Positions 1 through 64,000 are shown, counted from the first letter of the stretch. The stretch: 64,000 bases of DNA from an uncultured candidatus Porisulfidus sp. (GCA_965204575.1 OZ241993.1:160001-224000); one strand, 5' to 3'. Notes: generated by a model not told the origin, from the letters alone. Translations and numbers: made by a program.

Positions 1-739
1 GGTCCACGTCCTCCTCCACCGGCACCGCCGGGATCTCCAGCATTGCACGGCCTTTGGGATAGATGCAGGATCCTCGCTCGGAATGCGTCACGACCACGGC
101 TTCGAGCCGTTCCGCCAACTGTTCGATCGTCAGTTCACTTTTTTTCTGCATCAGCTCCGCCTCGAAACCGTTGAATGCCGCCCAGGTCGCCTGCTCCACA
201 AAACGCAGGAAGTCCTCTTTCTGGAACATCGGCATCCCTTGCCCCGGGTCGAACAGGAACGGGGTCCCGGCCTCCGCCATCTGTTGCGCGTGTTCGATCA
301 TGCCGGTCCGGCCTTCGGGGGAAATCAGACCCAGGCGGATATCAGTCGGATCCACTTCCTGCTCATGACAGAGGTCCATTGCGCCCGGGTGGAAGAGCGT
401 GATCTGGTTGTCGTCGAGGTCGGTCGAAATGAACGCCTGGGAAGTGAACCGGTCTCCCAGTTCCTTGACCCGGCTGCGCGAAATCCCCTTTTCATCCATC
501 CACGCGGCATAATCCTGAAAATCGCGGCCGACCGTCGCCATCGGATACCCGGTCACGTCCAATAAGCCCAGGTTGTAGGCGATGTTTCCGGCGCATCCCC
601 CGAATTCCCGGCGCATGTGTGAGGCCAGGAATGAAACGTTCAGATGGTCGGCTGCGTCCGGGAGAATGTTCTCCCTGAAACGGCCGTCGAACCGCATGAT
701 GACGTCGTAGGCCAAGGAGCCGCAAATCAGTACCGACAT
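1..739 (-). CDS. PfkB-family carbohydrate/adenosine kinase (3' end runs off the window)
   Basis: Not in the ORF track. Manual translation from ATG 739 gives MSVLICGSLAYDVIMRFDGRFRENILP, the N-terminus typical of proteobacterial PfkB adenosine-kinase-like proteins. Confidence 0.85.
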   Translation of the reverse strand, partial: MSVLICGSLAYDVIMRFDGRFRENILPDAADHLNVSFLASHMRREFGGCAGNIAYNLGLLDVTGYPMATVGRDFQDYAAWMDEKGISRSRVKELGDRFTSQAFISTDLDDNQITLFHPGAMDLCHEQEVDPTDIRLGLISPEGRTGMIEHAQQMAEAGTPFLFDPGQGMPMFQKEDFLRFVEQATWAAFNGFEAELMQKKSELTIEQLAERLEAVVVTHSERGSCIYPKGRAMLEIPAVPVEEDVD

Positions 740-774
740 GGGAAGAGAGAGCTTCGAGGAACTTGAGGATGTCC

Positions 775-1887
775 TTATAGTTTATCGGTTCCGTTCCCGT
801 CCGCGCCGAAGGTGGGCCGGCTTTCGTTGGGCAGCAGCGGCAATCCAGCCTTCTGCTTCCCCTCGACTTCCTCGATGGCTTCTTCCATGGCGAGGAAACG
901 CTTGGCCGTCGACGGATGAGTCGTCCCCTCCAGGTTGATCGCTCGGGGATTCTCGGCAGCCATGCGCCGCCAGAACTTCATGGCGTTCCGGACATCGTAG
1001 CCTGCGCGGGCGGCATGATAGACCCCGACATAGTCCGCTTCGGCCTCGAACTCCTGGCTGTATGCCTGGGCACCGATGGCGCGGCCCGTCTCCGCCATGT
1101 CGACCCCGATGGCCACTCCCACGAGGGCTCCTAGAAGAATTCCGATGAATTCATTGCCCCGCTTGGATTCGATGTGCCCGCGGGTATTGTGCGCCAGCTC
1201 GTGTCCGATCACGGCAGCCAGTTCATCGTCGTCCTCGACGAAACGCAGGAACCCCGTGGTCACGTAGATGCTGCTGCCATCGGCAAAGGCGTTGACTTCG
1301 TCGCTGAGCCCCCAATGGACCGGGAATGCGCAGACTCGGTCCGGCCGCACGGCCACCGTACGTGCCCGGCCGTCCCGAATAATGCCAAGCCGGACCTCCT
1401 TTCCGCCCGATTCATCCAGTATTTCAACCAAGTCCTCCATGGCATCCTCGCCGTCGTCCAAGGTCTCTTCGTCCACCGCAGCGATCTTGTCTCCGACCCG
1501 GATGTCCGCACGCTCACCCGAGGAACCCGGCGTCACGTTGACGACGGTCAGGGCATTCCCGATTCCGAATTCCTCTTTCGCGATGTCGCGGTATTCCTCA
1601 TCCATCTGTTCCGTCGTCCAGCCGCTGATGCCGAGACTGTAGGTGATATCGGTGCCGCATAGTGCGGCATTGTGGAACAGAACGGGATAGGCGACCCGGG
1701 CGACGCGCGCTTCGGTATCGAGGGCATTCTGTATGACCGCAACGCGCTGCTTTCGGGCTTCCTCCGCAGCGGCCTTGTCATCGATCTCCGGGAAGTCCGC
1801 CGTCGGGGCACAAGCGGCCAGGAAAAAAACGGCCGCAATGCCAGCAACCGCGTGTCTCGATGCAATCATCAAGGAAACCACATACAA
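775..1887 (-). CDS. M48-family zinc metallopeptidase lipoprotein with PDZ domain
   Basis: Lipobox LAAC, PDZ-like segment (VTPGSSGERADIRVGDKI), VNAFA, HELAH zinc motif, EAEAD and THP motifs. True start may be a few codons downstream. Confidence 0.88.
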   Translation of the reverse strand: MYVVSLMIASRHAVAGIAAVFFLAACAPTADFPEIDDKAAAEEARKQRVAVIQNALDTEARVARVAYPVLFHNAALCGTDITYSLGISGWTTEQMDEEYRDIAKEEFGIGNALTVVNVTPGSSGERADIRVGDKIAAVDEETLDDGEDAMEDLVEILDESGGKEVRLGIIRDGRARTVAVRPDRVCAFPVHWGLSDEVNAFADGSSIYVTTGFLRFVEDDDELAAVIGHELAHNTRGHIESKRGNEFIGILLGALVGVAIGVDMAETGRAIGAQAYSQEFEAEADYVGVYHAARAGYDVRNAMKFWRRMAAENPRAINLEGTTHPSTAKRFLAMEEAIEEVEGKQKAGLPLLPNESRPTFGADGNGTDKL

Positions 1888-1947
1888 GATGATTTTGAGG
1901 CTACCATCGGCCCTAGGCTATCGTGCCTTATGTGCGAGGTCGGTCGA

Positions 1948-2124
1948 TTAGGTCTGTGGTTCCTGCGGGCGACCCAAAAAGCCTTGCAGTAAGCCCTCCA
2001 CTCGGCCTACGCGCTCGCGCAGGTCGGCTATTTCTTTACGTAGGCCGCCAATTTCCCGGTGCAAGCTCCAGAGGAAACCGATAATCGCGACAACTGAAAC
2101 AATCTGAATTGTCGTGCTATCCAT
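1948..2124 (-). CDS. Small membrane-anchored coiled-coil protein (58 aa)
   Basis: Manual translation MDSTTIQIVSVVAIIGFLWSLHREIGGLRKEIADLRERVGRVEGLLQGFLGRPQEPQT. GGAG lies just upstream of the ATG. One TM helix is followed by a heptad pattern. Confidence 0.65.
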   Translation of the reverse strand: MDSTTIQIVSVVAIIGFLWSLHREIGGLRKEIADLRERVGRVEGLLQGFLGRPQEPQT

Positions 2125-2271
2125 AATGACTCCGTGTCTCGGCCGGGCAGCCTTTTATATTCCGGCCTTCAATGTGATTGAAGCCTCTCGTCAATTCCAT
2201 TTTCAGAGAGGGCAGAATGCTCCGAGTATAGCACGGGGATTCTCCTCAAAACGGGGTGCGATAAGCCCTCT

Positions 2272-3627
2272 TCAATAGCTCGGCAAACCTCTTGGAACAA
2301 ACCCTCCGCCATGCTCGATCCGCCAGCTGTAATACCCGAGCGTCAGGCTGCGCGCGATCATAAAACCGGTCAGCGCGAGCCACAGCCCATGGTTTCCCAG
2401 GCTCTCCGTGACAAACCAAATTGCCAGGTAGGCCCCGATCGACAGGACCATGCTGTTGCGCATCTCGCGGGTGCGAGTCGTGCCGATGAACAACCCGTCC
2501 ATCAGGAAAGGCAGCAAGCAGAACACGGGCAACGCGATAAGCCAGGGCAGGTAGGTCGATGCCGCGCCCTGGACCTCGGGCAGCGAAGTAAGCCAGCCGA
2601 TGATGAGAGTCCCGACCCCCGCGAAGAAGGCGATCAGCAAAATCCCGATCAGCATGCACCAGAAAAGCGCGGAGGCGACGACGCGCTCGAACAGTTGCCG
2701 GTCCCGCATTCCGACCGCCCGCCCGCACAGCACTTCCAGGCCATGGGCAAAACCGTCCATGCCATAGGCCGTGATGTAGAAGAAATTGATCAGCACGGCA
2801 TTGGCAGCCAATACGACCGCCCCAAAATCCGCACCCTGCGCCATGAAGAAGGCAAACGAAAACAGCAACAGGATCGTGCGCACGAACAGATGGTGGTTGA
2901 CCGCGAACAGGTTCTTCCACGCCGGTGCGTCCCACAGTCCATGCACCGTCATCCGCGGCATGGGCCGGAGCATGCGCCGCAGAATCCAGACTCCCAGCAG
3001 GAGGCCGCTGTAGTTCGCCACTAGGAAGGCGTACGCCACTCCCCGTGTCTGCAGGCCGAAGTAGAACACCAGCACGACGTCCAGCACCATGTTGACCACG
3101 TTGATCCAAAGCGCCAGGTACAAGGGAGTCCGGGCGTTCTGCATGCCCAGGCACCACCCCCAGATCACCATGTTCAGCAATACGGCCGGCATGCTCCAGA
3201 TGCAGATCTCGAAATACAACTGGGAGTGCAGGTTGATTTCCTGCTCCAAGGCCAGAAGTGTGTAGCTGATGTGCTGCAGCGGTTCTCTCAGAAGCACCAC
3301 CACCGTCGAAATTAATACGGCGGACACCAGGCTGCGCAGTAAGACCAGCCGAGTCTTGTTGGAATCATGGGATGCCTGCGCAGCCAATGCGGTCGTACTC
3401 ATGCGCAGGAACCCGACGCCCCAGAACAAAAACTGGATCAATGTCGATCCAACCGCCACCGCGCCCAGGTAGTACGCTGCTTCCAGGTGCCCCATCACGA
3501 ACGTATCGACCATTCCCAACAGAGGTGTGGCCAGACCGGTCAGCGTCATCGGCCCGGCGATCCGCCACAGGCGCCGATGATCCTCCCATGTCGGCAGGCG
3601 ACTTCGAAGCGATGCCAGAGGATTCAT
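2272..3627 (-). CDS. dinF: MATE-family efflux transporter (DinF-like)
   Basis: PLLGMVDTFVMGHL...LGAVAVG...FLRMSTT and DGFAH motifs, with many TM helices. Confidence 0.88.
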   Translation of the reverse strand: MNPLASLRSRLPTWEDHRRLWRIAGPMTLTGLATPLLGMVDTFVMGHLEAAYYLGAVAVGSTLIQFLFWGVGFLRMSTTALAAQASHDSNKTRLVLLRSLVSAVLISTVVVLLREPLQHISYTLLALEQEINLHSQLYFEICIWSMPAVLLNMVIWGWCLGMQNARTPLYLALWINVVNMVLDVVLVFYFGLQTRGVAYAFLVANYSGLLLGVWILRRMLRPMPRMTVHGLWDAPAWKNLFAVNHHLFVRTILLLFSFAFFMAQGADFGAVVLAANAVLINFFYITAYGMDGFAHGLEVLCGRAVGMRDRQLFERVVASALFWCMLIGILLIAFFAGVGTLIIGWLTSLPEVQGAASTYLPWLIALPVFCLLPFLMDGLFIGTTRTREMRNSMVLSIGAYLAIWFVTESLGNHGLWLALTGFMIARSLTLGYYSWRIEHGGGFVPRGLPSY

Positions 3628-3648
3628 GACATTCGGCTACCTTAGCTG

Positions 3649-3656
3649 CTTCTAAA
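3649..3656. repeat. Left target-site duplication CTTCTAAA
   Basis: Identical to 5116-5123 and immediately outside the left TIR. Confidence 0.8.
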
Positions 3657-5115
3657 GGGGCTCCGAGGTTTTGTGTGGAAAGCCGTGATAGAGTACACGA
3701 TCATGCACCGAGCCTCCCGCTACCGTCTGTATCCGAACCAGACGCAGGAGCGGCAGTTCGCTCGGCTGTGCGGGGCCGGGCGGTTCGTCTACAACGAGTT
3801 GCTGGCTGACCAGATCCGGGAATACGAGCGTTTCGAGGCCGGCGAGAGAGACAGGCCGGGTGCCTCCGAGTTTGATTTCGGGAGGCGGTATGCGCGCCTG
3901 AAAACACAGGAAGGCTACGAGTGGCTGCGGGAGTTGTCGGCTGTGGTCGTCCGCGGCACGGGCGCCTTTCCCCTGGGATCAGCCTTCGCGCATTTCTCCC
4001 GTCGGATCCGGGAGGGCCAGTGCGGCAAGCCGACCGGGTTCCCCCGTTTCAAGGTCAAGGGCGTCAGCCGGGAGTCGTTCACGATCCCGGAGGCCGTGAA
4101 GATCCGGAGCAAGCGATTTTGGGTGCCGAAGATCGGCTGGGTCCGGATGAACCGCAAGGCGCAATCGCGCGCGCGGGGGGCCGACCCCTGGGACGGCGGC
4201 GAAGCCAAGACCGCGGTGGTGTACCGGGAACTGGGCAAGTGGTATGTGTCGGTGCTTTGGGAGGTGGAAGATCCGGACTGGCGCTGGCATGGCGGGGTCT
4301 GCGGCATCGACCGCAACTCGGAAAACCTCGCGGGGGCCTGGAGCGGAGGGCGGAGGCTGATCGAGATTCCGTACGAGCGGATCGGGAAGTACGAGGCGCG
4401 AGCCCGGCACTACCAGTGGTGGGCGAGCCGCCGGGAGCGGATCGAGCTGAAGGACTCCGACGGGGAGCCGGTGCGCACGAAGTCGGGCAAGAAGATCAAG
4501 GTGGCCTCGAACCGGCGCCAGCGGTTGCAGTTGCGCGCGGCGAAGGCGAAGCGCAAGGCGGCGGAGATCCGCCGGGACTTCAGTCACCAGGCCTCGGCGG
4601 ACCTGGCTCGGAACTTCCAGCACATCGTGCTGGAGGAGCTGGACGTACAGGCGATGCGGCGCTCGGCGCGGGGGACAAGGGAGAGACCGGGGAGAAACGT
4701 CAAGGCGAAGTCCGCGCTGAACCGGAAGATGGCGCAGTCCTCCTGCATGGGGATGGTGGACCGTTTTCTGAAGTACAAGGCTTGGGACCTGATCCGGGTG
4801 CCAGCACGAAACACCAGTCGGGCGTGCGCGGAATGCGGGCACACCGAACAGGACAACCGAAAGGAGCAGGCGCACTTCCAGTGTCGGGCCTGCGGGCACA
4901 CGGACCATGCGGACCTCAATGCCGCGCGAAATATTCTGAATTTGGGCTTGGAAAAGCTCTTGGCCGGAGGCGCTCCGGTGACGGGACGGGGAGGGGACAA
5001 CGAAGCGGGGGCATTCTTCTTTGAGTGCCTAGTGGAGACCGCCGACGATCCGTCAACGATGCAGTGGAATTACCGGGGCTCGCCCCCTGATTTCCACACT
5101 TAATCGCGAAGCGCC
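3657..5115 (+). mobile_element. Non-autonomous TnpB-carrying element with ISL3-like TIRs and 8-bp TSD
   Basis: Left TIR 3657-3681 is GGGGCTCCGAGGTTTTGTGTGGAAA. The reverse complement of 5091-5115 is GGCGCTTCGCGATTAAGTGTGGAAA (19/25 ungapped, inner 9 identical). CTTCTAAA directly abuts both ends. Confidence 0.8.
3703..5103 (+). CDS. tnpB: TnpB RNA-guided endonuclease
   Basis: N-terminal RYRLYP...GAGRFVYN, GFPRFK, RuvC-I GIDRN, RuvC-II VLEEL, zinc finger NTSRACAECG...FQCRACG, RuvC-III HADLNAARNI. ATG 3703 is preferred over GTG 3673, which lies inside the TIR. Confidence 0.95.
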   Translation: MHRASRYRLYPNQTQERQFARLCGAGRFVYNELLADQIREYERFEAGERDRPGASEFDFGRRYARLKTQEGYEWLRELSAVVVRGTGAFPLGSAFAHFSRRIREGQCGKPTGFPRFKVKGVSRESFTIPEAVKIRSKRFWVPKIGWVRMNRKAQSRARGADPWDGGEAKTAVVYRELGKWYVSVLWEVEDPDWRWHGGVCGIDRNSENLAGAWSGGRRLIEIPYERIGKYEARARHYQWWASRRERIELKDSDGEPVRTKSGKKIKVASNRRQRLQLRAAKAKRKAAEIRRDFSHQASADLARNFQHIVLEELDVQAMRRSARGTRERPGRNVKAKSALNRKMAQSSCMGMVDRFLKYKAWDLIRVPARNTSRACAECGHTEQDNRKEQAHFQCRACGHTDHADLNAARNILNLGLEKLLAGGAPVTGRGGDNEAGAFFFECLVETADDPSTMQWNYRGSPPDFHT

Positions 5116-5135
5116 CTTCTAAAATACGGGGTCAT
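4962..5135 (+). ncRNA. Putative omegaRNA (reRNA) scaffold plus flank-derived guide
   Basis: Overlaps the tnpB 3' end as is usual for TnpB. Stems: CCGGAG/CTCCGG (4964-4978), TGACGG/CCGTCA (4979-5055), GGCATTC/GAGTGCC (5010-5029), GTGGAA/TTCCAC with inner GGGG/CCCC (5064-5097). Boundaries are inferred. Confidence 0.55.
5116..5123. repeat. Right target-site duplication CTTCTAAA
   Basis: Identical to 3649-3656 and immediately outside the right TIR. Confidence 0.8.
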
Positions 5136-5186
5136 GTGTTCACCGGCACCCCATCCCTGGCCTGTCCCCCGAAGTTCATCGAATTC

Positions 5187-5807
5187 ATGGCTTTCCATCT
5201 GCACGGATTGTACGCGCTGACCCCGGACGATTGCTCTTCCCTGGCGGATGCCGTGGAAGCGGCCATCGCGGGCGGTGCCCGCATGATCCAGTACCGGGAC
5301 AAGACCGCCAGCACGACGAAACGCGAAGCGCGCGCAAAAACTCTGCTCGCACTGTGCCGATCGCAGGGTGTCCCGCTGATCATCAACGACGATCTTGACT
5401 TGGCGTTGGCCCTTGGCGCCGACGGCGTGCACCTGGGCGAAGACGACTGCTCCATCGCCAAAGCCCGGGAACGGTTTCCAGAAGGATTGATCGGTGCCTC
5501 TTGCTACAATGATTTTGCACGTGCCCAAGCCGCCATTCGCTCAGGCGCCTCCTACGTGGCTTTCGGAAGTTTCTACGCCAGCCCCACCCGGCCCGACACC
5601 GTCACCGCCCAACCCGACCTCCTGATGCGCGCACGTCGCGAACTGTCTGTCCCGGTCTGCGCCATCGGTGGGATCAACGCGGATAATGCGGCACCCCTGA
5701 TCCAGGCCGGAGCCAACCTGCTGGCGGTCTGCAGTGGAATCTTCGCGCAGCCGGACATCACTTCCTCCACCCGGGCAATCACTCGCCAGTTCCAAGAAAA
5801 TGGCTGA
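5187..5807 (+). CDS. thiE: Thiamine-phosphate synthase
   Basis: GLYALT, QYRDK, LIINDD, ADGVHLG, IGASC, AIGGI motifs. ATG 5187 chosen as start. Confidence 0.95.
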
Positions 5808-7092
5808 TTCCAACTGGTTTGACGCGGCCTGCCGCAGGATTCCCGGGGGCGTCAACTCTCCGGTTCGCGCTTTCGGGGCGGTTGGTGGGACCCCGGTATT
5901 CATGCAGCGCGGCGAAGGAGCCTATCTCCATGATGTGGAGGGGCGCTCCTATATCGACTATGTCGGCGCCTGGGGACCGATGGTTGTCGGACATGCCCAC
6001 CCTGCCGTGCTTGAAAGAATCAAAAGCACGGTGGATCAAGGCATCTGTTTCGGCACGCCGCATCCGCTGGAGACCGAGATGGCGGAAAAACTGTGCCAGC
6101 GGGTCCCATCGCTCGAAAAAGTGCGCCTGGTCAACTCCGGGACGGAAGCGGCCATGAGTGTCATCCGGCTTGCACGCGGCGTCACTGCCCGCGACCGGAT
6201 CATCAAGTTCGCGGGCTGCTACCACGGCCACGCCGACGCCCTGCTGGTACAGGCCGGTTCCGGGGCCTTGACCCATGGCGTCCCCTCCTCGCCCGGCGTT
6301 CCCGCGGGCACCGTCGAACACACCGAGATCGCGCAGTACAACGATGCCGAGGAGGTACGGACAATCTTCGCCGACTGCGGCGATCAGATCGCCGCGGTCA
6401 TCGTCGAACCCATCGCCGGGAATATGGGTTGCGTACTGCCGGAACCGGGCTTTCTCGAAACCTTGCGCGATTGTTGCGACCGCTACGGCAGCCTGCTGAT
6501 TTTCGACGAGGTCATGACCGGGTTCCGGGTCGGACCCGGCGGCGCACAGCAGCGCCTCGACATCCGGACTGACCTGACCGTGCTGGGCAAAGTCATCGGT
6601 GGCGGCCTACCAGTCGGGGCTTTCGGGGGCCGTGCTGAACTGATGGATCAACTGGCTCCGCTCGGACCGGTGTACCAAGCCGGAACCCTGTCCGGAAATC
6701 CAGTCACCATGGCGGCAGGCCTGGCGACACTGGAACTGACAGAGCAAGAAGGCTTCTACGAAGCACTCGGCGATTGCGCGGCACATCTGGTGCAGGGTCT
6801 GCGCGAACAGGCGAGCACATGCGGAATTCCGTTCGAGGCGGTCGAAGCGACTGGCATGTTCGGCATTTTCTTCACGTCCGGCGGACCGGTCCGATGCTAT
6901 GCCGACGTCCAATCCTGCCAGGCCGAAAACTATCGACGCTTTTTCCACCACATGCTGAAACAGGGCATCTATCTCGCGCCTTCCAGTTACGAGGCAGGAT
7001 TTCTGTCCAGCGCGCATACCCAAGGGGACATCGACCGAACCATAGAGGCCGCCGGAGTCGCATTCGACGCCATGCGCCGGGAAGACCCCTGA
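5800..7092 (+). CDS. hemL: Glutamate-1-semialdehyde 2,1-aminomutase
   Basis: [56 protein letters not shown]. thiE-hemL synteny. Confidence 0.97.
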
Positions 7093-7130
7093 AAACGCAG
7101 GAATTCCGGCCGGCCGACGATAACTGCGTA

Positions 7131-7162
7131 TTGAATACTAACTTAATATATGTTAGTATTCA
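7131..7162 (+). promoter_or_regulatory. Sigma70 promoter overlapped by an 11-bp inverted-repeat operator
   Basis: TTGAAT(7131)-N17-TAGTAT(7154). Perfect IR TGAATACTAAC(7132-7142)-N9-GTTAGTATTCA(7152-7162). Confidence 0.7.
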
Positions 7163-7167
7163 TAACT

Positions 7168-8163
7168 ATGTTCAAATCACAGTTGGAGCAATATGCGCAC
7201 CTCAAGGACTACCTTGAGGCAGCTCTCCACATCCATGTCGAACTCCGGGATTGGCAAAACGCGAAGGACCTTCCGCTGTTCCTCTCCAAAAATTTTTGTT
7301 GCCGAACAGGCCGTGTCTTTGGACAGGACATCCTCTTCGCTTTCGCCGACCCGAGCGGCAAACACACTCCGCTTGAGTTCGCCGAACAGTCCCGGAGTAT
7401 CGCCGAGCGCTACGGCGGTGTCGTCGTCCTCGTCCTGGACAGACTCTCCTCGCACAATCGTTCACGCCTGATTCATCGTGCCGTGCCTTTCGTCGTCCCG
7501 GGCAACCAGCTTTACATGCCGAATCTGGCGCTGGACCTGCGGGAAAATTTCCGTTCGCGCCTGCCTGCGCCTGTGAAACACCTTACCCCTTCCGCCCAAA
7601 CCGTCATCTTCTACTGCCTTCTCGACCCGAATTTTGAAAAAGCGACCCCTACGGACCTCGCGAAAGTGCTCGGATATTCCACCATGAGCATCGGGCGAGC
7701 TTTCGAGCAACTTTGGTCTTTAGGCGTCGCTGAGTTGAAACCGCGCGGGCGGAAGAAGTTTCTATCCCTCGGCATGAGCCGGCGCGAAACCCTGAAACGC
7801 ATCGAACCGGTCATGCGGCCACCCGTGAGAAAATCCCACTTCGTTCAGGGAAAACCGCCGGAAGATTCCTTGCTGGCTGGCGGAGAAACCGCACTTTCGG
7901 CCCTGACTTCGCTCGCTCCGCCGCGCCTAAGATGCTTCGCGGCCAGCGATGCCGAATGGAAGACCTTGTCTCGAACCTGCGGCGAGATCGTCGATGAGAA
8001 AATCGAAGCCGACTTCCAAATCGACGTCTGGAGTTACGACCCGAAACGATTGTCCCAGGGAACCCTTGTGGATCCGCTGTCGCTCCGTGCGCAATTCCTC
8101 AACCATCCGGACGAGCGCGTGACCCGGTCGACGGAAGACTTGTTGGAACAACTGACATGGTAG
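7168..8163 (+). CDS. HTH-containing protein, putative type IV TA (AbiEi-like) antitoxin/regulator
   Basis: VPFVVPGNQLYMP, winged-HTH (TPTDLAKVLGYSTMSIGRAF), LAGGETALS, WSYDP, VDPLSL...DERV. This family is typically coupled to a nucleotidyltransferase gene. Confidence 0.7.
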   Translation: MFKSQLEQYAHLKDYLEAALHIHVELRDWQNAKDLPLFLSKNFCCRTGRVFGQDILFAFADPSGKHTPLEFAEQSRSIAERYGGVVVLVLDRLSSHNRSRLIHRAVPFVVPGNQLYMPNLALDLRENFRSRLPAPVKHLTPSAQTVIFYCLLDPNFEKATPTDLAKVLGYSTMSIGRAFEQLWSLGVAELKPRGRKKFLSLGMSRRETLKRIEPVMRPPVRKSHFVQGKPPEDSLLAGGETALSALTSLAPPRLRCFAASDAEWKTLSRTCGEIVDEKIEADFQIDVWSYDPKRLSQGTLVDPLSLRAQFLNHPDERVTRSTEDLLEQLTW

Positions 8164-8563
8164 CCGGGCTGGACCGGTTCCGGAAACATTTTTCCGGGCA
8201 TGAAGACCACTACGCCCTGATCGGCGGTGCCGCATCGTTGAAGGAATTCACGTGCTTGACGAACGGCTCCTGATCCCATTCAAGGCGAGGGCATTTCTGG
8301 ATTTGTCCCGGCAACATCGAGAGGGAGATGCGCATGTCAAAAAGAGCGATATCCGGAAACACCGAAACGACGTTTTCCGCCTGCTCCAACTTCTGCCCGC
8401 CGGAACACGAGTGGATATCTCTGATCCCATGTGCCAAGACATCATGGCATATATCGACGCAGTTCGTTCGACAGAGGGTTTTGACCCTCGTGCCTTCCAA
8501 GTGGACATTGGGAAAACAGAAGGGTTGGACCTGCTTGCCCGGATTTACGACATCACATCTTGA
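8157..8563 (+). pseudogene. Nucleotidyltransferase (AbiEii-like partner) with internal deletion and frameshift
   Basis: ATG 8157 gives MVAGLDRFRKHFSGHEDHYALIGGAA and then stops soon after. A second frame resumes near 8234 with IVEGIHVLDERLLIPFKARAFLDL...DIRKHRNDVFRL. The central catalytic region is absent. Confidence 0.75.
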
Positions 8564-8658
8564 ATTTTTTGGGACTTTCGCTCGCCGGGCGTCCTTCCGG
8601 CCTCGCGGCAACGCCAGCCCCGCGACGCATTCGGCTGCGTGTCAACGCGCCACGGCTG

Positions 8659-10473
8659 CTAGCGATGCTGCCCCGCGTACAACTTGGAGTACAGGCCGTC
8701 CTGATCCATCAGCTGCTGCGGGCCGCCTTGCTCGATGATCTTCCCGTCCTCCATCACGTAAACATGGTCGGCATGCCGCACGGCGCTTAATCGGTGCGCC
8801 ACGATCAGCGTCGTGCGTCCTTCGAAGCGGGCAAACAGCTCACGATGCAGACGGTCTTCAATCTGGGTATCCAGCATGGATGTGGCCTCGTCCAGGATCA
8901 GGATCTCCGGATCCATCAGCACGGTCCGGGCAATCGAGAGGCGTTGCCTCTGGCCTCCCGAAAGCCGAACCCCGTCCACTCCGAGCTGGGTCTCCAGTTT
9001 CTGCGGCAAGGCCTGCGCCCATTCCCCAAGCTGGGAAACCCGCAGGGCTTCCCACAGCGCATCGTCGGACAGGGATTGCCCCAGCGTCAGGTTCGATCGA
9101 AGCGTATCGTTGAACAGGGTCGGGTGCTGGAGCACGATCGCGACATTTTCCCGCACCATCTCGAAGCCGACCTCCCGTACGGACCGCCCCCCGAACCGGA
9201 TCTCGCCCGAATCGGCCGGATACAGGCCGAGCAGGACCTGCATGAGGGTCGATTTCCCGGCTCCGCTGGCTCCCACGAACGCCACCCTCTCTCCCGCCGC
9301 CACCCGCAGGGTAATACCGTTCAATGTCGGCTGCTCGGGGGTGAAAGAAAAATGCACGTCTTCAAGTTCCAGGGACGTGGTGGGAACGGCGTCGAACGGG
9401 TCGTGAACATGAGGATATTGAGGCTCTTCCTGGAACTTCAGAATCCGGTTGACCCGGCTCAACGCGGCAGACGCCGCGTAGTAGGCGTACTGCACGCCGA
9501 GCAATTCCTGCACGGGTGCGATCATGAACCACAGGTAGCCGAACACCGCCATCATCTCCCCGATGCTGAGATCGGAAAACACCACCATCAGCATGCTGAC
9601 CGCACGGAAGATATCGAAACCGAGCAGGAACACGGTGCCCGAGGCCCGATTCGCCATCTCGCTCTTCCAGAAGTAGGCCGTGGACCAGTCGCGGACGCCC
9701 CGCGCCTCATCCATCACGCGAAGAATGTAATGGCGTTCCCGGTTGTGTGCCCGGATCTGGTGGATTCCATCCAAAGTTTCGGTCAGGGACTGCTGGAAGT
9801 GTTCAATTGCAGAATTCTCTCGTTTTTTCAACTCCTTGACTCGCCGCCCCAGTACAATCGTGAAATAGATCACCAACGGGTTCATGCACAGAATGAACAG
9901 TGCCAGGCCCCAGTGCAGCCACAGCAGTACGGCCGCCGTCCCCACGATGGTGAGGCCGGCCACCACGAACTTGCCCACGGTGATGGCCACGAAGTCGTCG
10001 ATGGTCTGCAGGTCCGTGACCAAGTGGGCCGAGACCGTGCCGCTGCCCAGGGTTTCGTATTCGGACAGGCTGGTCCGCTCAAGCCGTTGCAGCAACTGGC
10101 AACGCAACCGGTACACCATGTCCTTGGAGATGGTCGCCAGTTCCCGCACCTGGAACGCATGCAACAGGATCGATGTGAGCCGCAGAAAGATTGCCACGAG
10201 CAGGATCACGCCGACGTACAGGATCGGGCCGTGCCATGACTCGGGCGACCACGCCTGGATCAAGGGGACCAGGAATGCCGGCTGCTCCAGCAGAACCTCG
10301 TCCACCAGTAAGGGCATAAGCAACGGCAGCGGGACACTTGCGGCCGTCGCGGCGATCGCCACCAAGTGCGCATCAATCAACTGCCGGCGATGGTGCCGGA
10401 TCAGGTAGACCAGATAGCGAAGGGTGTATTCCTTAGGTGGCTTGCCTTCGACAACCTGCGCCGTTGCGGTCAT
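8659..10473 (-). CDS. ABC exporter, fused permease/ATP-binding protein
   Basis: TM domain plus Walker A GASGAGKS, LSGGQRQR, ILDEAT, AHRLS. Start MTATAQ overlaps the thioredoxin stop. Confidence 0.92.
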   Translation of the reverse strand: MTATAQVVEGKPPKEYTLRYLVYLIRHHRRQLIDAHLVAIAATAASVPLPLLMPLLVDEVLLEQPAFLVPLIQAWSPESWHGPILYVGVILLVAIFLRLTSILLHAFQVRELATISKDMVYRLRCQLLQRLERTSLSEYETLGSGTVSAHLVTDLQTIDDFVAITVGKFVVAGLTIVGTAAVLLWLHWGLALFILCMNPLVIYFTIVLGRRVKELKKRENSAIEHFQQSLTETLDGIHQIRAHNRERHYILRVMDEARGVRDWSTAYFWKSEMANRASGTVFLLGFDIFRAVSMLMVVFSDLSIGEMMAVFGYLWFMIAPVQELLGVQYAYYAASAALSRVNRILKFQEEPQYPHVHDPFDAVPTTSLELEDVHFSFTPEQPTLNGITLRVAAGERVAFVGASGAGKSTLMQVLLGLYPADSGEIRFGGRSVREVGFEMVRENVAIVLQHPTLFNDTLRSNLTLGQSLSDDALWEALRVSQLGEWAQALPQKLETQLGVDGVRLSGGQRQRLSIARTVLMDPEILILDEATSMLDTQIEDRLHRELFARFEGRTTLIVAHRLSAVRHADHVYVMEDGKIIEQGGPQQLMDQDGLYSKLYAGQHR

Positions 10474-10835
10474 GAAGCGGAACGTTCTCTGATTTGATCG
10501 TGAATCGGTTTCATATCCAGTGCTTTCGCCTTCTGCACCAAGTCTTCCAGTTGGGCGATGGACAGCGCGCCCGGCTGCGCAAACAGTTGAATCTGCTCGC
10601 GGAACAGCATCAAGGTGGGAATCGAGCGAATCTGAAACGCCTGGGCCAATTCCGCCTGCTCTTCGGTATCGATCTTGCCAAAAACAATGTCCGGGTGATT
10701 CCCCGACACCGTTTCGAACACGGGCGCGAAACTCTTGCACGGCCCGCACCATTCGGCCCAGAAATCCACCACCACGATGTCGTTGTTGTCGACGGTATCG
10801 TTGAAATTCTCCTTGGTCAGTTCAATGACGCTCAT
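10470..10835 (-). CDS. trxA: Thioredoxin
   Basis: DFWAEWCGPCK and IRSIPTL motifs. Confidence 0.92.
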   Translation of the reverse strand: MSVIELTKENFNDTVDNNDIVVVDFWAEWCGPCKSFAPVFETVSGNHPDIVFGKIDTEEQAELAQAFQIRSIPTLMLFREQIQLFAQPGALSIAQLEDLVQKAKALDMKPIHDQIRERSAS

Positions 10836-10861
10836 TTGAGTCTCCTATGCTCCAAGCGCCA

Positions 10862-12208
10862 TCACAGACGCGATTCCAGATGTTGACAAATGTCCGACCC
10901 TGCACGATTGCTCATGACCAGGACGACACCGCCGGATACGAGTTGCTCACGAATCTGCGCCTCCAGAGTGGCCAGATCGGTCGTGACGCTAACCTGCCCG
11001 TGAGCCTGCCCCCATTCCGCGGCATCCCACTGCATCTCCTGCGACACGTGCAACCAGTTCCGGTCCGCCTCCTGCAAGGCTTCGGCAAGGGAATCCCGGT
11101 GTACGCCCAGCCGCATACTGTTCGAGGCCGGCTCGACCACCGCAAGAATTGGCTGATCCGGATGTCGTTCTCTCACGGCTTCGATGCTCGCACGTATTTC
11201 GGTCGGATGATGGGCAAAATCATCATACAGGTAGACTCCCCCGTTGCGGGTAGGGCGCTGTGTCAGCCGACGCAGAACACCTTCGAAAGATGCCAGCGCA
11301 TCGGCTGCCGTCTGCACCGGGATGCCGGCATGTACCGCCGCCGCCACGGCGGCCGTGGCATTCAATGCATTGTGCCTCCCCAAAGGTTGATGACCTCGCG
11401 CCACGTAGGTCGCTCCGTCATACTGGACCGCCAACTCCTGCCCGGGTTGCCACTGGCAGCCCCAGTCACTGTCTTCCTCGAAACCGAACGTCTCCACCGG
11501 AGTCCAGCATCCCATGTCCAAGACTTTCTGCAAGTTCGGGTCGCCTGCCCGACACAGGATGCGGCCTTCGCTCGGGACCGTGCGCAGCAGATGATGAAAC
11601 TGGCGCTGGATGGCCTCGAGGTCGTCAAAAATGTCCGCGTGGTCGTATTCCAGGTTGGTCAGGACCAGCGTCCGCGGACGGTAGTGGACAAATTTCGACC
11701 GCTTGTCGAAAAATGCCGTGTCGTATTCATCGGCCTCGATCACAAAATGCGGCGGTTGCCCGGCCTGGGCGCTCTTCTGCGTCCGTGCCGCCACCCCTCC
11801 GATCAGGTATCCCGGAGACCCGCCCGCTTCGATCAGGATGTGCGCCAGCATCGCGCTGGTCGTGGTCTTGCCGTGCGTGCCCGCGACCGCCAGCACCCAG
11901 CGCTCACGCAGCAGGTGATCCCGAAGCCATTGGGGACCCGAGACGTACGGGATCGAACTGTTCAACAACTGCTCGACGATCGCATGGCCCCGGCTCATCA
12001 CGTTGCCCACGACCACGCAATCCGGAGGCGGTTCCAGGTGCGACCACTCGTAACCGACACGGCACTCCACCCCGGCCTGTTCCAGCTGGGTGCTCATGGG
12101 AGGATAAAGCGCCGCGTCGGATCCGGTGACCCGATGCCCACACTCGGAGGCGATCCGGGCAATACCGGCCATGAAGCTTCCGGCTACGCCCAAGATGTGG
12201 AGATGCAC
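10862..12208 (-). CDS. mpl: Murein peptide ligase Mpl
   Basis: HLHILGVAGSFMAG, YPPMSTQL, AVAGTHGKTTT, EADEYDTAFFDKRSKF, DDFAHHPT. GTG start at 12208. Confidence 0.95.
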   Translation of the reverse strand: MHLHILGVAGSFMAGIARIASECGHRVTGSDAALYPPMSTQLEQAGVECRVGYEWSHLEPPPDCVVVGNVMSRGHAIVEQLLNSSIPYVSGPQWLRDHLLRERWVLAVAGTHGKTTTSAMLAHILIEAGGSPGYLIGGVAARTQKSAQAGQPPHFVIEADEYDTAFFDKRSKFVHYRPRTLVLTNLEYDHADIFDDLEAIQRQFHHLLRTVPSEGRILCRAGDPNLQKVLDMGCWTPVETFGFEEDSDWGCQWQPGQELAVQYDGATYVARGHQPLGRHNALNATAAVAAAVHAGIPVQTAADALASFEGVLRRLTQRPTRNGGVYLYDDFAHHPTEIRASIEAVRERHPDQPILAVVEPASNSMRLGVHRDSLAEALQEADRNWLHVSQEMQWDAAEWGQAHGQVSVTTDLATLEAQIREQLVSGGVVLVMSNRAGSDICQHLESRL

Positions 12209-12227
12209 GCCGACTGGATTGCGCCGC

Positions 12228-12992
12228 CTATCTGGCGAACACCCACTCCGTTTCCGTCGACATCTCCGGAGAATACCGGTAACCCCCGTCGGTGAATCCG
12301 GTAATCGCATCCACCTTGGTCAGGCGGTTCTTGATGATGTGGCGGGTCATCATGCCCCGCGCCTTCTTGGCAAATAATCCGATAACTCGGTACTGGCGGC
12401 CTTTTCGCTCCTTGAACACCGGAGTGATGACCGGCACATCGAGCCCTTCCGGATGAACCGCCTTGAAATACTCCTGGGAAGCCAAGTTGACCAGCACCGG
12501 GCCCTTCTGGCCGGACAGTGCCTCGCAGAGACCCTCGGTGATCCGGTTGCCCCAGAATTGATACAGGTTGTCGCCGCGCGAAGTCCCCAGCCGGGTGCCC
12601 ATTTCCAGCCGATACGGCTGGATCAGATCAAGCGGACGCAGCAGGCCGTAAAGGCCGGACAGGATGCGCAAGTGCTTCTGCGCGAAATTCAGGTCGTGCC
12701 GGGTGAAGTCCCCCGCGCCCAATCCCGTGTAGACGTCTCCTTTGAACGTCAATGCGGCCGGACGGGCGTTGTCCGAGGTAAACGGGGTCTTCCATTGATG
12801 GTAGCGGTCGAAGTTCAGGTTGGCGATCTTCATGCTCACGCGCATCAGTTCCGCGATGTCGTCCGGCGACAACTCGCGAAGGCAGCGTATCAACTGGCGG
12901 GATTCCTTCAGGTAATCCGGTTGCGTGCAGATCGCGGCATCCGCGCACGCCTCGGAATCCAATGTCTTGGAGGGAGAAAGGACAACTAGCAT
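12228..12992 (-). CDS. yaaA: Peroxide stress protein YaaA
   Basis: MLVVLSPSKTLD, FKGDVY, ILSGLYGLLRPLD, YRLEMG, NLASQEY, AKKARG. Confidence 0.95.
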   Translation of the reverse strand: MLVVLSPSKTLDSEACADAAICTQPDYLKESRQLIRCLRELSPDDIAELMRVSMKIANLNFDRYHQWKTPFTSDNARPAALTFKGDVYTGLGAGDFTRHDLNFAQKHLRILSGLYGLLRPLDLIQPYRLEMGTRLGTSRGDNLYQFWGNRITEGLCEALSGQKGPVLVNLASQEYFKAVHPEGLDVPVITPVFKERKGRQYRVIGLFAKKARGMMTRHIIKNRLTKVDAITGFTDGGYRYSPEMSTETEWVFAR

Positions 12993-13024
12993 GGTTGGGT
13001 GATGGGTAGTCCCGAAACCTAGGA

Positions 13025-17126
<4,102 letters not shown>

Positions 17127-17134
<8 letters not shown>

Positions 17135-20100
17135 GGCCGACCTCCGCCTGCTCGACCATTTCCATCGCCTGGGCCACGTTCACGGTGACCAGCCGGGATA
17201 CGCCGGGCTCGTTCATCGTCACTCCGATCAACTGGTCGACATGCTCCATGGTGATCTTGTTGTGCGTGACGATGATGAACTGAACCTGTTCGCCCATCTC
17301 GTTCAGAATCTGGCAGAAGCGCATCAGGTTGTCATCGGACAGGGGGGCGTCCACCTCGTCCAGGATGCAGAACGGCGCCGGGTTCAGCATGAACAGCGAC
17401 AGCACCAGCGCCACGGCGACCATCGCCTGCTCCCCGCCGGACAGCATGTGCATGTTGCGGTAGCGTTTCCCGGGAGGCCGCGCACGGACTTCGATGCCGG
17501 TGCTGAGGAGATTCTGCTCGGTCATCACCAGGTTGGCCTCGCCACCCTCACCGATGATGCGCGGGAACATCTGCTTCAGGTTTTCATTGACCTGGCTGAA
17601 CGTCCGGCGAAAACGCTCGCGTGTCTCACGATCAATTCTCTCCATGGCATGGTTCAGTTTTTCAAGTGCCGCCTGAATGTCGTTCATCCGCTCTTCTTCC
17701 TTGTTCTTCTGCTCCAGCAACTCATCGTATTCCCGCGCTGCCGCCATGTTGACCGGCGGCATTCTCTCCAGTCGGCGAAGAACCCGGGACGCCTTCTCTT
17801 CCCACTGGTCCGCATCGGCGTCCTCCGGCAGGGCCTGCAGAATCTGCTCGGGTTCGCATTCGTGCTCGCGCAGCAGGCTGAGCAACTGCTCGCAGGCGTT
17901 CTCAATTTCCTGCCGCTTCAAGTCCTTGTCGTGCAGGTCCTTCCCCAGTTCCGTATATCTTTGGTTGGACTCCCAGCGCTTGCGATCCAACTCGTTCGAC
18001 TCCGAGTTCAACTGGTCGGATGCGGCCCGTTCCCGGCGCAAGTGTTCTTCCGCTTCCCGCTCCTTTTCCCGCTTTTCCTTCAACCGCCGCTCCAGGTCTT
18101 CGTCTTCCTGAACCGCAGCCAGACCCTGCGACAGTTGATCCCGGCGTATGCGATGCCGCTGCAGCGTGTTCTGTTCCCGGGACCATTGCTGCTGCCGGGT
18201 CTCGATCCTCATCTGCGCCGTATTGACCTCTAATTGAAACCGGTTCAGTTCTTCGGACTGTCGCCGGACCGCCTCGTCGCTTTTGCGCAGGACTTCCTCC
18301 GCATCGGCATGGGCCACATTCGCGCGGACGCTGTCTTGATCCAAGTCCTCGATCTGCTGCTCGCATCGCTGCAGCCTGTTTTGGGATTGCCGGATATCCC
18401 GTTGCAGCTTTTCCAGCCGCTGAGCCTGGTTTTCGAGCCCCTGCAGTTGAGCCTTGCTGGCGGCGAACCCCTCGAATGCCTGATCGTATTCGGCCTGCAG
18501 GGCGGAACGACGCTCTTCCTGCTGCCTCAATTCCTGTTCCGCGGCCTGCTTGCATTGTCCCGTTTCCCCGGATTCGGATTCCAACTGCTTCAGTTTTTCT
18601 CCCAGCGCCTCGATTTCACGCCGCCGTTCCAGCGCCCCTTCCGCCTGGCCTTCCGCGGCCGGCAGACGGATCCAGCCCGGGCCCAGCCAAACCCCGCTCT
18701 GAGTGATGATCGACTGATGCGGCAGCAATGAATCACGCACGGCGCAAGCCTGCTCCAGAGTCTCCGCAGCCAGCACGCCGCCCAGCTGGGACTCCAGCGA
18801 GAACGGGCTCTTGACCCGGCTTGCCAGCGACATGCGGTCAGGCTCGCGCGCCCCGGACGACCGGCGATCCAGCAACATCAGCGGGCTGGTCCCCGGCACC
18901 CGCGTTTCGTCGACCGTCTCTGGCAGCCCTTCCACGCAAAACGCTTCCAGGTTTTCCGCCAACACGGTTTCCACTGCGAATTCCCAACCGCTTTCCACTT
19001 CGATGTGGTTCATCAAGCGTTCTCCCTGCAGGCGCATCTCCTGCAAGGCCTTCGCATGCGCTTCCGAATCACTCGTCAGGCCTGCTTGTTGCAGGGCTTC
19101 CAGCGAAGCCAGACGCCCCTGTGCCTGGGTCTTCTGCTCCTGCGCCGCCGCCAGTGCTTTCTCGTGCTGCTTCAGGTCCAGACGGGCCTGCTGAATCTGA
19201 TCCCAGTTCTGCTCCAGCTGCTCCTTGCACTGCTGCCAGGAAAGCCTCGCCGCATCGCATTTCTCTTTCAACGCGGTCCGCGGGTCTCCGCTTGCTTCCA
19301 CCGCTCCCCCCGTCTCCCGCAGATGCTGCAATTCGTTCTTGTATTGCTGTAATTGCGTCTGCTCCCGGGTTCGTTCTTCGCGGATGGAGCCGCCCTGCTC
19401 GCGGATCGTGTCGATTTTTTCCTGGCACTGCCGGAGAGCCTCGGCCTGCTCCGTTCTCAAGGTTTCCGTCTTTTCCTGTTCGGCCTGAATTCTGGCCAGT
19501 TCCTGGCTATTCTGGTCATGCTGCTGACCAAGGCGCTGCAAATCCTCCTGAACTTTCCCTCCGCTCTCCTCCAATTCCGCGATCTCCACATCCAGCCGCT
19601 CGATTTCCTGGATCGCCTGCCCTTTCCGTTCGCGTTGCAGGCGGATCCGCTGATCGATGGAGCCCGCATCCGCCAGGAGTTGCTGGTGGAGCGCCACCGC
19701 TTCATCCATTGACCGTCGGTTCAGATCGCATTCGCTGCGTTTCTTCTCGAAATCCTCGTTCAGGGTCTGAAGTTTGTTCCCTTCCTGAATACGTTTTTTC
19801 TCGACGCCTGCGTATTCCTTCTCCCGGTCTCCCAAGATCTTGCGCCGCTCCCGGAGTTGCAGGCTGACCCATTCGTTTTCACGTGCACGATGTTCTTTCT
19901 GCAGGGATTCAAGCTTGCTCGCCTGCCCTTTTTGCTGTTTCAGATGGCGCAAGCGTTGCTCGTGCTCTTGCAGTATGTCCTGCAATCGGTCGAGATTCTC
20001 TTCGGTGCGGCGTATCCGGTTCTCGGTGTCCCGGCGACGTTCCCGGTACAGGGAAATCCCGGCGGCTTCCTCGATGTATTTGCGCATCTCGTCAGGTTTC

Positions 20101-20567
20101 GCCTCGATCAGCCCCTGCACCATGCCCTGGGCGATGATGGCGTAATTGCCCCGGCCGAGTCCGGTGCCCTGGAACAGGTCGGAGACATCCTTGCGGCGGA
20201 CGTGAGTGCCGTTGATGTAGTAGCGGGACTGGTGCTCCGCTTCGCGGGAGACTTCGCGGCGGATCCTGATTTCGCTGAAATTCGCGTATTCGCCCCCGAT
20301 CCGCCCGAGGCTGTTGTCGATGACGACTTCGATCGAAGCCTGATCCAACCGCTTCCGGGCCTCCGAGCCGTCGAAGATGATGTCGTCGAGGGTTTCGCCG
20401 CGGATGTTGCGGGCGCTTTCGCCGAGAACCCAGCGGATGGCATCGATGATATTGGACTTGCCGCAACCGTTGGGACCGACCACGCCGGTCAGCGGCAGAT
20501 CGAAGATAACCCGGGTCGGCTCCACAAAAGACTTGAAGCCGGACATCTGGATGCTGGTCAAGCGCAT
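17127..20567 (-). CDS. smc: Chromosome segregation protein SMC
   Basis: GFKSF, GPNGCGKSN, long coiled coils, hinge, LSGGE, PFCILDEVDAPL. Confidence 0.97.
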
Positions 20568-20639
20568 GTCAGGTCGCCCTGTATTAGAATGGCGGCATCG
20601 TCAACCGGGGCAGAAAACTGACCTGAAAGCGGCTACTCC

Positions 20640-21038
20640 ATGACTGCCCAGCCATCCAAAACACTTGAGACGTTTGATAATCCTGAACCTGCACGGGATT
20701 ATACTATTCGCCTGGAAATTCCGGAGTTCACTTGCCTGTGTCCGTTGACCGGACAGCCTGATTTTGCGGCATTAACTCTCGAATATGTCCCGGACGCCCT
20801 GTGCGTCGAACTCAAGTCCCTCAAGCTGTATATCGGGTCCTTCCGGGACGAAGGGGCGTTCCATGAGGCCGTCAGCAACCAGATTCTCAATGATCTCGTG
20901 AAGCTTTTGGCTCCCCGCTTCATGCGGCTGACCGCAGCATTCCGGGTGCGGGGCGGCATCGCCACCACGGTTACGGTCGAACGCCGGAAAGAAGGCTGGG
21001 TCTCGCCCGAGTCCGTCGCCCTCCCCCCGGCGCGTTGA
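20640..21038 (+). CDS. queF: PreQ1 synthase (7-cyano-7-deazaguanine reductase), unimodular type
   Basis: [32 protein letters not shown] motifs. Confidence 0.95.
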
Positions 21039-21778
21039 AAGACTTCCTGATCGGCTTCGGGTATCCCTGGCGTGGACTGGGCGTCCTGTTCCAGCCGCGC
21101 CTGCGCGCGTTGGCGTGGTGGCCCATCATCATCAATGTCGTACTGTTCTCCGTTGGCTTTTATCTCCTGATCGTAGAAATCAACAATTGGATATCCGGTC
21201 TCTTGCCCGATTGGCTGGCATGGCTGGAGTGGCTGCTGTGGCCGCTGTTCATGCTGATCGCGCTGGCCGCCACGCTGTTCAGCTTCGCCCGTATTGCCAA
21301 TTTGATCGCCGTGCCGTTCAATGCCCGGCTCTGCCGGGCGCTGATGCGGATGCGACCGGACGATCCGCTGACGCAGGCCGCGGAAAAACAGACGTGGCGC
21401 AATGATTTGCGCCTGATCGGCCACGAGGTCCTGAAACTTGCCGTCTATCTCGCGTGGTTTCTCCCTTTGCTTGCCATGTCTTTCATCCCTTTTATCGGTT
21501 TCCTTGCCCAGATCGTGCTCCTGTACTACGGAATGTACTGGTGCGCCCTGGAGTACCTGGACTACCCGCTCAGCGAGGCAGGGACCCCGATGCGACAGAT
21601 CCGGACCCGGCTTCGCGAACAGAGGTTCCTGACCCTGGGGTTCGGGGCGGGCCAGCTTTTGCTGTCCCTGACCCCGGTGTTCAACCTGATGTCCGTCCCT
21701 GCCGGGGTCGTTGCCGCCACTCGGCTGTGTCAGGAAAAGCCGGTTGATTTTCCGCTTCCTGGCCGGAACCTCGAATGA
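21035..21778 (+). CDS. cysZ: CysZ/EI24-domain membrane protein
   Basis: [35 protein letters not shown] motifs. Confidence 0.85.
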
Positions 21779-21891
21779 GAACCCCAAAACTATCGGCATT
21801 TGCTTTGCCAAAGTGACCCCGTCCGATCAGCGAGGCAGGTTGACGTGCTTCACCGCCGCAGGAATGGCCGCAACGTCTTGGTGTGGGGTTA

Positions 21892-23667
21892 CTATCTCGG
21901 CACGAGCCGGGCTTCGTATTCCGCTCTTCCGAGGTCTATCAGGAAATCCCTGATCTCTTTGGGATTCCGCGACTGGATGTAGTGCCTTGCTTCCGATGTG
22001 CTTGGGCAATTCCGGCGCGTGACGTTGAGCGCGCCGCTCCCGAAATCTTCGCCATCCCCGAGAATAACAACCGTGACTTCAATGTCACCTTCTTCCCGCG
22101 GTGACGAGAGTGACTCTCCCTTCATGTACTGGCAGAACCTCGCGATATTCGAGACACTGTTGTGGGCGCTTGGAGAAGTGGGGCTGGACGCGAAATACCC
22201 CTCGTTGGAGAAGCCGTCCGAAAAGTATATGAACTTCTTTCGGACCTCGGAGCTGAAATCCGCCGGCACACCCTCGGTTATCCCCCTGCCGTCGCTCGCC
22301 GAATGCCACACATCCCTCCAATTGGGATGCAGGGCCCGGTAGCCCCATGCGAAGCCCTCATCCGCGGCGGTCTGATAGATGCCGCTGTATCCACCGATAT
22401 GGCGAAGCAGTTCCCGTCTGGAGTTCGAGGCCACCAGCATCGGCTGGCCGCATCCGGGATATGCGCTGACCGCATAGTCCCAGTCACCCGGATAATCCTT
22501 CGCAAACTGGACCGTGTACACGGATCGATCCAGACGCAAATAATCAATCGCCCGAATGTCCGCCGGCGCAAGACCCCTTTCTCCCTGACCTTGGGACAAC
22601 TTCAGGTCCTTCGGCGGGTTCCTGCCACGTGTTTTGCAGGGGCATTGTCCATATACTCTTTCGTCACTTTCACAGGTTGTGCGTCTTTCGCATGACGCAT
22701 CGCCCTCTCCCATGAGCAGATCAAATCCCCTCCGTTGCGACCGGGGCGGGTTCTCCAGAAGATCCGCGTACGCCGCAGACAACCCCTCTCCCGCCGCCAT
22801 GGGCAGCCAGTCCGTGTTGCCGGCATTCGACTTGCGGGCGACGCAGGCGCCTCCCCGCGCCGCCTCCGGCCCCCTGGAGTCAAGAAAGTTGGAATAGCCC
22901 TTCTCTCTGGCGACCAGGCTGGCGACCCGGTTGCCCCCGCGGGTCGCCTGTCTTCCCCGGTAGCGCGGGATCGTCTGCGATTCCGGGGTAATCAGTTCGT
23001 CCGCATAACGGGCCCCGATATTGACGTTATCGCTGAACTCCACGATACTGACCCAGACGTCAGAACTGGTCTCGTCCGAACCGAAAAGGTTGTTCACGAA
23101 CCCCCGCAAGCCGTCCCGGACATTCTCGATCGAGTTGTAATTCTGCATCGAGGCGGATGCGTCCAGAACCAGCGCATATTCGGTCTTGATGCGCCGCCGT
23201 TCGGCCCTGAATCTATTTTCCGCGGTAATTGCGGTGTCTTCGACTTCGGTAATCTTCGCCTTCAACAATGGCGCATAGATTGCTTCGTACGGCAGGGTTG
23301 CGGATGCATTGGAGAACGACGTTTCCTCATCGCCGGAACCTTCTCCATCGTCGGCGTCGGATCCGAGCACGATTTTTTCCGGCTCCCCGGACCCGAGCAC
23401 GCTCCCGGTATTGAAACGGACAAGCCTCTCCTGAACGGACTGCAATTCCCCCGCTGCCGCGGCGGGCCCTTCTTTCGCGCCAAAGACGGCATTGACGGCC
23501 ACGGCCCGGCCGAGGCGGAGGTCAACCGAGTGGTAGTGGATCGCCTCGAAGGCGAGCAGTCCGGACCCGAGCATGGGAATGACCAGCAGGGCTCCGGTGA
23601 GAGCGATGGCCCCCTTCCCCGACAGCAGGAAACCACGCGCCTCGACATTTGTCCGCAACAGTTTCAT
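21892..23667 (-). CDS. tadG: TadG-like pilus-associated protein with vWA domain
   Basis: Pseudopilin-like N-terminal G plus hydrophobic helix, MIDAS LVLDASASM, GFAWGYRALHPNW, FSDG. Last gene of the tad operon. Confidence 0.8.
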   Translation of the reverse strand: MKLLRTNVEARGFLLSGKGAIALTGALLVIPMLGSGLLAFEAIHYHSVDLRLGRAVAVNAVFGAKEGPAAAAGELQSVQERLVRFNTGSVLGSGEPEKIVLGSDADDGEGSGDEETSFSNASATLPYEAIYAPLLKAKITEVEDTAITAENRFRAERRRIKTEYALVLDASASMQNYNSIENVRDGLRGFVNNLFGSDETSSDVWVSIVEFSDNVNIGARYADELITPESQTIPRYRGRQATRGGNRVASLVAREKGYSNFLDSRGPEAARGGACVARKSNAGNTDWLPMAAGEGLSAAYADLLENPPRSQRRGFDLLMGEGDASCERRTTCESDERVYGQCPCKTRGRNPPKDLKLSQGQGERGLAPADIRAIDYLRLDRSVYTVQFAKDYPGDWDYAVSAYPGCGQPMLVASNSRRELLRHIGGYSGIYQTAADEGFAWGYRALHPNWRDVWHSASDGRGITEGVPADFSSEVRKKFIYFSDGFSNEGYFASSPTSPSAHNSVSNIARFCQYMKGESLSSPREEGDIEVTVVILGDGEDFGSGALNVTRRNCPSTSEARHYIQSRNPKEIRDFLIDLGRAEYEARLVPR

Positions 23668-24293
23668 CGGTTCAAGTCCCTCCTCAAGGCAACGAAACGG
23701 CTTTCGACCCATTCGGGCAATACGAAAGTGGACAGGCTCGGATGGGGTGCCCGGTACCGGTAGCAGACGCGGACCACCAGGTAGATCGGCCTCGCGAAGT
23801 TGCGAGCCGTCACGACACCTGGAGCTGGAAAGAGTTCTTCGGTGAACGCGGAGACCACGTCCACATCGCCGGGGCATTCCTCGCCGACCTCCCACGGCAG
23901 ATAGAACCTGCCTCGTCCACGATCGACGGAATACCAGACCGCTTCGATGCCGATTCCGCCAACGTCTCCGTCATTGTCCACCATCATATCGACCAACCGC
24001 AACCAATGCTCCTGGCTCAGATCGATGGCGTTGTAGACCGCGCCCAATAGGGCCGCAACCCGGTTGTCTGGGTCGGGCACCACGGGACGCTCATCGACCA
24101 CGACTTCGGCGAACGAAGCGGTCGCCCTGTGGACGGCGGCGCGGACAAGCAGGTATCGACCGACATCGAATGCACCGTAGAGCAGGATCAGCAGGACGGG
24201 AATGATCAGGGCGGTCTCGACCGCGACGTCGCCGCGCGAACCGGCGCCCGGCCGGTCACGTCGCCTGCCCGCCTCACCGGAAAGCGGGCTCAT
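23664..24293 (-). CDS. tadF: TadE/TadF-like pseudopilin
   Basis: RGDVAVETALIIPVLLILLYG processing motif. Confidence 0.78.
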   Translation of the reverse strand: MSPLSGEAGRRRDRPGAGSRGDVAVETALIIPVLLILLYGAFDVGRYLLVRAAVHRATASFAEVVVDERPVVPDPDNRVAALLGAVYNAIDLSQEHWLRLVDMMVDNDGDVGGIGIEAVWYSVDRGRGRFYLPWEVGEECPGDVDVVSAFTEELFPAPGVVTARNFARPIYLVVRVCYRYRAPHPSLSTFVLPEWVESRFVALRRDLNR

Positions 24294-24717
24294 TCCGTCT
24301 AATCTCCACGAATTCGAGATCCACCGGCTCCCACGCCCGTTCGCCGAGGTTGCCAAAGAACGAATAGGCGTAACGCATCTCGTAGCGGACGACGTCGCCC
24401 GCGCCTCCGAGACCGGCCGTCGTGCTGTCGGCGATGCCAGAAACCCCGCTCGATGAGAATGCCTCGACCTCCAGTTCTTCCGGATCGATCAGCTGGACTT
24501 CGAATGCCTCCGCAAGCGCTTTCGCGTTCGCCTCAAGGTCGCGGTTTTCACCGAGCTTCGCCTGCCAAATCACCTGCTCGAGGACATCCTGCAACTGAAT
24601 ATTGACGTAGAAAAACCTGGTGACCTCGAAAACGAAAAGCGCCAGCGTGAGAAACGCCGGAAACACAAGCGCGAACTGGACGGACGTGAAACCCCGCTCC
24701 GATTTCACGGACATCAC
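24274..24717 (-). CDS. tadE: TadE-like pseudopilin
   Basis: RGFTSVQFALVFPAFL, GLGGAGDVVRY, C-terminal RNEP. Confidence 0.82.
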   Translation of the reverse strand: MMSVKSERGFTSVQFALVFPAFLTLALFVFEVTRFFYVNIQLQDVLEQVIWQAKLGENRDLEANAKALAEAFEVQLIDPEELEVEAFSSSGVSGIADSTTAGLGGAGDVVRYEMRYAYSFFGNLGERAWEPVDLEFVEIRRNEPAFR

Positions 24718-25469
24718 TTCACCCGGGAGAGCAGCCGCTCGGCTTCGCCGTCCGAGACCACCGACGACAACAATGCCTTCGCCTCGCTTCTCCGGCCGCC
24801 CTTGGCCAGACCCAGAGCCTCCAGAATGATGATCGACCGCTCCGATATGTCGTCATCAACGGCATCCGCCCGGATTCCCTCGAGAATCTCGAGGCTCTGG
24901 TCGGTCTGCCCGGACAGTAGCAACGAGAGCGCAAGATTGTAGGAGACTTTCTGGCTGGGCTGGACCGACAGCGCCTTCCGGTAGGCCGACTGCGCCCCGG
25001 GGCGGTCGCCGAGATTGTCCAGAGCGACCCCCTGCATATTGAGCATTTCGACATCGTCCGGATGCTGCTCTTCGTGACGCCGGGCAAGACCGAGCACCTT
25101 GTCGAATTTCCGACATTGGAGGTAGCTTTTGGCCAACAACCTGGTATGCTCGTTGCCTCCTCCCTCTCCCTGCGCCAAGCTTGCGCTCCGACGCAGGACC
25201 GGGATCGCTTTTCCACACTCGCGCAATTCGACGAGCAGCCTGCCATAGGCGACATGCGCGGAGAAATCGTCCGGATTCTCTTCGACATGCCGCTGGGCGA
25301 TCAGCACCGCAAACCCGGGATTGCCGCTCTTGCGCGCCGCATCAATCAGCCGCGCCCGTTCATCGACGGCGGGGGTGAGCGACGGCGCCACGCATGCGGC
25401 GAGGACAGGAGCGAAAGCAAAGACATGCAGGCCACCGCGCACAGACTGCCGCACGCGCAAGCCGCTCAT
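24714..25469 (-). CDS. tadD: TadD TPR lipoprotein
   Basis: Lipobox LAAC, TPR repeats (GVALDNLG...AY..AL; NLALSLLLSG). Confidence 0.82.
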   Translation of the reverse strand: MSGLRVRQSVRGGLHVFAFAPVLAACVAPSLTPAVDERARLIDAARKSGNPGFAVLIAQRHVEENPDDFSAHVAYGRLLVELRECGKAIPVLRRSASLAQGEGGGNEHTRLLAKSYLQCRKFDKVLGLARRHEEQHPDDVEMLNMQGVALDNLGDRPGAQSAYRKALSVQPSQKVSYNLALSLLLSGQTDQSLEILEGIRADAVDDDISERSIIILEALGLAKGGRRSEAKALLSSVVSDGEAERLLSRVK

Positions 25470-26371
25470 GCTCCAATGCCCTGCAGGGTGCGGACAAGGT
25501 TCACGATGGCCGGTGCGCCAAGCAATGCAACCACCGGGAACAGGATGAACACGATCAGCGGGACGCTCATCCGCGCGGGTGCCGCGCCGGCGCGTTCCTT
25601 TATGTCGTCGAGTTGCACCAGGCGGCTCTGGTCGGCGGTCGTCCGCAACGCATCGACGAGCGGCGTTCCGTAGCGCATCGACTGCAACAGGGTCTGTGCC
25701 ACCGTTTGCAACTCTTTGACGTCCAGGTGCCGGCTGAACCGTGTGAGCACCGCTTCCCGGTCTTCGTTAATTGTGAGTTCCGAGCACAGCTTGTCGAACT
25801 CAACCGCGAGTTCAGGCGCGACGGGATTGATTTCGTCCGCGACCAGTTTCAGGGCCTTCTCGAAGGTGAGGCCGGAGCCCACGCAGATCGTCAACAGTTC
25901 CAGTGCTTCGGAAATTCGGCGCCGGACTCTGGCGGTGCGGGTCTTGACCCGGTCGTTCAGCCACCACTCGCTCAGGCGCGACGCCAGAAAGGTCGCCACC
26001 ATTTGCGTGAACAGGGCTCCGGGCGTGGCCAGCGCGGCCAGATCTTCCGGTGCGATGAAAAATATGGATGCCAGCCAGAAGACCGCGAGCAATGCGACCC
26101 GGCCGAACAGGAAGAAATCGACCGCCTCGTCCCGGAAAAACCCCGCCCGCTGAAGCCGGGCGGCAATTCGTTCGCGTTCGCTCCTCGTCGACAGGAATCG
26201 CCCGAACGACAGGAAAAAGCGGAACTCTCCGGCGAACCTGCCCCCGCCCTGAAGCGACAGCGTGCGCCGGATGCGCACATTCAGCCGGTTCTGCGCCACC
26301 ACGCCTTCCGCCACCAGATAGGCGAGAAGGCAAATCGCAAGGATTCCGCCAAGAAAGACAGCCTGCTGCAT
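25466..26371 (-). CDS. tadC: Tad inner-membrane platform protein TadC
   Basis: ALELLTICVGSGL, LLQSMRYGTPL, MSVPLIVFILFP. Confidence 0.9.
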   Translation of the reverse strand: MQQAVFLGGILAICLLAYLVAEGVVAQNRLNVRIRRTLSLQGGGRFAGEFRFFLSFGRFLSTRSERERIAARLQRAGFFRDEAVDFFLFGRVALLAVFWLASIFFIAPEDLAALATPGALFTQMVATFLASRLSEWWLNDRVKTRTARVRRRISEALELLTICVGSGLTFEKALKLVADEINPVAPELAVEFDKLCSELTINEDREAVLTRFSRHLDVKELQTVAQTLLQSMRYGTPLVDALRTTADQSRLVQLDDIKERAGAAPARMSVPLIVFILFPVVALLGAPAIVNLVRTLQGIGA

Positions 26372-26379
26372 CCCGGCTC

Positions 26380-27267
26380 CTATTCGAACCGCGTCATGCG
26401 CCTGACGATCGCCAGGCCGAGCACGATGCTCACCACCGCATAGGCCAGCACCATCCTGCCGTCGGGATCGTTGAACAGGAAATGAAACCCGGCCGGATTG
26501 ACGGCTGCCTGTATGCCGATCAGGGCCAGCGGGATGACCGCGACCACCTTCGCGCTTGTGCGCGGCTCCGCCGTCAGAATCTCCAGTTCGCGACTGGCGT
26601 TTGACCGCGCCCTGATGCCGCGACTCAGCTGGGCCAGAACGTCGGAGATGTGGCCGCCGGTCTCGCGGTTGATGACCAGCACGGTGCAGAAGAACTCCAG
26701 TTCAGGGATGTCTATGTCGGCCGAAAGTTTTCTCATGACGGTACCGAATGGCACACCCAACTCCAGCTGATCCTTCATCTCCTCGAAACGCCCCCGGACC
26801 GGCTCGGAGAAATACTGCCCCATCTCGCCCAAGGCCACTTCGACCGACACGCCCACCACGACCAGGCGCGCCAGACCATCCACCGCCTCGGGAAAATCAG
26901 TGAGAAACTGTTTCCTGATCGCCCGTTTCCGCATGATGCCACGGTAATAGACGACCGCGCCTGCCACGACCGCGGCACCCGGCGGGACAAGCCACCACTC
27001 ATGTGTGAATAGCCAGATGGCAGCGGCGGCGGCGAGAAAAACGCCGACAGCGACCCATTTGCTGCTGCGGTCCCGCAGCCAGGCCGGTGTTCGATGGTAA
27101 AGCCAAAAATGGTCGGCGAGACTTGAGAGGATCTTCCGGAGAGACCCATGTTTGGCGTCCGCATGCCGTCGAATCCGCCGATTCAGTGCGGCATTCCGCT
27201 TCTCGACACGGTAGAGCAGCCCCGCGAGGCACAGGATGGCGAAAAAAACCGCCGCATCAGCACCCAT
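26380..27267 (-). CDS. tadB: Tad inner-membrane platform protein TadB
   Basis: FPEAVDGLAR, INRETGG, LTAEPRTSA. Start MGADAA. Confidence 0.9.
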   Translation of the reverse strand: MGADAAVFFAILCLAGLLYRVEKRNAALNRRIRRHADAKHGSLRKILSSLADHFWLYHRTPAWLRDRSSKWVAVGVFLAAAAAIWLFTHEWWLVPPGAAVVAGAVVYYRGIMRKRAIRKQFLTDFPEAVDGLARLVVVGVSVEVALGEMGQYFSEPVRGRFEEMKDQLELGVPFGTVMRKLSADIDIPELEFFCTVLVINRETGGHISDVLAQLSRGIRARSNASRELEILTAEPRTSAKVVAVIPLALIGIQAAVNPAGFHFLFNDPDGRMVLAYAVVSIVLGLAIVRRMTRFE

Positions 27268-28516
27268 GGTCCAGCAGCTCCGCCAATTGGTCGAACAGTC
27301 CGTATCTCCTGAACTTGTCGAGCGCACGGCTGACCTCGCCGACGCGCACGAACGCGCCGATGCCGTCGTCACCCACCCGGTATCGAAAGACCGGCCGGGT
27401 GACCGCAAAGCCGTTTTCGAAATGAAGTTCGTTGATGTACGACACCCGGCGCTGGCCGTCGATGCCCCGCTCAACCTGAACCACCCAGTCCACCGCGTTT
27501 GCGATCTGGTGTGACGTATGTGCCATGTCGAGACCCGCCGACGCCATCTGAAGCATGTCCTGCAGACGCGCGAGCGCATCGTCCGGGCTGTTGGCATGCA
27601 ATGTCGAAAGCGATCCGTCGTGGCCGGTGTTCATCGCCTGGAGCATGTCGAACGCCTCTTCGCCCCGGACTTCACCGAGAATGATCCGCTCGGGGCGCAT
27701 TCTCAGCGCGTTCCGGACCAGGTCCCTCTGCGTGACCCGGCCTTGTCCCTCGACCCCTTCGGTCCGGACTTCCAGGCTGATGACGTGGGACTGCCATAAT
27801 TCGAGTTCGGCGACATCTTCGATCGTGATGACACGCTCGTCGGCCCCGATATGCGCCGACATCGCATTGAGGAGCGTGGTTTTGCCCGCACCGGTTCCAC
27901 CGGAGATGATCATGTTCATCCGCGCCTCGACCCCGAGTCGAAGCAGGCGCGCCATTTCGTCGCTCATGCTTCCGATCTCGACGAGTTCGTCAAGATGCAG
28001 TTTCCGACGCACGAACCTGCGGATTGAGATGCAGGGCCCGCTGAGGGAGAGCGGCGGAATGACGATATTGACCCGGCTGCCGTCGGGCAGGCGGGCATCG
28101 ACCATCGGCGAGGATACATCCACGCGACGCGACACCGAATTGGCGATTCGCTGCGCCATGTTGAGCACGTGGCCGTCGTCGCGGAACCGCACCCCGCTCA
28201 ACTCCAACTTGCCTTCTCGCTCGATATAGACCTGATCGGCACCATTGACCAGTATGTCCGAAATCTCGGCATCGTCGATCAGCGGCTGCAGCGGTCCCAA
28301 CCGCACCATGTCATTCAGGATTTCCTGGGAAATCGCAAGTTGCTCCTGCCGGTTGAGCAGGTAGGAACTTTCCGACACGGCCTGTTCGACCAACTCGGCG
28401 ATTTCTTTCTCGAGTTCCCGAGGGTTCAGGTCGAGTGCGGCCTGTGCATCAATGTGGGCGGCGACGTAATCCTGGATCCGGTCGAAAACGACCCGGTCGT
28501 CGGCGTGCGGGGTCAT
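27257..28516 (-). CDS. tadA: Tad pilus ATPase TadA/CpaF
   Basis: ISDILVNG, PMVDARLPDGSRVN, SGGTGAGKTT, ALRMRPERIILGEVRG, MNTGHDGS. Confidence 0.96.
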   Translation of the reverse strand: MTPHADDRVVFDRIQDYVAAHIDAQAALDLNPRELEKEIAELVEQAVSESSYLLNRQEQLAISQEILNDMVRLGPLQPLIDDAEISDILVNGADQVYIEREGKLELSGVRFRDDGHVLNMAQRIANSVSRRVDVSSPMVDARLPDGSRVNIVIPPLSLSGPCISIRRFVRRKLHLDELVEIGSMSDEMARLLRLGVEARMNMIISGGTGAGKTTLLNAMSAHIGADERVITIEDVAELELWQSHVISLEVRTEGVEGQGRVTQRDLVRNALRMRPERIILGEVRGEEAFDMLQAMNTGHDGSLSTLHANSPDDALARLQDMLQMASAGLDMAHTSHQIANAVDWVVQVERGIDGQRRVSYINELHFENGFAVTRPVFRYRVGDDGIGAFVRVGEVSRALDKFRRYGLFDQLAELLDHGC

Positions 28517-29640
28517 CGCCGGGGCCTCCACCCCCTGGCCGGCCGATGCTGCGGGCCCAGTCGGGCGGCAATCTTTCGGATATGCCGGTGAAGCCTCGAC
28601 CGTCGGCTGCCGGGCGGAATCCCGTCGAGAAGCTGGGCCTTCAGGCGCCTGACCTTCGGGATGGCGATCACGTCTTCGCTCTGCAGCAACGAGCGGAATT
28701 TCGCAACCCGGATGTCGGATTCGGCATAAGGATCGTTGATGACGACGGTCGGCCGCTGGCCGCTCTCGCTGCACGACGCGATCATGTCGTTGACCGCCCG
28801 CAAGGACGGCAGGCCGCGATCCGACACCAGAACCACATGATCGGCGTGACGCAGCACATGGCTGCTGAACTCCGGGTTCCCCTTGTCGGTCTTCCAGATC
28901 GTGCAGGCATCGTTCGCGCTGATTACATCAAAAAACTTCGCCGCATCGGCCGGGACGAACCGGCTGCCTCCCGTAATGTCGTAGCCGCCGTAATAGCGGA
29001 TCTCCTTGTTGAGCCGGAGTGCGATCTGGTTCGTCATCAGTTCGTCAATCCGGTCGCCGTGACCGCACAGCCGGTGCAACTCGCCGGTCCGGTCCTCGCC
29101 CAGCCAGTAATTGACCGTCGGGTGGGTCCAGTTCATGTCGACGATCTCGACGCTTCGCGTGCCGGAGAGGAACTGCGCCAAGCCGGCCGATATGAGTGAA
29201 GCACCGATCCCCAGCTTGACGCCGTGGACCACGATATCGCCCGGCCGGTCCGCCTTGTCCTGGCCGACGATGTAGTCGACCGCCATGGGCAGTTCCTGGT
29301 CGATAACGAAATATTCGTCACAGCCGGCCCGTTTTGCGCGCCGGTAGAATTCGAGGGTCGAATCGTCGCCGAGCCCGATGATTCGCGTCCCGTTCGCCCG
29401 ACCGCGCAACGCACGCAGTTCGGCTTCGACGGAGGCGTCGCGCAAATCCACGACGATCTCGCCGATTCGCGAAAGGTTGGCCTCCCGGTCGATGCCCCCA
29501 AGCGCCGACAGCGGCTTGGTCAAGGTCGTGCCCGCCCGGGATTCGAGCCGGGACATCAGTGCATGCGGCAGAGTGCTGCTATCCGTGTAGACGACGATAT
29601 CGTGCGCAGTCTCGTCCGCAGGATGCCGCCAGGGTGTCAT
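28513..29640 (-). CDS. tadZ: TadZ/CpaE pilus localisation protein
   Basis: Degenerate receiver domain (YRRAKRAGCDEYF) plus MinD-like degenerate P-loop (GVKLGIGASLI). Position upstream of tadA. Confidence 0.8.
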   Translation of the reverse strand: MTPWRHPADETAHDIVVYTDSSTLPHALMSRLESRAGTTLTKPLSALGGIDREANLSRIGEIVVDLRDASVEAELRALRGRANGTRIIGLGDDSTLEFYRRAKRAGCDEYFVIDQELPMAVDYIVGQDKADRPGDIVVHGVKLGIGASLISAGLAQFLSGTRSVEIVDMNWTHPTVNYWLGEDRTGELHRLCGHGDRIDELMTNQIALRLNKEIRYYGGYDITGGSRFVPADAAKFFDVISANDACTIWKTDKGNPEFSSHVLRHADHVVLVSDRGLPSLRAVNDMIASCSESGQRPTVVINDPYAESDIRVAKFRSLLQSEDVIAIPKVRRLKAQLLDGIPPGSRRSRLHRHIRKIAARLGPQHRPARGWRPRR

Positions 29641-29641
29641 C

Positions 29642-30028
29642 TTACCTCCCCCCTCCCGAAGCGCCGACCTCGACCGAAGGCTCACGCAAGGGCTCGACTT
29701 CTCCCTTGCGGTAGCGCAGGACCCCGCTCACCGCGATGATGCTGTCCGTCCCCGCCACAGCAGCGGGTTCATGCGACGTGTTCTGCACCGCGGCATTGTG
29801 CGCGGTCGCGCAGCCGAAATGAAGGCCCACGGCTCCATCCCGCCACCACATCGGCCGGCGGCTGATGGGGACTGCGCAACGATGCGCCATACCGGACCGT
29901 CCAGCGGACGCTTCCGGCATCTCGACCTGTGCGGACATTCCCACCTGCCGATCAATGGGCTGATTCAGGGAAGTGTGGCACGCCGAAAGGACAAGGATCG
30001 ACAGTACTATCAGGCTGTGTTCTTTCAT
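29642..30028 (-). CDS. CpaD/RcpB-like pilus lipoprotein
   Basis: Lipobox LSAC, FGCATAHNAAVQ motif, position after the secretin. Confidence 0.72.
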   Translation of the reverse strand: MKEHSLIVLSILVLSACHTSLNQPIDRQVGMSAQVEMPEASAGRSGMAHRCAVPISRRPMWWRDGAVGLHFGCATAHNAAVQNTSHEPAAVAGTDSIIAVSGVLRYRKGEVEPLREPSVEVGASGGGR

Positions 30029-30038
30029 GCTTGAATCC

Positions 30039-31472
30039 TCAGTACATAAAGCCTTGGGGAACCGCGCTCTTCGGCACGTACGTGTGGCCGAGAAAGAGGC
30101 GCGCGATCGGCCCCTCCAACTCAATGTTTTCATTGGGGATAGCCAAAATCTCGTTCGTCGGCCCGGCGATCGACGCGGTGGCGATGATCACGAGTTCGGA
30201 ATCGCCGCGCTTGAATTCGGACGACCTCACCAGAGCACCGATGAGCGGGATATCGCCGAGAAACGGAAACTTGGACACCGTGTCCGTCAAATCCGCCTTC
30301 AGAAGGCCGGCAAGCGCGAAGGATTGTCCGGAGGCGAGCTCCACGGTCGTGTCCGCACGGCGGATCGAGAGCCCGGGATAGGTTAAACCGCCGATCGTGA
30401 CTCCGTTGGCGGCCGAGGGTTCGCTGACTTCCGGCCGGATGCGGAGGCTGATCCGGTTGTCCGCCAGCACGGTCGGCGTCACATCAAGCAACACGCCGAA
30501 GGGTCTGAATTCGATATTGGGGGACCCGTCCGCATAAGTGGGGAATGGTATTTCGCCGCCCGAGAGAAAGCTTGCCGTTTCTCCAGAAGCAACCGACAGG
30601 TTCGGCTCGGCCAGAACGGAGACGAAGTTCTCCTGCGCCAATACGTCAATCAGGCCCGCGAGGTCGCTCGGACTGGTCGGCTTATTCGCCTTCCCCGGTA
30701 GCAAATCAGCGGGTACCGTGCCGAAAATCGGAGATTGCTGGAAGCCGAACTCGGTGGAGTCGACGCTGAACCGGAGGTTCTGCCACTGTAGGCCGAGTCT
30801 TTCGATGATTTCGCGTTTGACTTCGGCGAACCGCACCTTGATGCTGACCTGTCCGCCGCCGGTTACGACCAGCCGGTTCACGACCCGGCCAAACCTCTCG
30901 CCGACGACACCCTCGCCCTCGCCTGCGCTACGCTCGTCCCCGCCTGCCTGCTGACTCCCATCCGCGCCCTGCTGGTCTCCGTCTGCACCTGCGTCCGTTT
31001 GCCGCTGCTCACGAGCGAGGAACGCCTCGACCAGTCCGATGACGTCGGTCGCCGTCACCGCGTCCGGCACGGAACCACTCAGGACGACGTTGCCGTTCGC
31101 CGCCGCCTCGACCGCAATATCGAACTCGGGGTATTCGTCCTCCAGGGCGCGCTTCACCTTCGACAGGTCCGGGACGACTTCGAGCTTCGCGCTCCAGATC
31201 GTCTTGCCGAAGTCGTCCATGACGAAAACTGCCGTCCTGCCCAGCTTCTGGCCGAAGACGATCATTTCCCGTTCTGTGATGACCTGGTACCCGGCCACTT
31301 TCGGCGAAGAGATGAACGCCGTCTTCATGGGCGACGCGAGTTTGACCTTGACGGCGGCACCGATCTTCAGTTCCAGCACTTCATCCGCGTCCTCGATCGT
31401 GGCCCGCGGCTGGGCGTCGGACAACAACCCCAACCACAAACCGGCCGCCAGAAGAAAGAGGAATGCCCTCAT
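30039..31472 (-). CDS. rcpA: Tad secretin RcpA/CpaC
   Basis: Signal peptide, BON-like domain, LAEPNL..SGETASFLSGGEIP, ELASGQSFALAGL, PFLGDIP. Confidence 0.93.
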   Translation of the reverse strand: MRAFLFLLAAGLWLGLLSDAQPRATIEDADEVLELKIGAAVKVKLASPMKTAFISSPKVAGYQVITEREMIVFGQKLGRTAVFVMDDFGKTIWSAKLEVVPDLSKVKRALEDEYPEFDIAVEAAANGNVVLSGSVPDAVTATDVIGLVEAFLAREQRQTDAGADGDQQGADGSQQAGGDERSAGEGEGVVGERFGRVVNRLVVTGGGQVSIKVRFAEVKREIIERLGLQWQNLRFSVDSTEFGFQQSPIFGTVPADLLPGKANKPTSPSDLAGLIDVLAQENFVSVLAEPNLSVASGETASFLSGGEIPFPTYADGSPNIEFRPFGVLLDVTPTVLADNRISLRIRPEVSEPSAANGVTIGGLTYPGLSIRRADTTVELASGQSFALAGLLKADLTDTVSKFPFLGDIPLIGALVRSSEFKRGDSELVIIATASIAGPTNEILAIPNENIELEGPIARLFLGHTYVPKSAVPQGFMY

Positions 31473-32380
31473 TGCGCATACCGGTCGTAGTACCGGTCGT
31501 CCGCCTCGGCGATCTTCCGTCTTTGCTCGGTCCCGATGAATTCGACAATTTCGACATTCTTCTTCGGTGCGGGAAATTCCCGGACGACGTCATGCGACCG
31601 CACGGCCCTTCCGGCCGTGGACGGCGAAGTCTCGCGGGCCGCCCGCTCGAAATTGCTCCTCAGGCTCAGCGAAAGCGTTCCCATTCGCCACGCAACAGTG
31701 ATGATTTCCGCCTGTCGCGGCGTGACCTCCAGCGTGGCCGTGCTTCTTTTCGGCGAGGGCGACTTGGCATCGGGCGACCCCTCTTCCTCCTCGGGGATGA
31801 GATAGGCGATCTTCCGATCTATGGCGATCACGCGCATGTCCTCAAGAATCGTCTTGGCGATGAATCCGCTTTTCCCGTCGGCCCGCACGTCGTCGTTCAG
31901 ATCGGTGAACAGGATCAGATCGACCCGGTCACCCGGCTGGACCAGGCCCGAGTTCCCGGTGACCGCACCAATCTCGATCGAGATCGCGCGTTTTCCGGGT
32001 TCGAGCACGGAGGCGAGGAACCGGCTCTCCTGAGGCAGCAGGAACATCCTGCGGTTGACAAAATCGCCCCGGTCCGCGTCGTTCATCACCAAGGCGCCAT
32101 CGAAGTCTTCGAGTTGCTGGCCGGTGCGCAGCATGGCGTAGGATGGAATGCTTGTCTTTTCCGGATCGAAGTTCGCCCATTTAAGGTCTTCCGTGCGAAT
32201 GAAGTCGCCCTTGGATACCGACCGGTCGAACATGAGATATTCGGGCAACGGCGATGCAATGGCGGCAACAGGCTCCTCCTCGACGGTGATAGCAATATCC
32301 GCAGCCTTATCGCCAAGGCGTCCGTAGAGGACGAAACCCAGAATGGCAATGACGAGCAGGGCGATCAGCGTGATTCTCAT
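31469..32380 (-). CDS. cpaB: Flp pilus assembly protein CpaB/RcpC
   Basis: SAF-like domain, PGKRAISI, GLVQPGDRVDLI, TATLEVTP.QAE, GTLSLSLR. Confidence 0.9.
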   Translation of the reverse strand: MRITLIALLVIAILGFVLYGRLGDKAADIAITVEEEPVAAIASPLPEYLMFDRSVSKGDFIRTEDLKWANFDPEKTSIPSYAMLRTGQQLEDFDGALVMNDADRGDFVNRRMFLLPQESRFLASVLEPGKRAISIEIGAVTGNSGLVQPGDRVDLILFTDLNDDVRADGKSGFIAKTILEDMRVIAIDRKIAYLIPEEEEGSPDAKSPSPKRSTATLEVTPRQAEIITVAWRMGTLSLSLRSNFERAARETSPSTAGRAVRSHDVVREFPAPKKNVEIVEFIGTEQRRKIAEADDRYYDRYAQ

Positions 32381-32395
32381 GGCAGCGCGTCCAGG

Positions 32396-32815
32396 TTAGG
32401 CTTGCAGAACGACGCTCGCGAGAACGATGGCGATCCCGTAAGGAACGCCCCTGTCAGGGCGTTCGCCGTCTCGTCTTTGCAATACGCGGAGCACGAGATA
32501 CGGCAACGTAACCGCCACACCGATGAGCGACATGCAGAGGGCGAACGCGGCCACCTCGCCGACGTGCCACAAGGACAGGCCGAAAAACAACTTCGCGTCG
32601 CCGGCCCCGACGAGGTTCAGTTGCCAGACCAGATAGCCGACCGCCAGGACTGCCACGGACTGTTTCAGCGCGGGCATCATCGCGGACCCGGACAGGTGCA
32701 GCACGATCAGGCCCGCCACCACCAGGTAGACGACGACCCAGTTATCGATCCGTCGATGACGCCAGTCCGTGTAGCAGACCCACAACCAGACCGGAGCCAG
32801 CAGGTACCAGTGCAC
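32396..32815 (-). CDS. tadV: Prepilin peptidase TadV/CpaA (A24)
   Basis: YTDWRHRRIDN, GAGDAKL, GVPYGIAI. Start uncertain (GTG 32815 or TTG 32824). Confidence 0.88.
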   Translation of the reverse strand: MHWYLLAPVWLWVCYTDWRHRRIDNWVVVYLVVAGLIVLHLSGSAMMPALKQSVAVLAVGYLVWQLNLVGAGDAKLFFGLSLWHVGEVAAFALCMSLIGVAVTLPYLVLRVLQRRDGERPDRGVPYGIAIVLASVVLQA

Positions 32816-32824
32816 ATTCGCCAA

Positions 32825-33016
32825 TTATTCTTCGGGCGTAGCCTCGGTCGGAACAGCCTCCACCACAGCCTCGAAAATATCGTTGAGCGCAACCCTGAAT
32901 GCGCCTTCTTCGGCAACTATCGCGGCGATCGCCACCGCAAGGCCCGCGGCCAGGATGCCGTATTCGATGGACGTAACCCCGTCCCTTCTTTTGAGGAAAT
33001 TGGAAAAAGTTTTCAT
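32825..33016 (-). CDS. flp: Flp type IVb pilin
   Basis: MKTFSNFLKRRDG/VTSIEYGILAAG Flp motif. GGAGG ribosome-binding site upstream of ATG 33016. Confidence 0.93.
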   Translation of the reverse strand: MKTFSNFLKRRDGVTSIEYGILAAGLAVAIAAIVAEEGAFRVALNDIFEAVVEAVPTEATPEE

Positions 33017-33051
33017 AGTGTCCCTCCATAATCCGACCCGCATTTTATCAA

Positions 33052-33106
33052 AATAATAATAATAATACAAGTGATAATGATTATTAATTGTATTCTATGT
33101 TATACT
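33052..33106. promoter_or_regulatory. Fur-box-like operator and extended -10 in the flp/hmuS divergent spacer
   Basis: GATAATGATTATTAATTGT (33073-33091) matches GATAATGATAATCATTATC at 13/19. (AAT)5 at 33052-33066. TGtTATACT at 33098-33106 points to hmuS. Confidence 0.7.
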
Positions 33107-33223
33107 TCGGGTGAGTAAATGTTGAGACTGTGGGGCCTTGCCGTACTTGCCACGGTCCGACCCTAGAAAATTCGGGGACTATGCCAGCCTACCTCGTCAT
33201 TCAGGAGAACGGGAGGAAATTCC

Positions 33224-34318
33224 ATGAGTCATGCCGCTGAAGACCTGAACGGTTCCGCCGAGGAACTGAAAACACGCTATCAACGGCTGAAGAAAGAGCA
33301 GCCGAAGATTCGCGCCCGCGACGCCGCGCGCGAACTGGGCGTCTCGGAAGGCAGCCTGCTGGCCTCCCGCGTCGGAGAAGATGCGACCCGCCTGGCCGAC
33401 AGCGCCAACGACATCCTGATGGACATCCGGCCACTCGGAGAGGTGATGGCGCTGACCCGCAACGAGTCCTGCGTGCACGAGCGCAAGGGCGTTTACGACA
33501 ACGGCCAGTTCTACAACCACGGCAGCATGGCGATGGGCCTGTTCGTCAACCCGGACATCGACCTGCGCCTGTTCATGAACCACTGGAAGTACAACTTCGC
33601 CGCCATTGAGCAGACCCGCGGCGACCCCCGCAAGAGCCTCCAGTTCTTCGACAAGGAGGGCCAAGCCATCCACAAGGTCTACCTCACCGACAAGTCCGAC
33701 GAGGCTGCCTATGACGCGCTCGTCGACAAGCACCGGCACTCCCGCCAGGACACGGCCATCAAGATCGACGCCTACGCCGAGAAAGCGCCTGACGCGCCGG
33801 ACGACCAAGTGGACTGGGCCGCCTTCCGCACCGCCTGGGAGAGTCTCAAGGACACCCATGACTTCTACCCGATGCTCCGCAAGTTCAAGGTCGGGCGGGA
33901 ACAGGCGCTCATCCGCATCGGCCGGGATTTCGCCTACCCGGTCGGAAACGATTCGGCCCGCCGTATTCTCGACCAAGTCCGCGACCGGCAATGCGAAATG
34001 ATGGTGTTTGTCGGGAACCGCGGCTGCATCCAGATCCATACCGGGCCGGTCAAGAAACTGGCCGAATACGGGCCTTGGTACAACGTGCTCGACCCGATGT
34101 TCAACCTGCACCTGCGGGAAGACCGCATCGCGCGCACCTGGGTGACGAGGAAGCCGACCGAGGACGGCATCGTCACCGCCCTGGAAATCTTCGACGGAGA
34201 CGGCGAACTCATTGCAACCTTTTTCGGCAAGCGCAAGCCCGGCATCCCGGAGCTGGAACTGTGGCGGGAAATTATCGCCGGGATTCCGGCCAGCGTCGAA
34301 GATGTCCATGCCGTCTAA
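33224..34318 (+). CDS. hmuS: Haemin-degrading/trafficking factor HmuS/HemS
   Basis: RARDAARELGVSEG, MALTRNESCVHERKG, IDLRLF, DTHDF, MVFVGNRGCIQIHTG, FFGKRKPG. Confidence 0.95.
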   Translation: MSHAAEDLNGSAEELKTRYQRLKKEQPKIRARDAARELGVSEGSLLASRVGEDATRLADSANDILMDIRPLGEVMALTRNESCVHERKGVYDNGQFYNHGSMAMGLFVNPDIDLRLFMNHWKYNFAAIEQTRGDPRKSLQFFDKEGQAIHKVYLTDKSDEAAYDALVDKHRHSRQDTAIKIDAYAEKAPDAPDDQVDWAAFRTAWESLKDTHDFYPMLRKFKVGREQALIRIGRDFAYPVGNDSARRILDQVRDRQCEMMVFVGNRGCIQIHTGPVKKLAEYGPWYNVLDPMFNLHLREDRIARTWVTRKPTEDGIVTALEIFDGDGELIATFFGKRKPGIPELELWREIIAGIPASVEDVHAV

Positions 34319-34467
34319 GTGGCCTGCCCGCTGGATTTTTGATGGGGGTTGCCGCCAGCGGCCTGATCGCGGTGCTCTCCCAGTGCCTGCAATCCCGTAT
34401 CTTGGCTGATCTTCCACCGGGGGACATCGAATGCCCCCGACCTCCTGATGCGAAACGAAATCGAATC

Positions 34468-35301
34468 ATGAGAACCATCCTGACCTGCTTGACCCTGTTC
34501 CTCGCCTTGCCGGCCCAAGCGGAGGCACCGCAACGGGTCGTCACGATCGGCGGCGCGCTGACCGAAACCGTGTATGCACTGGAGGCGAAAGACCTGATTG
34601 TCGGCAGCGACACGACCAGTTATTACCCCCCGGCAGCAGATAAACTGCCCAAGGTCGGCTACCAGCGCACCCTGTCCACGGAAGGTATCCTGTCACTTAA
34701 TCCCGACCTAGTCATCCTCACTGAAGAGGCCGGACCGCCTTCGGTCCTGCGCCAATTGGAATCGGCAGGGGCCGAACTTCTCATCTTGAAGGCCGGACGC
34801 TCCCTGGAGGACGTCAAGACCAACACCCTGAAAATCGCTCAGGCACTGAACCGCGAGGAAACGGGCGCGGCCCTGATTCGGAAGATCGATGTTGAAAGCC
34901 GGGAACTGGCCCATGCAGTCGCAGGCCTGAAGCATCGGAAACGAGTGATGTTCATCCTGCAGCATGGCGGCGGGGCACCGATGGTGGCAGGAAAAGGTAC
35001 TGCAGCCGACAGCATCATCGCACTTTCCGGAGCCGTCAACGTCGTCCAGGACTACGACGGCTACAAGCCGCTCTCTCCGGAAGCCGCGGTAGCGTTGAGG
35101 CCGGATGTCATCCTCATCACCAAGCGGGGACTGGAGCAGGCAGGCGGGAAAGACTCGCTGCTCAAGACGCCCGGCCTGTCGCTCACGCCCGCGGCACGGC
35201 AAGGCCATGTCGTTGCGATGGATGCCCTGCTGATGCTGGGGTTTGGCCCACGCACGGTGCAGGCGGCTTCAGAGCTTAGCCAGGCATATGAGGGTCCATA
35301 A
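34468..35301 (+). CDS. hmuT: Haem ABC transporter periplasmic binding protein
   Basis: Signal peptide, RVVTIGGALTE, DTTSYYP, LPKVGYQRTLS (haem-ligand Tyr motif), LGFGPR. Confidence 0.92.
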   Translation: MRTILTCLTLFLALPAQAEAPQRVVTIGGALTETVYALEAKDLIVGSDTTSYYPPAADKLPKVGYQRTLSTEGILSLNPDLVILTEEAGPPSVLRQLESAGAELLILKAGRSLEDVKTNTLKIAQALNREETGAALIRKIDVESRELAHAVAGLKHRKRVMFILQHGGGAPMVAGKGTAADSIIALSGAVNVVQDYDGYKPLSPEAAVALRPDVILITKRGLEQAGGKDSLLKTPGLSLTPAARQGHVVAMDALLMLGFGPRTVQAASELSQAYEGP

Positions 35302-36340
35302 CCTGCTGGCAAAGCGAGCGCATGCGCCATTGCCGCATTTGCGGCTGAAAACCCCGGCCCTGCTGGTATTGAGCGGCCTCTTGTGCGGGACGCTAGTCAT
35401 CGCCGCATCCATCGGCGCCCTTCCGGTTCCGGTTCTGTCTCTGCTGAACGGCGAACTTGCCGAGCAACAGGAGACGGTGCTTTTCTTCATCCGGATTCCG
35501 CGCGTCCTTCTGGCCGCGTTTGTCGGTGCCGCGCTGGCGGTGTCGGGAGCCGCCATGCAAGGACTGTTCCGTAACCCGCTGGCCGACCCCGGGCTGATCG
35601 GCATTTCGAGCGGCGCGGCCTTGGCGGTCGCCGTGGTGATTGTCTTGGCTGGACCGCTCACGGGAGCCTTGGGACTGTACAGCTTGAGTGTTGCCGCCTT
35701 CGCCGGCGGGCTCGCCACCTGCCTGCTGATCTTCCGTTTCGCACAACTTACCGGAACTTTTTCCGTCACCTACATGCTGCTTGCGGGAATCGCCATCAAT
35801 GCGCTGGCCGGAGCCGGGGTTGGCTTCCTGACCTACCTGAGCGACGACCAGCAGTTACGATCCCTGACGTTCTGGACGATGGGCAGCCTTGGAGGAGCAC
35901 TCTGGCTGGCCGTGGGAGTGGCCGCAACAATCATCCTGCCCACCCTGTTCTTCCTGATCCGCAACGCCCGGAAACTCAATATCCTGCTCCTCGGGGAGCA
36001 TGAGGCGCGGCACCTCGGCGTGGACAGCGAGCGGCTGAAACGCGTCATCATCGTCTGCACGGCGCTCTCGGTCGGGGCGGCCGTCGCCGTGAGCGGCATC
36101 ATTGGTTTCATCGGGCTGGTCGTCCCACATCTGATGCGCCTGACCATCGGACCCGACCACCGGCTGTTGCTTCCGGCCTCGGCGCTGTTCGGAGCCTTCC
36201 TGCTGCTGGTGGCCGACACGTTCGCCCGAACCGTGGTGTCCCCTGCGGAAATGCCAGTCGGCATTCTGACCAGCCTGATCGGCGGGCCTTTCTTCCTTTG
36301 GCTGCTCATCCGGGAATACGGTCGGAGGTTCGGTTCGTGA
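35288..36340 (+). CDS. hmuU: Haem ABC transporter permease
   Basis: IRIPR, QGLFRNPLADPGLIG, FWTMGSL, IGFIGLVVPH, GGPFF. Confidence 0.93.
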   Translation: MRVHNLLAKRAHAPLPHLRLKTPALLVLSGLLCGTLVIAASIGALPVPVLSLLNGELAEQQETVLFFIRIPRVLLAAFVGAALAVSGAAMQGLFRNPLADPGLIGISSGAALAVAVVIVLAGPLTGALGLYSLSVAAFAGGLATCLLIFRFAQLTGTFSVTYMLLAGIAINALAGAGVGFLTYLSDDQQLRSLTFWTMGSLGGALWLAVGVAATIILPTLFFLIRNARKLNILLLGEHEARHLGVDSERLKRVIIVCTALSVGAAVAVSGIIGFIGLVVPHLMRLTIGPDHRLLLPASALFGAFLLLVADTFARTVVSPAEMPVGILTSLIGGPFFLWLLIREYGRRFGS

Positions 36341-37131
36341 TCGAAGCAAAAAACCTTTCGTATCACGCTGGGAACACCCTGATCCTGAAAAGCGTGGACG
36401 TCACCGTCAAGCCGGGAGACATCACGGCGATCATCGGCCCGAACGGCGCGGGAAAATCTACGCTCATGAAATGCCTTGCCGCTTCCTGCCAGCCGGACCG
36501 CGGCGTCGTTCTTCTCGAAGGCCGTTCCCTTGCCGACTATTCACTGGATGCCCTTTCCAGAAAGCGGGCCATGCTGTCGCAGTCCAATTCCATCAGTTTC
36601 CCTTTCACCGTGCTTGAGATCGTGATGATGGGACGCAATCCCTACGTGATCGGGGGGAGCCCAGTCGAAGATGTCGAGGTGGTGAAAAAAGCACTCGAAA
36701 GCATGGATGCCTGGCACCTGAAAGACCGCATTTTCCCGACCCTCTCCGGCGGCGAACAGCAACGCGTCCATCTCGCCCGAGTATTGGCGCAACTGTGGGA
36801 ACAGGAAAACGCCTACCTGTTTCTTGATGAACCGACCTCGGCCGTGGATATGAAGCACCAATATCAGGTTTTCGATTTAGCCCGCAGGATGGCCAGGGAA
36901 AGAAACCTGGCGGTTTGCGTAATCCTGCACGATCTGAATCTTGTCCTGCGCTATGCCATGCATTCCATTCTCATGAAAGAAGGTCGAATCTATGCATCGG
37001 GAAGGACGCGTGATGTCCTTACGCCCGAAAACGTCATGGACGTATTTGAAGTGCCGCCCGAATTCTTTTCTGATTCAAAGACGCGGAAGACGCGTCCCGA
37101 TTGGACCGAAGCCCTATATCCGTTGCCGTGA
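36337..37131 (+). CDS. hmuV: Haem ABC transporter ATPase
   Basis: GPNGAGKST, LSGGEQQRVHLARVLAQLW, LDEPTS, LHDLN. Confidence 0.93.
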   Translation: MIEAKNLSYHAGNTLILKSVDVTVKPGDITAIIGPNGAGKSTLMKCLAASCQPDRGVVLLEGRSLADYSLDALSRKRAMLSQSNSISFPFTVLEIVMMGRNPYVIGGSPVEDVEVVKKALESMDAWHLKDRIFPTLSGGEQQRVHLARVLAQLWEQENAYLFLDEPTSAVDMKHQYQVFDLARRMARERNLAVCVILHDLNLVLRYAMHSILMKEGRIYASGRTRDVLTPENVMDVFEVPPEFFSDSKTRKTRPDWTEALYPLP

Positions 37132-37216
37132 AAACTCTTTCAAACAGGAGTTCACGAAATAGGCAGATTTTCATTGACCGTCTCGTTCGGTCCGAAAGCA
37201 CACCTACATATCAGGT

Positions 37217-38524
37217 TCATTGACGGGGCTTTCGACAGGTTAGCGCGACCGGAATGCCCGGCAGACGATGCACTTGGCGAAATCGATTGGCCAGATAGCG
37301 GCGATAGGTCTGTGGCATCAGTTCAAGGCGTGATCCGTGTAAGACAAGCCGCAACGGATGGTTGCCGCCCTGATGGCCGTACCGGACCTGGATTCTGCCC
37401 CCGCGCACACGGGGAGGAGGATTTTGCTGTACGGCTCGCCGTAGAAAATTGTTGATCTCGGGCGTAGAGAAACCTCGCTCCGCCGCGTCATGCAGCAAGA
37501 CTGCCTCCCGCAGTAGGCGTCCAAGCCCCGAACCCCGAACCCCAGACGTGCGTACGACTGGAAGGTAGGAAGCAAACTGAAGTCGGCGACCCAAACGCTG
37601 TTCAGCCCATGCCTGTTGTTCCGGATCCAGCAAGTCGCACTTGTTGAAGGCCACTATGACGGCGCGACCGGCATCCAAGGCCAATGCGATCAATGCCGCG
37701 TCCTGCTCCGCCACTCCCTGTTCGGAATCAATCACCACCATCGCTACTTGTGCACGCTGAATCGAGCGCAATGCCTGCGCCACACTGAAGCCTTCAAGCG
37801 AATCAGGTTCGACTCGGCTCTTGCGGCGGATTCCAGCCGTATCCACCAGCGTCATTTTCCGGTCTCGGAACTCTAATTGCACGTCAATGCTGTCTCGGGT
37901 CGTTCCCGGTTCCGGGGACACGACTAGCCGATCGCTTTGCAGAAGGCGATTGATCAGAGATGACTTGCCTGCGTTAGGTCGCCCGATCACGGCAATCCGA
38001 ATCCGGCCTTGATCCGGTTCCGGTTCCACTGATTCGGCTTGGGCCGGAATCGCGGATTCCAGCAATGCCAAAACTCCCGAACCCCGTTTCGCACTGATTC
38101 CAAACAATGCGTCCGTGCCAAGTTCGGCAAACTCCGCCACTGCCGCATGCGGGTCGCGTCCGTCTACCTTGTTGACTGCGACCAGAAGCGGCTTGCCGCA
38201 TGTGCGCAGGCGCGCGTGAAGCTCTTGATCGCTGGCTACGCAACCCTCCTGCGCATCCAGTACAAGCACCAGTATGTCGGCCTCTGCAATCGCCTGTTCG
38301 GTTTGCCGCATCAGCCCTTGTTCCATCTCGGTATGGGCTTCGGTCATGCCGCCGGTGTCGACCACGACGAACGTACGGCCATCATGATCCGCCAGCCGGT
38401 AGCGCCGATCCCGGGTCACCCCGGGAACGTCGGCGACCAAAGCGTCCCGACTGCCGGTCAGGCGGTTAAAAAGAGTGGACTTGCCGACATTGGGCCGGCC
38501 GAGCAAGGCGACGACGGGAACCAT
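37217..38524 (-). CDS. der: Ribosome biogenesis GTPase Der
   Basis: Two G domains: GRPNVGKS and GRPNAGKS. Confidence 0.97.
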   Translation of the reverse strand: MVPVVALLGRPNVGKSTLFNRLTGSRDALVADVPGVTRDRRYRLADHDGRTFVVVDTGGMTEAHTEMEQGLMRQTEQAIAEADILVLVLDAQEGCVASDQELHARLRTCGKPLLVAVNKVDGRDPHAAVAEFAELGTDALFGISAKRGSGVLALLESAIPAQAESVEPEPDQGRIRIAVIGRPNAGKSSLINRLLQSDRLVVSPEPGTTRDSIDVQLEFRDRKMTLVDTAGIRRKSRVEPDSLEGFSVAQALRSIQRAQVAMVVIDSEQGVAEQDAALIALALDAGRAVIVAFNKCDLLDPEQQAWAEQRLGRRLQFASYLPVVRTSGVRGSGLGRLLREAVLLHDAAERGFSTPEINNFLRRAVQQNPPPRVRGGRIQVRYGHQGGNHPLRLVLHGSRLELMPQTYRRYLANRFRQVHRLPGIPVALTCRKPRQ

Positions 38525-38539
38525 GGCCGCAAACCCGAA

Positions 38540-39742
38540 TCATGATTCGCCCGCGGCTGTCCCCAGCAACGGCACAAATTGATAGGCCGCAAATCGGCCA
38601 TTGAGGTGCAGCAGGTAAATCCGGTCCAGCCGCACTTGCGGGGGGGCTTGCAGAGGGCCGTCAACCTTGTGGCGTGCGACGATTTCACCATCGGTAATCT
38701 GGAACCAGTGCAGATAGCCTTCGAAATCCACGGCAATGACATGCAGGCCGGTCGGTGCAGGTGCGCTGAGACCCCGGTATGCGAGTTCATCCTGCTCCCA
38801 GTACACGCCACCATTCTTTCGATTCAGCGACCACAGAGTGCTTTGGAGATCGGTCACGTACACGGCCACTTCATCGACCCCCGGGGCATGGAGAGCTTTT
38901 ATTTCTTTCGCCCACAGCAGGTTGCCTTCCACTGTCTCCACCGCACCAACCTGGTTGCTCAGCGCGGCGGCATAGGCTACTCCCTCCATTAGTCGCACCG
39001 GCCCGTCTATGTCTACGACTCGTTCCAGTTCGGTTCGACCGGTTGGAATCGCCAACCGCACCTCCCAGTGCTGCAATCCGCTCTCGGAATCAAATGCAAT
39101 CAGTCGCCCGTCGTCGAATCCGGCTATCAGCCGATCCTCCTGCGCTGCCGGTTCACCTGCACCGCGCAGGGTCAGGCTGGGGCTACTGTGAACATGGCTC
39201 CACAGCAAAGTCCCATCCTCGGCTTTCAGCACGCTCAGGCGGCCATCGTTGCTGTGAACAGCCAAGTAACCGTCCGGCAGGGCCTTCAGGCTCAACACTT
39301 CACTGGGGATGGTCTGCTTCCAGATCTGGGCACCGGTCTCTCGATTCAAGGCGAACACTTCCTGCTCCCAAGTCCCCACGTAGACCTGATGGTCGTCGGC
39401 CGCAACACCCGCCAAGATTGTTCCTTCGACACTGGCTTCCCAGATCCTCGCACCCGTCGAAGCATTCAGTGCGACGACTTCACCGTCATTGGCGGCCAGT
39501 AGCACATGCTCGCGGTCAATCCACGGTGCCACGTGGCTGTCCGGGTCGCTGTACTCGGAACCGACCGAATAATCCCACAGCGGAGTCAACGCAATTCGGT
39601 TGATTACCGGCTGCAGCTCGGCAATGCGCGACGGCTCTTTCTCCCAAAGTTCCTGAATGTCGCCGAGTGGATCGATATCGGCACAGGCCGACAGTCCCAC
39701 CGCGCAGGCGAGCAGCAGGACCGTCGAATCAATTGGCTTCAC
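38540..39742 (-). CDS. bamB: Outer membrane protein assembly factor BamB
   Basis: Lipobox LSAC, PQQ-like beta-propeller repeats, LTLRG, GRTELERVVDID. Synteny. Confidence 0.92.
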   Translation of the reverse strand: MKPIDSTVLLLACAVGLSACADIDPLGDIQELWEKEPSRIAELQPVINRIALTPLWDYSVGSEYSDPDSHVAPWIDREHVLLAANDGEVVALNASTGARIWEASVEGTILAGVAADDHQVYVGTWEQEVFALNRETGAQIWKQTIPSEVLSLKALPDGYLAVHSNDGRLSVLKAEDGTLLWSHVHSSPSLTLRGAGEPAAQEDRLIAGFDDGRLIAFDSESGLQHWEVRLAIPTGRTELERVVDIDGPVRLMEGVAYAAALSNQVGAVETVEGNLLWAKEIKALHAPGVDEVAVYVTDLQSTLWSLNRKNGGVYWEQDELAYRGLSAPAPTGLHVIAVDFEGYLHWFQITDGEIVARHKVDGPLQAPPQVRLDRIYLLHLNGRFAAYQFVPLLGTAAGES

Positions 39743-40361
39743 TCTGCTCTCCGAGTTCGGCAAGCTTCAATTCGAGAAACTTGCTGCTGTTCCCCTTCTC
39801 AAGTGCCTGGACATATTCGTGGCGGGCTTCCTGAGCCCGACCGGACTGCCGGTACAGGTCACCGCGGATCTCGTGCACCAAGCCTTCGTAGCCTTCCAGC
39901 GACACGTTCGACAAAACCGCCAGTCCTTCTTCCCATTGCTGCCGTGCCGCGTACAGCCTCGCGAGGCGCAATGCCGCCACCGGTGCGATCAGCAGGTCGT
40001 CCGAGTTTTCGTATGCCCATCGCAACAGGCGAATCGCCTCTTCCGGCTGTTGGTCTTCCTGGTGCAGTCGGGCGGAAATCAGGCTGGCCATCGAGGCGTA
40101 CACGGTGCCGCCATATTCTTGCCGCAGACGCGCTCCCATTTCGTGGGCCTGCTGCGCCTGTTCACTCTCCAGATGGACCCGGTACTGCTGGTACAAGACG
40201 GCCGCTCCTGTCGCTTCCCGCTCCTGCCAGTAGTCCCAGCCCTTATAGCCTCCAACCCCCCCGAGCGCCAGTCCCGCGCCCAGCAATACCCATACGAGAT
40301 TGGCCTTCCACCAATTCCGGAATTCTTCAAGTTGCTGCTGTTCTTCAGGGCTTAAAGCCAT
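39729..40361 (-). CDS. yfgM: YfgM ancillary SecYEG subunit (TPR)
   Basis: EEQQQLEEFRNWWKAN, TM helix, LRLAR, EIRGD. Synteny. Confidence 0.9.
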   Translation of the reverse strand: MALSPEEQQQLEEFRNWWKANLVWVLLGAGLALGGVGGYKGWDYWQEREATGAAVLYQQYRVHLESEQAQQAHEMGARLRQEYGGTVYASMASLISARLHQEDQQPEEAIRLLRWAYENSDDLLIAPVAALRLARLYAARQQWEEGLAVLSNVSLEGYEGLVHEIRGDLYRQSGRAQEARHEYVQALEKGNSSKFLELKLAELGEQSEAN

Positions 40362-40366
40362 GATTC

Positions 40367-41629
40367 CTATCCAGTCGGGGCAAAGTGTTCGGCGAGAACG
40401 GACCCAGTATTATCCAACAAAATCGTCTGCTGTTCTTCCGGACCCCGCAGGAATTTGAGGACCACGCTTTTCTGGTTCAACTCTTCCTCACCCATTATCA
40501 GGACGGCCCGCGCACCGCTTTTGTCGGCGCGGCGCAACTGTGCCTTCATGCTGCCTGCTTCCATATTCATGCGGATCCGAAGGCCCGGCATCTGCTCCCT
40601 CAACTGCATCCCCAGGGAGCACATGCGCACAGTCGCAGCTTCCCCCAGAGCGACGAGGTAGACATCGACCGCCGCAGCTTCCGCTGCCTCCAAGCATTCG
40701 CGAATTCGTTCCAGCCCGAGCGCAAATCCAGCCGCCGGAGTAGCCCGTCCCCCCAATTGCTCGACTAAGCGGTCATAGCGTCCACCGCCGCCAAGCGCAG
40801 ACTGGGCTCCCAAACCGTCCTCCACCCACTCGAACACGGTGAGGTCGTAGTAATCCAGCCCCCGGACCAGCCTCGGGGCGACGGTGTAGTCGACCCCATG
40901 GGCATCCAGTGTTTCCCTCAAGCCGTCGAAATGCGTCCGGGATTCTGTCCCCAGTAAATCCTCCAACCGGGGGGCTTCCTCCAGCAAGCCCTGAATAGAT
41001 TTCGACTTGCTGTCCAACAATCGCAACGGGTTGGTTTTTAGTCTTCGGCGGTCATCTTCCTCCAATTGCGATTCAAACTGCGAGAAATACTCCACCAGCT
41101 GCTTCCGCCAAGCTAGACGCTCATCCAGATTCCCCAACGTATTCAAAATCAGGCGAGGAGACAGGCCGAGCCGCTGCCAACCCTGCTGGCCCAGCAGGAG
41201 AATTTCAGCATCAATGTCCGGTCCGCACATGCCAAAGGTTTCCACTCCGAACTGGTCGAATTGGCGCAGGCGGCCTTTCTGTGGGCGCTCATGCCGGAAA
41301 AACGAACCCAAGTACCACAAGCGCTGCTGCCGGTTGGGGGTCAGTCCATGTTGGATCGCCGCGCGCACGCAACCCGCCGTCCCCTCCGGTCGCAGGCTCA
41401 AAGACTCTCCATTGCGGTCTTCGAAGGTATACATCTCTTTTTCGACAATGTCGGTCGTCTCTCCGATGGATCGCTGGAATAGCGCGGTAGACTCCACCAA
41501 TGGGAAGCGGATTTCCTCATATCCGAATCCACGTGCCGCGTCGATCCACACTTGCTCGATCCGGCGCCGGATCTGAGCTTCGTCCGGTAGGACATCGTGC
41601 ATCCCGCGCACCGATTGCAGACGACTCAT
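40367..41629 (-). CDS. hisS: Histidine-tRNA ligase
   Basis: VRGMHD, LRPEGTA, FRHERPQKGR, LVRGLDYY, GGRYD. Confidence 0.97.
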   Translation of the reverse strand: MSRLQSVRGMHDVLPDEAQIRRRIEQVWIDAARGFGYEEIRFPLVESTALFQRSIGETTDIVEKEMYTFEDRNGESLSLRPEGTAGCVRAAIQHGLTPNRQQRLWYLGSFFRHERPQKGRLRQFDQFGVETFGMCGPDIDAEILLLGQQGWQRLGLSPRLILNTLGNLDERLAWRKQLVEYFSQFESQLEEDDRRRLKTNPLRLLDSKSKSIQGLLEEAPRLEDLLGTESRTHFDGLRETLDAHGVDYTVAPRLVRGLDYYDLTVFEWVEDGLGAQSALGGGGRYDRLVEQLGGRATPAAGFALGLERIRECLEAAEAAAVDVYLVALGEAATVRMCSLGMQLREQMPGLRIRMNMEAGSMKAQLRRADKSGARAVLIMGEEELNQKSVVLKFLRGPEEQQTILLDNTGSVLAEHFAPTG

Positions 41630-42753
41630 GCCATCGCTCCTGAAGCTGCTGTCTGTGACCCATGCACCGGAATGGCGCGATTAATCCACGGCCTGTGTCC
41701 GCGGGACCTTTGAATATTGCCCGCCAATTGGCCGCAGGCCGCCGCAATGTCATCGCCCCGGGGGCGGCGGGTGGTCGCCACCATGCCTTCTTCGCACAGG
41801 ATCTCGCGGAATCGGCTGCGTACAGGTTCGGGCGATGCAGCATAGCCGCTACCCGGAAAGGCATTGAATGGAATCAGGTTGACCTTGCAGGGCAGGCCAC
41901 GGAGCCTCTGCGCCAAAGCCTGCGCGCATTCAGGGTGATCATTGACGCCATCCAGTAGTACGTACTCAATGATGATCTTGTGCTTGCGTGCACGCCCCGA
42001 GGCGTAACGCTGGCAAGCCGCCAACAGGTCGTCAATCGGGTAGCGGGCATTGATTGGCATCAGTTGCGTGCGCAATGCATCATCCGGGGCATGCAGTGAT
42101 ACCGCGAGGCTGACGTCGGCGACCCGCCGAAGGCGGTCGATGCCTGGAACCAGCCCGGCAGTGCTGACCGTGACCTGGCGACGCCCCAAAGAATGAGCAT
42201 GGCTGTCCCGAAACAAGTCCGCCGCACTGGCAACCGCATCAAGATTCGCCAGCGGTTCTCCCATACCCATAAACACGACATGCGTGACCGGGATATCCGG
42301 CTGCAGACGATGCCGGACTAGCCACAACTGGGAGACGATTTCGTGTGCCGAAAGATTGCGTTCAAACCCGCTGCGTGCGGTTCGGCAAAACGTGCAACCG
42401 AGCGCACAGCCAGCCTGCGAGGATAGGCACAGGGTGGCACGCCCCCGTGCAGGAATCAGTACCATTTCGATGACGTTGCCACAAGTCAGGCGTAGCAACC
42501 ATTTGCGCGTCCCGTCCCGGGCACGGTTGGACTCAACGACATCCGGCAATGTGCATTCGGTCCGCCCGCGCAAGGCGGAACGTACAGTCTGGGGAATCGA
42601 ATCTATCCGTTCCGGATCCACTTTCCCATCGCGATGAATCCCACGAATCAGGGATCCTGCGTGAACCGGCGAACAGCCCCGGTCCGTCAGCCAGTCCGCC
42701 CACTGCTTCCGACTCCACCCGAGTAGGGGGATTTGACCGGGCGCGGAGTTCAT
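41626..42753 (-). CDS. rlmN: Dual-specificity RNA methyltransferase RlmN
   Basis: CALGCTFC radical SAM motif, [26 protein letters not shown]. Confidence 0.96.
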
Positions 42754-43181
42754 CGCGATCGAGGACAAATCTCCTCGGGACTGAAGAAAAAGTCGATTTC
42801 CGTGCGCGCGGTGTCCGGACCGTCCGAGCCGTGTACGGCATTTTCATCAACCTGGGACGCAAAGTCGGCTCGAATCGTACCCGGAGCAGCCTGGGCCGGG
42901 TCGGTTGCACCCATCACTTCCCGGTTACATGTAATCGCATTCTCTCCCTCTAGAACCTGCACCATGACGGGGCCGGAGGTCATGAATTCGACCAGATCAG
43001 CATAAAACGGGCGCTCCCGGTGCACTGCATAAAACGCCTCGGCCTGTTCCCGGGAAAGGTGCATCATGCGGGCAGCGACGATACGCAGTCCCGCTGCCTC
43101 GAAACGCTGATAGATAGAGCCGATGTGGTTGTTGCCGACCGCGTCCGGCTTGACGATGGAGAGGGTCTGTTCTACGGCCAT
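42750..43181 (-). CDS. ndk: Nucleoside diphosphate kinase
   Basis: [27 protein letters not shown]. Confidence 0.98.
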
Positions 43182-43327
43182 GGTCCTTCCTTGACCCGGG
43201 ATGCCCGGAATCGTGATTAATCTTGAATTTGTGAGCAGATAACTAAACGGATTATTGTAACGAATTCGTATTTTGGCTTCACAGCGTGTTCGCTAAGATC
43301 AGCTTCTACCTTGGATCGAAATCCGGC

Positions 43328-43356
43328 AAAAAGAAGGGCCCCGAAAAACGGGGCCC
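43328..43356 (-). terminator. Rho-independent terminator of groESL
   Basis: Minus strand reads GGGCCCCG-TTTTT-CGGGGCCC followed by TTCTTTTT. Confidence 0.85.
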
Positions 43357-43383
43357 CTCGAATACAACGGTGCAACCGTGTGA

Positions 43384-45051
<1,668 letters not shown>

Positions 45052-45094
45052 TTAAAAAATTTAGAAATTAGGATTCAATTGTCGGATGGACGAA

Positions 45095-45385
45095 TCAGTC
45101 CTCGATCACAGCCATGATGTCGTCTTCACGCATCACCACCAGTTCATCGCCGTCCAACTTGCATTCGGTTCCAGAGTACTTGCCGAACAGGACACTGTCG
45201 CCAACCTTGACGCCCATCGCCTGAGTCTCTCCATTGTCAAGAACCTTCCCGGGACCCACCGCGAGCACTTCGCCGCGAACTGGTTTTTCCGCAGCACTAT
45301 CCGGGATGACAATACCTCCGGGACTGGTGCGCTCTTCTTCAAGTCGCTTGATCACGACACGGTCATGTAAGGGTCGAAGTTTCAT
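45095..45385 (-). CDS. groS: Co-chaperonin GroES
   Basis: [23 protein letters not shown]. Confidence 0.99.
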
Positions 45386-45474
45386 CGAAAACTCCTAATC
45401 ATTCAATTAATCAATTATTTATGTGGTCATGACGGCAGTGAAACCTGTTCTTTGCCGCCTTTATCACCACCCAT

Positions 45475-45505
45475 ATATGGGGGCGCAAAATTATACAACA
45501 AGGGG
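45475..45505 (-). promoter_or_regulatory. Sigma32 heat-shock promoter of groESL
   Basis: Minus strand reads CCCCTTG...CCCCATAT with spacing compatible with the RpoH consensus CTTGAA-N13-14-CCCCAT. Confidence 0.75.
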
Positions 45506-45554
45506 CAAACCTAATAGAATACGTTCTTTCAATTCGAGTACCTTTTCTTCGGCT

Positions 45555-47123
45555 ATGCACTCCGCCGATTCTCTACCCATTCGTCGCGCACTCCTGAGCG
45601 TTTCGGACAAAACCGGCATTGCCGACCTTGCCCGAGCATTGGCCAAGAATGGCGTTGAACTGATCTCCACTGGCGGCACGGCTGCGATACTTCGCGAATC
45701 GGGTTTGACGATTCGTGAGGTCTCCGAATTGACCGGCTTCCCGGAGATCATGGACGGGCGGGTCAAGACTCTCCACCCCAAAGTGCACGGAGCCTTGTTG
45801 GCACGAGGCGAACAGGACCTTGATGTGTGCGCCCTGCATGGCATTGAGCCTATTGATCTTCTGGTGGTCAACCTTTATCCATTTGCGCAAACGGTCGCGA
45901 AGCCGGATTGCGACTTCCAGGAAGCGATCGAAAATATTGATATCGGCGGCCCCGCCATGTTGCGCGGCGCGGCCAAAAACCATGCGCATTGCTGCGTCGT
46001 GATTGACCCTTCCGACTATGCCGGCATTGCCGAGATCGTGAGCGCCGGAGAAGGTGTTAGCGAAGAGACCCGATTTGAGCTTGCCGTCAAGGCCTTTTCG
46101 CATGTCGCAGCCTACGATTCCGACATTACGTATTACCTCGGGCATCAACTTGAGCCGGACAATTTTTTCGGGCAGGACATGCATCTGTCTCTGAAACGTC
46201 AATCCATACTGCGATATGGCGAGAATCCGCATCAACAAGCGGCACTCTACAGTTTTGAGAATCCTCCACCAGGCTCCCTGACCGCTGCCACGCTTCACCA
46301 GGGGCAAGAACTCTCATACAACAATCTTCTTGATACGGATGCAGCTTGGGAATGTGTTCAGGCATTCGAAAAACCCGCCTGCGTCATCGTCAAGCACGCC
46401 AACCCCTGTGGCGTAGCGGAAGCGCGCAATATTGAGGCCGCCTACGAAGGTGCTTACCGTACTGACCCGACTTCGGCATTTGGCGGGATTATCGCGTTCA
46501 ATCGGACCGTATCCGGCCCCCTCGCCCAGACCATCATCGAACGGCAATTCGTGGAAGTGCTGATCGCGCCCAGTTTCCGGAAAAATGCATTGCAGGTCCT
46601 GGCCAAGAAACCTAAAGTGCGGGTACTTTCCGCAGGTACCCCCCAGTCGGGTAAGCAGTGTGCAACCGTGCGTAGCATCAGTGGCGGGCTACTTGGGCAA
46701 ACCCCGGACCACGCGCTTCTTGACGCTAAGGCGCTGCGCGTGGTGACCAAACGCCCTCCAACCGAAAATGAACACCAAGACCTTCTGTTTGCCTGGAAAG
46801 TCGCCAAGTTTGTCAAGTCCAACGCCATTGTCTACGCACGCGACCGATGCACCGTCGGAGTTGGTGCGGGACAGATGAGCCGGATCTATTCTGCGCGAAT
46901 CGCTACCATCAAGGCTGCCGATGAAAACCTTTCGCTAGATGGCGCCGTGATGGCTTCGGATGCATTCTTCCCGTTTCGAGATGGGGTTGATGCCGCCCAC
47001 GAAGCCGGCATTACGGCAGTTATCCAGCCAGGCGGCAGCATGAGAGACGATGAAGTCATTGCCGCGGCCGATGAACACGACATGGCAATGATGTTCACAG
47101 GAATGCGTCATTTCCGGCACTAG
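45555..47123 (+). CDS. purH: Bifunctional AICAR transformylase/IMP cyclohydrolase
   Basis: [53 protein letters not shown]. Confidence 0.98.
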
Positions 47124-47194
47124 TCTCGCTAGTACCACATAGTCCAAAAAACACTCAGGACAGAACGTCCGTCACTGGATAGCCTGAAAACTCC

Positions 47195-47710
47195 TTAGCG
47201 ATTGAACGGCAACTTGGCCAGCATCATGGCCATCCCGCAGGAACCGGTGGCGCCGGAAAACAGTAGGCCTGCTCCGATGAAGCCGGACAATCCGAAAAAT
47301 CCGGGGTGAACCCATACTCCCAGAATGACGCCCAGTAGAACCAGGCTGCCCGCCACAATCTGGACCTGGCGCATGATTTCGATCGGGGCCCCGGAATCCG
47401 AAGCAACCGGATAACCCGCTTTCTTCCAGGCCACAATGCCCCCTTTCAGGACATACGTCTCGGGGTAGCCGACGGCTGCAAGTTGGTCCGCATGAACTTG
47501 CGTGCGGCGACCGCTGCGGCAATGGAAAATCCCGATTTTCTGATGCGGCTCGGCTTTCAGACCCGCTTCCAGCCCGGTCAAAGGGATCCACCGCGCCTCC
47601 GGAATCCTCATCTGGCCCCGCTCTCCGGAATCTCGGATATCAATCAACTCGGCACGGCCTTCATCCAGCCAGCGCCGGGCTTCGCTTGCCTTGATTTCCT
47701 GAACTTCCAC
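47195..47710 (-). CDS. ygaP: Membrane-anchored rhodanese (YgaP-like, DUF2892)
   Basis: LIDIRD, FHCRSGRRT, LKGGIVAW, RQVQIVAG, SGFIGAGL..GSCGM. AGGAGG before GTG 47710. Confidence 0.88.
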   Translation of the reverse strand: MEVQEIKASEARRWLDEGRAELIDIRDSGERGQMRIPEARWIPLTGLEAGLKAEPHQKIGIFHCRSGRRTQVHADQLAAVGYPETYVLKGGIVAWKKAGYPVASDSGAPIEIMRQVQIVAGSLVLLGVILGVWVHPGFFGLSGFIGAGLLFSGATGSCGMAMMLAKLPFNR

Positions 47711-47837
47711 TATCTGCCTCCTGCACAGGAGTCTTGTAATTCTACACCTCTTGAACCGCAGGTTCCCGGGCTCCCAGTTAGGCAGCACCGCCTTGGTCGC
47801 GGCTCGCTTTCAATCCCGAGTCAAAAGTCACTCCCTC

Positions 47838-48251
47838 TCATAAATGCATCATGACACCCAATATTCCCGCGAGCGAAGTGACACACACCCCTCCTCCGAT
47901 CAGGAGATATCGATAAAGCTGGGAAAATTGGTTGGCTATTTTGGCGTCTAAATCCTTTATATCCGTTTTCAACTCTACCTTCAATTCAGCCATATCTGTT
48001 TTTAGTTCTGCCTTCAACTTGGCCATCTCTTCCCTCAACTCCGCTTTCAGTGCAGCCGTGGTGGAAAGTAGGCTTGCCTCCGTGGCAAGTTCACGTTGCG
48101 CATCGCGTACCACTCCAACGATGGCACTCGCCGGCCTTCGCTCGATGCCCGCTTTCGTCAGCGTATTCACAGCAGCCATCGTATCAAATCCAGGCGGCGA
48201 TGCCGGCTTCTTTGCCGCAGCCGAAGCCGCCTTGGCATGGGGTTCCTTCAT
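47838..48251 (-). CDS. CCDC90/DUF1640-like coiled-coil protein with C-terminal TM anchor
   Basis: FDT...L..AG....A.AI head, LAT neck, 11-residue coiled-coil repeats, C-terminal hydrophobic helix. Strong RBS GAGGAGG. Confidence 0.75.
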   Translation of the reverse strand: MKEPHAKAASAAAKKPASPPGFDTMAAVNTLTKAGIERRPASAIVGVVRDAQRELATEASLLSTTAALKAELREEMAKLKAELKTDMAELKVELKTDIKDLDAKIANQFSQLYRYLLIGGGVCVTSLAGILGVMMHL

Positions 48252-48420
48252 GAATTCCTCCTCATTTCAAAAAAACGATTGCGATCCGAAACCAGCCTTT
48301 CGATCGGAGATCGAATTCGCGTTCTTGGCTCGGAGGACGCCCGGCTCTCTGCAACCGTATCTCCTCTTTTGGGGTCCCGAAACCAGATCGCATGCGTCTT
48401 TCATGCCGTCCAAACCTATG

Positions 48421-49992
48421 TCAGCGTTTCATGTTCCGCGCCATTCCCAAGGCACTGACTCGACCGGCATTTCCGACACCCGTCGGGTCCGAGGAAGGCC
48501 CCAGAGCGTCCAGCCCGCGCATGGCGGCATTCCCTGCCGCATAGATCACCCACAACATCCCCAGAGGCAGTAGCATGTGCAACGCCATCGTGCCGTAACC
48601 GAGCGCGATTCGGTCCACTTCCCAGCGTCCGGCGTCCCCAAGTTTCATGCCAGGATACATCGCGTCAATCAACGCATCGTCGAGAAAGTTCGATATTCCA
48701 AACATCATTGAGAACAACCGAACTGCCACGATCATGACCATGATCCGAAGGGCTGCCGTCAGGCTGTAAAACGTCAGGAACAAGTACGCCCCCAGCAGCA
48801 TGTATAGCACCATCAATATCAAACTTTGTGCCATCGGTGCAATGCGCCGCATGATGTGCAACCGGGCGTACAGCCCCAAGGCCTCGGATCCGACGAAAGC
48901 CGTCGCGCCGACCGCGGTCGACAATGTAAATGCCGCCAAACTTCCGCTTGCCGCCCAAGCGGCGAGGCCACTGGCAATTCCGGAACCCGCCGCGAATGCT
49001 GCCAGGCCCGCCAATATTTCGTTATCTGGCCCACCGATGCCGTAGCGGCGCGGACCATTGAGAATGGTATTGCGGACCATTTGCTCTTCGATGAAATCCC
49101 GGCTGTAGGTTCCTTTCGTGAAATTCGCAATCCCGTCCATGTCCGGCACAAAACGCACGAGAAGCTTCATCAATCCTTCATTCCGGTTGTTGCCAAGCCA
49201 CCAGTCCCGGCAAACTGGCAGCTGACGGTCCCCTTTCCAGCGCTTGACTTCAGTGCGGGGCCTGGGGTAGGGATCAAACGAACAGGGGCCCTGCTCCGCG
49301 ACTGCACTGCACAACGCGTAATAGCCGGGCTTTTCCAGGAAATAGCGGTTCCCCGGATACTCGGCATCTTTGCGCGACACGATTTCTTCTGAAGGCTGGA
49401 AAATTTCGTACTTCCGCCAAGCCGGCACGAAGCATTGGCTGGCAAAATGGTCGAACTCCTGGCGGATGCCGGGATCCTTGATGAAAGCATGGCGAGTACG
49501 GAACGCGAGACCAGAATAATCCTGAAAACACGGTAGATGCCCTAGCACGGCTTGAGTGATGCCGCCACTAATCGACAGCACGACGGCCCAGAACATCGGG
49601 ATCCTGGGGTGCTCTTCGTGGAAACGTGCCAGCCGGGTGGTGTCGTATGTGGTGTCGGTGTCCCCGTACGTATGGGTCGCATCCCCAAGCTGACAGACCG
49701 GCGTGTATTCGATGGAATTCGGTTCAACCTTGACGTAAGGCACCACCATGAAAATGAAGACCACCAATGCAACCGGGAGGTCTACCCGCATCTGGCTGAC
49801 GGACCCACCGCTATTGGGGAAAATATTTTCGGTGCTAAGTGGAACGATGAAATTGCGAACGATGACGACCAGGAACGGAATCAGCAACAGGTTCAGATCA
49901 TCGGCCAACTCGAACAACAATTCGTACATGCTCCACCCGAACATGGTCAGGTAGACTTCGATATAACTGAATGTCGGAATTGTCGCGTACAT
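48421..49992 (-). CDS. Conjugal transfer TraG N-terminal-domain membrane protein
   Basis: YIEVYLTMFGW, CQ...GDTDTTY, IPMFWAVV..SGGIT, F.SQCF, CRDWW, APMAQSLILM, plus multiple TM helices. Confidence 0.8.
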   Translation of the reverse strand: MYATIPTFSYIEVYLTMFGWSMYELLFELADDLNLLLIPFLVVIVRNFIVPLSTENIFPNSGGSVSQMRVDLPVALVVFIFMVVPYVKVEPNSIEYTPVCQLGDATHTYGDTDTTYDTTRLARFHEEHPRIPMFWAVVLSISGGITQAVLGHLPCFQDYSGLAFRTRHAFIKDPGIRQEFDHFASQCFVPAWRKYEIFQPSEEIVSRKDAEYPGNRYFLEKPGYYALCSAVAEQGPCSFDPYPRPRTEVKRWKGDRQLPVCRDWWLGNNRNEGLMKLLVRFVPDMDGIANFTKGTYSRDFIEEQMVRNTILNGPRRYGIGGPDNEILAGLAAFAAGSGIASGLAAWAASGSLAAFTLSTAVGATAFVGSEALGLYARLHIMRRIAPMAQSLILMVLYMLLGAYLFLTFYSLTAALRIMVMIVAVRLFSMMFGISNFLDDALIDAMYPGMKLGDAGRWEVDRIALGYGTMALHMLLPLGMLWVIYAAGNAAMRGLDALGPSSDPTGVGNAGRVSALGMARNMKR

Positions 49993-49997
49993 GCCAG

Positions 49998-50369
49998 TCA
50001 ATCCAGATTGCGCAACATCAGCAGGACCTCGTAAGTCGCGCATACCGTGACAACAGCGAACGTCAACTGGCGTCGCTCAAGAAGAGAGAGCGGCATATGC
50101 CCGCGCCCGGCCCGTTTTCGATTAAGCCAATTGATCAATTGCGGCCAGCGCAGGATCAGGTACAGGTAGGTGGCGCCATGCAAGCCGAGATGAAGCCAGA
50201 AGCCGTAACGTTCAAGAAATTCCCGCCACCGTGCCAGATACGCCGCCGTGCGGTTCAGGTGCTCAGGCGTTGCGGCAGCCAACTGCTGCGCGGCATAGAT
50301 GAGCGCGATGCCCAACGCGAGGATGGCTAACAACCCTCCGAGTATTCGGCGCGACCGGGAACCGGTCAT
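49998..50369 (-). CDS. ICE-associated membrane protein
   Basis: Three hydrophobic segments. Occupies the conserved slot between the PFL_4711-like gene and traG. Confidence 0.65.
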   Translation of the reverse strand: MTGSRSRRILGGLLAILALGIALIYAAQQLAAATPEHLNRTAAYLARWREFLERYGFWLHLGLHGATYLYLILRWPQLINWLNRKRAGRGHMPLSLLERRQLTFAVVTVCATYEVLLMLRNLD

Positions 50370-51697
50370 TGGGGGGAATCCTCAGACAATGGAAACCCAC
50401 CGTCGATCAGCCGTGAATCAGTATCCTCGGGTGGGGTCAATCGAATCGGCTTGAGGGCGTCTCCGAGCATTTCATATTCAATAAAGGTCCGGATCGTTTC
50501 GGAAGCCAAGCGATGCGACGCCCGAACTTCGTTCAACACGAAATCCACCTCGCGGTTGACGCGCTCGAATGCCGTGTTCAGAGCCTTGCGGGCCGGAGCC
50601 AATGCCGCGACATTGGGTTCCTGGCGCCCTGCCATCAACGCCGCCCGGGCCAGGAACGTCTTTTCCACGATACGCGCGGTCGCCAGTTCCGAAGCCAAAC
50701 GCTGAATACGCCAGTCTGCGTCCGGACGAGCCTGCAGACCGTCGATCACTTCGCGACGCACTACGAGGTTCCGGCTGGAGATGTCGGCCAGGTCTTCTTC
50801 CCGCAATTCCACCGGGTCCGTCCTGACCAACCGCTCCAACACTTCTTCGATGCGTTTTCGCTCAGGTTCGATCAGGGGCAAAAGACCGTGTCCGGGAACA
50901 GTCGGGCTCGGAGCACCATCCACGAGGCTGATGGCCTGTTCTCCAGCAATATCGACCAGCCAGTTTGCTGCCTCTTCCGGAGTCTTGAACAGTGTCGCGA
51001 TTTCGGTTGCGCGTTCTGTCTTCTGGCACACGGCCGGCTCACCGTTGAGCAGGCACCATCCGGCGCGAGCGCTGTCGTATACCGGACGGATCATGTCCTG
51101 CCCGGCGCCGCCTGCACGCCGACCGCCTACCCAGGCCAGCCCTTTCTCAGGGGCGCTCTCCGCCTCTTCCTGCGCTTCCAGCACATTGCTTTCCTCGTGC
51201 GCTTGATGCCCCCATTCCAGCGACTTGGCAATCTTCGTCCAGGCCCCGGCTGGTCCTCGGTCAGCAATGCTTTTCTCCATCTCCTGGCAGGAACCCAGAG
51301 CCAATTTATAGGCTTCGCCCGCACGAATGGTGTAGTACTGCATCAGTTGGCAGGCACCTGGAAACGCCCGGCAGAACAGACCGCCCGGCAATGCCAAAAG
51401 AATTTGTTCTGGAAGCGATTTCAGGGTAGTCAACTGGTCTTCCAGCCGTTTCAGGATGTCTTGAACCTGGAAACGGAAATCGAATTTCCCGCAACTGTAC
51501 GTGGCTCCGACCTGGATATCCGGGAGCAGCTTGATGCGCAACGTCTCCCCGGGAGCCGTCGGAACCGCACGCGATCCTCCGAGCGTGTAATACAAGCCCA
51601 GTTCCTCGCTGCTCGGCAGTTTGATCTGCGCGTCGGACGCTGCCGGCAGTACTGATAGCGTCAAGCACCAAACACAGGCGCGGGTCCGGAAGATCAT
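50366..51697 (-). CDS. ICE protein, PFL_4711 family (TIGR03755-like)
   Basis: Signal peptide, LYYTLGGSRAV, SCGKFD, SCQEM, GLAWVGG.RAGG.GQ, GRQEPNV. Confidence 0.82.
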   Translation of the reverse strand: MIFRTRACVWCLTLSVLPAASDAQIKLPSSEELGLYYTLGGSRAVPTAPGETLRIKLLPDIQVGATYSCGKFDFRFQVQDILKRLEDQLTTLKSLPEQILLALPGGLFCRAFPGACQLMQYYTIRAGEAYKLALGSCQEMEKSIADRGPAGAWTKIAKSLEWGHQAHEESNVLEAQEEAESAPEKGLAWVGGRRAGGAGQDMIRPVYDSARAGWCLLNGEPAVCQKTERATEIATLFKTPEEAANWLVDIAGEQAISLVDGAPSPTVPGHGLLPLIEPERKRIEEVLERLVRTDPVELREEDLADISSRNLVVRREVIDGLQARPDADWRIQRLASELATARIVEKTFLARAALMAGRQEPNVAALAPARKALNTAFERVNREVDFVLNEVRASHRLASETIRTFIEYEMLGDALKPIRLTPPEDTDSRLIDGGFPLSEDSPQ

Positions 51698-54486
51698 GAT
51701 TCCTGCCCCCGGCGCTGATTCCGAATCGACTCGCTGATTCGATGAACCGCCTCAAGTTCCGAGCAACCGTGCTGACGCATGAGGCTCGCCCGATGAGCCT
51801 TTTCGTTCTTTTCCGTCTGGCTCAGGGCCAGCGAAAGAGCAGGCACGACATTGCGGAAAGGCGCGACCAGCTTGCTCGAAAGAACCACGCTTTCCGTGTA
51901 TTTTCCGGGTTCCTTTCGAGCGGAGAGGATCATCGCCTTCTGCTCTTCGTCGAGCCTGCGGAAGCGCCCAATCATCTCCACCTCGTCCCGCTCCATGGCC
52001 ATGCAGACCCACCATTCCGGCTGGTTTAGCAACTCGCGTGCAGTTTCCGGAATCTGCCGCAGGTTTTGGGTGGCGATCCACAGCCAGGCACCATATGTAC
52101 GCCACATCGCGGAAACCGATAGGATGTAGGGGGAGATCAAAGGATTTTTCAGGAACAGGTGCGCCTCGTCCAAGACCACCACGGTCTGTCGGGCCGAGTA
52201 CTGCTGATCCTGTACCTGATCGTTGATACGCGACAGCAGCCCGCTCATCGCCACGGCCAGCCATGCCTCATTGCGCCGATGCGCCAATGCACCCAACTCC
52301 ACCACCGTCACATCGGATTCGACCCAGGTTTCGCCTGGGCGGTTGAATATCTGCCCCGCCCGCCCAGTGCAAAATAGTTCGATGGCATTGGCCATACGGC
52401 TCAAACTGCGTCGTTGATCCTCGCTCAATCGATCATCTCGCAGGCGACCGGATTCAGCCGCCTGATGCATCAAAGTGGACAGGTCTTCAGTCAGCACCGG
52501 CTCGTCCGGATGAGCCGTCGCCGCCTGAGCGACTGCAAGCAGGGACTTCCGAATCAGGTTCAGGTCCTCGCGCACCAAGCGTTGTTCTTCTTTTGGATCT
52601 CCTCCCGTAATCATTAGCCTCGCCTGTATCTCCATTTCCCCCAGAAGGTCACGTCCGGTCTCAGGGTTCATTTCGTCGCCTTCGGATGCTCGCCCGGTCT
52701 CCAAAAGCAACCGTGCATCGGCAAACGGCGGAATGGAAGTTTGATCCCCGTTGACGTGGTTGACTGACAGGCCTTTCGACTGAAAGTGTTGCGCGAGGAG
52801 GCCAAACGTCGGCAACGCCGTGATCAGGTACAGCCGGGGACGGTGCACGGCGACCGTATGCAGCAATGTATTGATGAGAAAGGCGGTTTTCCCAGATCCG
52901 GTCGGTCCAAATACGAACAGATGCGCATTTTTAGTTCGATCCACCGAATTGAGCGGGTCAAACGACAGAGGTTCCGCACCGCGATTCCAAGCCAGTAGAC
53001 CCGGGTGCTTCGTTCCGGCCGTGCGCCCGTACACTGGAAGGCATCTCACTATGTGATCCATGAACCACAAGCGGGAACGGCGCACATAGAAGCGCCGGTC
53101 CTGAGCTGGATCGAAGTTGAATGGCAGCGCACGAACATAGGAATCCTGCGCCAAGGGATCGTCCCGGGGGGGAATCAACGCAATACCGTGAGCCATTAAG
53201 GTGGCGGACAGCTCGCGAACCCGCTGCTCCAAGGTGGGGCCGTCCACAGCCGAAACGAATACTCCACCGAACACAGGCAAGATCGGGTTCCCGTCAGACA
53301 CCTGGCGCACTGCCTCCTCTGCCAAGGTCCGGATCGCCATCGCCTGTGGGTCGCCACCGACCGCATTGCGCTTGACACGCGCGACGTGCTCCAGGATTTC
53401 GTCCTGCGTGGCAAACACCACAGCCATCATCCAGACCGTTCCTTCCGGCATCTGATCCCATAATGTCTGCTGACGGTCGCCAATTCCCCGCTCCGCAGTC
53501 AAGTGACCCACCCGGGGTTCTCCCAAAATCGCGTTGACTGTAAGGAAGCGGTGCGGCCGACCATGGAAATGCCAGCAACCATCCTTAGTCGAGGACCACG
53601 GGGCACCATGTCGCAAGGCCCGATGTGCCAGGTCTCCCAGGGCCGTTCCCTTGAGCAGGGCGAGCGGCGTTGCGACCAACGGCATCTTGGGGGAATCCGA
53701 AGCTTCCCGAGTCGGCCCGAACCAGTCACCAAGCCAACGGCAGAGATCGTCGCCGTCCAAGGGAGTCAGGCGAATGCCCACCTGGGCCAATGAATGGGCC
53801 AAACGCTCACACAGGTCGTCCAGGTGCTGTCCGTCCGGGATGCTCCCCGGCTCTTCAATGCGCCAGACACACAACCGGATGTGGCGAACTTTCCCTTTCC
53901 ATGACATTTGGCTAGCGGGATCGAAGAAAAAGCCATTCTCATCGCAGGCATCCCCGTAATGTTCGCGCAACACCTCCATCCAGTGCTTCGAGTAAACCGA
54001 GTCCCGGGCTTCCGGGTTGAGATATTCCTCGATCGTTTTGAGGTCATCACCCAAATGGTGGCGGTCATACACGAAGAATTGCGCAATCCAAGGTCGATTC
54101 TGGTTTTGCGGAAAAACATCGCGCAGCAAGGGCACGAGGCGCCGATGCAAGTCTTCGATAACGCGATCCGGTCTTCCCTCGGTCTGTGCGGGGGACACAT
54201 CGAACAAACGTCCGACGCTGCAGAGATCCTTCATCAGGATCATCCCTGATCCGAGTTCGGCTTTTGGGAACAGCAGATCTGCAAAGGACTCTGAAGCCCG
54301 AATCTCCTGCAACCCCGACCGGCTGCCCGAAATCGGCCGCTTGAACTGCGCCCGGGTCAGTGGGCGACGACCCTTTCCACTCCAGCAATGGGCTTCCGGA
54401 TCCGGCGCATGTGCCGGATCCGCTGGCAACGCCGGGCGGAGCCCGGCGAGCCAGCGGTCGAACGCATTGCGTCTGCGCTCACTCAC
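51694..54486 (-). CDS. VirB4-like conjugative transfer ATPase, PFL_4706 family
   Basis: LPFNFDP, FDPLN..DR.KNAH, Walker A FGPTGSGKT, RDLLGEME, Walker B VLDEAH, WIATQ, EWWVC. GTG 54486 overlaps the stop of the upstream 80-aa ORF. Confidence 0.92.
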   Translation of the reverse strand: MSERRRNAFDRWLAGLRPALPADPAHAPDPEAHCWSGKGRRPLTRAQFKRPISGSRSGLQEIRASESFADLLFPKAELGSGMILMKDLCSVGRLFDVSPAQTEGRPDRVIEDLHRRLVPLLRDVFPQNQNRPWIAQFFVYDRHHLGDDLKTIEEYLNPEARDSVYSKHWMEVLREHYGDACDENGFFFDPASQMSWKGKVRHIRLCVWRIEEPGSIPDGQHLDDLCERLAHSLAQVGIRLTPLDGDDLCRWLGDWFGPTREASDSPKMPLVATPLALLKGTALGDLAHRALRHGAPWSSTKDGCWHFHGRPHRFLTVNAILGEPRVGHLTAERGIGDRQQTLWDQMPEGTVWMMAVVFATQDEILEHVARVKRNAVGGDPQAMAIRTLAEEAVRQVSDGNPILPVFGGVFVSAVDGPTLEQRVRELSATLMAHGIALIPPRDDPLAQDSYVRALPFNFDPAQDRRFYVRRSRLWFMDHIVRCLPVYGRTAGTKHPGLLAWNRGAEPLSFDPLNSVDRTKNAHLFVFGPTGSGKTAFLINTLLHTVAVHRPRLYLITALPTFGLLAQHFQSKGLSVNHVNGDQTSIPPFADARLLLETGRASEGDEMNPETGRDLLGEMEIQARLMITGGDPKEEQRLVREDLNLIRKSLLAVAQAATAHPDEPVLTEDLSTLMHQAAESGRLRDDRLSEDQRRSLSRMANAIELFCTGRAGQIFNRPGETWVESDVTVVELGALAHRRNEAWLAVAMSGLLSRINDQVQDQQYSARQTVVVLDEAHLFLKNPLISPYILSVSAMWRTYGAWLWIATQNLRQIPETARELLNQPEWWVCMAMERDEVEMIGRFRRLDEEQKAMILSARKEPGKYTESVVLSSKLVAPFRNVVPALSLALSQTEKNEKAHRASLMRQHGCSELEAVHRISESIRNQRRGQES

Positions 54487-54721
54487 CGCAGTCCTGCAAC
54501 ACATCATCCAGGGTCCGAACCAAACCCTCCCGCAATTCCTGAATGCGAACATAGTAGGAATCGTCTTCGTCACGTTCTCCTTCATCAATCTCCATCCTCA
54601 TGTCGCCCAGCAGGTTGTCGATCGGTATCAGCGATACGTACAGGCGCTTGGCGACCGGCTGCTCCATGATGCGCTCCAAAGTGACTTTCTTTTTTGATTT
54701 TTTCTTTTTGTTTTTGCCCAC
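54479..54721 (-). CDS. Small hypothetical protein with Lys-rich N-terminus (80 aa)
   Basis: Strong RBS GAGGAGG before GTG. Fills the gap between two T4SS genes, and its stop overlaps the VirB4 start. Confidence 0.7.
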   Translation of the reverse strand: MGKNKKKKSKKKVTLERIMEQPVAKRLYVSLIPIDNLLGDMRMEIDEGERDEDDSYYVRIQELREGLVRTLDDVLQDCGE

Positions 54722-54733
54722 GATGGTTCCTCC

Positions 54734-55840
54734 TCAGAAAGTTTTGTGGCCAATGAATTTCCCTTTGCCCGGGGCGCAACATTCGTAGGGACGCCACAGG
54801 TTCCAGGCATAACTCCCGTCTTCACTGGTCTTGTCGAGCGACCAGTTGTGGGGAGATCCGAAGGTTTCGCAATGCGACTGAGTACGCGGGCTGATCATCT
54901 GCCAACGTGCATTGCGCTCGTTAATCGGGGGCAGCCAAGCCCACTGATCCTGCCGACGGCAGCGCCCGGGCTGTGCGTGCGATGGCGGCGGACCGGGAAT
55001 GACACATTCCGACAGTTTCGCCCCCGGCGTACAGTGGACGGGCTTCGGGCCCAGCGAATTGGACTCCCACGACCCGCCCGATCGCTCGCAGGATTCACGA
55101 TTGGCGGCATCGGGGTTGCCGTGTGCCACCCGGCGATGGCCCTCGTAACCAAACGGCACATAGACACGGGCCTGATTCGGCTGGGTCACGATATCGGCGG
55201 CCCGCTGCACGACGACGGCAGCCGCCTTTGCGTCTTCGGCCTGCAACACGAAGCCAGAACGCGGAAAGACCGATCCCCATGAATGTCGGGGCCAGTCACC
55301 GATTTCGCGCAGACCGGGCGTCAAGCTTTCTGGGCGCGTGGATTCCAACCCGCCCCGCCACTCCGCGTGATCCAGCGCGGAAATGAAATACGGAAACATC
55401 GGCTTGGCCTGCGAACGGCACAGATAAACCACATCGAAAATCTTCCGTCGTAGCGGGAATGGATGCCCGACCGCATCGACCTCCTTGAAACGCAGGGAAT
55501 GGCCGTCTGCGGTCTCCGTCGTGGGGAACGACCCGCCCTGCAAGAGATTCTTCAAAACGGACTCCAAAGGCAACAAGGCGCGAAGTTCCTTCCAGGGAGG
55601 AGAACCAGTGTGGTCGTATGCCGTGAAGACCAGGTCCGGCAAGTAGTGGCGTACCCGCGGCGTCGTGTTGATTCGGCAACGCCCGTATTTGCAATGCAGC
55701 CACAGGCACACCCCAACGATCTTCCAGTCCAGGCAGTTGGACTGAAGTGAACGCCGCGCCACATCCGCCGTGGTAAAGGTTTCCGCCATGGCCGGGGAAA
55801 AACTGGACAGCAGTATGCAGGCCAGAACCGGGAGGCGCAT
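54734..55840 (-). CDS. TraU-like ICE protein, PFL_4710 family (TIGR03756-like)
   Basis: CLDWKIVGVCLWLHC, VRHYLPD, FKEVDAVGHP, PYFISALD..WR, WGSVFPRSGF, YAWNLWRPYECC. Confidence 0.88.
   Translation of the reverse strand: MRLPVLACILLSSFSPAMAETFTTADVARRSLQSNCLDWKIVGVCLWLHCKYGRCRINTTPRVRHYLPDLVFTAYDHTGSPPWKELRALLPLESVLKNLLQGGSFPTTETADGHSLRFKEVDAVGHPFPLRRKIFDVVYLCRSQAKPMFPYFISALDHAEWRGGLESTRPESLTPGLREIGDWPRHSWGSVFPRSGFVLQAEDAKAAAVVVQRAADIVTQPNQARVYVPFGYEGHRRVAHGNPDAANRESCERSGGSWESNSLGPKPVHCTPGAKLSECVIPGPPPSHAQPGRCRRQDQWAWLPPINERNARWQMISPRTQSHCETFGSPHNWSLDKTSEDGSYAWNLWRPYECCAPGKGKFIGHKTF

Positions 55841-64000: not shown

Follow-up and report, generated by a model that had tools for sequence, protein, structure and literature searches.

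We identified, in a 64,000-nucleotide stretch of DNA from an uncultured candidatus Porisulfidus sp. (hereafter, the window), an inserted island that combines a Tad pilus operon with a cut-down haem-uptake operon, transcribed away from each other across a shared spacer; in the reading that we favour with moderate confidence, both operons are repressed by Fur from a single box in this spacer and derepressed upon iron starvation. The block (21892..37131) lies between cysZ and der and comprises two arms, i.e., 13 close-packed genes from flp to tadG on the minus strand and hmuSTUV on the plus strand. With the likely start calls, each gene abuts or overlaps the next in both arms, which fits the expectation for operons. 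Pfam and NCBIfam matches, together with the start calls, bear out the initial annotation of a 13-gene flp-to-tadG operon and of hmuSTUV diverging from a 207 bp spacer; Pfam matches also support the placement of this ~15-kb block between cysZ and der.

By gene content, the tad arm is a putatively complete Tad/Flp pilus operon with the order flp-tadV-rcpCAB-tadZABCDEFG. Ten of the 13 minus-strand genes presented Pfam families above cut-off (Flp_Fap, Peptidase_A24, RcpC, Secretin with pilus-N, T2SSE, T2SSF in two genes, TPR, and TadE in two genes), so that the core Tad set of peptidase, TadA ATPase, two TadB/C platform proteins, RcpA secretin, and RcpC is complete over Pfam cut-offs. The first gene, flp (32825..33016), encodes a prepilin of 63 aa (Flp_Fap, 34.2 bits versus a cut-off of 32.2), whose translation carries a G/xxxxEY processing motif (RDG/VTSIEYG). 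It is followed by genes encoding the prepilin peptidase TadV/CpaA (32396..32824; Peptidase_A24, 53.8 bits), RcpC/CpaB (31469..32380; RcpC, 102.9 bits, and the CpaB equivalog TIGR03177, 163.8 bits versus a cut-off of 71), and the secretin RcpA/CpaC (30039..31472; Secretin, 137 bits, and T2SS-T3SS_pil_N, 54 bits). The ATPase gene tadA/cpaF (27257..28516; T2SSE, 226 bits) has a likely start at 28516 with a ribosome binding site (RBS) present, and the closest relatives found for its product are ≤56% identical. Downstream are the platform protein genes tadB (26380..27267; T2SSF, 47.4 bits; likely start 27267) and tadC (25466..26371; T2SSF, 57 bits), tadD, encoding a TPR protein (24714..25469; TPR_14, TPR_19, and TPR_16 over cut-off), and two pseudopilin genes, tadE (24274..24717; TadE, 35.7 bits) and the TadE-like tadF (23664..24293; TadE, 38.3 bits). 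The names rcpB, tadZ, and tadG rest mainly on position, as none of these three genes presented an over-threshold family. The gene in the rcpB/cpaD position (29642..30028), named from position alone, showed zero family matches even at E ≤ 5. The gene in the tadZ/cpaE position (28513..29640) had no Pfam match and a weak match to the CpaE-like TIGR03815 (E = 2.2e-5, far under cut-off); 22–28% identical tblastn matches to it were found just upstream of tadA in four of 80 Tad loci. The gene in the tadG position (21892..23667) showed a sub-threshold VWA_2 match (20.5 bits versus a cut-off of 27); its long ORF runs to 23895, and its likely start at 23667 is an RBS-preceded ATG overlapping the tadF stop.

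All four plus-strand genes contained Pfam families above cut-off (HemS/ChuX, Peripla_BP_2, FecCD, and ABC_tran). The first, hmuS (33224..34318; HemS, 263.7 bits, two domains), encodes a cytoplasmic haem-binding/degrading protein of the HemS/ChuS/PhuS type with nearest relatives that are 77% identical; it is followed by hmuT (34342..35301; Peripla_BP_2, 136.4 bits; likely start call), encoding a periplasmic binding protein, hmuU (35288..36340; FecCD, 310.3 bits), encoding a permease, and hmuV (36337..37131), encoding an ATPase (NF010068 haem ABC ATP-binding equivalog, 295.7 bits versus a cut-off of 261). No outer-membrane receptor gene, tonB, or exbBD was found within the hmu locus of the island. 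The closest relatives carry the order hmuR-tonB-hmuS-exbBD-hmuTUV, with hmuR preceded by a Fur box; hmuSTUV is thus, as judged from this gene order, a cut-down form of the haem operon of these relatives. Among the 11 TonB-dependent receptors of the genome, none reached the haem-receptor models TIGR01785 and TIGR01786 (best score 119 bits versus 316.85), and the receptor of a relative's hmu operon yielded a weak plug-domain match only (E = 2.7e-7) and no tblastn match at 1e-3 when compared to the genome. One receptor (genome positions 1791937-1794759) carries a FRAP...H...NRNL stretch, which presumably resembles the haem-receptor signature; therefore, a non-canonical haem receptor may exist elsewhere in the genome.

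The 15.3-kb block is a lineage-specific insertion between cysZ (21035..21778, plus strand; EI24/CysZ, 134.5 bits) and der (engA; 37217..38524, minus strand; MMR_HSR1 twice and KH_dom-like). While cysZ was found in 15 of 15 congeners, neither hmuS nor rcpC was found in any of them. In all eight of these congeners that were fetched, cysZ and der are direct convergent neighbours, 38–52 bp apart, and smc-orf-cysZ and der-bamB are collinear. The final few codons of cysZ diverge from those of the congeners at the insertion point, with alignments ending at residues 238–243 of 247. Across 61 relatives, hmuS was present in one (G000 only) and rcpC in two, G000 and, as a weak match (E = 3.3e-5), a member of another family.

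The 207 bp divergent spacer (33017..33223) is AT-rich in its flp-proximal half, and GC content falls to 0.54 in the 500-bp interval that holds it. The (AAT)5 array and the Fur-box-like sequence previously noted in this spacer are both present, at 33052..33066 and 33072..33086, respectively. The Fur box, TGATAATGATTATTA, matches 13 of the 14 specified positions of the 7-1-7 consensus and scores 14/19 on the 19-mer consensus; GATAATGATTATTAATTG is located at 33073-33090. The (AAT)5 tract is the same in three run-contig sets from one study; by our own reading, it can also be read as NATWAT hexamers beside the Fur box. A scan of the whole genome (1.82 Mb) for the 7-1-7 Fur box TGATAATNATTATCA identified a single site with ≤1 mismatch, the spacer box, as well as two sites with 2 mismatches and 34 with 3 mismatches; the iid expectation for ≤1-mismatch boxes in the genome is 0.034. 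One of the two 2-mismatch sites is located just upstream of a gene encoding a siderophore/FecA-like TonB-dependent receptor, and one 3-mismatch site (15/19 on the 19-mer) is located 33 bp upstream of a gene encoding an iron-type solute-binding protein, so that, in this genome, canonical boxes mark genes for iron uptake. The gene for a Fur equivalog lies at genome positions 720153-720515 (NF006999, 176.6 bits versus a cut-off of 146). Most 3-mismatch sites fall in AT-rich mobile or defence DNA, so AT-richness alone yields weak matches, and the spacer box could in the same way have arisen by chance in an AT-rich promoter region or in foreign DNA and not bind Fur, in which case the spacer would simply hold two ordinary promoters, which a nucleoid protein may silence. 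We consider this very unlikely, since the spacer box is the genome's sole ≤1-mismatch site, adjoins a haem-uptake operon, which is a classic Fur target, and is followed in rank by sites that mark iron-uptake genes.

A consensus promoter scan of the spacer yielded two matches (0.4 expected), both on the flp strand and flanking or overlapping the Fur box. Predicted flp promoter P1 (33059..33087, minus strand; TTAATA, 17-bp gap, TATTAT; 9/12 positions) has its -10 within the (AAT)5 tract, and the Fur box overlaps its -35 and spacer; relative to predicted promoter P2 (33092..33119, minus strand; TTTACT, 16-bp gap, TAGAAT; 9/12 positions), the box is at about +1 to +14 and would thus cover the start site. 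Toward hmuS, we read a candidate extended -10 (TGtTATACT; 33098..33106, plus strand), which is under the scan threshold because its -35 is poor; the box is at about -41 to -27 relative to this element and would cover the -35 region. As the best box in the genome lies over predicted promoters for both operons and the genome encodes a Fur equivalog, joint Fur repression of the tad and hmu operons is likely. Under iron-replete conditions, Fe-Fur would occupy the spacer box and block RNA polymerase in both directions; since the box would occlude predicted promoters both ways, co-derepression of the two operons under iron starvation is plausible. A precedent is published for V. vulnificus, where iron limitation induces a Tad locus (PMC6748444), and the Fur-like boxes of the metagenomic loci L127 and L128 (see below) are parallels.

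A possible but rather unlikely alternative is that the box serves hmuSTUV only, either as the operator that this operon kept after loss of hmuR and tonB or as a newly recruited one, with flp under the control of some other cue, e.g., contact with a surface or a regulator from another part of the genome. The Fur box of the relatives heads an hmuR-led operon, so the box in the window may simply be the hmu operon's own regulatory site. Such boxes are frequent at hmu loci; a ≤2-mismatch box was found 30–320 bp upstream of the receptor gene in eight of 12 hmu loci headed by a TonB-dependent receptor (TBDR) homologue, and two further hmu loci (L060 and L063) presented a box 60–160 bp upstream of hmuT. 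Fur-like boxes were uncommon among 18 metagenomic Tad loci in which flp could be recognised and was preceded by 100 bp or more of sequence; within 300 bp of flp, one locus (L127) presented a ≤2-mismatch box, having 2 mismatches and lying ~70 bp upstream of flp, and one (L128) presented a 3-mismatch box. L127 and L128 appear to be related. The accessible part of an iron-restriction array study of A. pleuropneumoniae likewise contains a single flp-operon gene in its table, at -1.28-fold (PMC1832192). Against control of hmuSTUV only, the centre of the box is nearer to the flp ATG (63 bp) than to the hmuS ATG (145 bp), and the box overlaps the sole two consensus-like promoters of the spacer, both directed toward flp; an flp promoter could hardly escape the effect of a protein bound there. 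We retain repression of both operons from the shared box as the preferred reading.

The initial annotation had also proposed an iron-starvation module, with conserved tad-hmu synteny in other genomes as a check. This check fails: adjacency of tad and hmu was found in one of 61 relatives, i.e., in this genome alone, no tad genes were found at 35 hmuS loci, and tad and hmu were not within 100 kb of each other in any of 34 sampled genomes holding both (three in the class sample and 31 in the phylum sample). In one of 80 metagenomic TadA loci (L128), 25 of which extend 6.5 kb or more upstream of TadA, hmuS is near TadA. Like the window, L128 has hmuS divergent from a flp-tadV-rcpC-rcpA-tadA array, and its spacer holds a Fur-like box with 2 mismatches; it differs in having a response regulator and a histidine kinase between spacer and flp, and its HmuS and TadA are 42% and 51% identical, respectively, to those of the window. 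The locus extends just 760 bp past hmuS, too short to show hmuTUV. In the genomes and loci sampled, the pairing of tad with hmu is an isolated case rather than a conserved module. It looks as if the two operons came to lie side by side by accident when the island was assembled in this lineage, which would have put the pilus under iron control. Of the earlier proposal, co-induction upon iron starvation thus remains plausible, given the genome-best Fur box over predicted promoters, while the label of a module does not hold, as the adjacency does not recur.

A further alternative is that the pilus works together with haem import, by attaching cells to a source of haem or by providing an outer-membrane route, e.g., the RcpA secretin, that replaces HmuR. 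The receptor-less hmu operon, the TonB-dependent receptors falling short of haem-receptor cut-offs, the weak match of the relative's receptor, and the back-to-back arrangement across a Fur-like box in L128, a second and unrelated locus, all fit such a function, and a mutant PilQ secretin admits haem into N. gonorrhoeae according to the accessible part of a review (PMC6449446, citing Chen et al. 2004). We nevertheless regard it as quite improbable, because the pairing is not conserved at hmuS loci or in co-holding genomes, because the receptor with the FRAP...H...NRNL stretch may be a non-canonical haem receptor, and because common regulation does not imply common function. The more specific proposal that the Tad machine was recruited into iron acquisition through the shared Fur operator, with the pilus holding cells on a surface rich in haem or RcpA passing haem in place of the missing HmuR, and with L128 as a second case, appears very doubtful.

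If Fur controls both arms, as we favour, horizontally acquired DNA would wire an adhesin into the iron-starvation response via a single shared operator, a clear natural case of such wiring, and attachment would be tied to the scavenging of nutrients in an organism whose genome is reduced (1.8 Mb). Should Fur act on hmu alone, the locus would be an ordinary genomic island, and the main value of this analysis would lie in the failure of the module reading in the synteny comparison. In either case, a haem importer without its receptor raises the question of how haem crosses the outer membrane here.

The hmuRSTUV, phuR-phuSTUVW, and shu loci are Fur-repressed haemin uptake loci. Compared to this type, represented here by L048 (TBDR-tonB-hmuS-exbB-exbD-hmuT-hmuU-hmuV), the locus in the window shares HmuS, HmuT, HmuU, and HmuV in the same order and a Fur box ahead of the operon, but is without the receptor, tonB, and exbBD, and the rest of the genome yielded no cognate receptor; its Fur box is directly ahead of hmuS rather than hmuR. 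We take the 13-gene order of the tad arm to match that of the Aggregatibacter actinomycetemcomitans flp-rcp-tad and Caulobacter cpa loci, with prepilin, peptidase, RcpC, secretin, TadZ-position gene, ATPase, two platform proteins, TPR protein, two pseudopilins, and a large last gene in common; the window differs from these loci in the low identity of its TadA to the best relatives found (≤56%), in the mainly positional assignment of rcpB, tadZ, and tadG, and in the Fur box over the predicted flp promoter. The E. coli enterobactin genes fepA-fes and entC-fepB have bidirectional Fur-controlled promoter regions, which, like the spacer described here, are short and place one Fur site between two divergent operons (Fur control being predicted in the window); however, both arms of the E. 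coli regions belong to one iron-uptake pathway, whereas one arm in the window encodes an adhesive pilus. PilQ of N. gonorrhoeae, as covered in the accessible part of the review, offers a pilus secretin as a receptor-independent haem route (PMC6449446), although the pilus in that case is of type IVa and the secretin carries a point mutation; haem passage through RcpA of the window is hypothetical. The accessible part of an account of the Vibrio vulnificus tad1 locus describes neither a Fur box nor an adjoining haem operon (PMC6748444), unlike the arrangement in the window, and an iron response of flp that is predicted in the window is published there; flp-1 of tad1 is up about 131-fold under iron limitation, and induction of a Tad locus by iron limitation is thus already known from V. 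vulnificus (PMC6748444).

The host genome is a single contig (1,816,663 bp; GC 0.60) of which the window comprises bases 160001–224000, and 13 ORFs are arranged head to tail on its minus strand at 21892–33016 of the window. Ten of these ORFs matched Pfam families above threshold (Flp_Fap, Peptidase_A24, RcpC, Secretin with a pilus N-domain, T2SSE, two T2SSF, TPR, and two TadE), and RcpC also passed the CpaB equivalog model. Flp has 63 aa and a processing motif (RDG|VTSIEYG). The last gene, in the tadG position, presented a sub-threshold VWA match, and the gene preceding tadA, in the tadZ position, presented a weak CpaE-like match as well as 22–28% matches at the same position in four of 80 other Tad loci; both names are mainly positional, as is that of the small gene after the secretin (rcpB position), for which the family search returned no match. 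With the most plausible start codons, each tad gene abuts or overlaps the next, as in a putative single operon. A gene caller based on GC3 was dropped because it separated real from shadow ORFs poorly. The plus-strand genes at 33224–37131 encode a HemS/ChuS-type HmuS, a Peripla_BP_2 binding protein, a FecCD permease, and an ATPase (HmuV) that passed the haem ABC ATPase equivalog model. Because of these profile matches on both strands, which comprise Pfam families and equivalog models, the gene list, coordinates, and flanking genes (cysZ and der) of the initial annotation are correct, and we also confirmed its observation that the two operons diverge across a 207-bp spacer containing a Fur box and an (AAT)5 array.

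Within this spacer (33017–33223), (AAT)5 is found at 33052–66 and GATAATGATTATTAATTG at 33073–90. The palindromic 7-1-7 Fur consensus is TGATAATNATTATCA, and the site at 33072–86 differs from it by one mismatch. This box ranks first among the genome's Fur sites; a whole-genome scan with the 7-1-7 consensus identified it as the sole site with at most one mismatch (0.034 such sites expected under an iid model), along with two 2-mismatch and 34 3-mismatch sites. Against the older 19-mer consensus the box matched at 14 of 19 positions, which places it among the top 23 genome windows. One of the two 2-mismatch sites immediately precedes a gene for a siderophore/FecA-like TonB-dependent receptor, and one 3-mismatch site is found 33 bp upstream of a gene encoding an iron-type solute-binding protein, suggesting that canonical boxes are likely to be meaningful in this genome. 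Most of the remaining 3-mismatch sites have the appearance of chance matches and are located in AT-rich DNA of toxin-antitoxin, restriction, or transposase loci. Next to one AT-rich region with a 3-mismatch Fur-like match (60101–60700) is a Plasmid_RAQPRD-family gene. This family is typically found on integrative conjugative elements; a mobile element may be present close to the window's end. Among the Fur-family proteins encoded in the genome, Fur itself passed the equivalog model, and a Zur-like paralogue was below the model cut-off. A third Fur-family paralogue (genome 575988–576443) matched the Irr/PerR models best, also below cut-off (93 bits vs. 150).

In a consensus scan, the spacer yielded two sigma-70-like promoters, each reading toward flp (minus strand), where shuffled sequences gave an expectation of 0.4. 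In one predicted flp promoter (TTAATA-17-TATTAT, 33087..33059), the box covers the −35 element and the spacer while the −10 element lies within the AAT tract; in the other (TTTACT-16-TAGAAT, 33119..33092), the predicted start falls within the box. For hmuS, a candidate extended −10 element on the plus strand (TGtTATACT, 33098–33106), which was unreported by the scan because its −35 element is poor, was read by eye; it would place the box at approximately −41 to −27 of the predicted transcript and give a leader of about 110 nt. Measured from its center, the box is 63 bp away from the flp start codon (ATG) and 145 bp away from that of hmuS (also ATG). Given this position and these distances, a Fur dimer or oligomer would be predicted to hinder transcription of flp no less than that of hmuS. 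Fur bound to this box would jointly repress both divergent operons, and we consider such joint repression the most likely mechanism, a reading that is probable rather than secure. A search for RNA data sets covering 32400–34400 returned none, and returned three DNA-contig sets, all from one study and perhaps the source of the assembly; these sets presented no difference in 32700–33500 and no length variation in the (AAT)5 tract, comparisons in which rare variants are dropped from the contigs. In Rfam, the region 32500–33700 yielded a chance-level match only (E 0.28, well short of the gathering score). Folding of the hmuS 5′ leader (33110–33235) was no better than that of shuffled sequences (z +1.25); therefore, no riboswitch or thermometer is proposed.

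A total of 35 loci encoding HmuS relatives (39–77% identity) were found and retrieved with up to 10 kb per side. Twelve of these (L046–L051 and L054–L059), which are among the closest HmuS relatives, presented the order receptor-tonB-hmuS-exbB-exbD-hmuT-hmuU-hmuV, annotated as such in L048 (L048:7176–14689) and identified by tblastn in the other 11; in all 12, a TonB C-terminal domain directly precedes hmuS. Compared with this order, hmuSTUV in the window is a cut-down form that has lost receptor, tonB, and exbBD. Eight of the 12 loci contain a Fur box with at most two mismatches 30–320 bp upstream of the receptor gene, and in the window the Fur box is directly ahead of hmuS. The main rival to joint repression, in which Fur serves hmu alone, would account for a box in this place; set beside the predicted flp promoters, both of which involve the box, we regard it as rather unlikely. 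A blastn-short comparison of the spacer with the regions upstream of hmuR in relatives, the region upstream of hmuS in L045, and the spacers of two metagenomic TadA loci, L127 and L128, detected similarity at the Fur box alone; the box may have come along with either hmu or tad, or may have originated at this site. L045 itself, part of a complete 2.1-Mb chromosome, encodes the closest HmuS (77% identity; L045:10001–11204). A short exbB-like fragment is all that comes after hmuS there; with neither hmuTUV nor a receptor gene, the locus resembles an hmu operon in decay.

Among 61 related genomes, HmuS was found only in the genome that contains the window, and RcpC in that genome and, as a weak match, in one from another family. 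cysZ is present in all 15 congeners, and in each of the eight for which its region was fetched, smc, a small ORF, cysZ, der, and bamB are collinear (69–97% protein identity), with cysZ and der convergent and 38–52 bp apart. The block is a lineage-specific island: it is absent from the closest congeners (CysZ 91–93%) as well as from the one that was most distant among those fetched (69%), so the economical reading is a single gain on this lineage. The last few codons of cysZ were replaced at the insertion; no direct or inverted repeats of at least 9 bp were found between the two island junctions, and no integrase or tRNA was seen inside the block. Its GC content (0.60–0.63) and tetranucleotide distance (11th–76th percentile of 5-kb genome windows) are indistinguishable from those of the host, so that composition does not point to a foreign origin. 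No close TadA was encoded in the five genomes whose HmuS is most similar (best matches 45% and 37% identical, on other contigs), and no sign of a common donor for hmu and tad was found.

The genome encodes 11 TonB-dependent receptors, none of which reached the cut-offs of the haem-receptor models, and the L048 receptor presented only a weak match to the genome, at the plug. One TonB and ExbB/ExbD homologues are encoded elsewhere in the genome. A 940-aa receptor encoded 1.6 Mb away (genome 1791937–1794759), also sub-cut-off in these models, contains a FRAP...H...NRNL stretch, which we take to resemble the haem-receptor signature; this protein is a lead as a candidate non-canonical haem receptor. 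The genome search detected a ferrochelatase gene and no canonical haem oxygenase, suggesting that haem is more likely to be used as an iron source via HmuS than as a cofactor that the cell cannot make. The ferrochelatase gene (760817–761767, minus strand) is located directly upstream of a gene encoding a 985-aa TonB-dependent receptor (757376–760333, minus strand) at genome 757376–761767. Another TonB-dependent receptor (genome 950910–953381) contains long His/Asp/Glu-rich runs, which suggest a metal-binding loop like those of zinc- and metal-piracy receptors.

Conserved tad-hmu synteny, which the initial annotation had named as a check on its proposal, was not observed: tad genes were found at none of the 35 HmuS loci (tblastn, E ≤ 1e-6), and hmuS was found near TadA in one (L128) of 80 metagenomic loci, all with TadA identities ≤56% and 25 of them with 6.5 kb or more of sequence upstream of TadA. 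A metagenome search with the island secretin found no relative. Among 400 genomes sampled from the same class (one unscored), a TadA-like gene (E ≤ 1e-60) was present in 52 other genomes, a tally that includes the unpublished G358, and HemS in 17 others; in the three genomes with both, the genes were 1 Mb apart or on different contigs. In a phylum-level sample of 400, TadA was present, among the matches listed, in 143 others (including the unpublished G818, without HemS) and HemS in 50 others. By the same listed matches, 31 genomes had both; in eight of these they share a contig, with the nearest pair 111 kb apart, and in 23 they are on different contigs, where adjacency across a contig break is possible. 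A further 54 weaker TadA matches lie outside this listing, which allows for additional Tad loci in some genomes. Synteny within 100 kb was thus seen in none of the 31 genomes in the phylum sample and none of the three in the class sample.

L127 and L128 look related to each other. In L127, a 2-mismatch Fur-like box precedes flp by about 70 bp and is located in a 465-bp AT-rich intergenic region (L127:4619–4918), with no hmu gene found within 10 kb. L128 (L128:763–6473) carries hmuS on one strand and, on the opposite strand, response regulator-histidine kinase-flp-tadV-rcpC and onward, separated by a 476-bp spacer with a 2-mismatch Fur-like box, AATGATAATGATTGTTATTATC; it is an unrelated second case of haem and Tad genes lying on either side of a Fur-like box. 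Eighteen metagenomic loci had a recognizable flp with 100 bp or more of upstream sequence; of these, L127 and L128 were the sole loci with a box of at most three mismatches within 300 bp. The initial proposal of an iron-starvation module, in which the pilus works with haem import, gains from the L128 parallel and from the missing haem receptor; the failed synteny test counts against it, and we consider such a module very improbable.

A literature search found no description of a tad or flp promoter with a Fur box, which is not proof of absence. Vibrio vulnificus flp-1 is reported to be approximately 131-fold up-regulated under iron limitation (PMC6748444), and a table from an A. pleuropneumoniae iron-restriction array includes one flp-operon gene, at −1.28-fold (PMC1832192). 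A mutant PilQ secretin of N. gonorrhoeae admits haem, according to a review (PMC6449446). Tad pili responsive to iron are already known, as are shared Fur operators, and the parts of the island are members of known families; the tad-hmu combination is a new variant.
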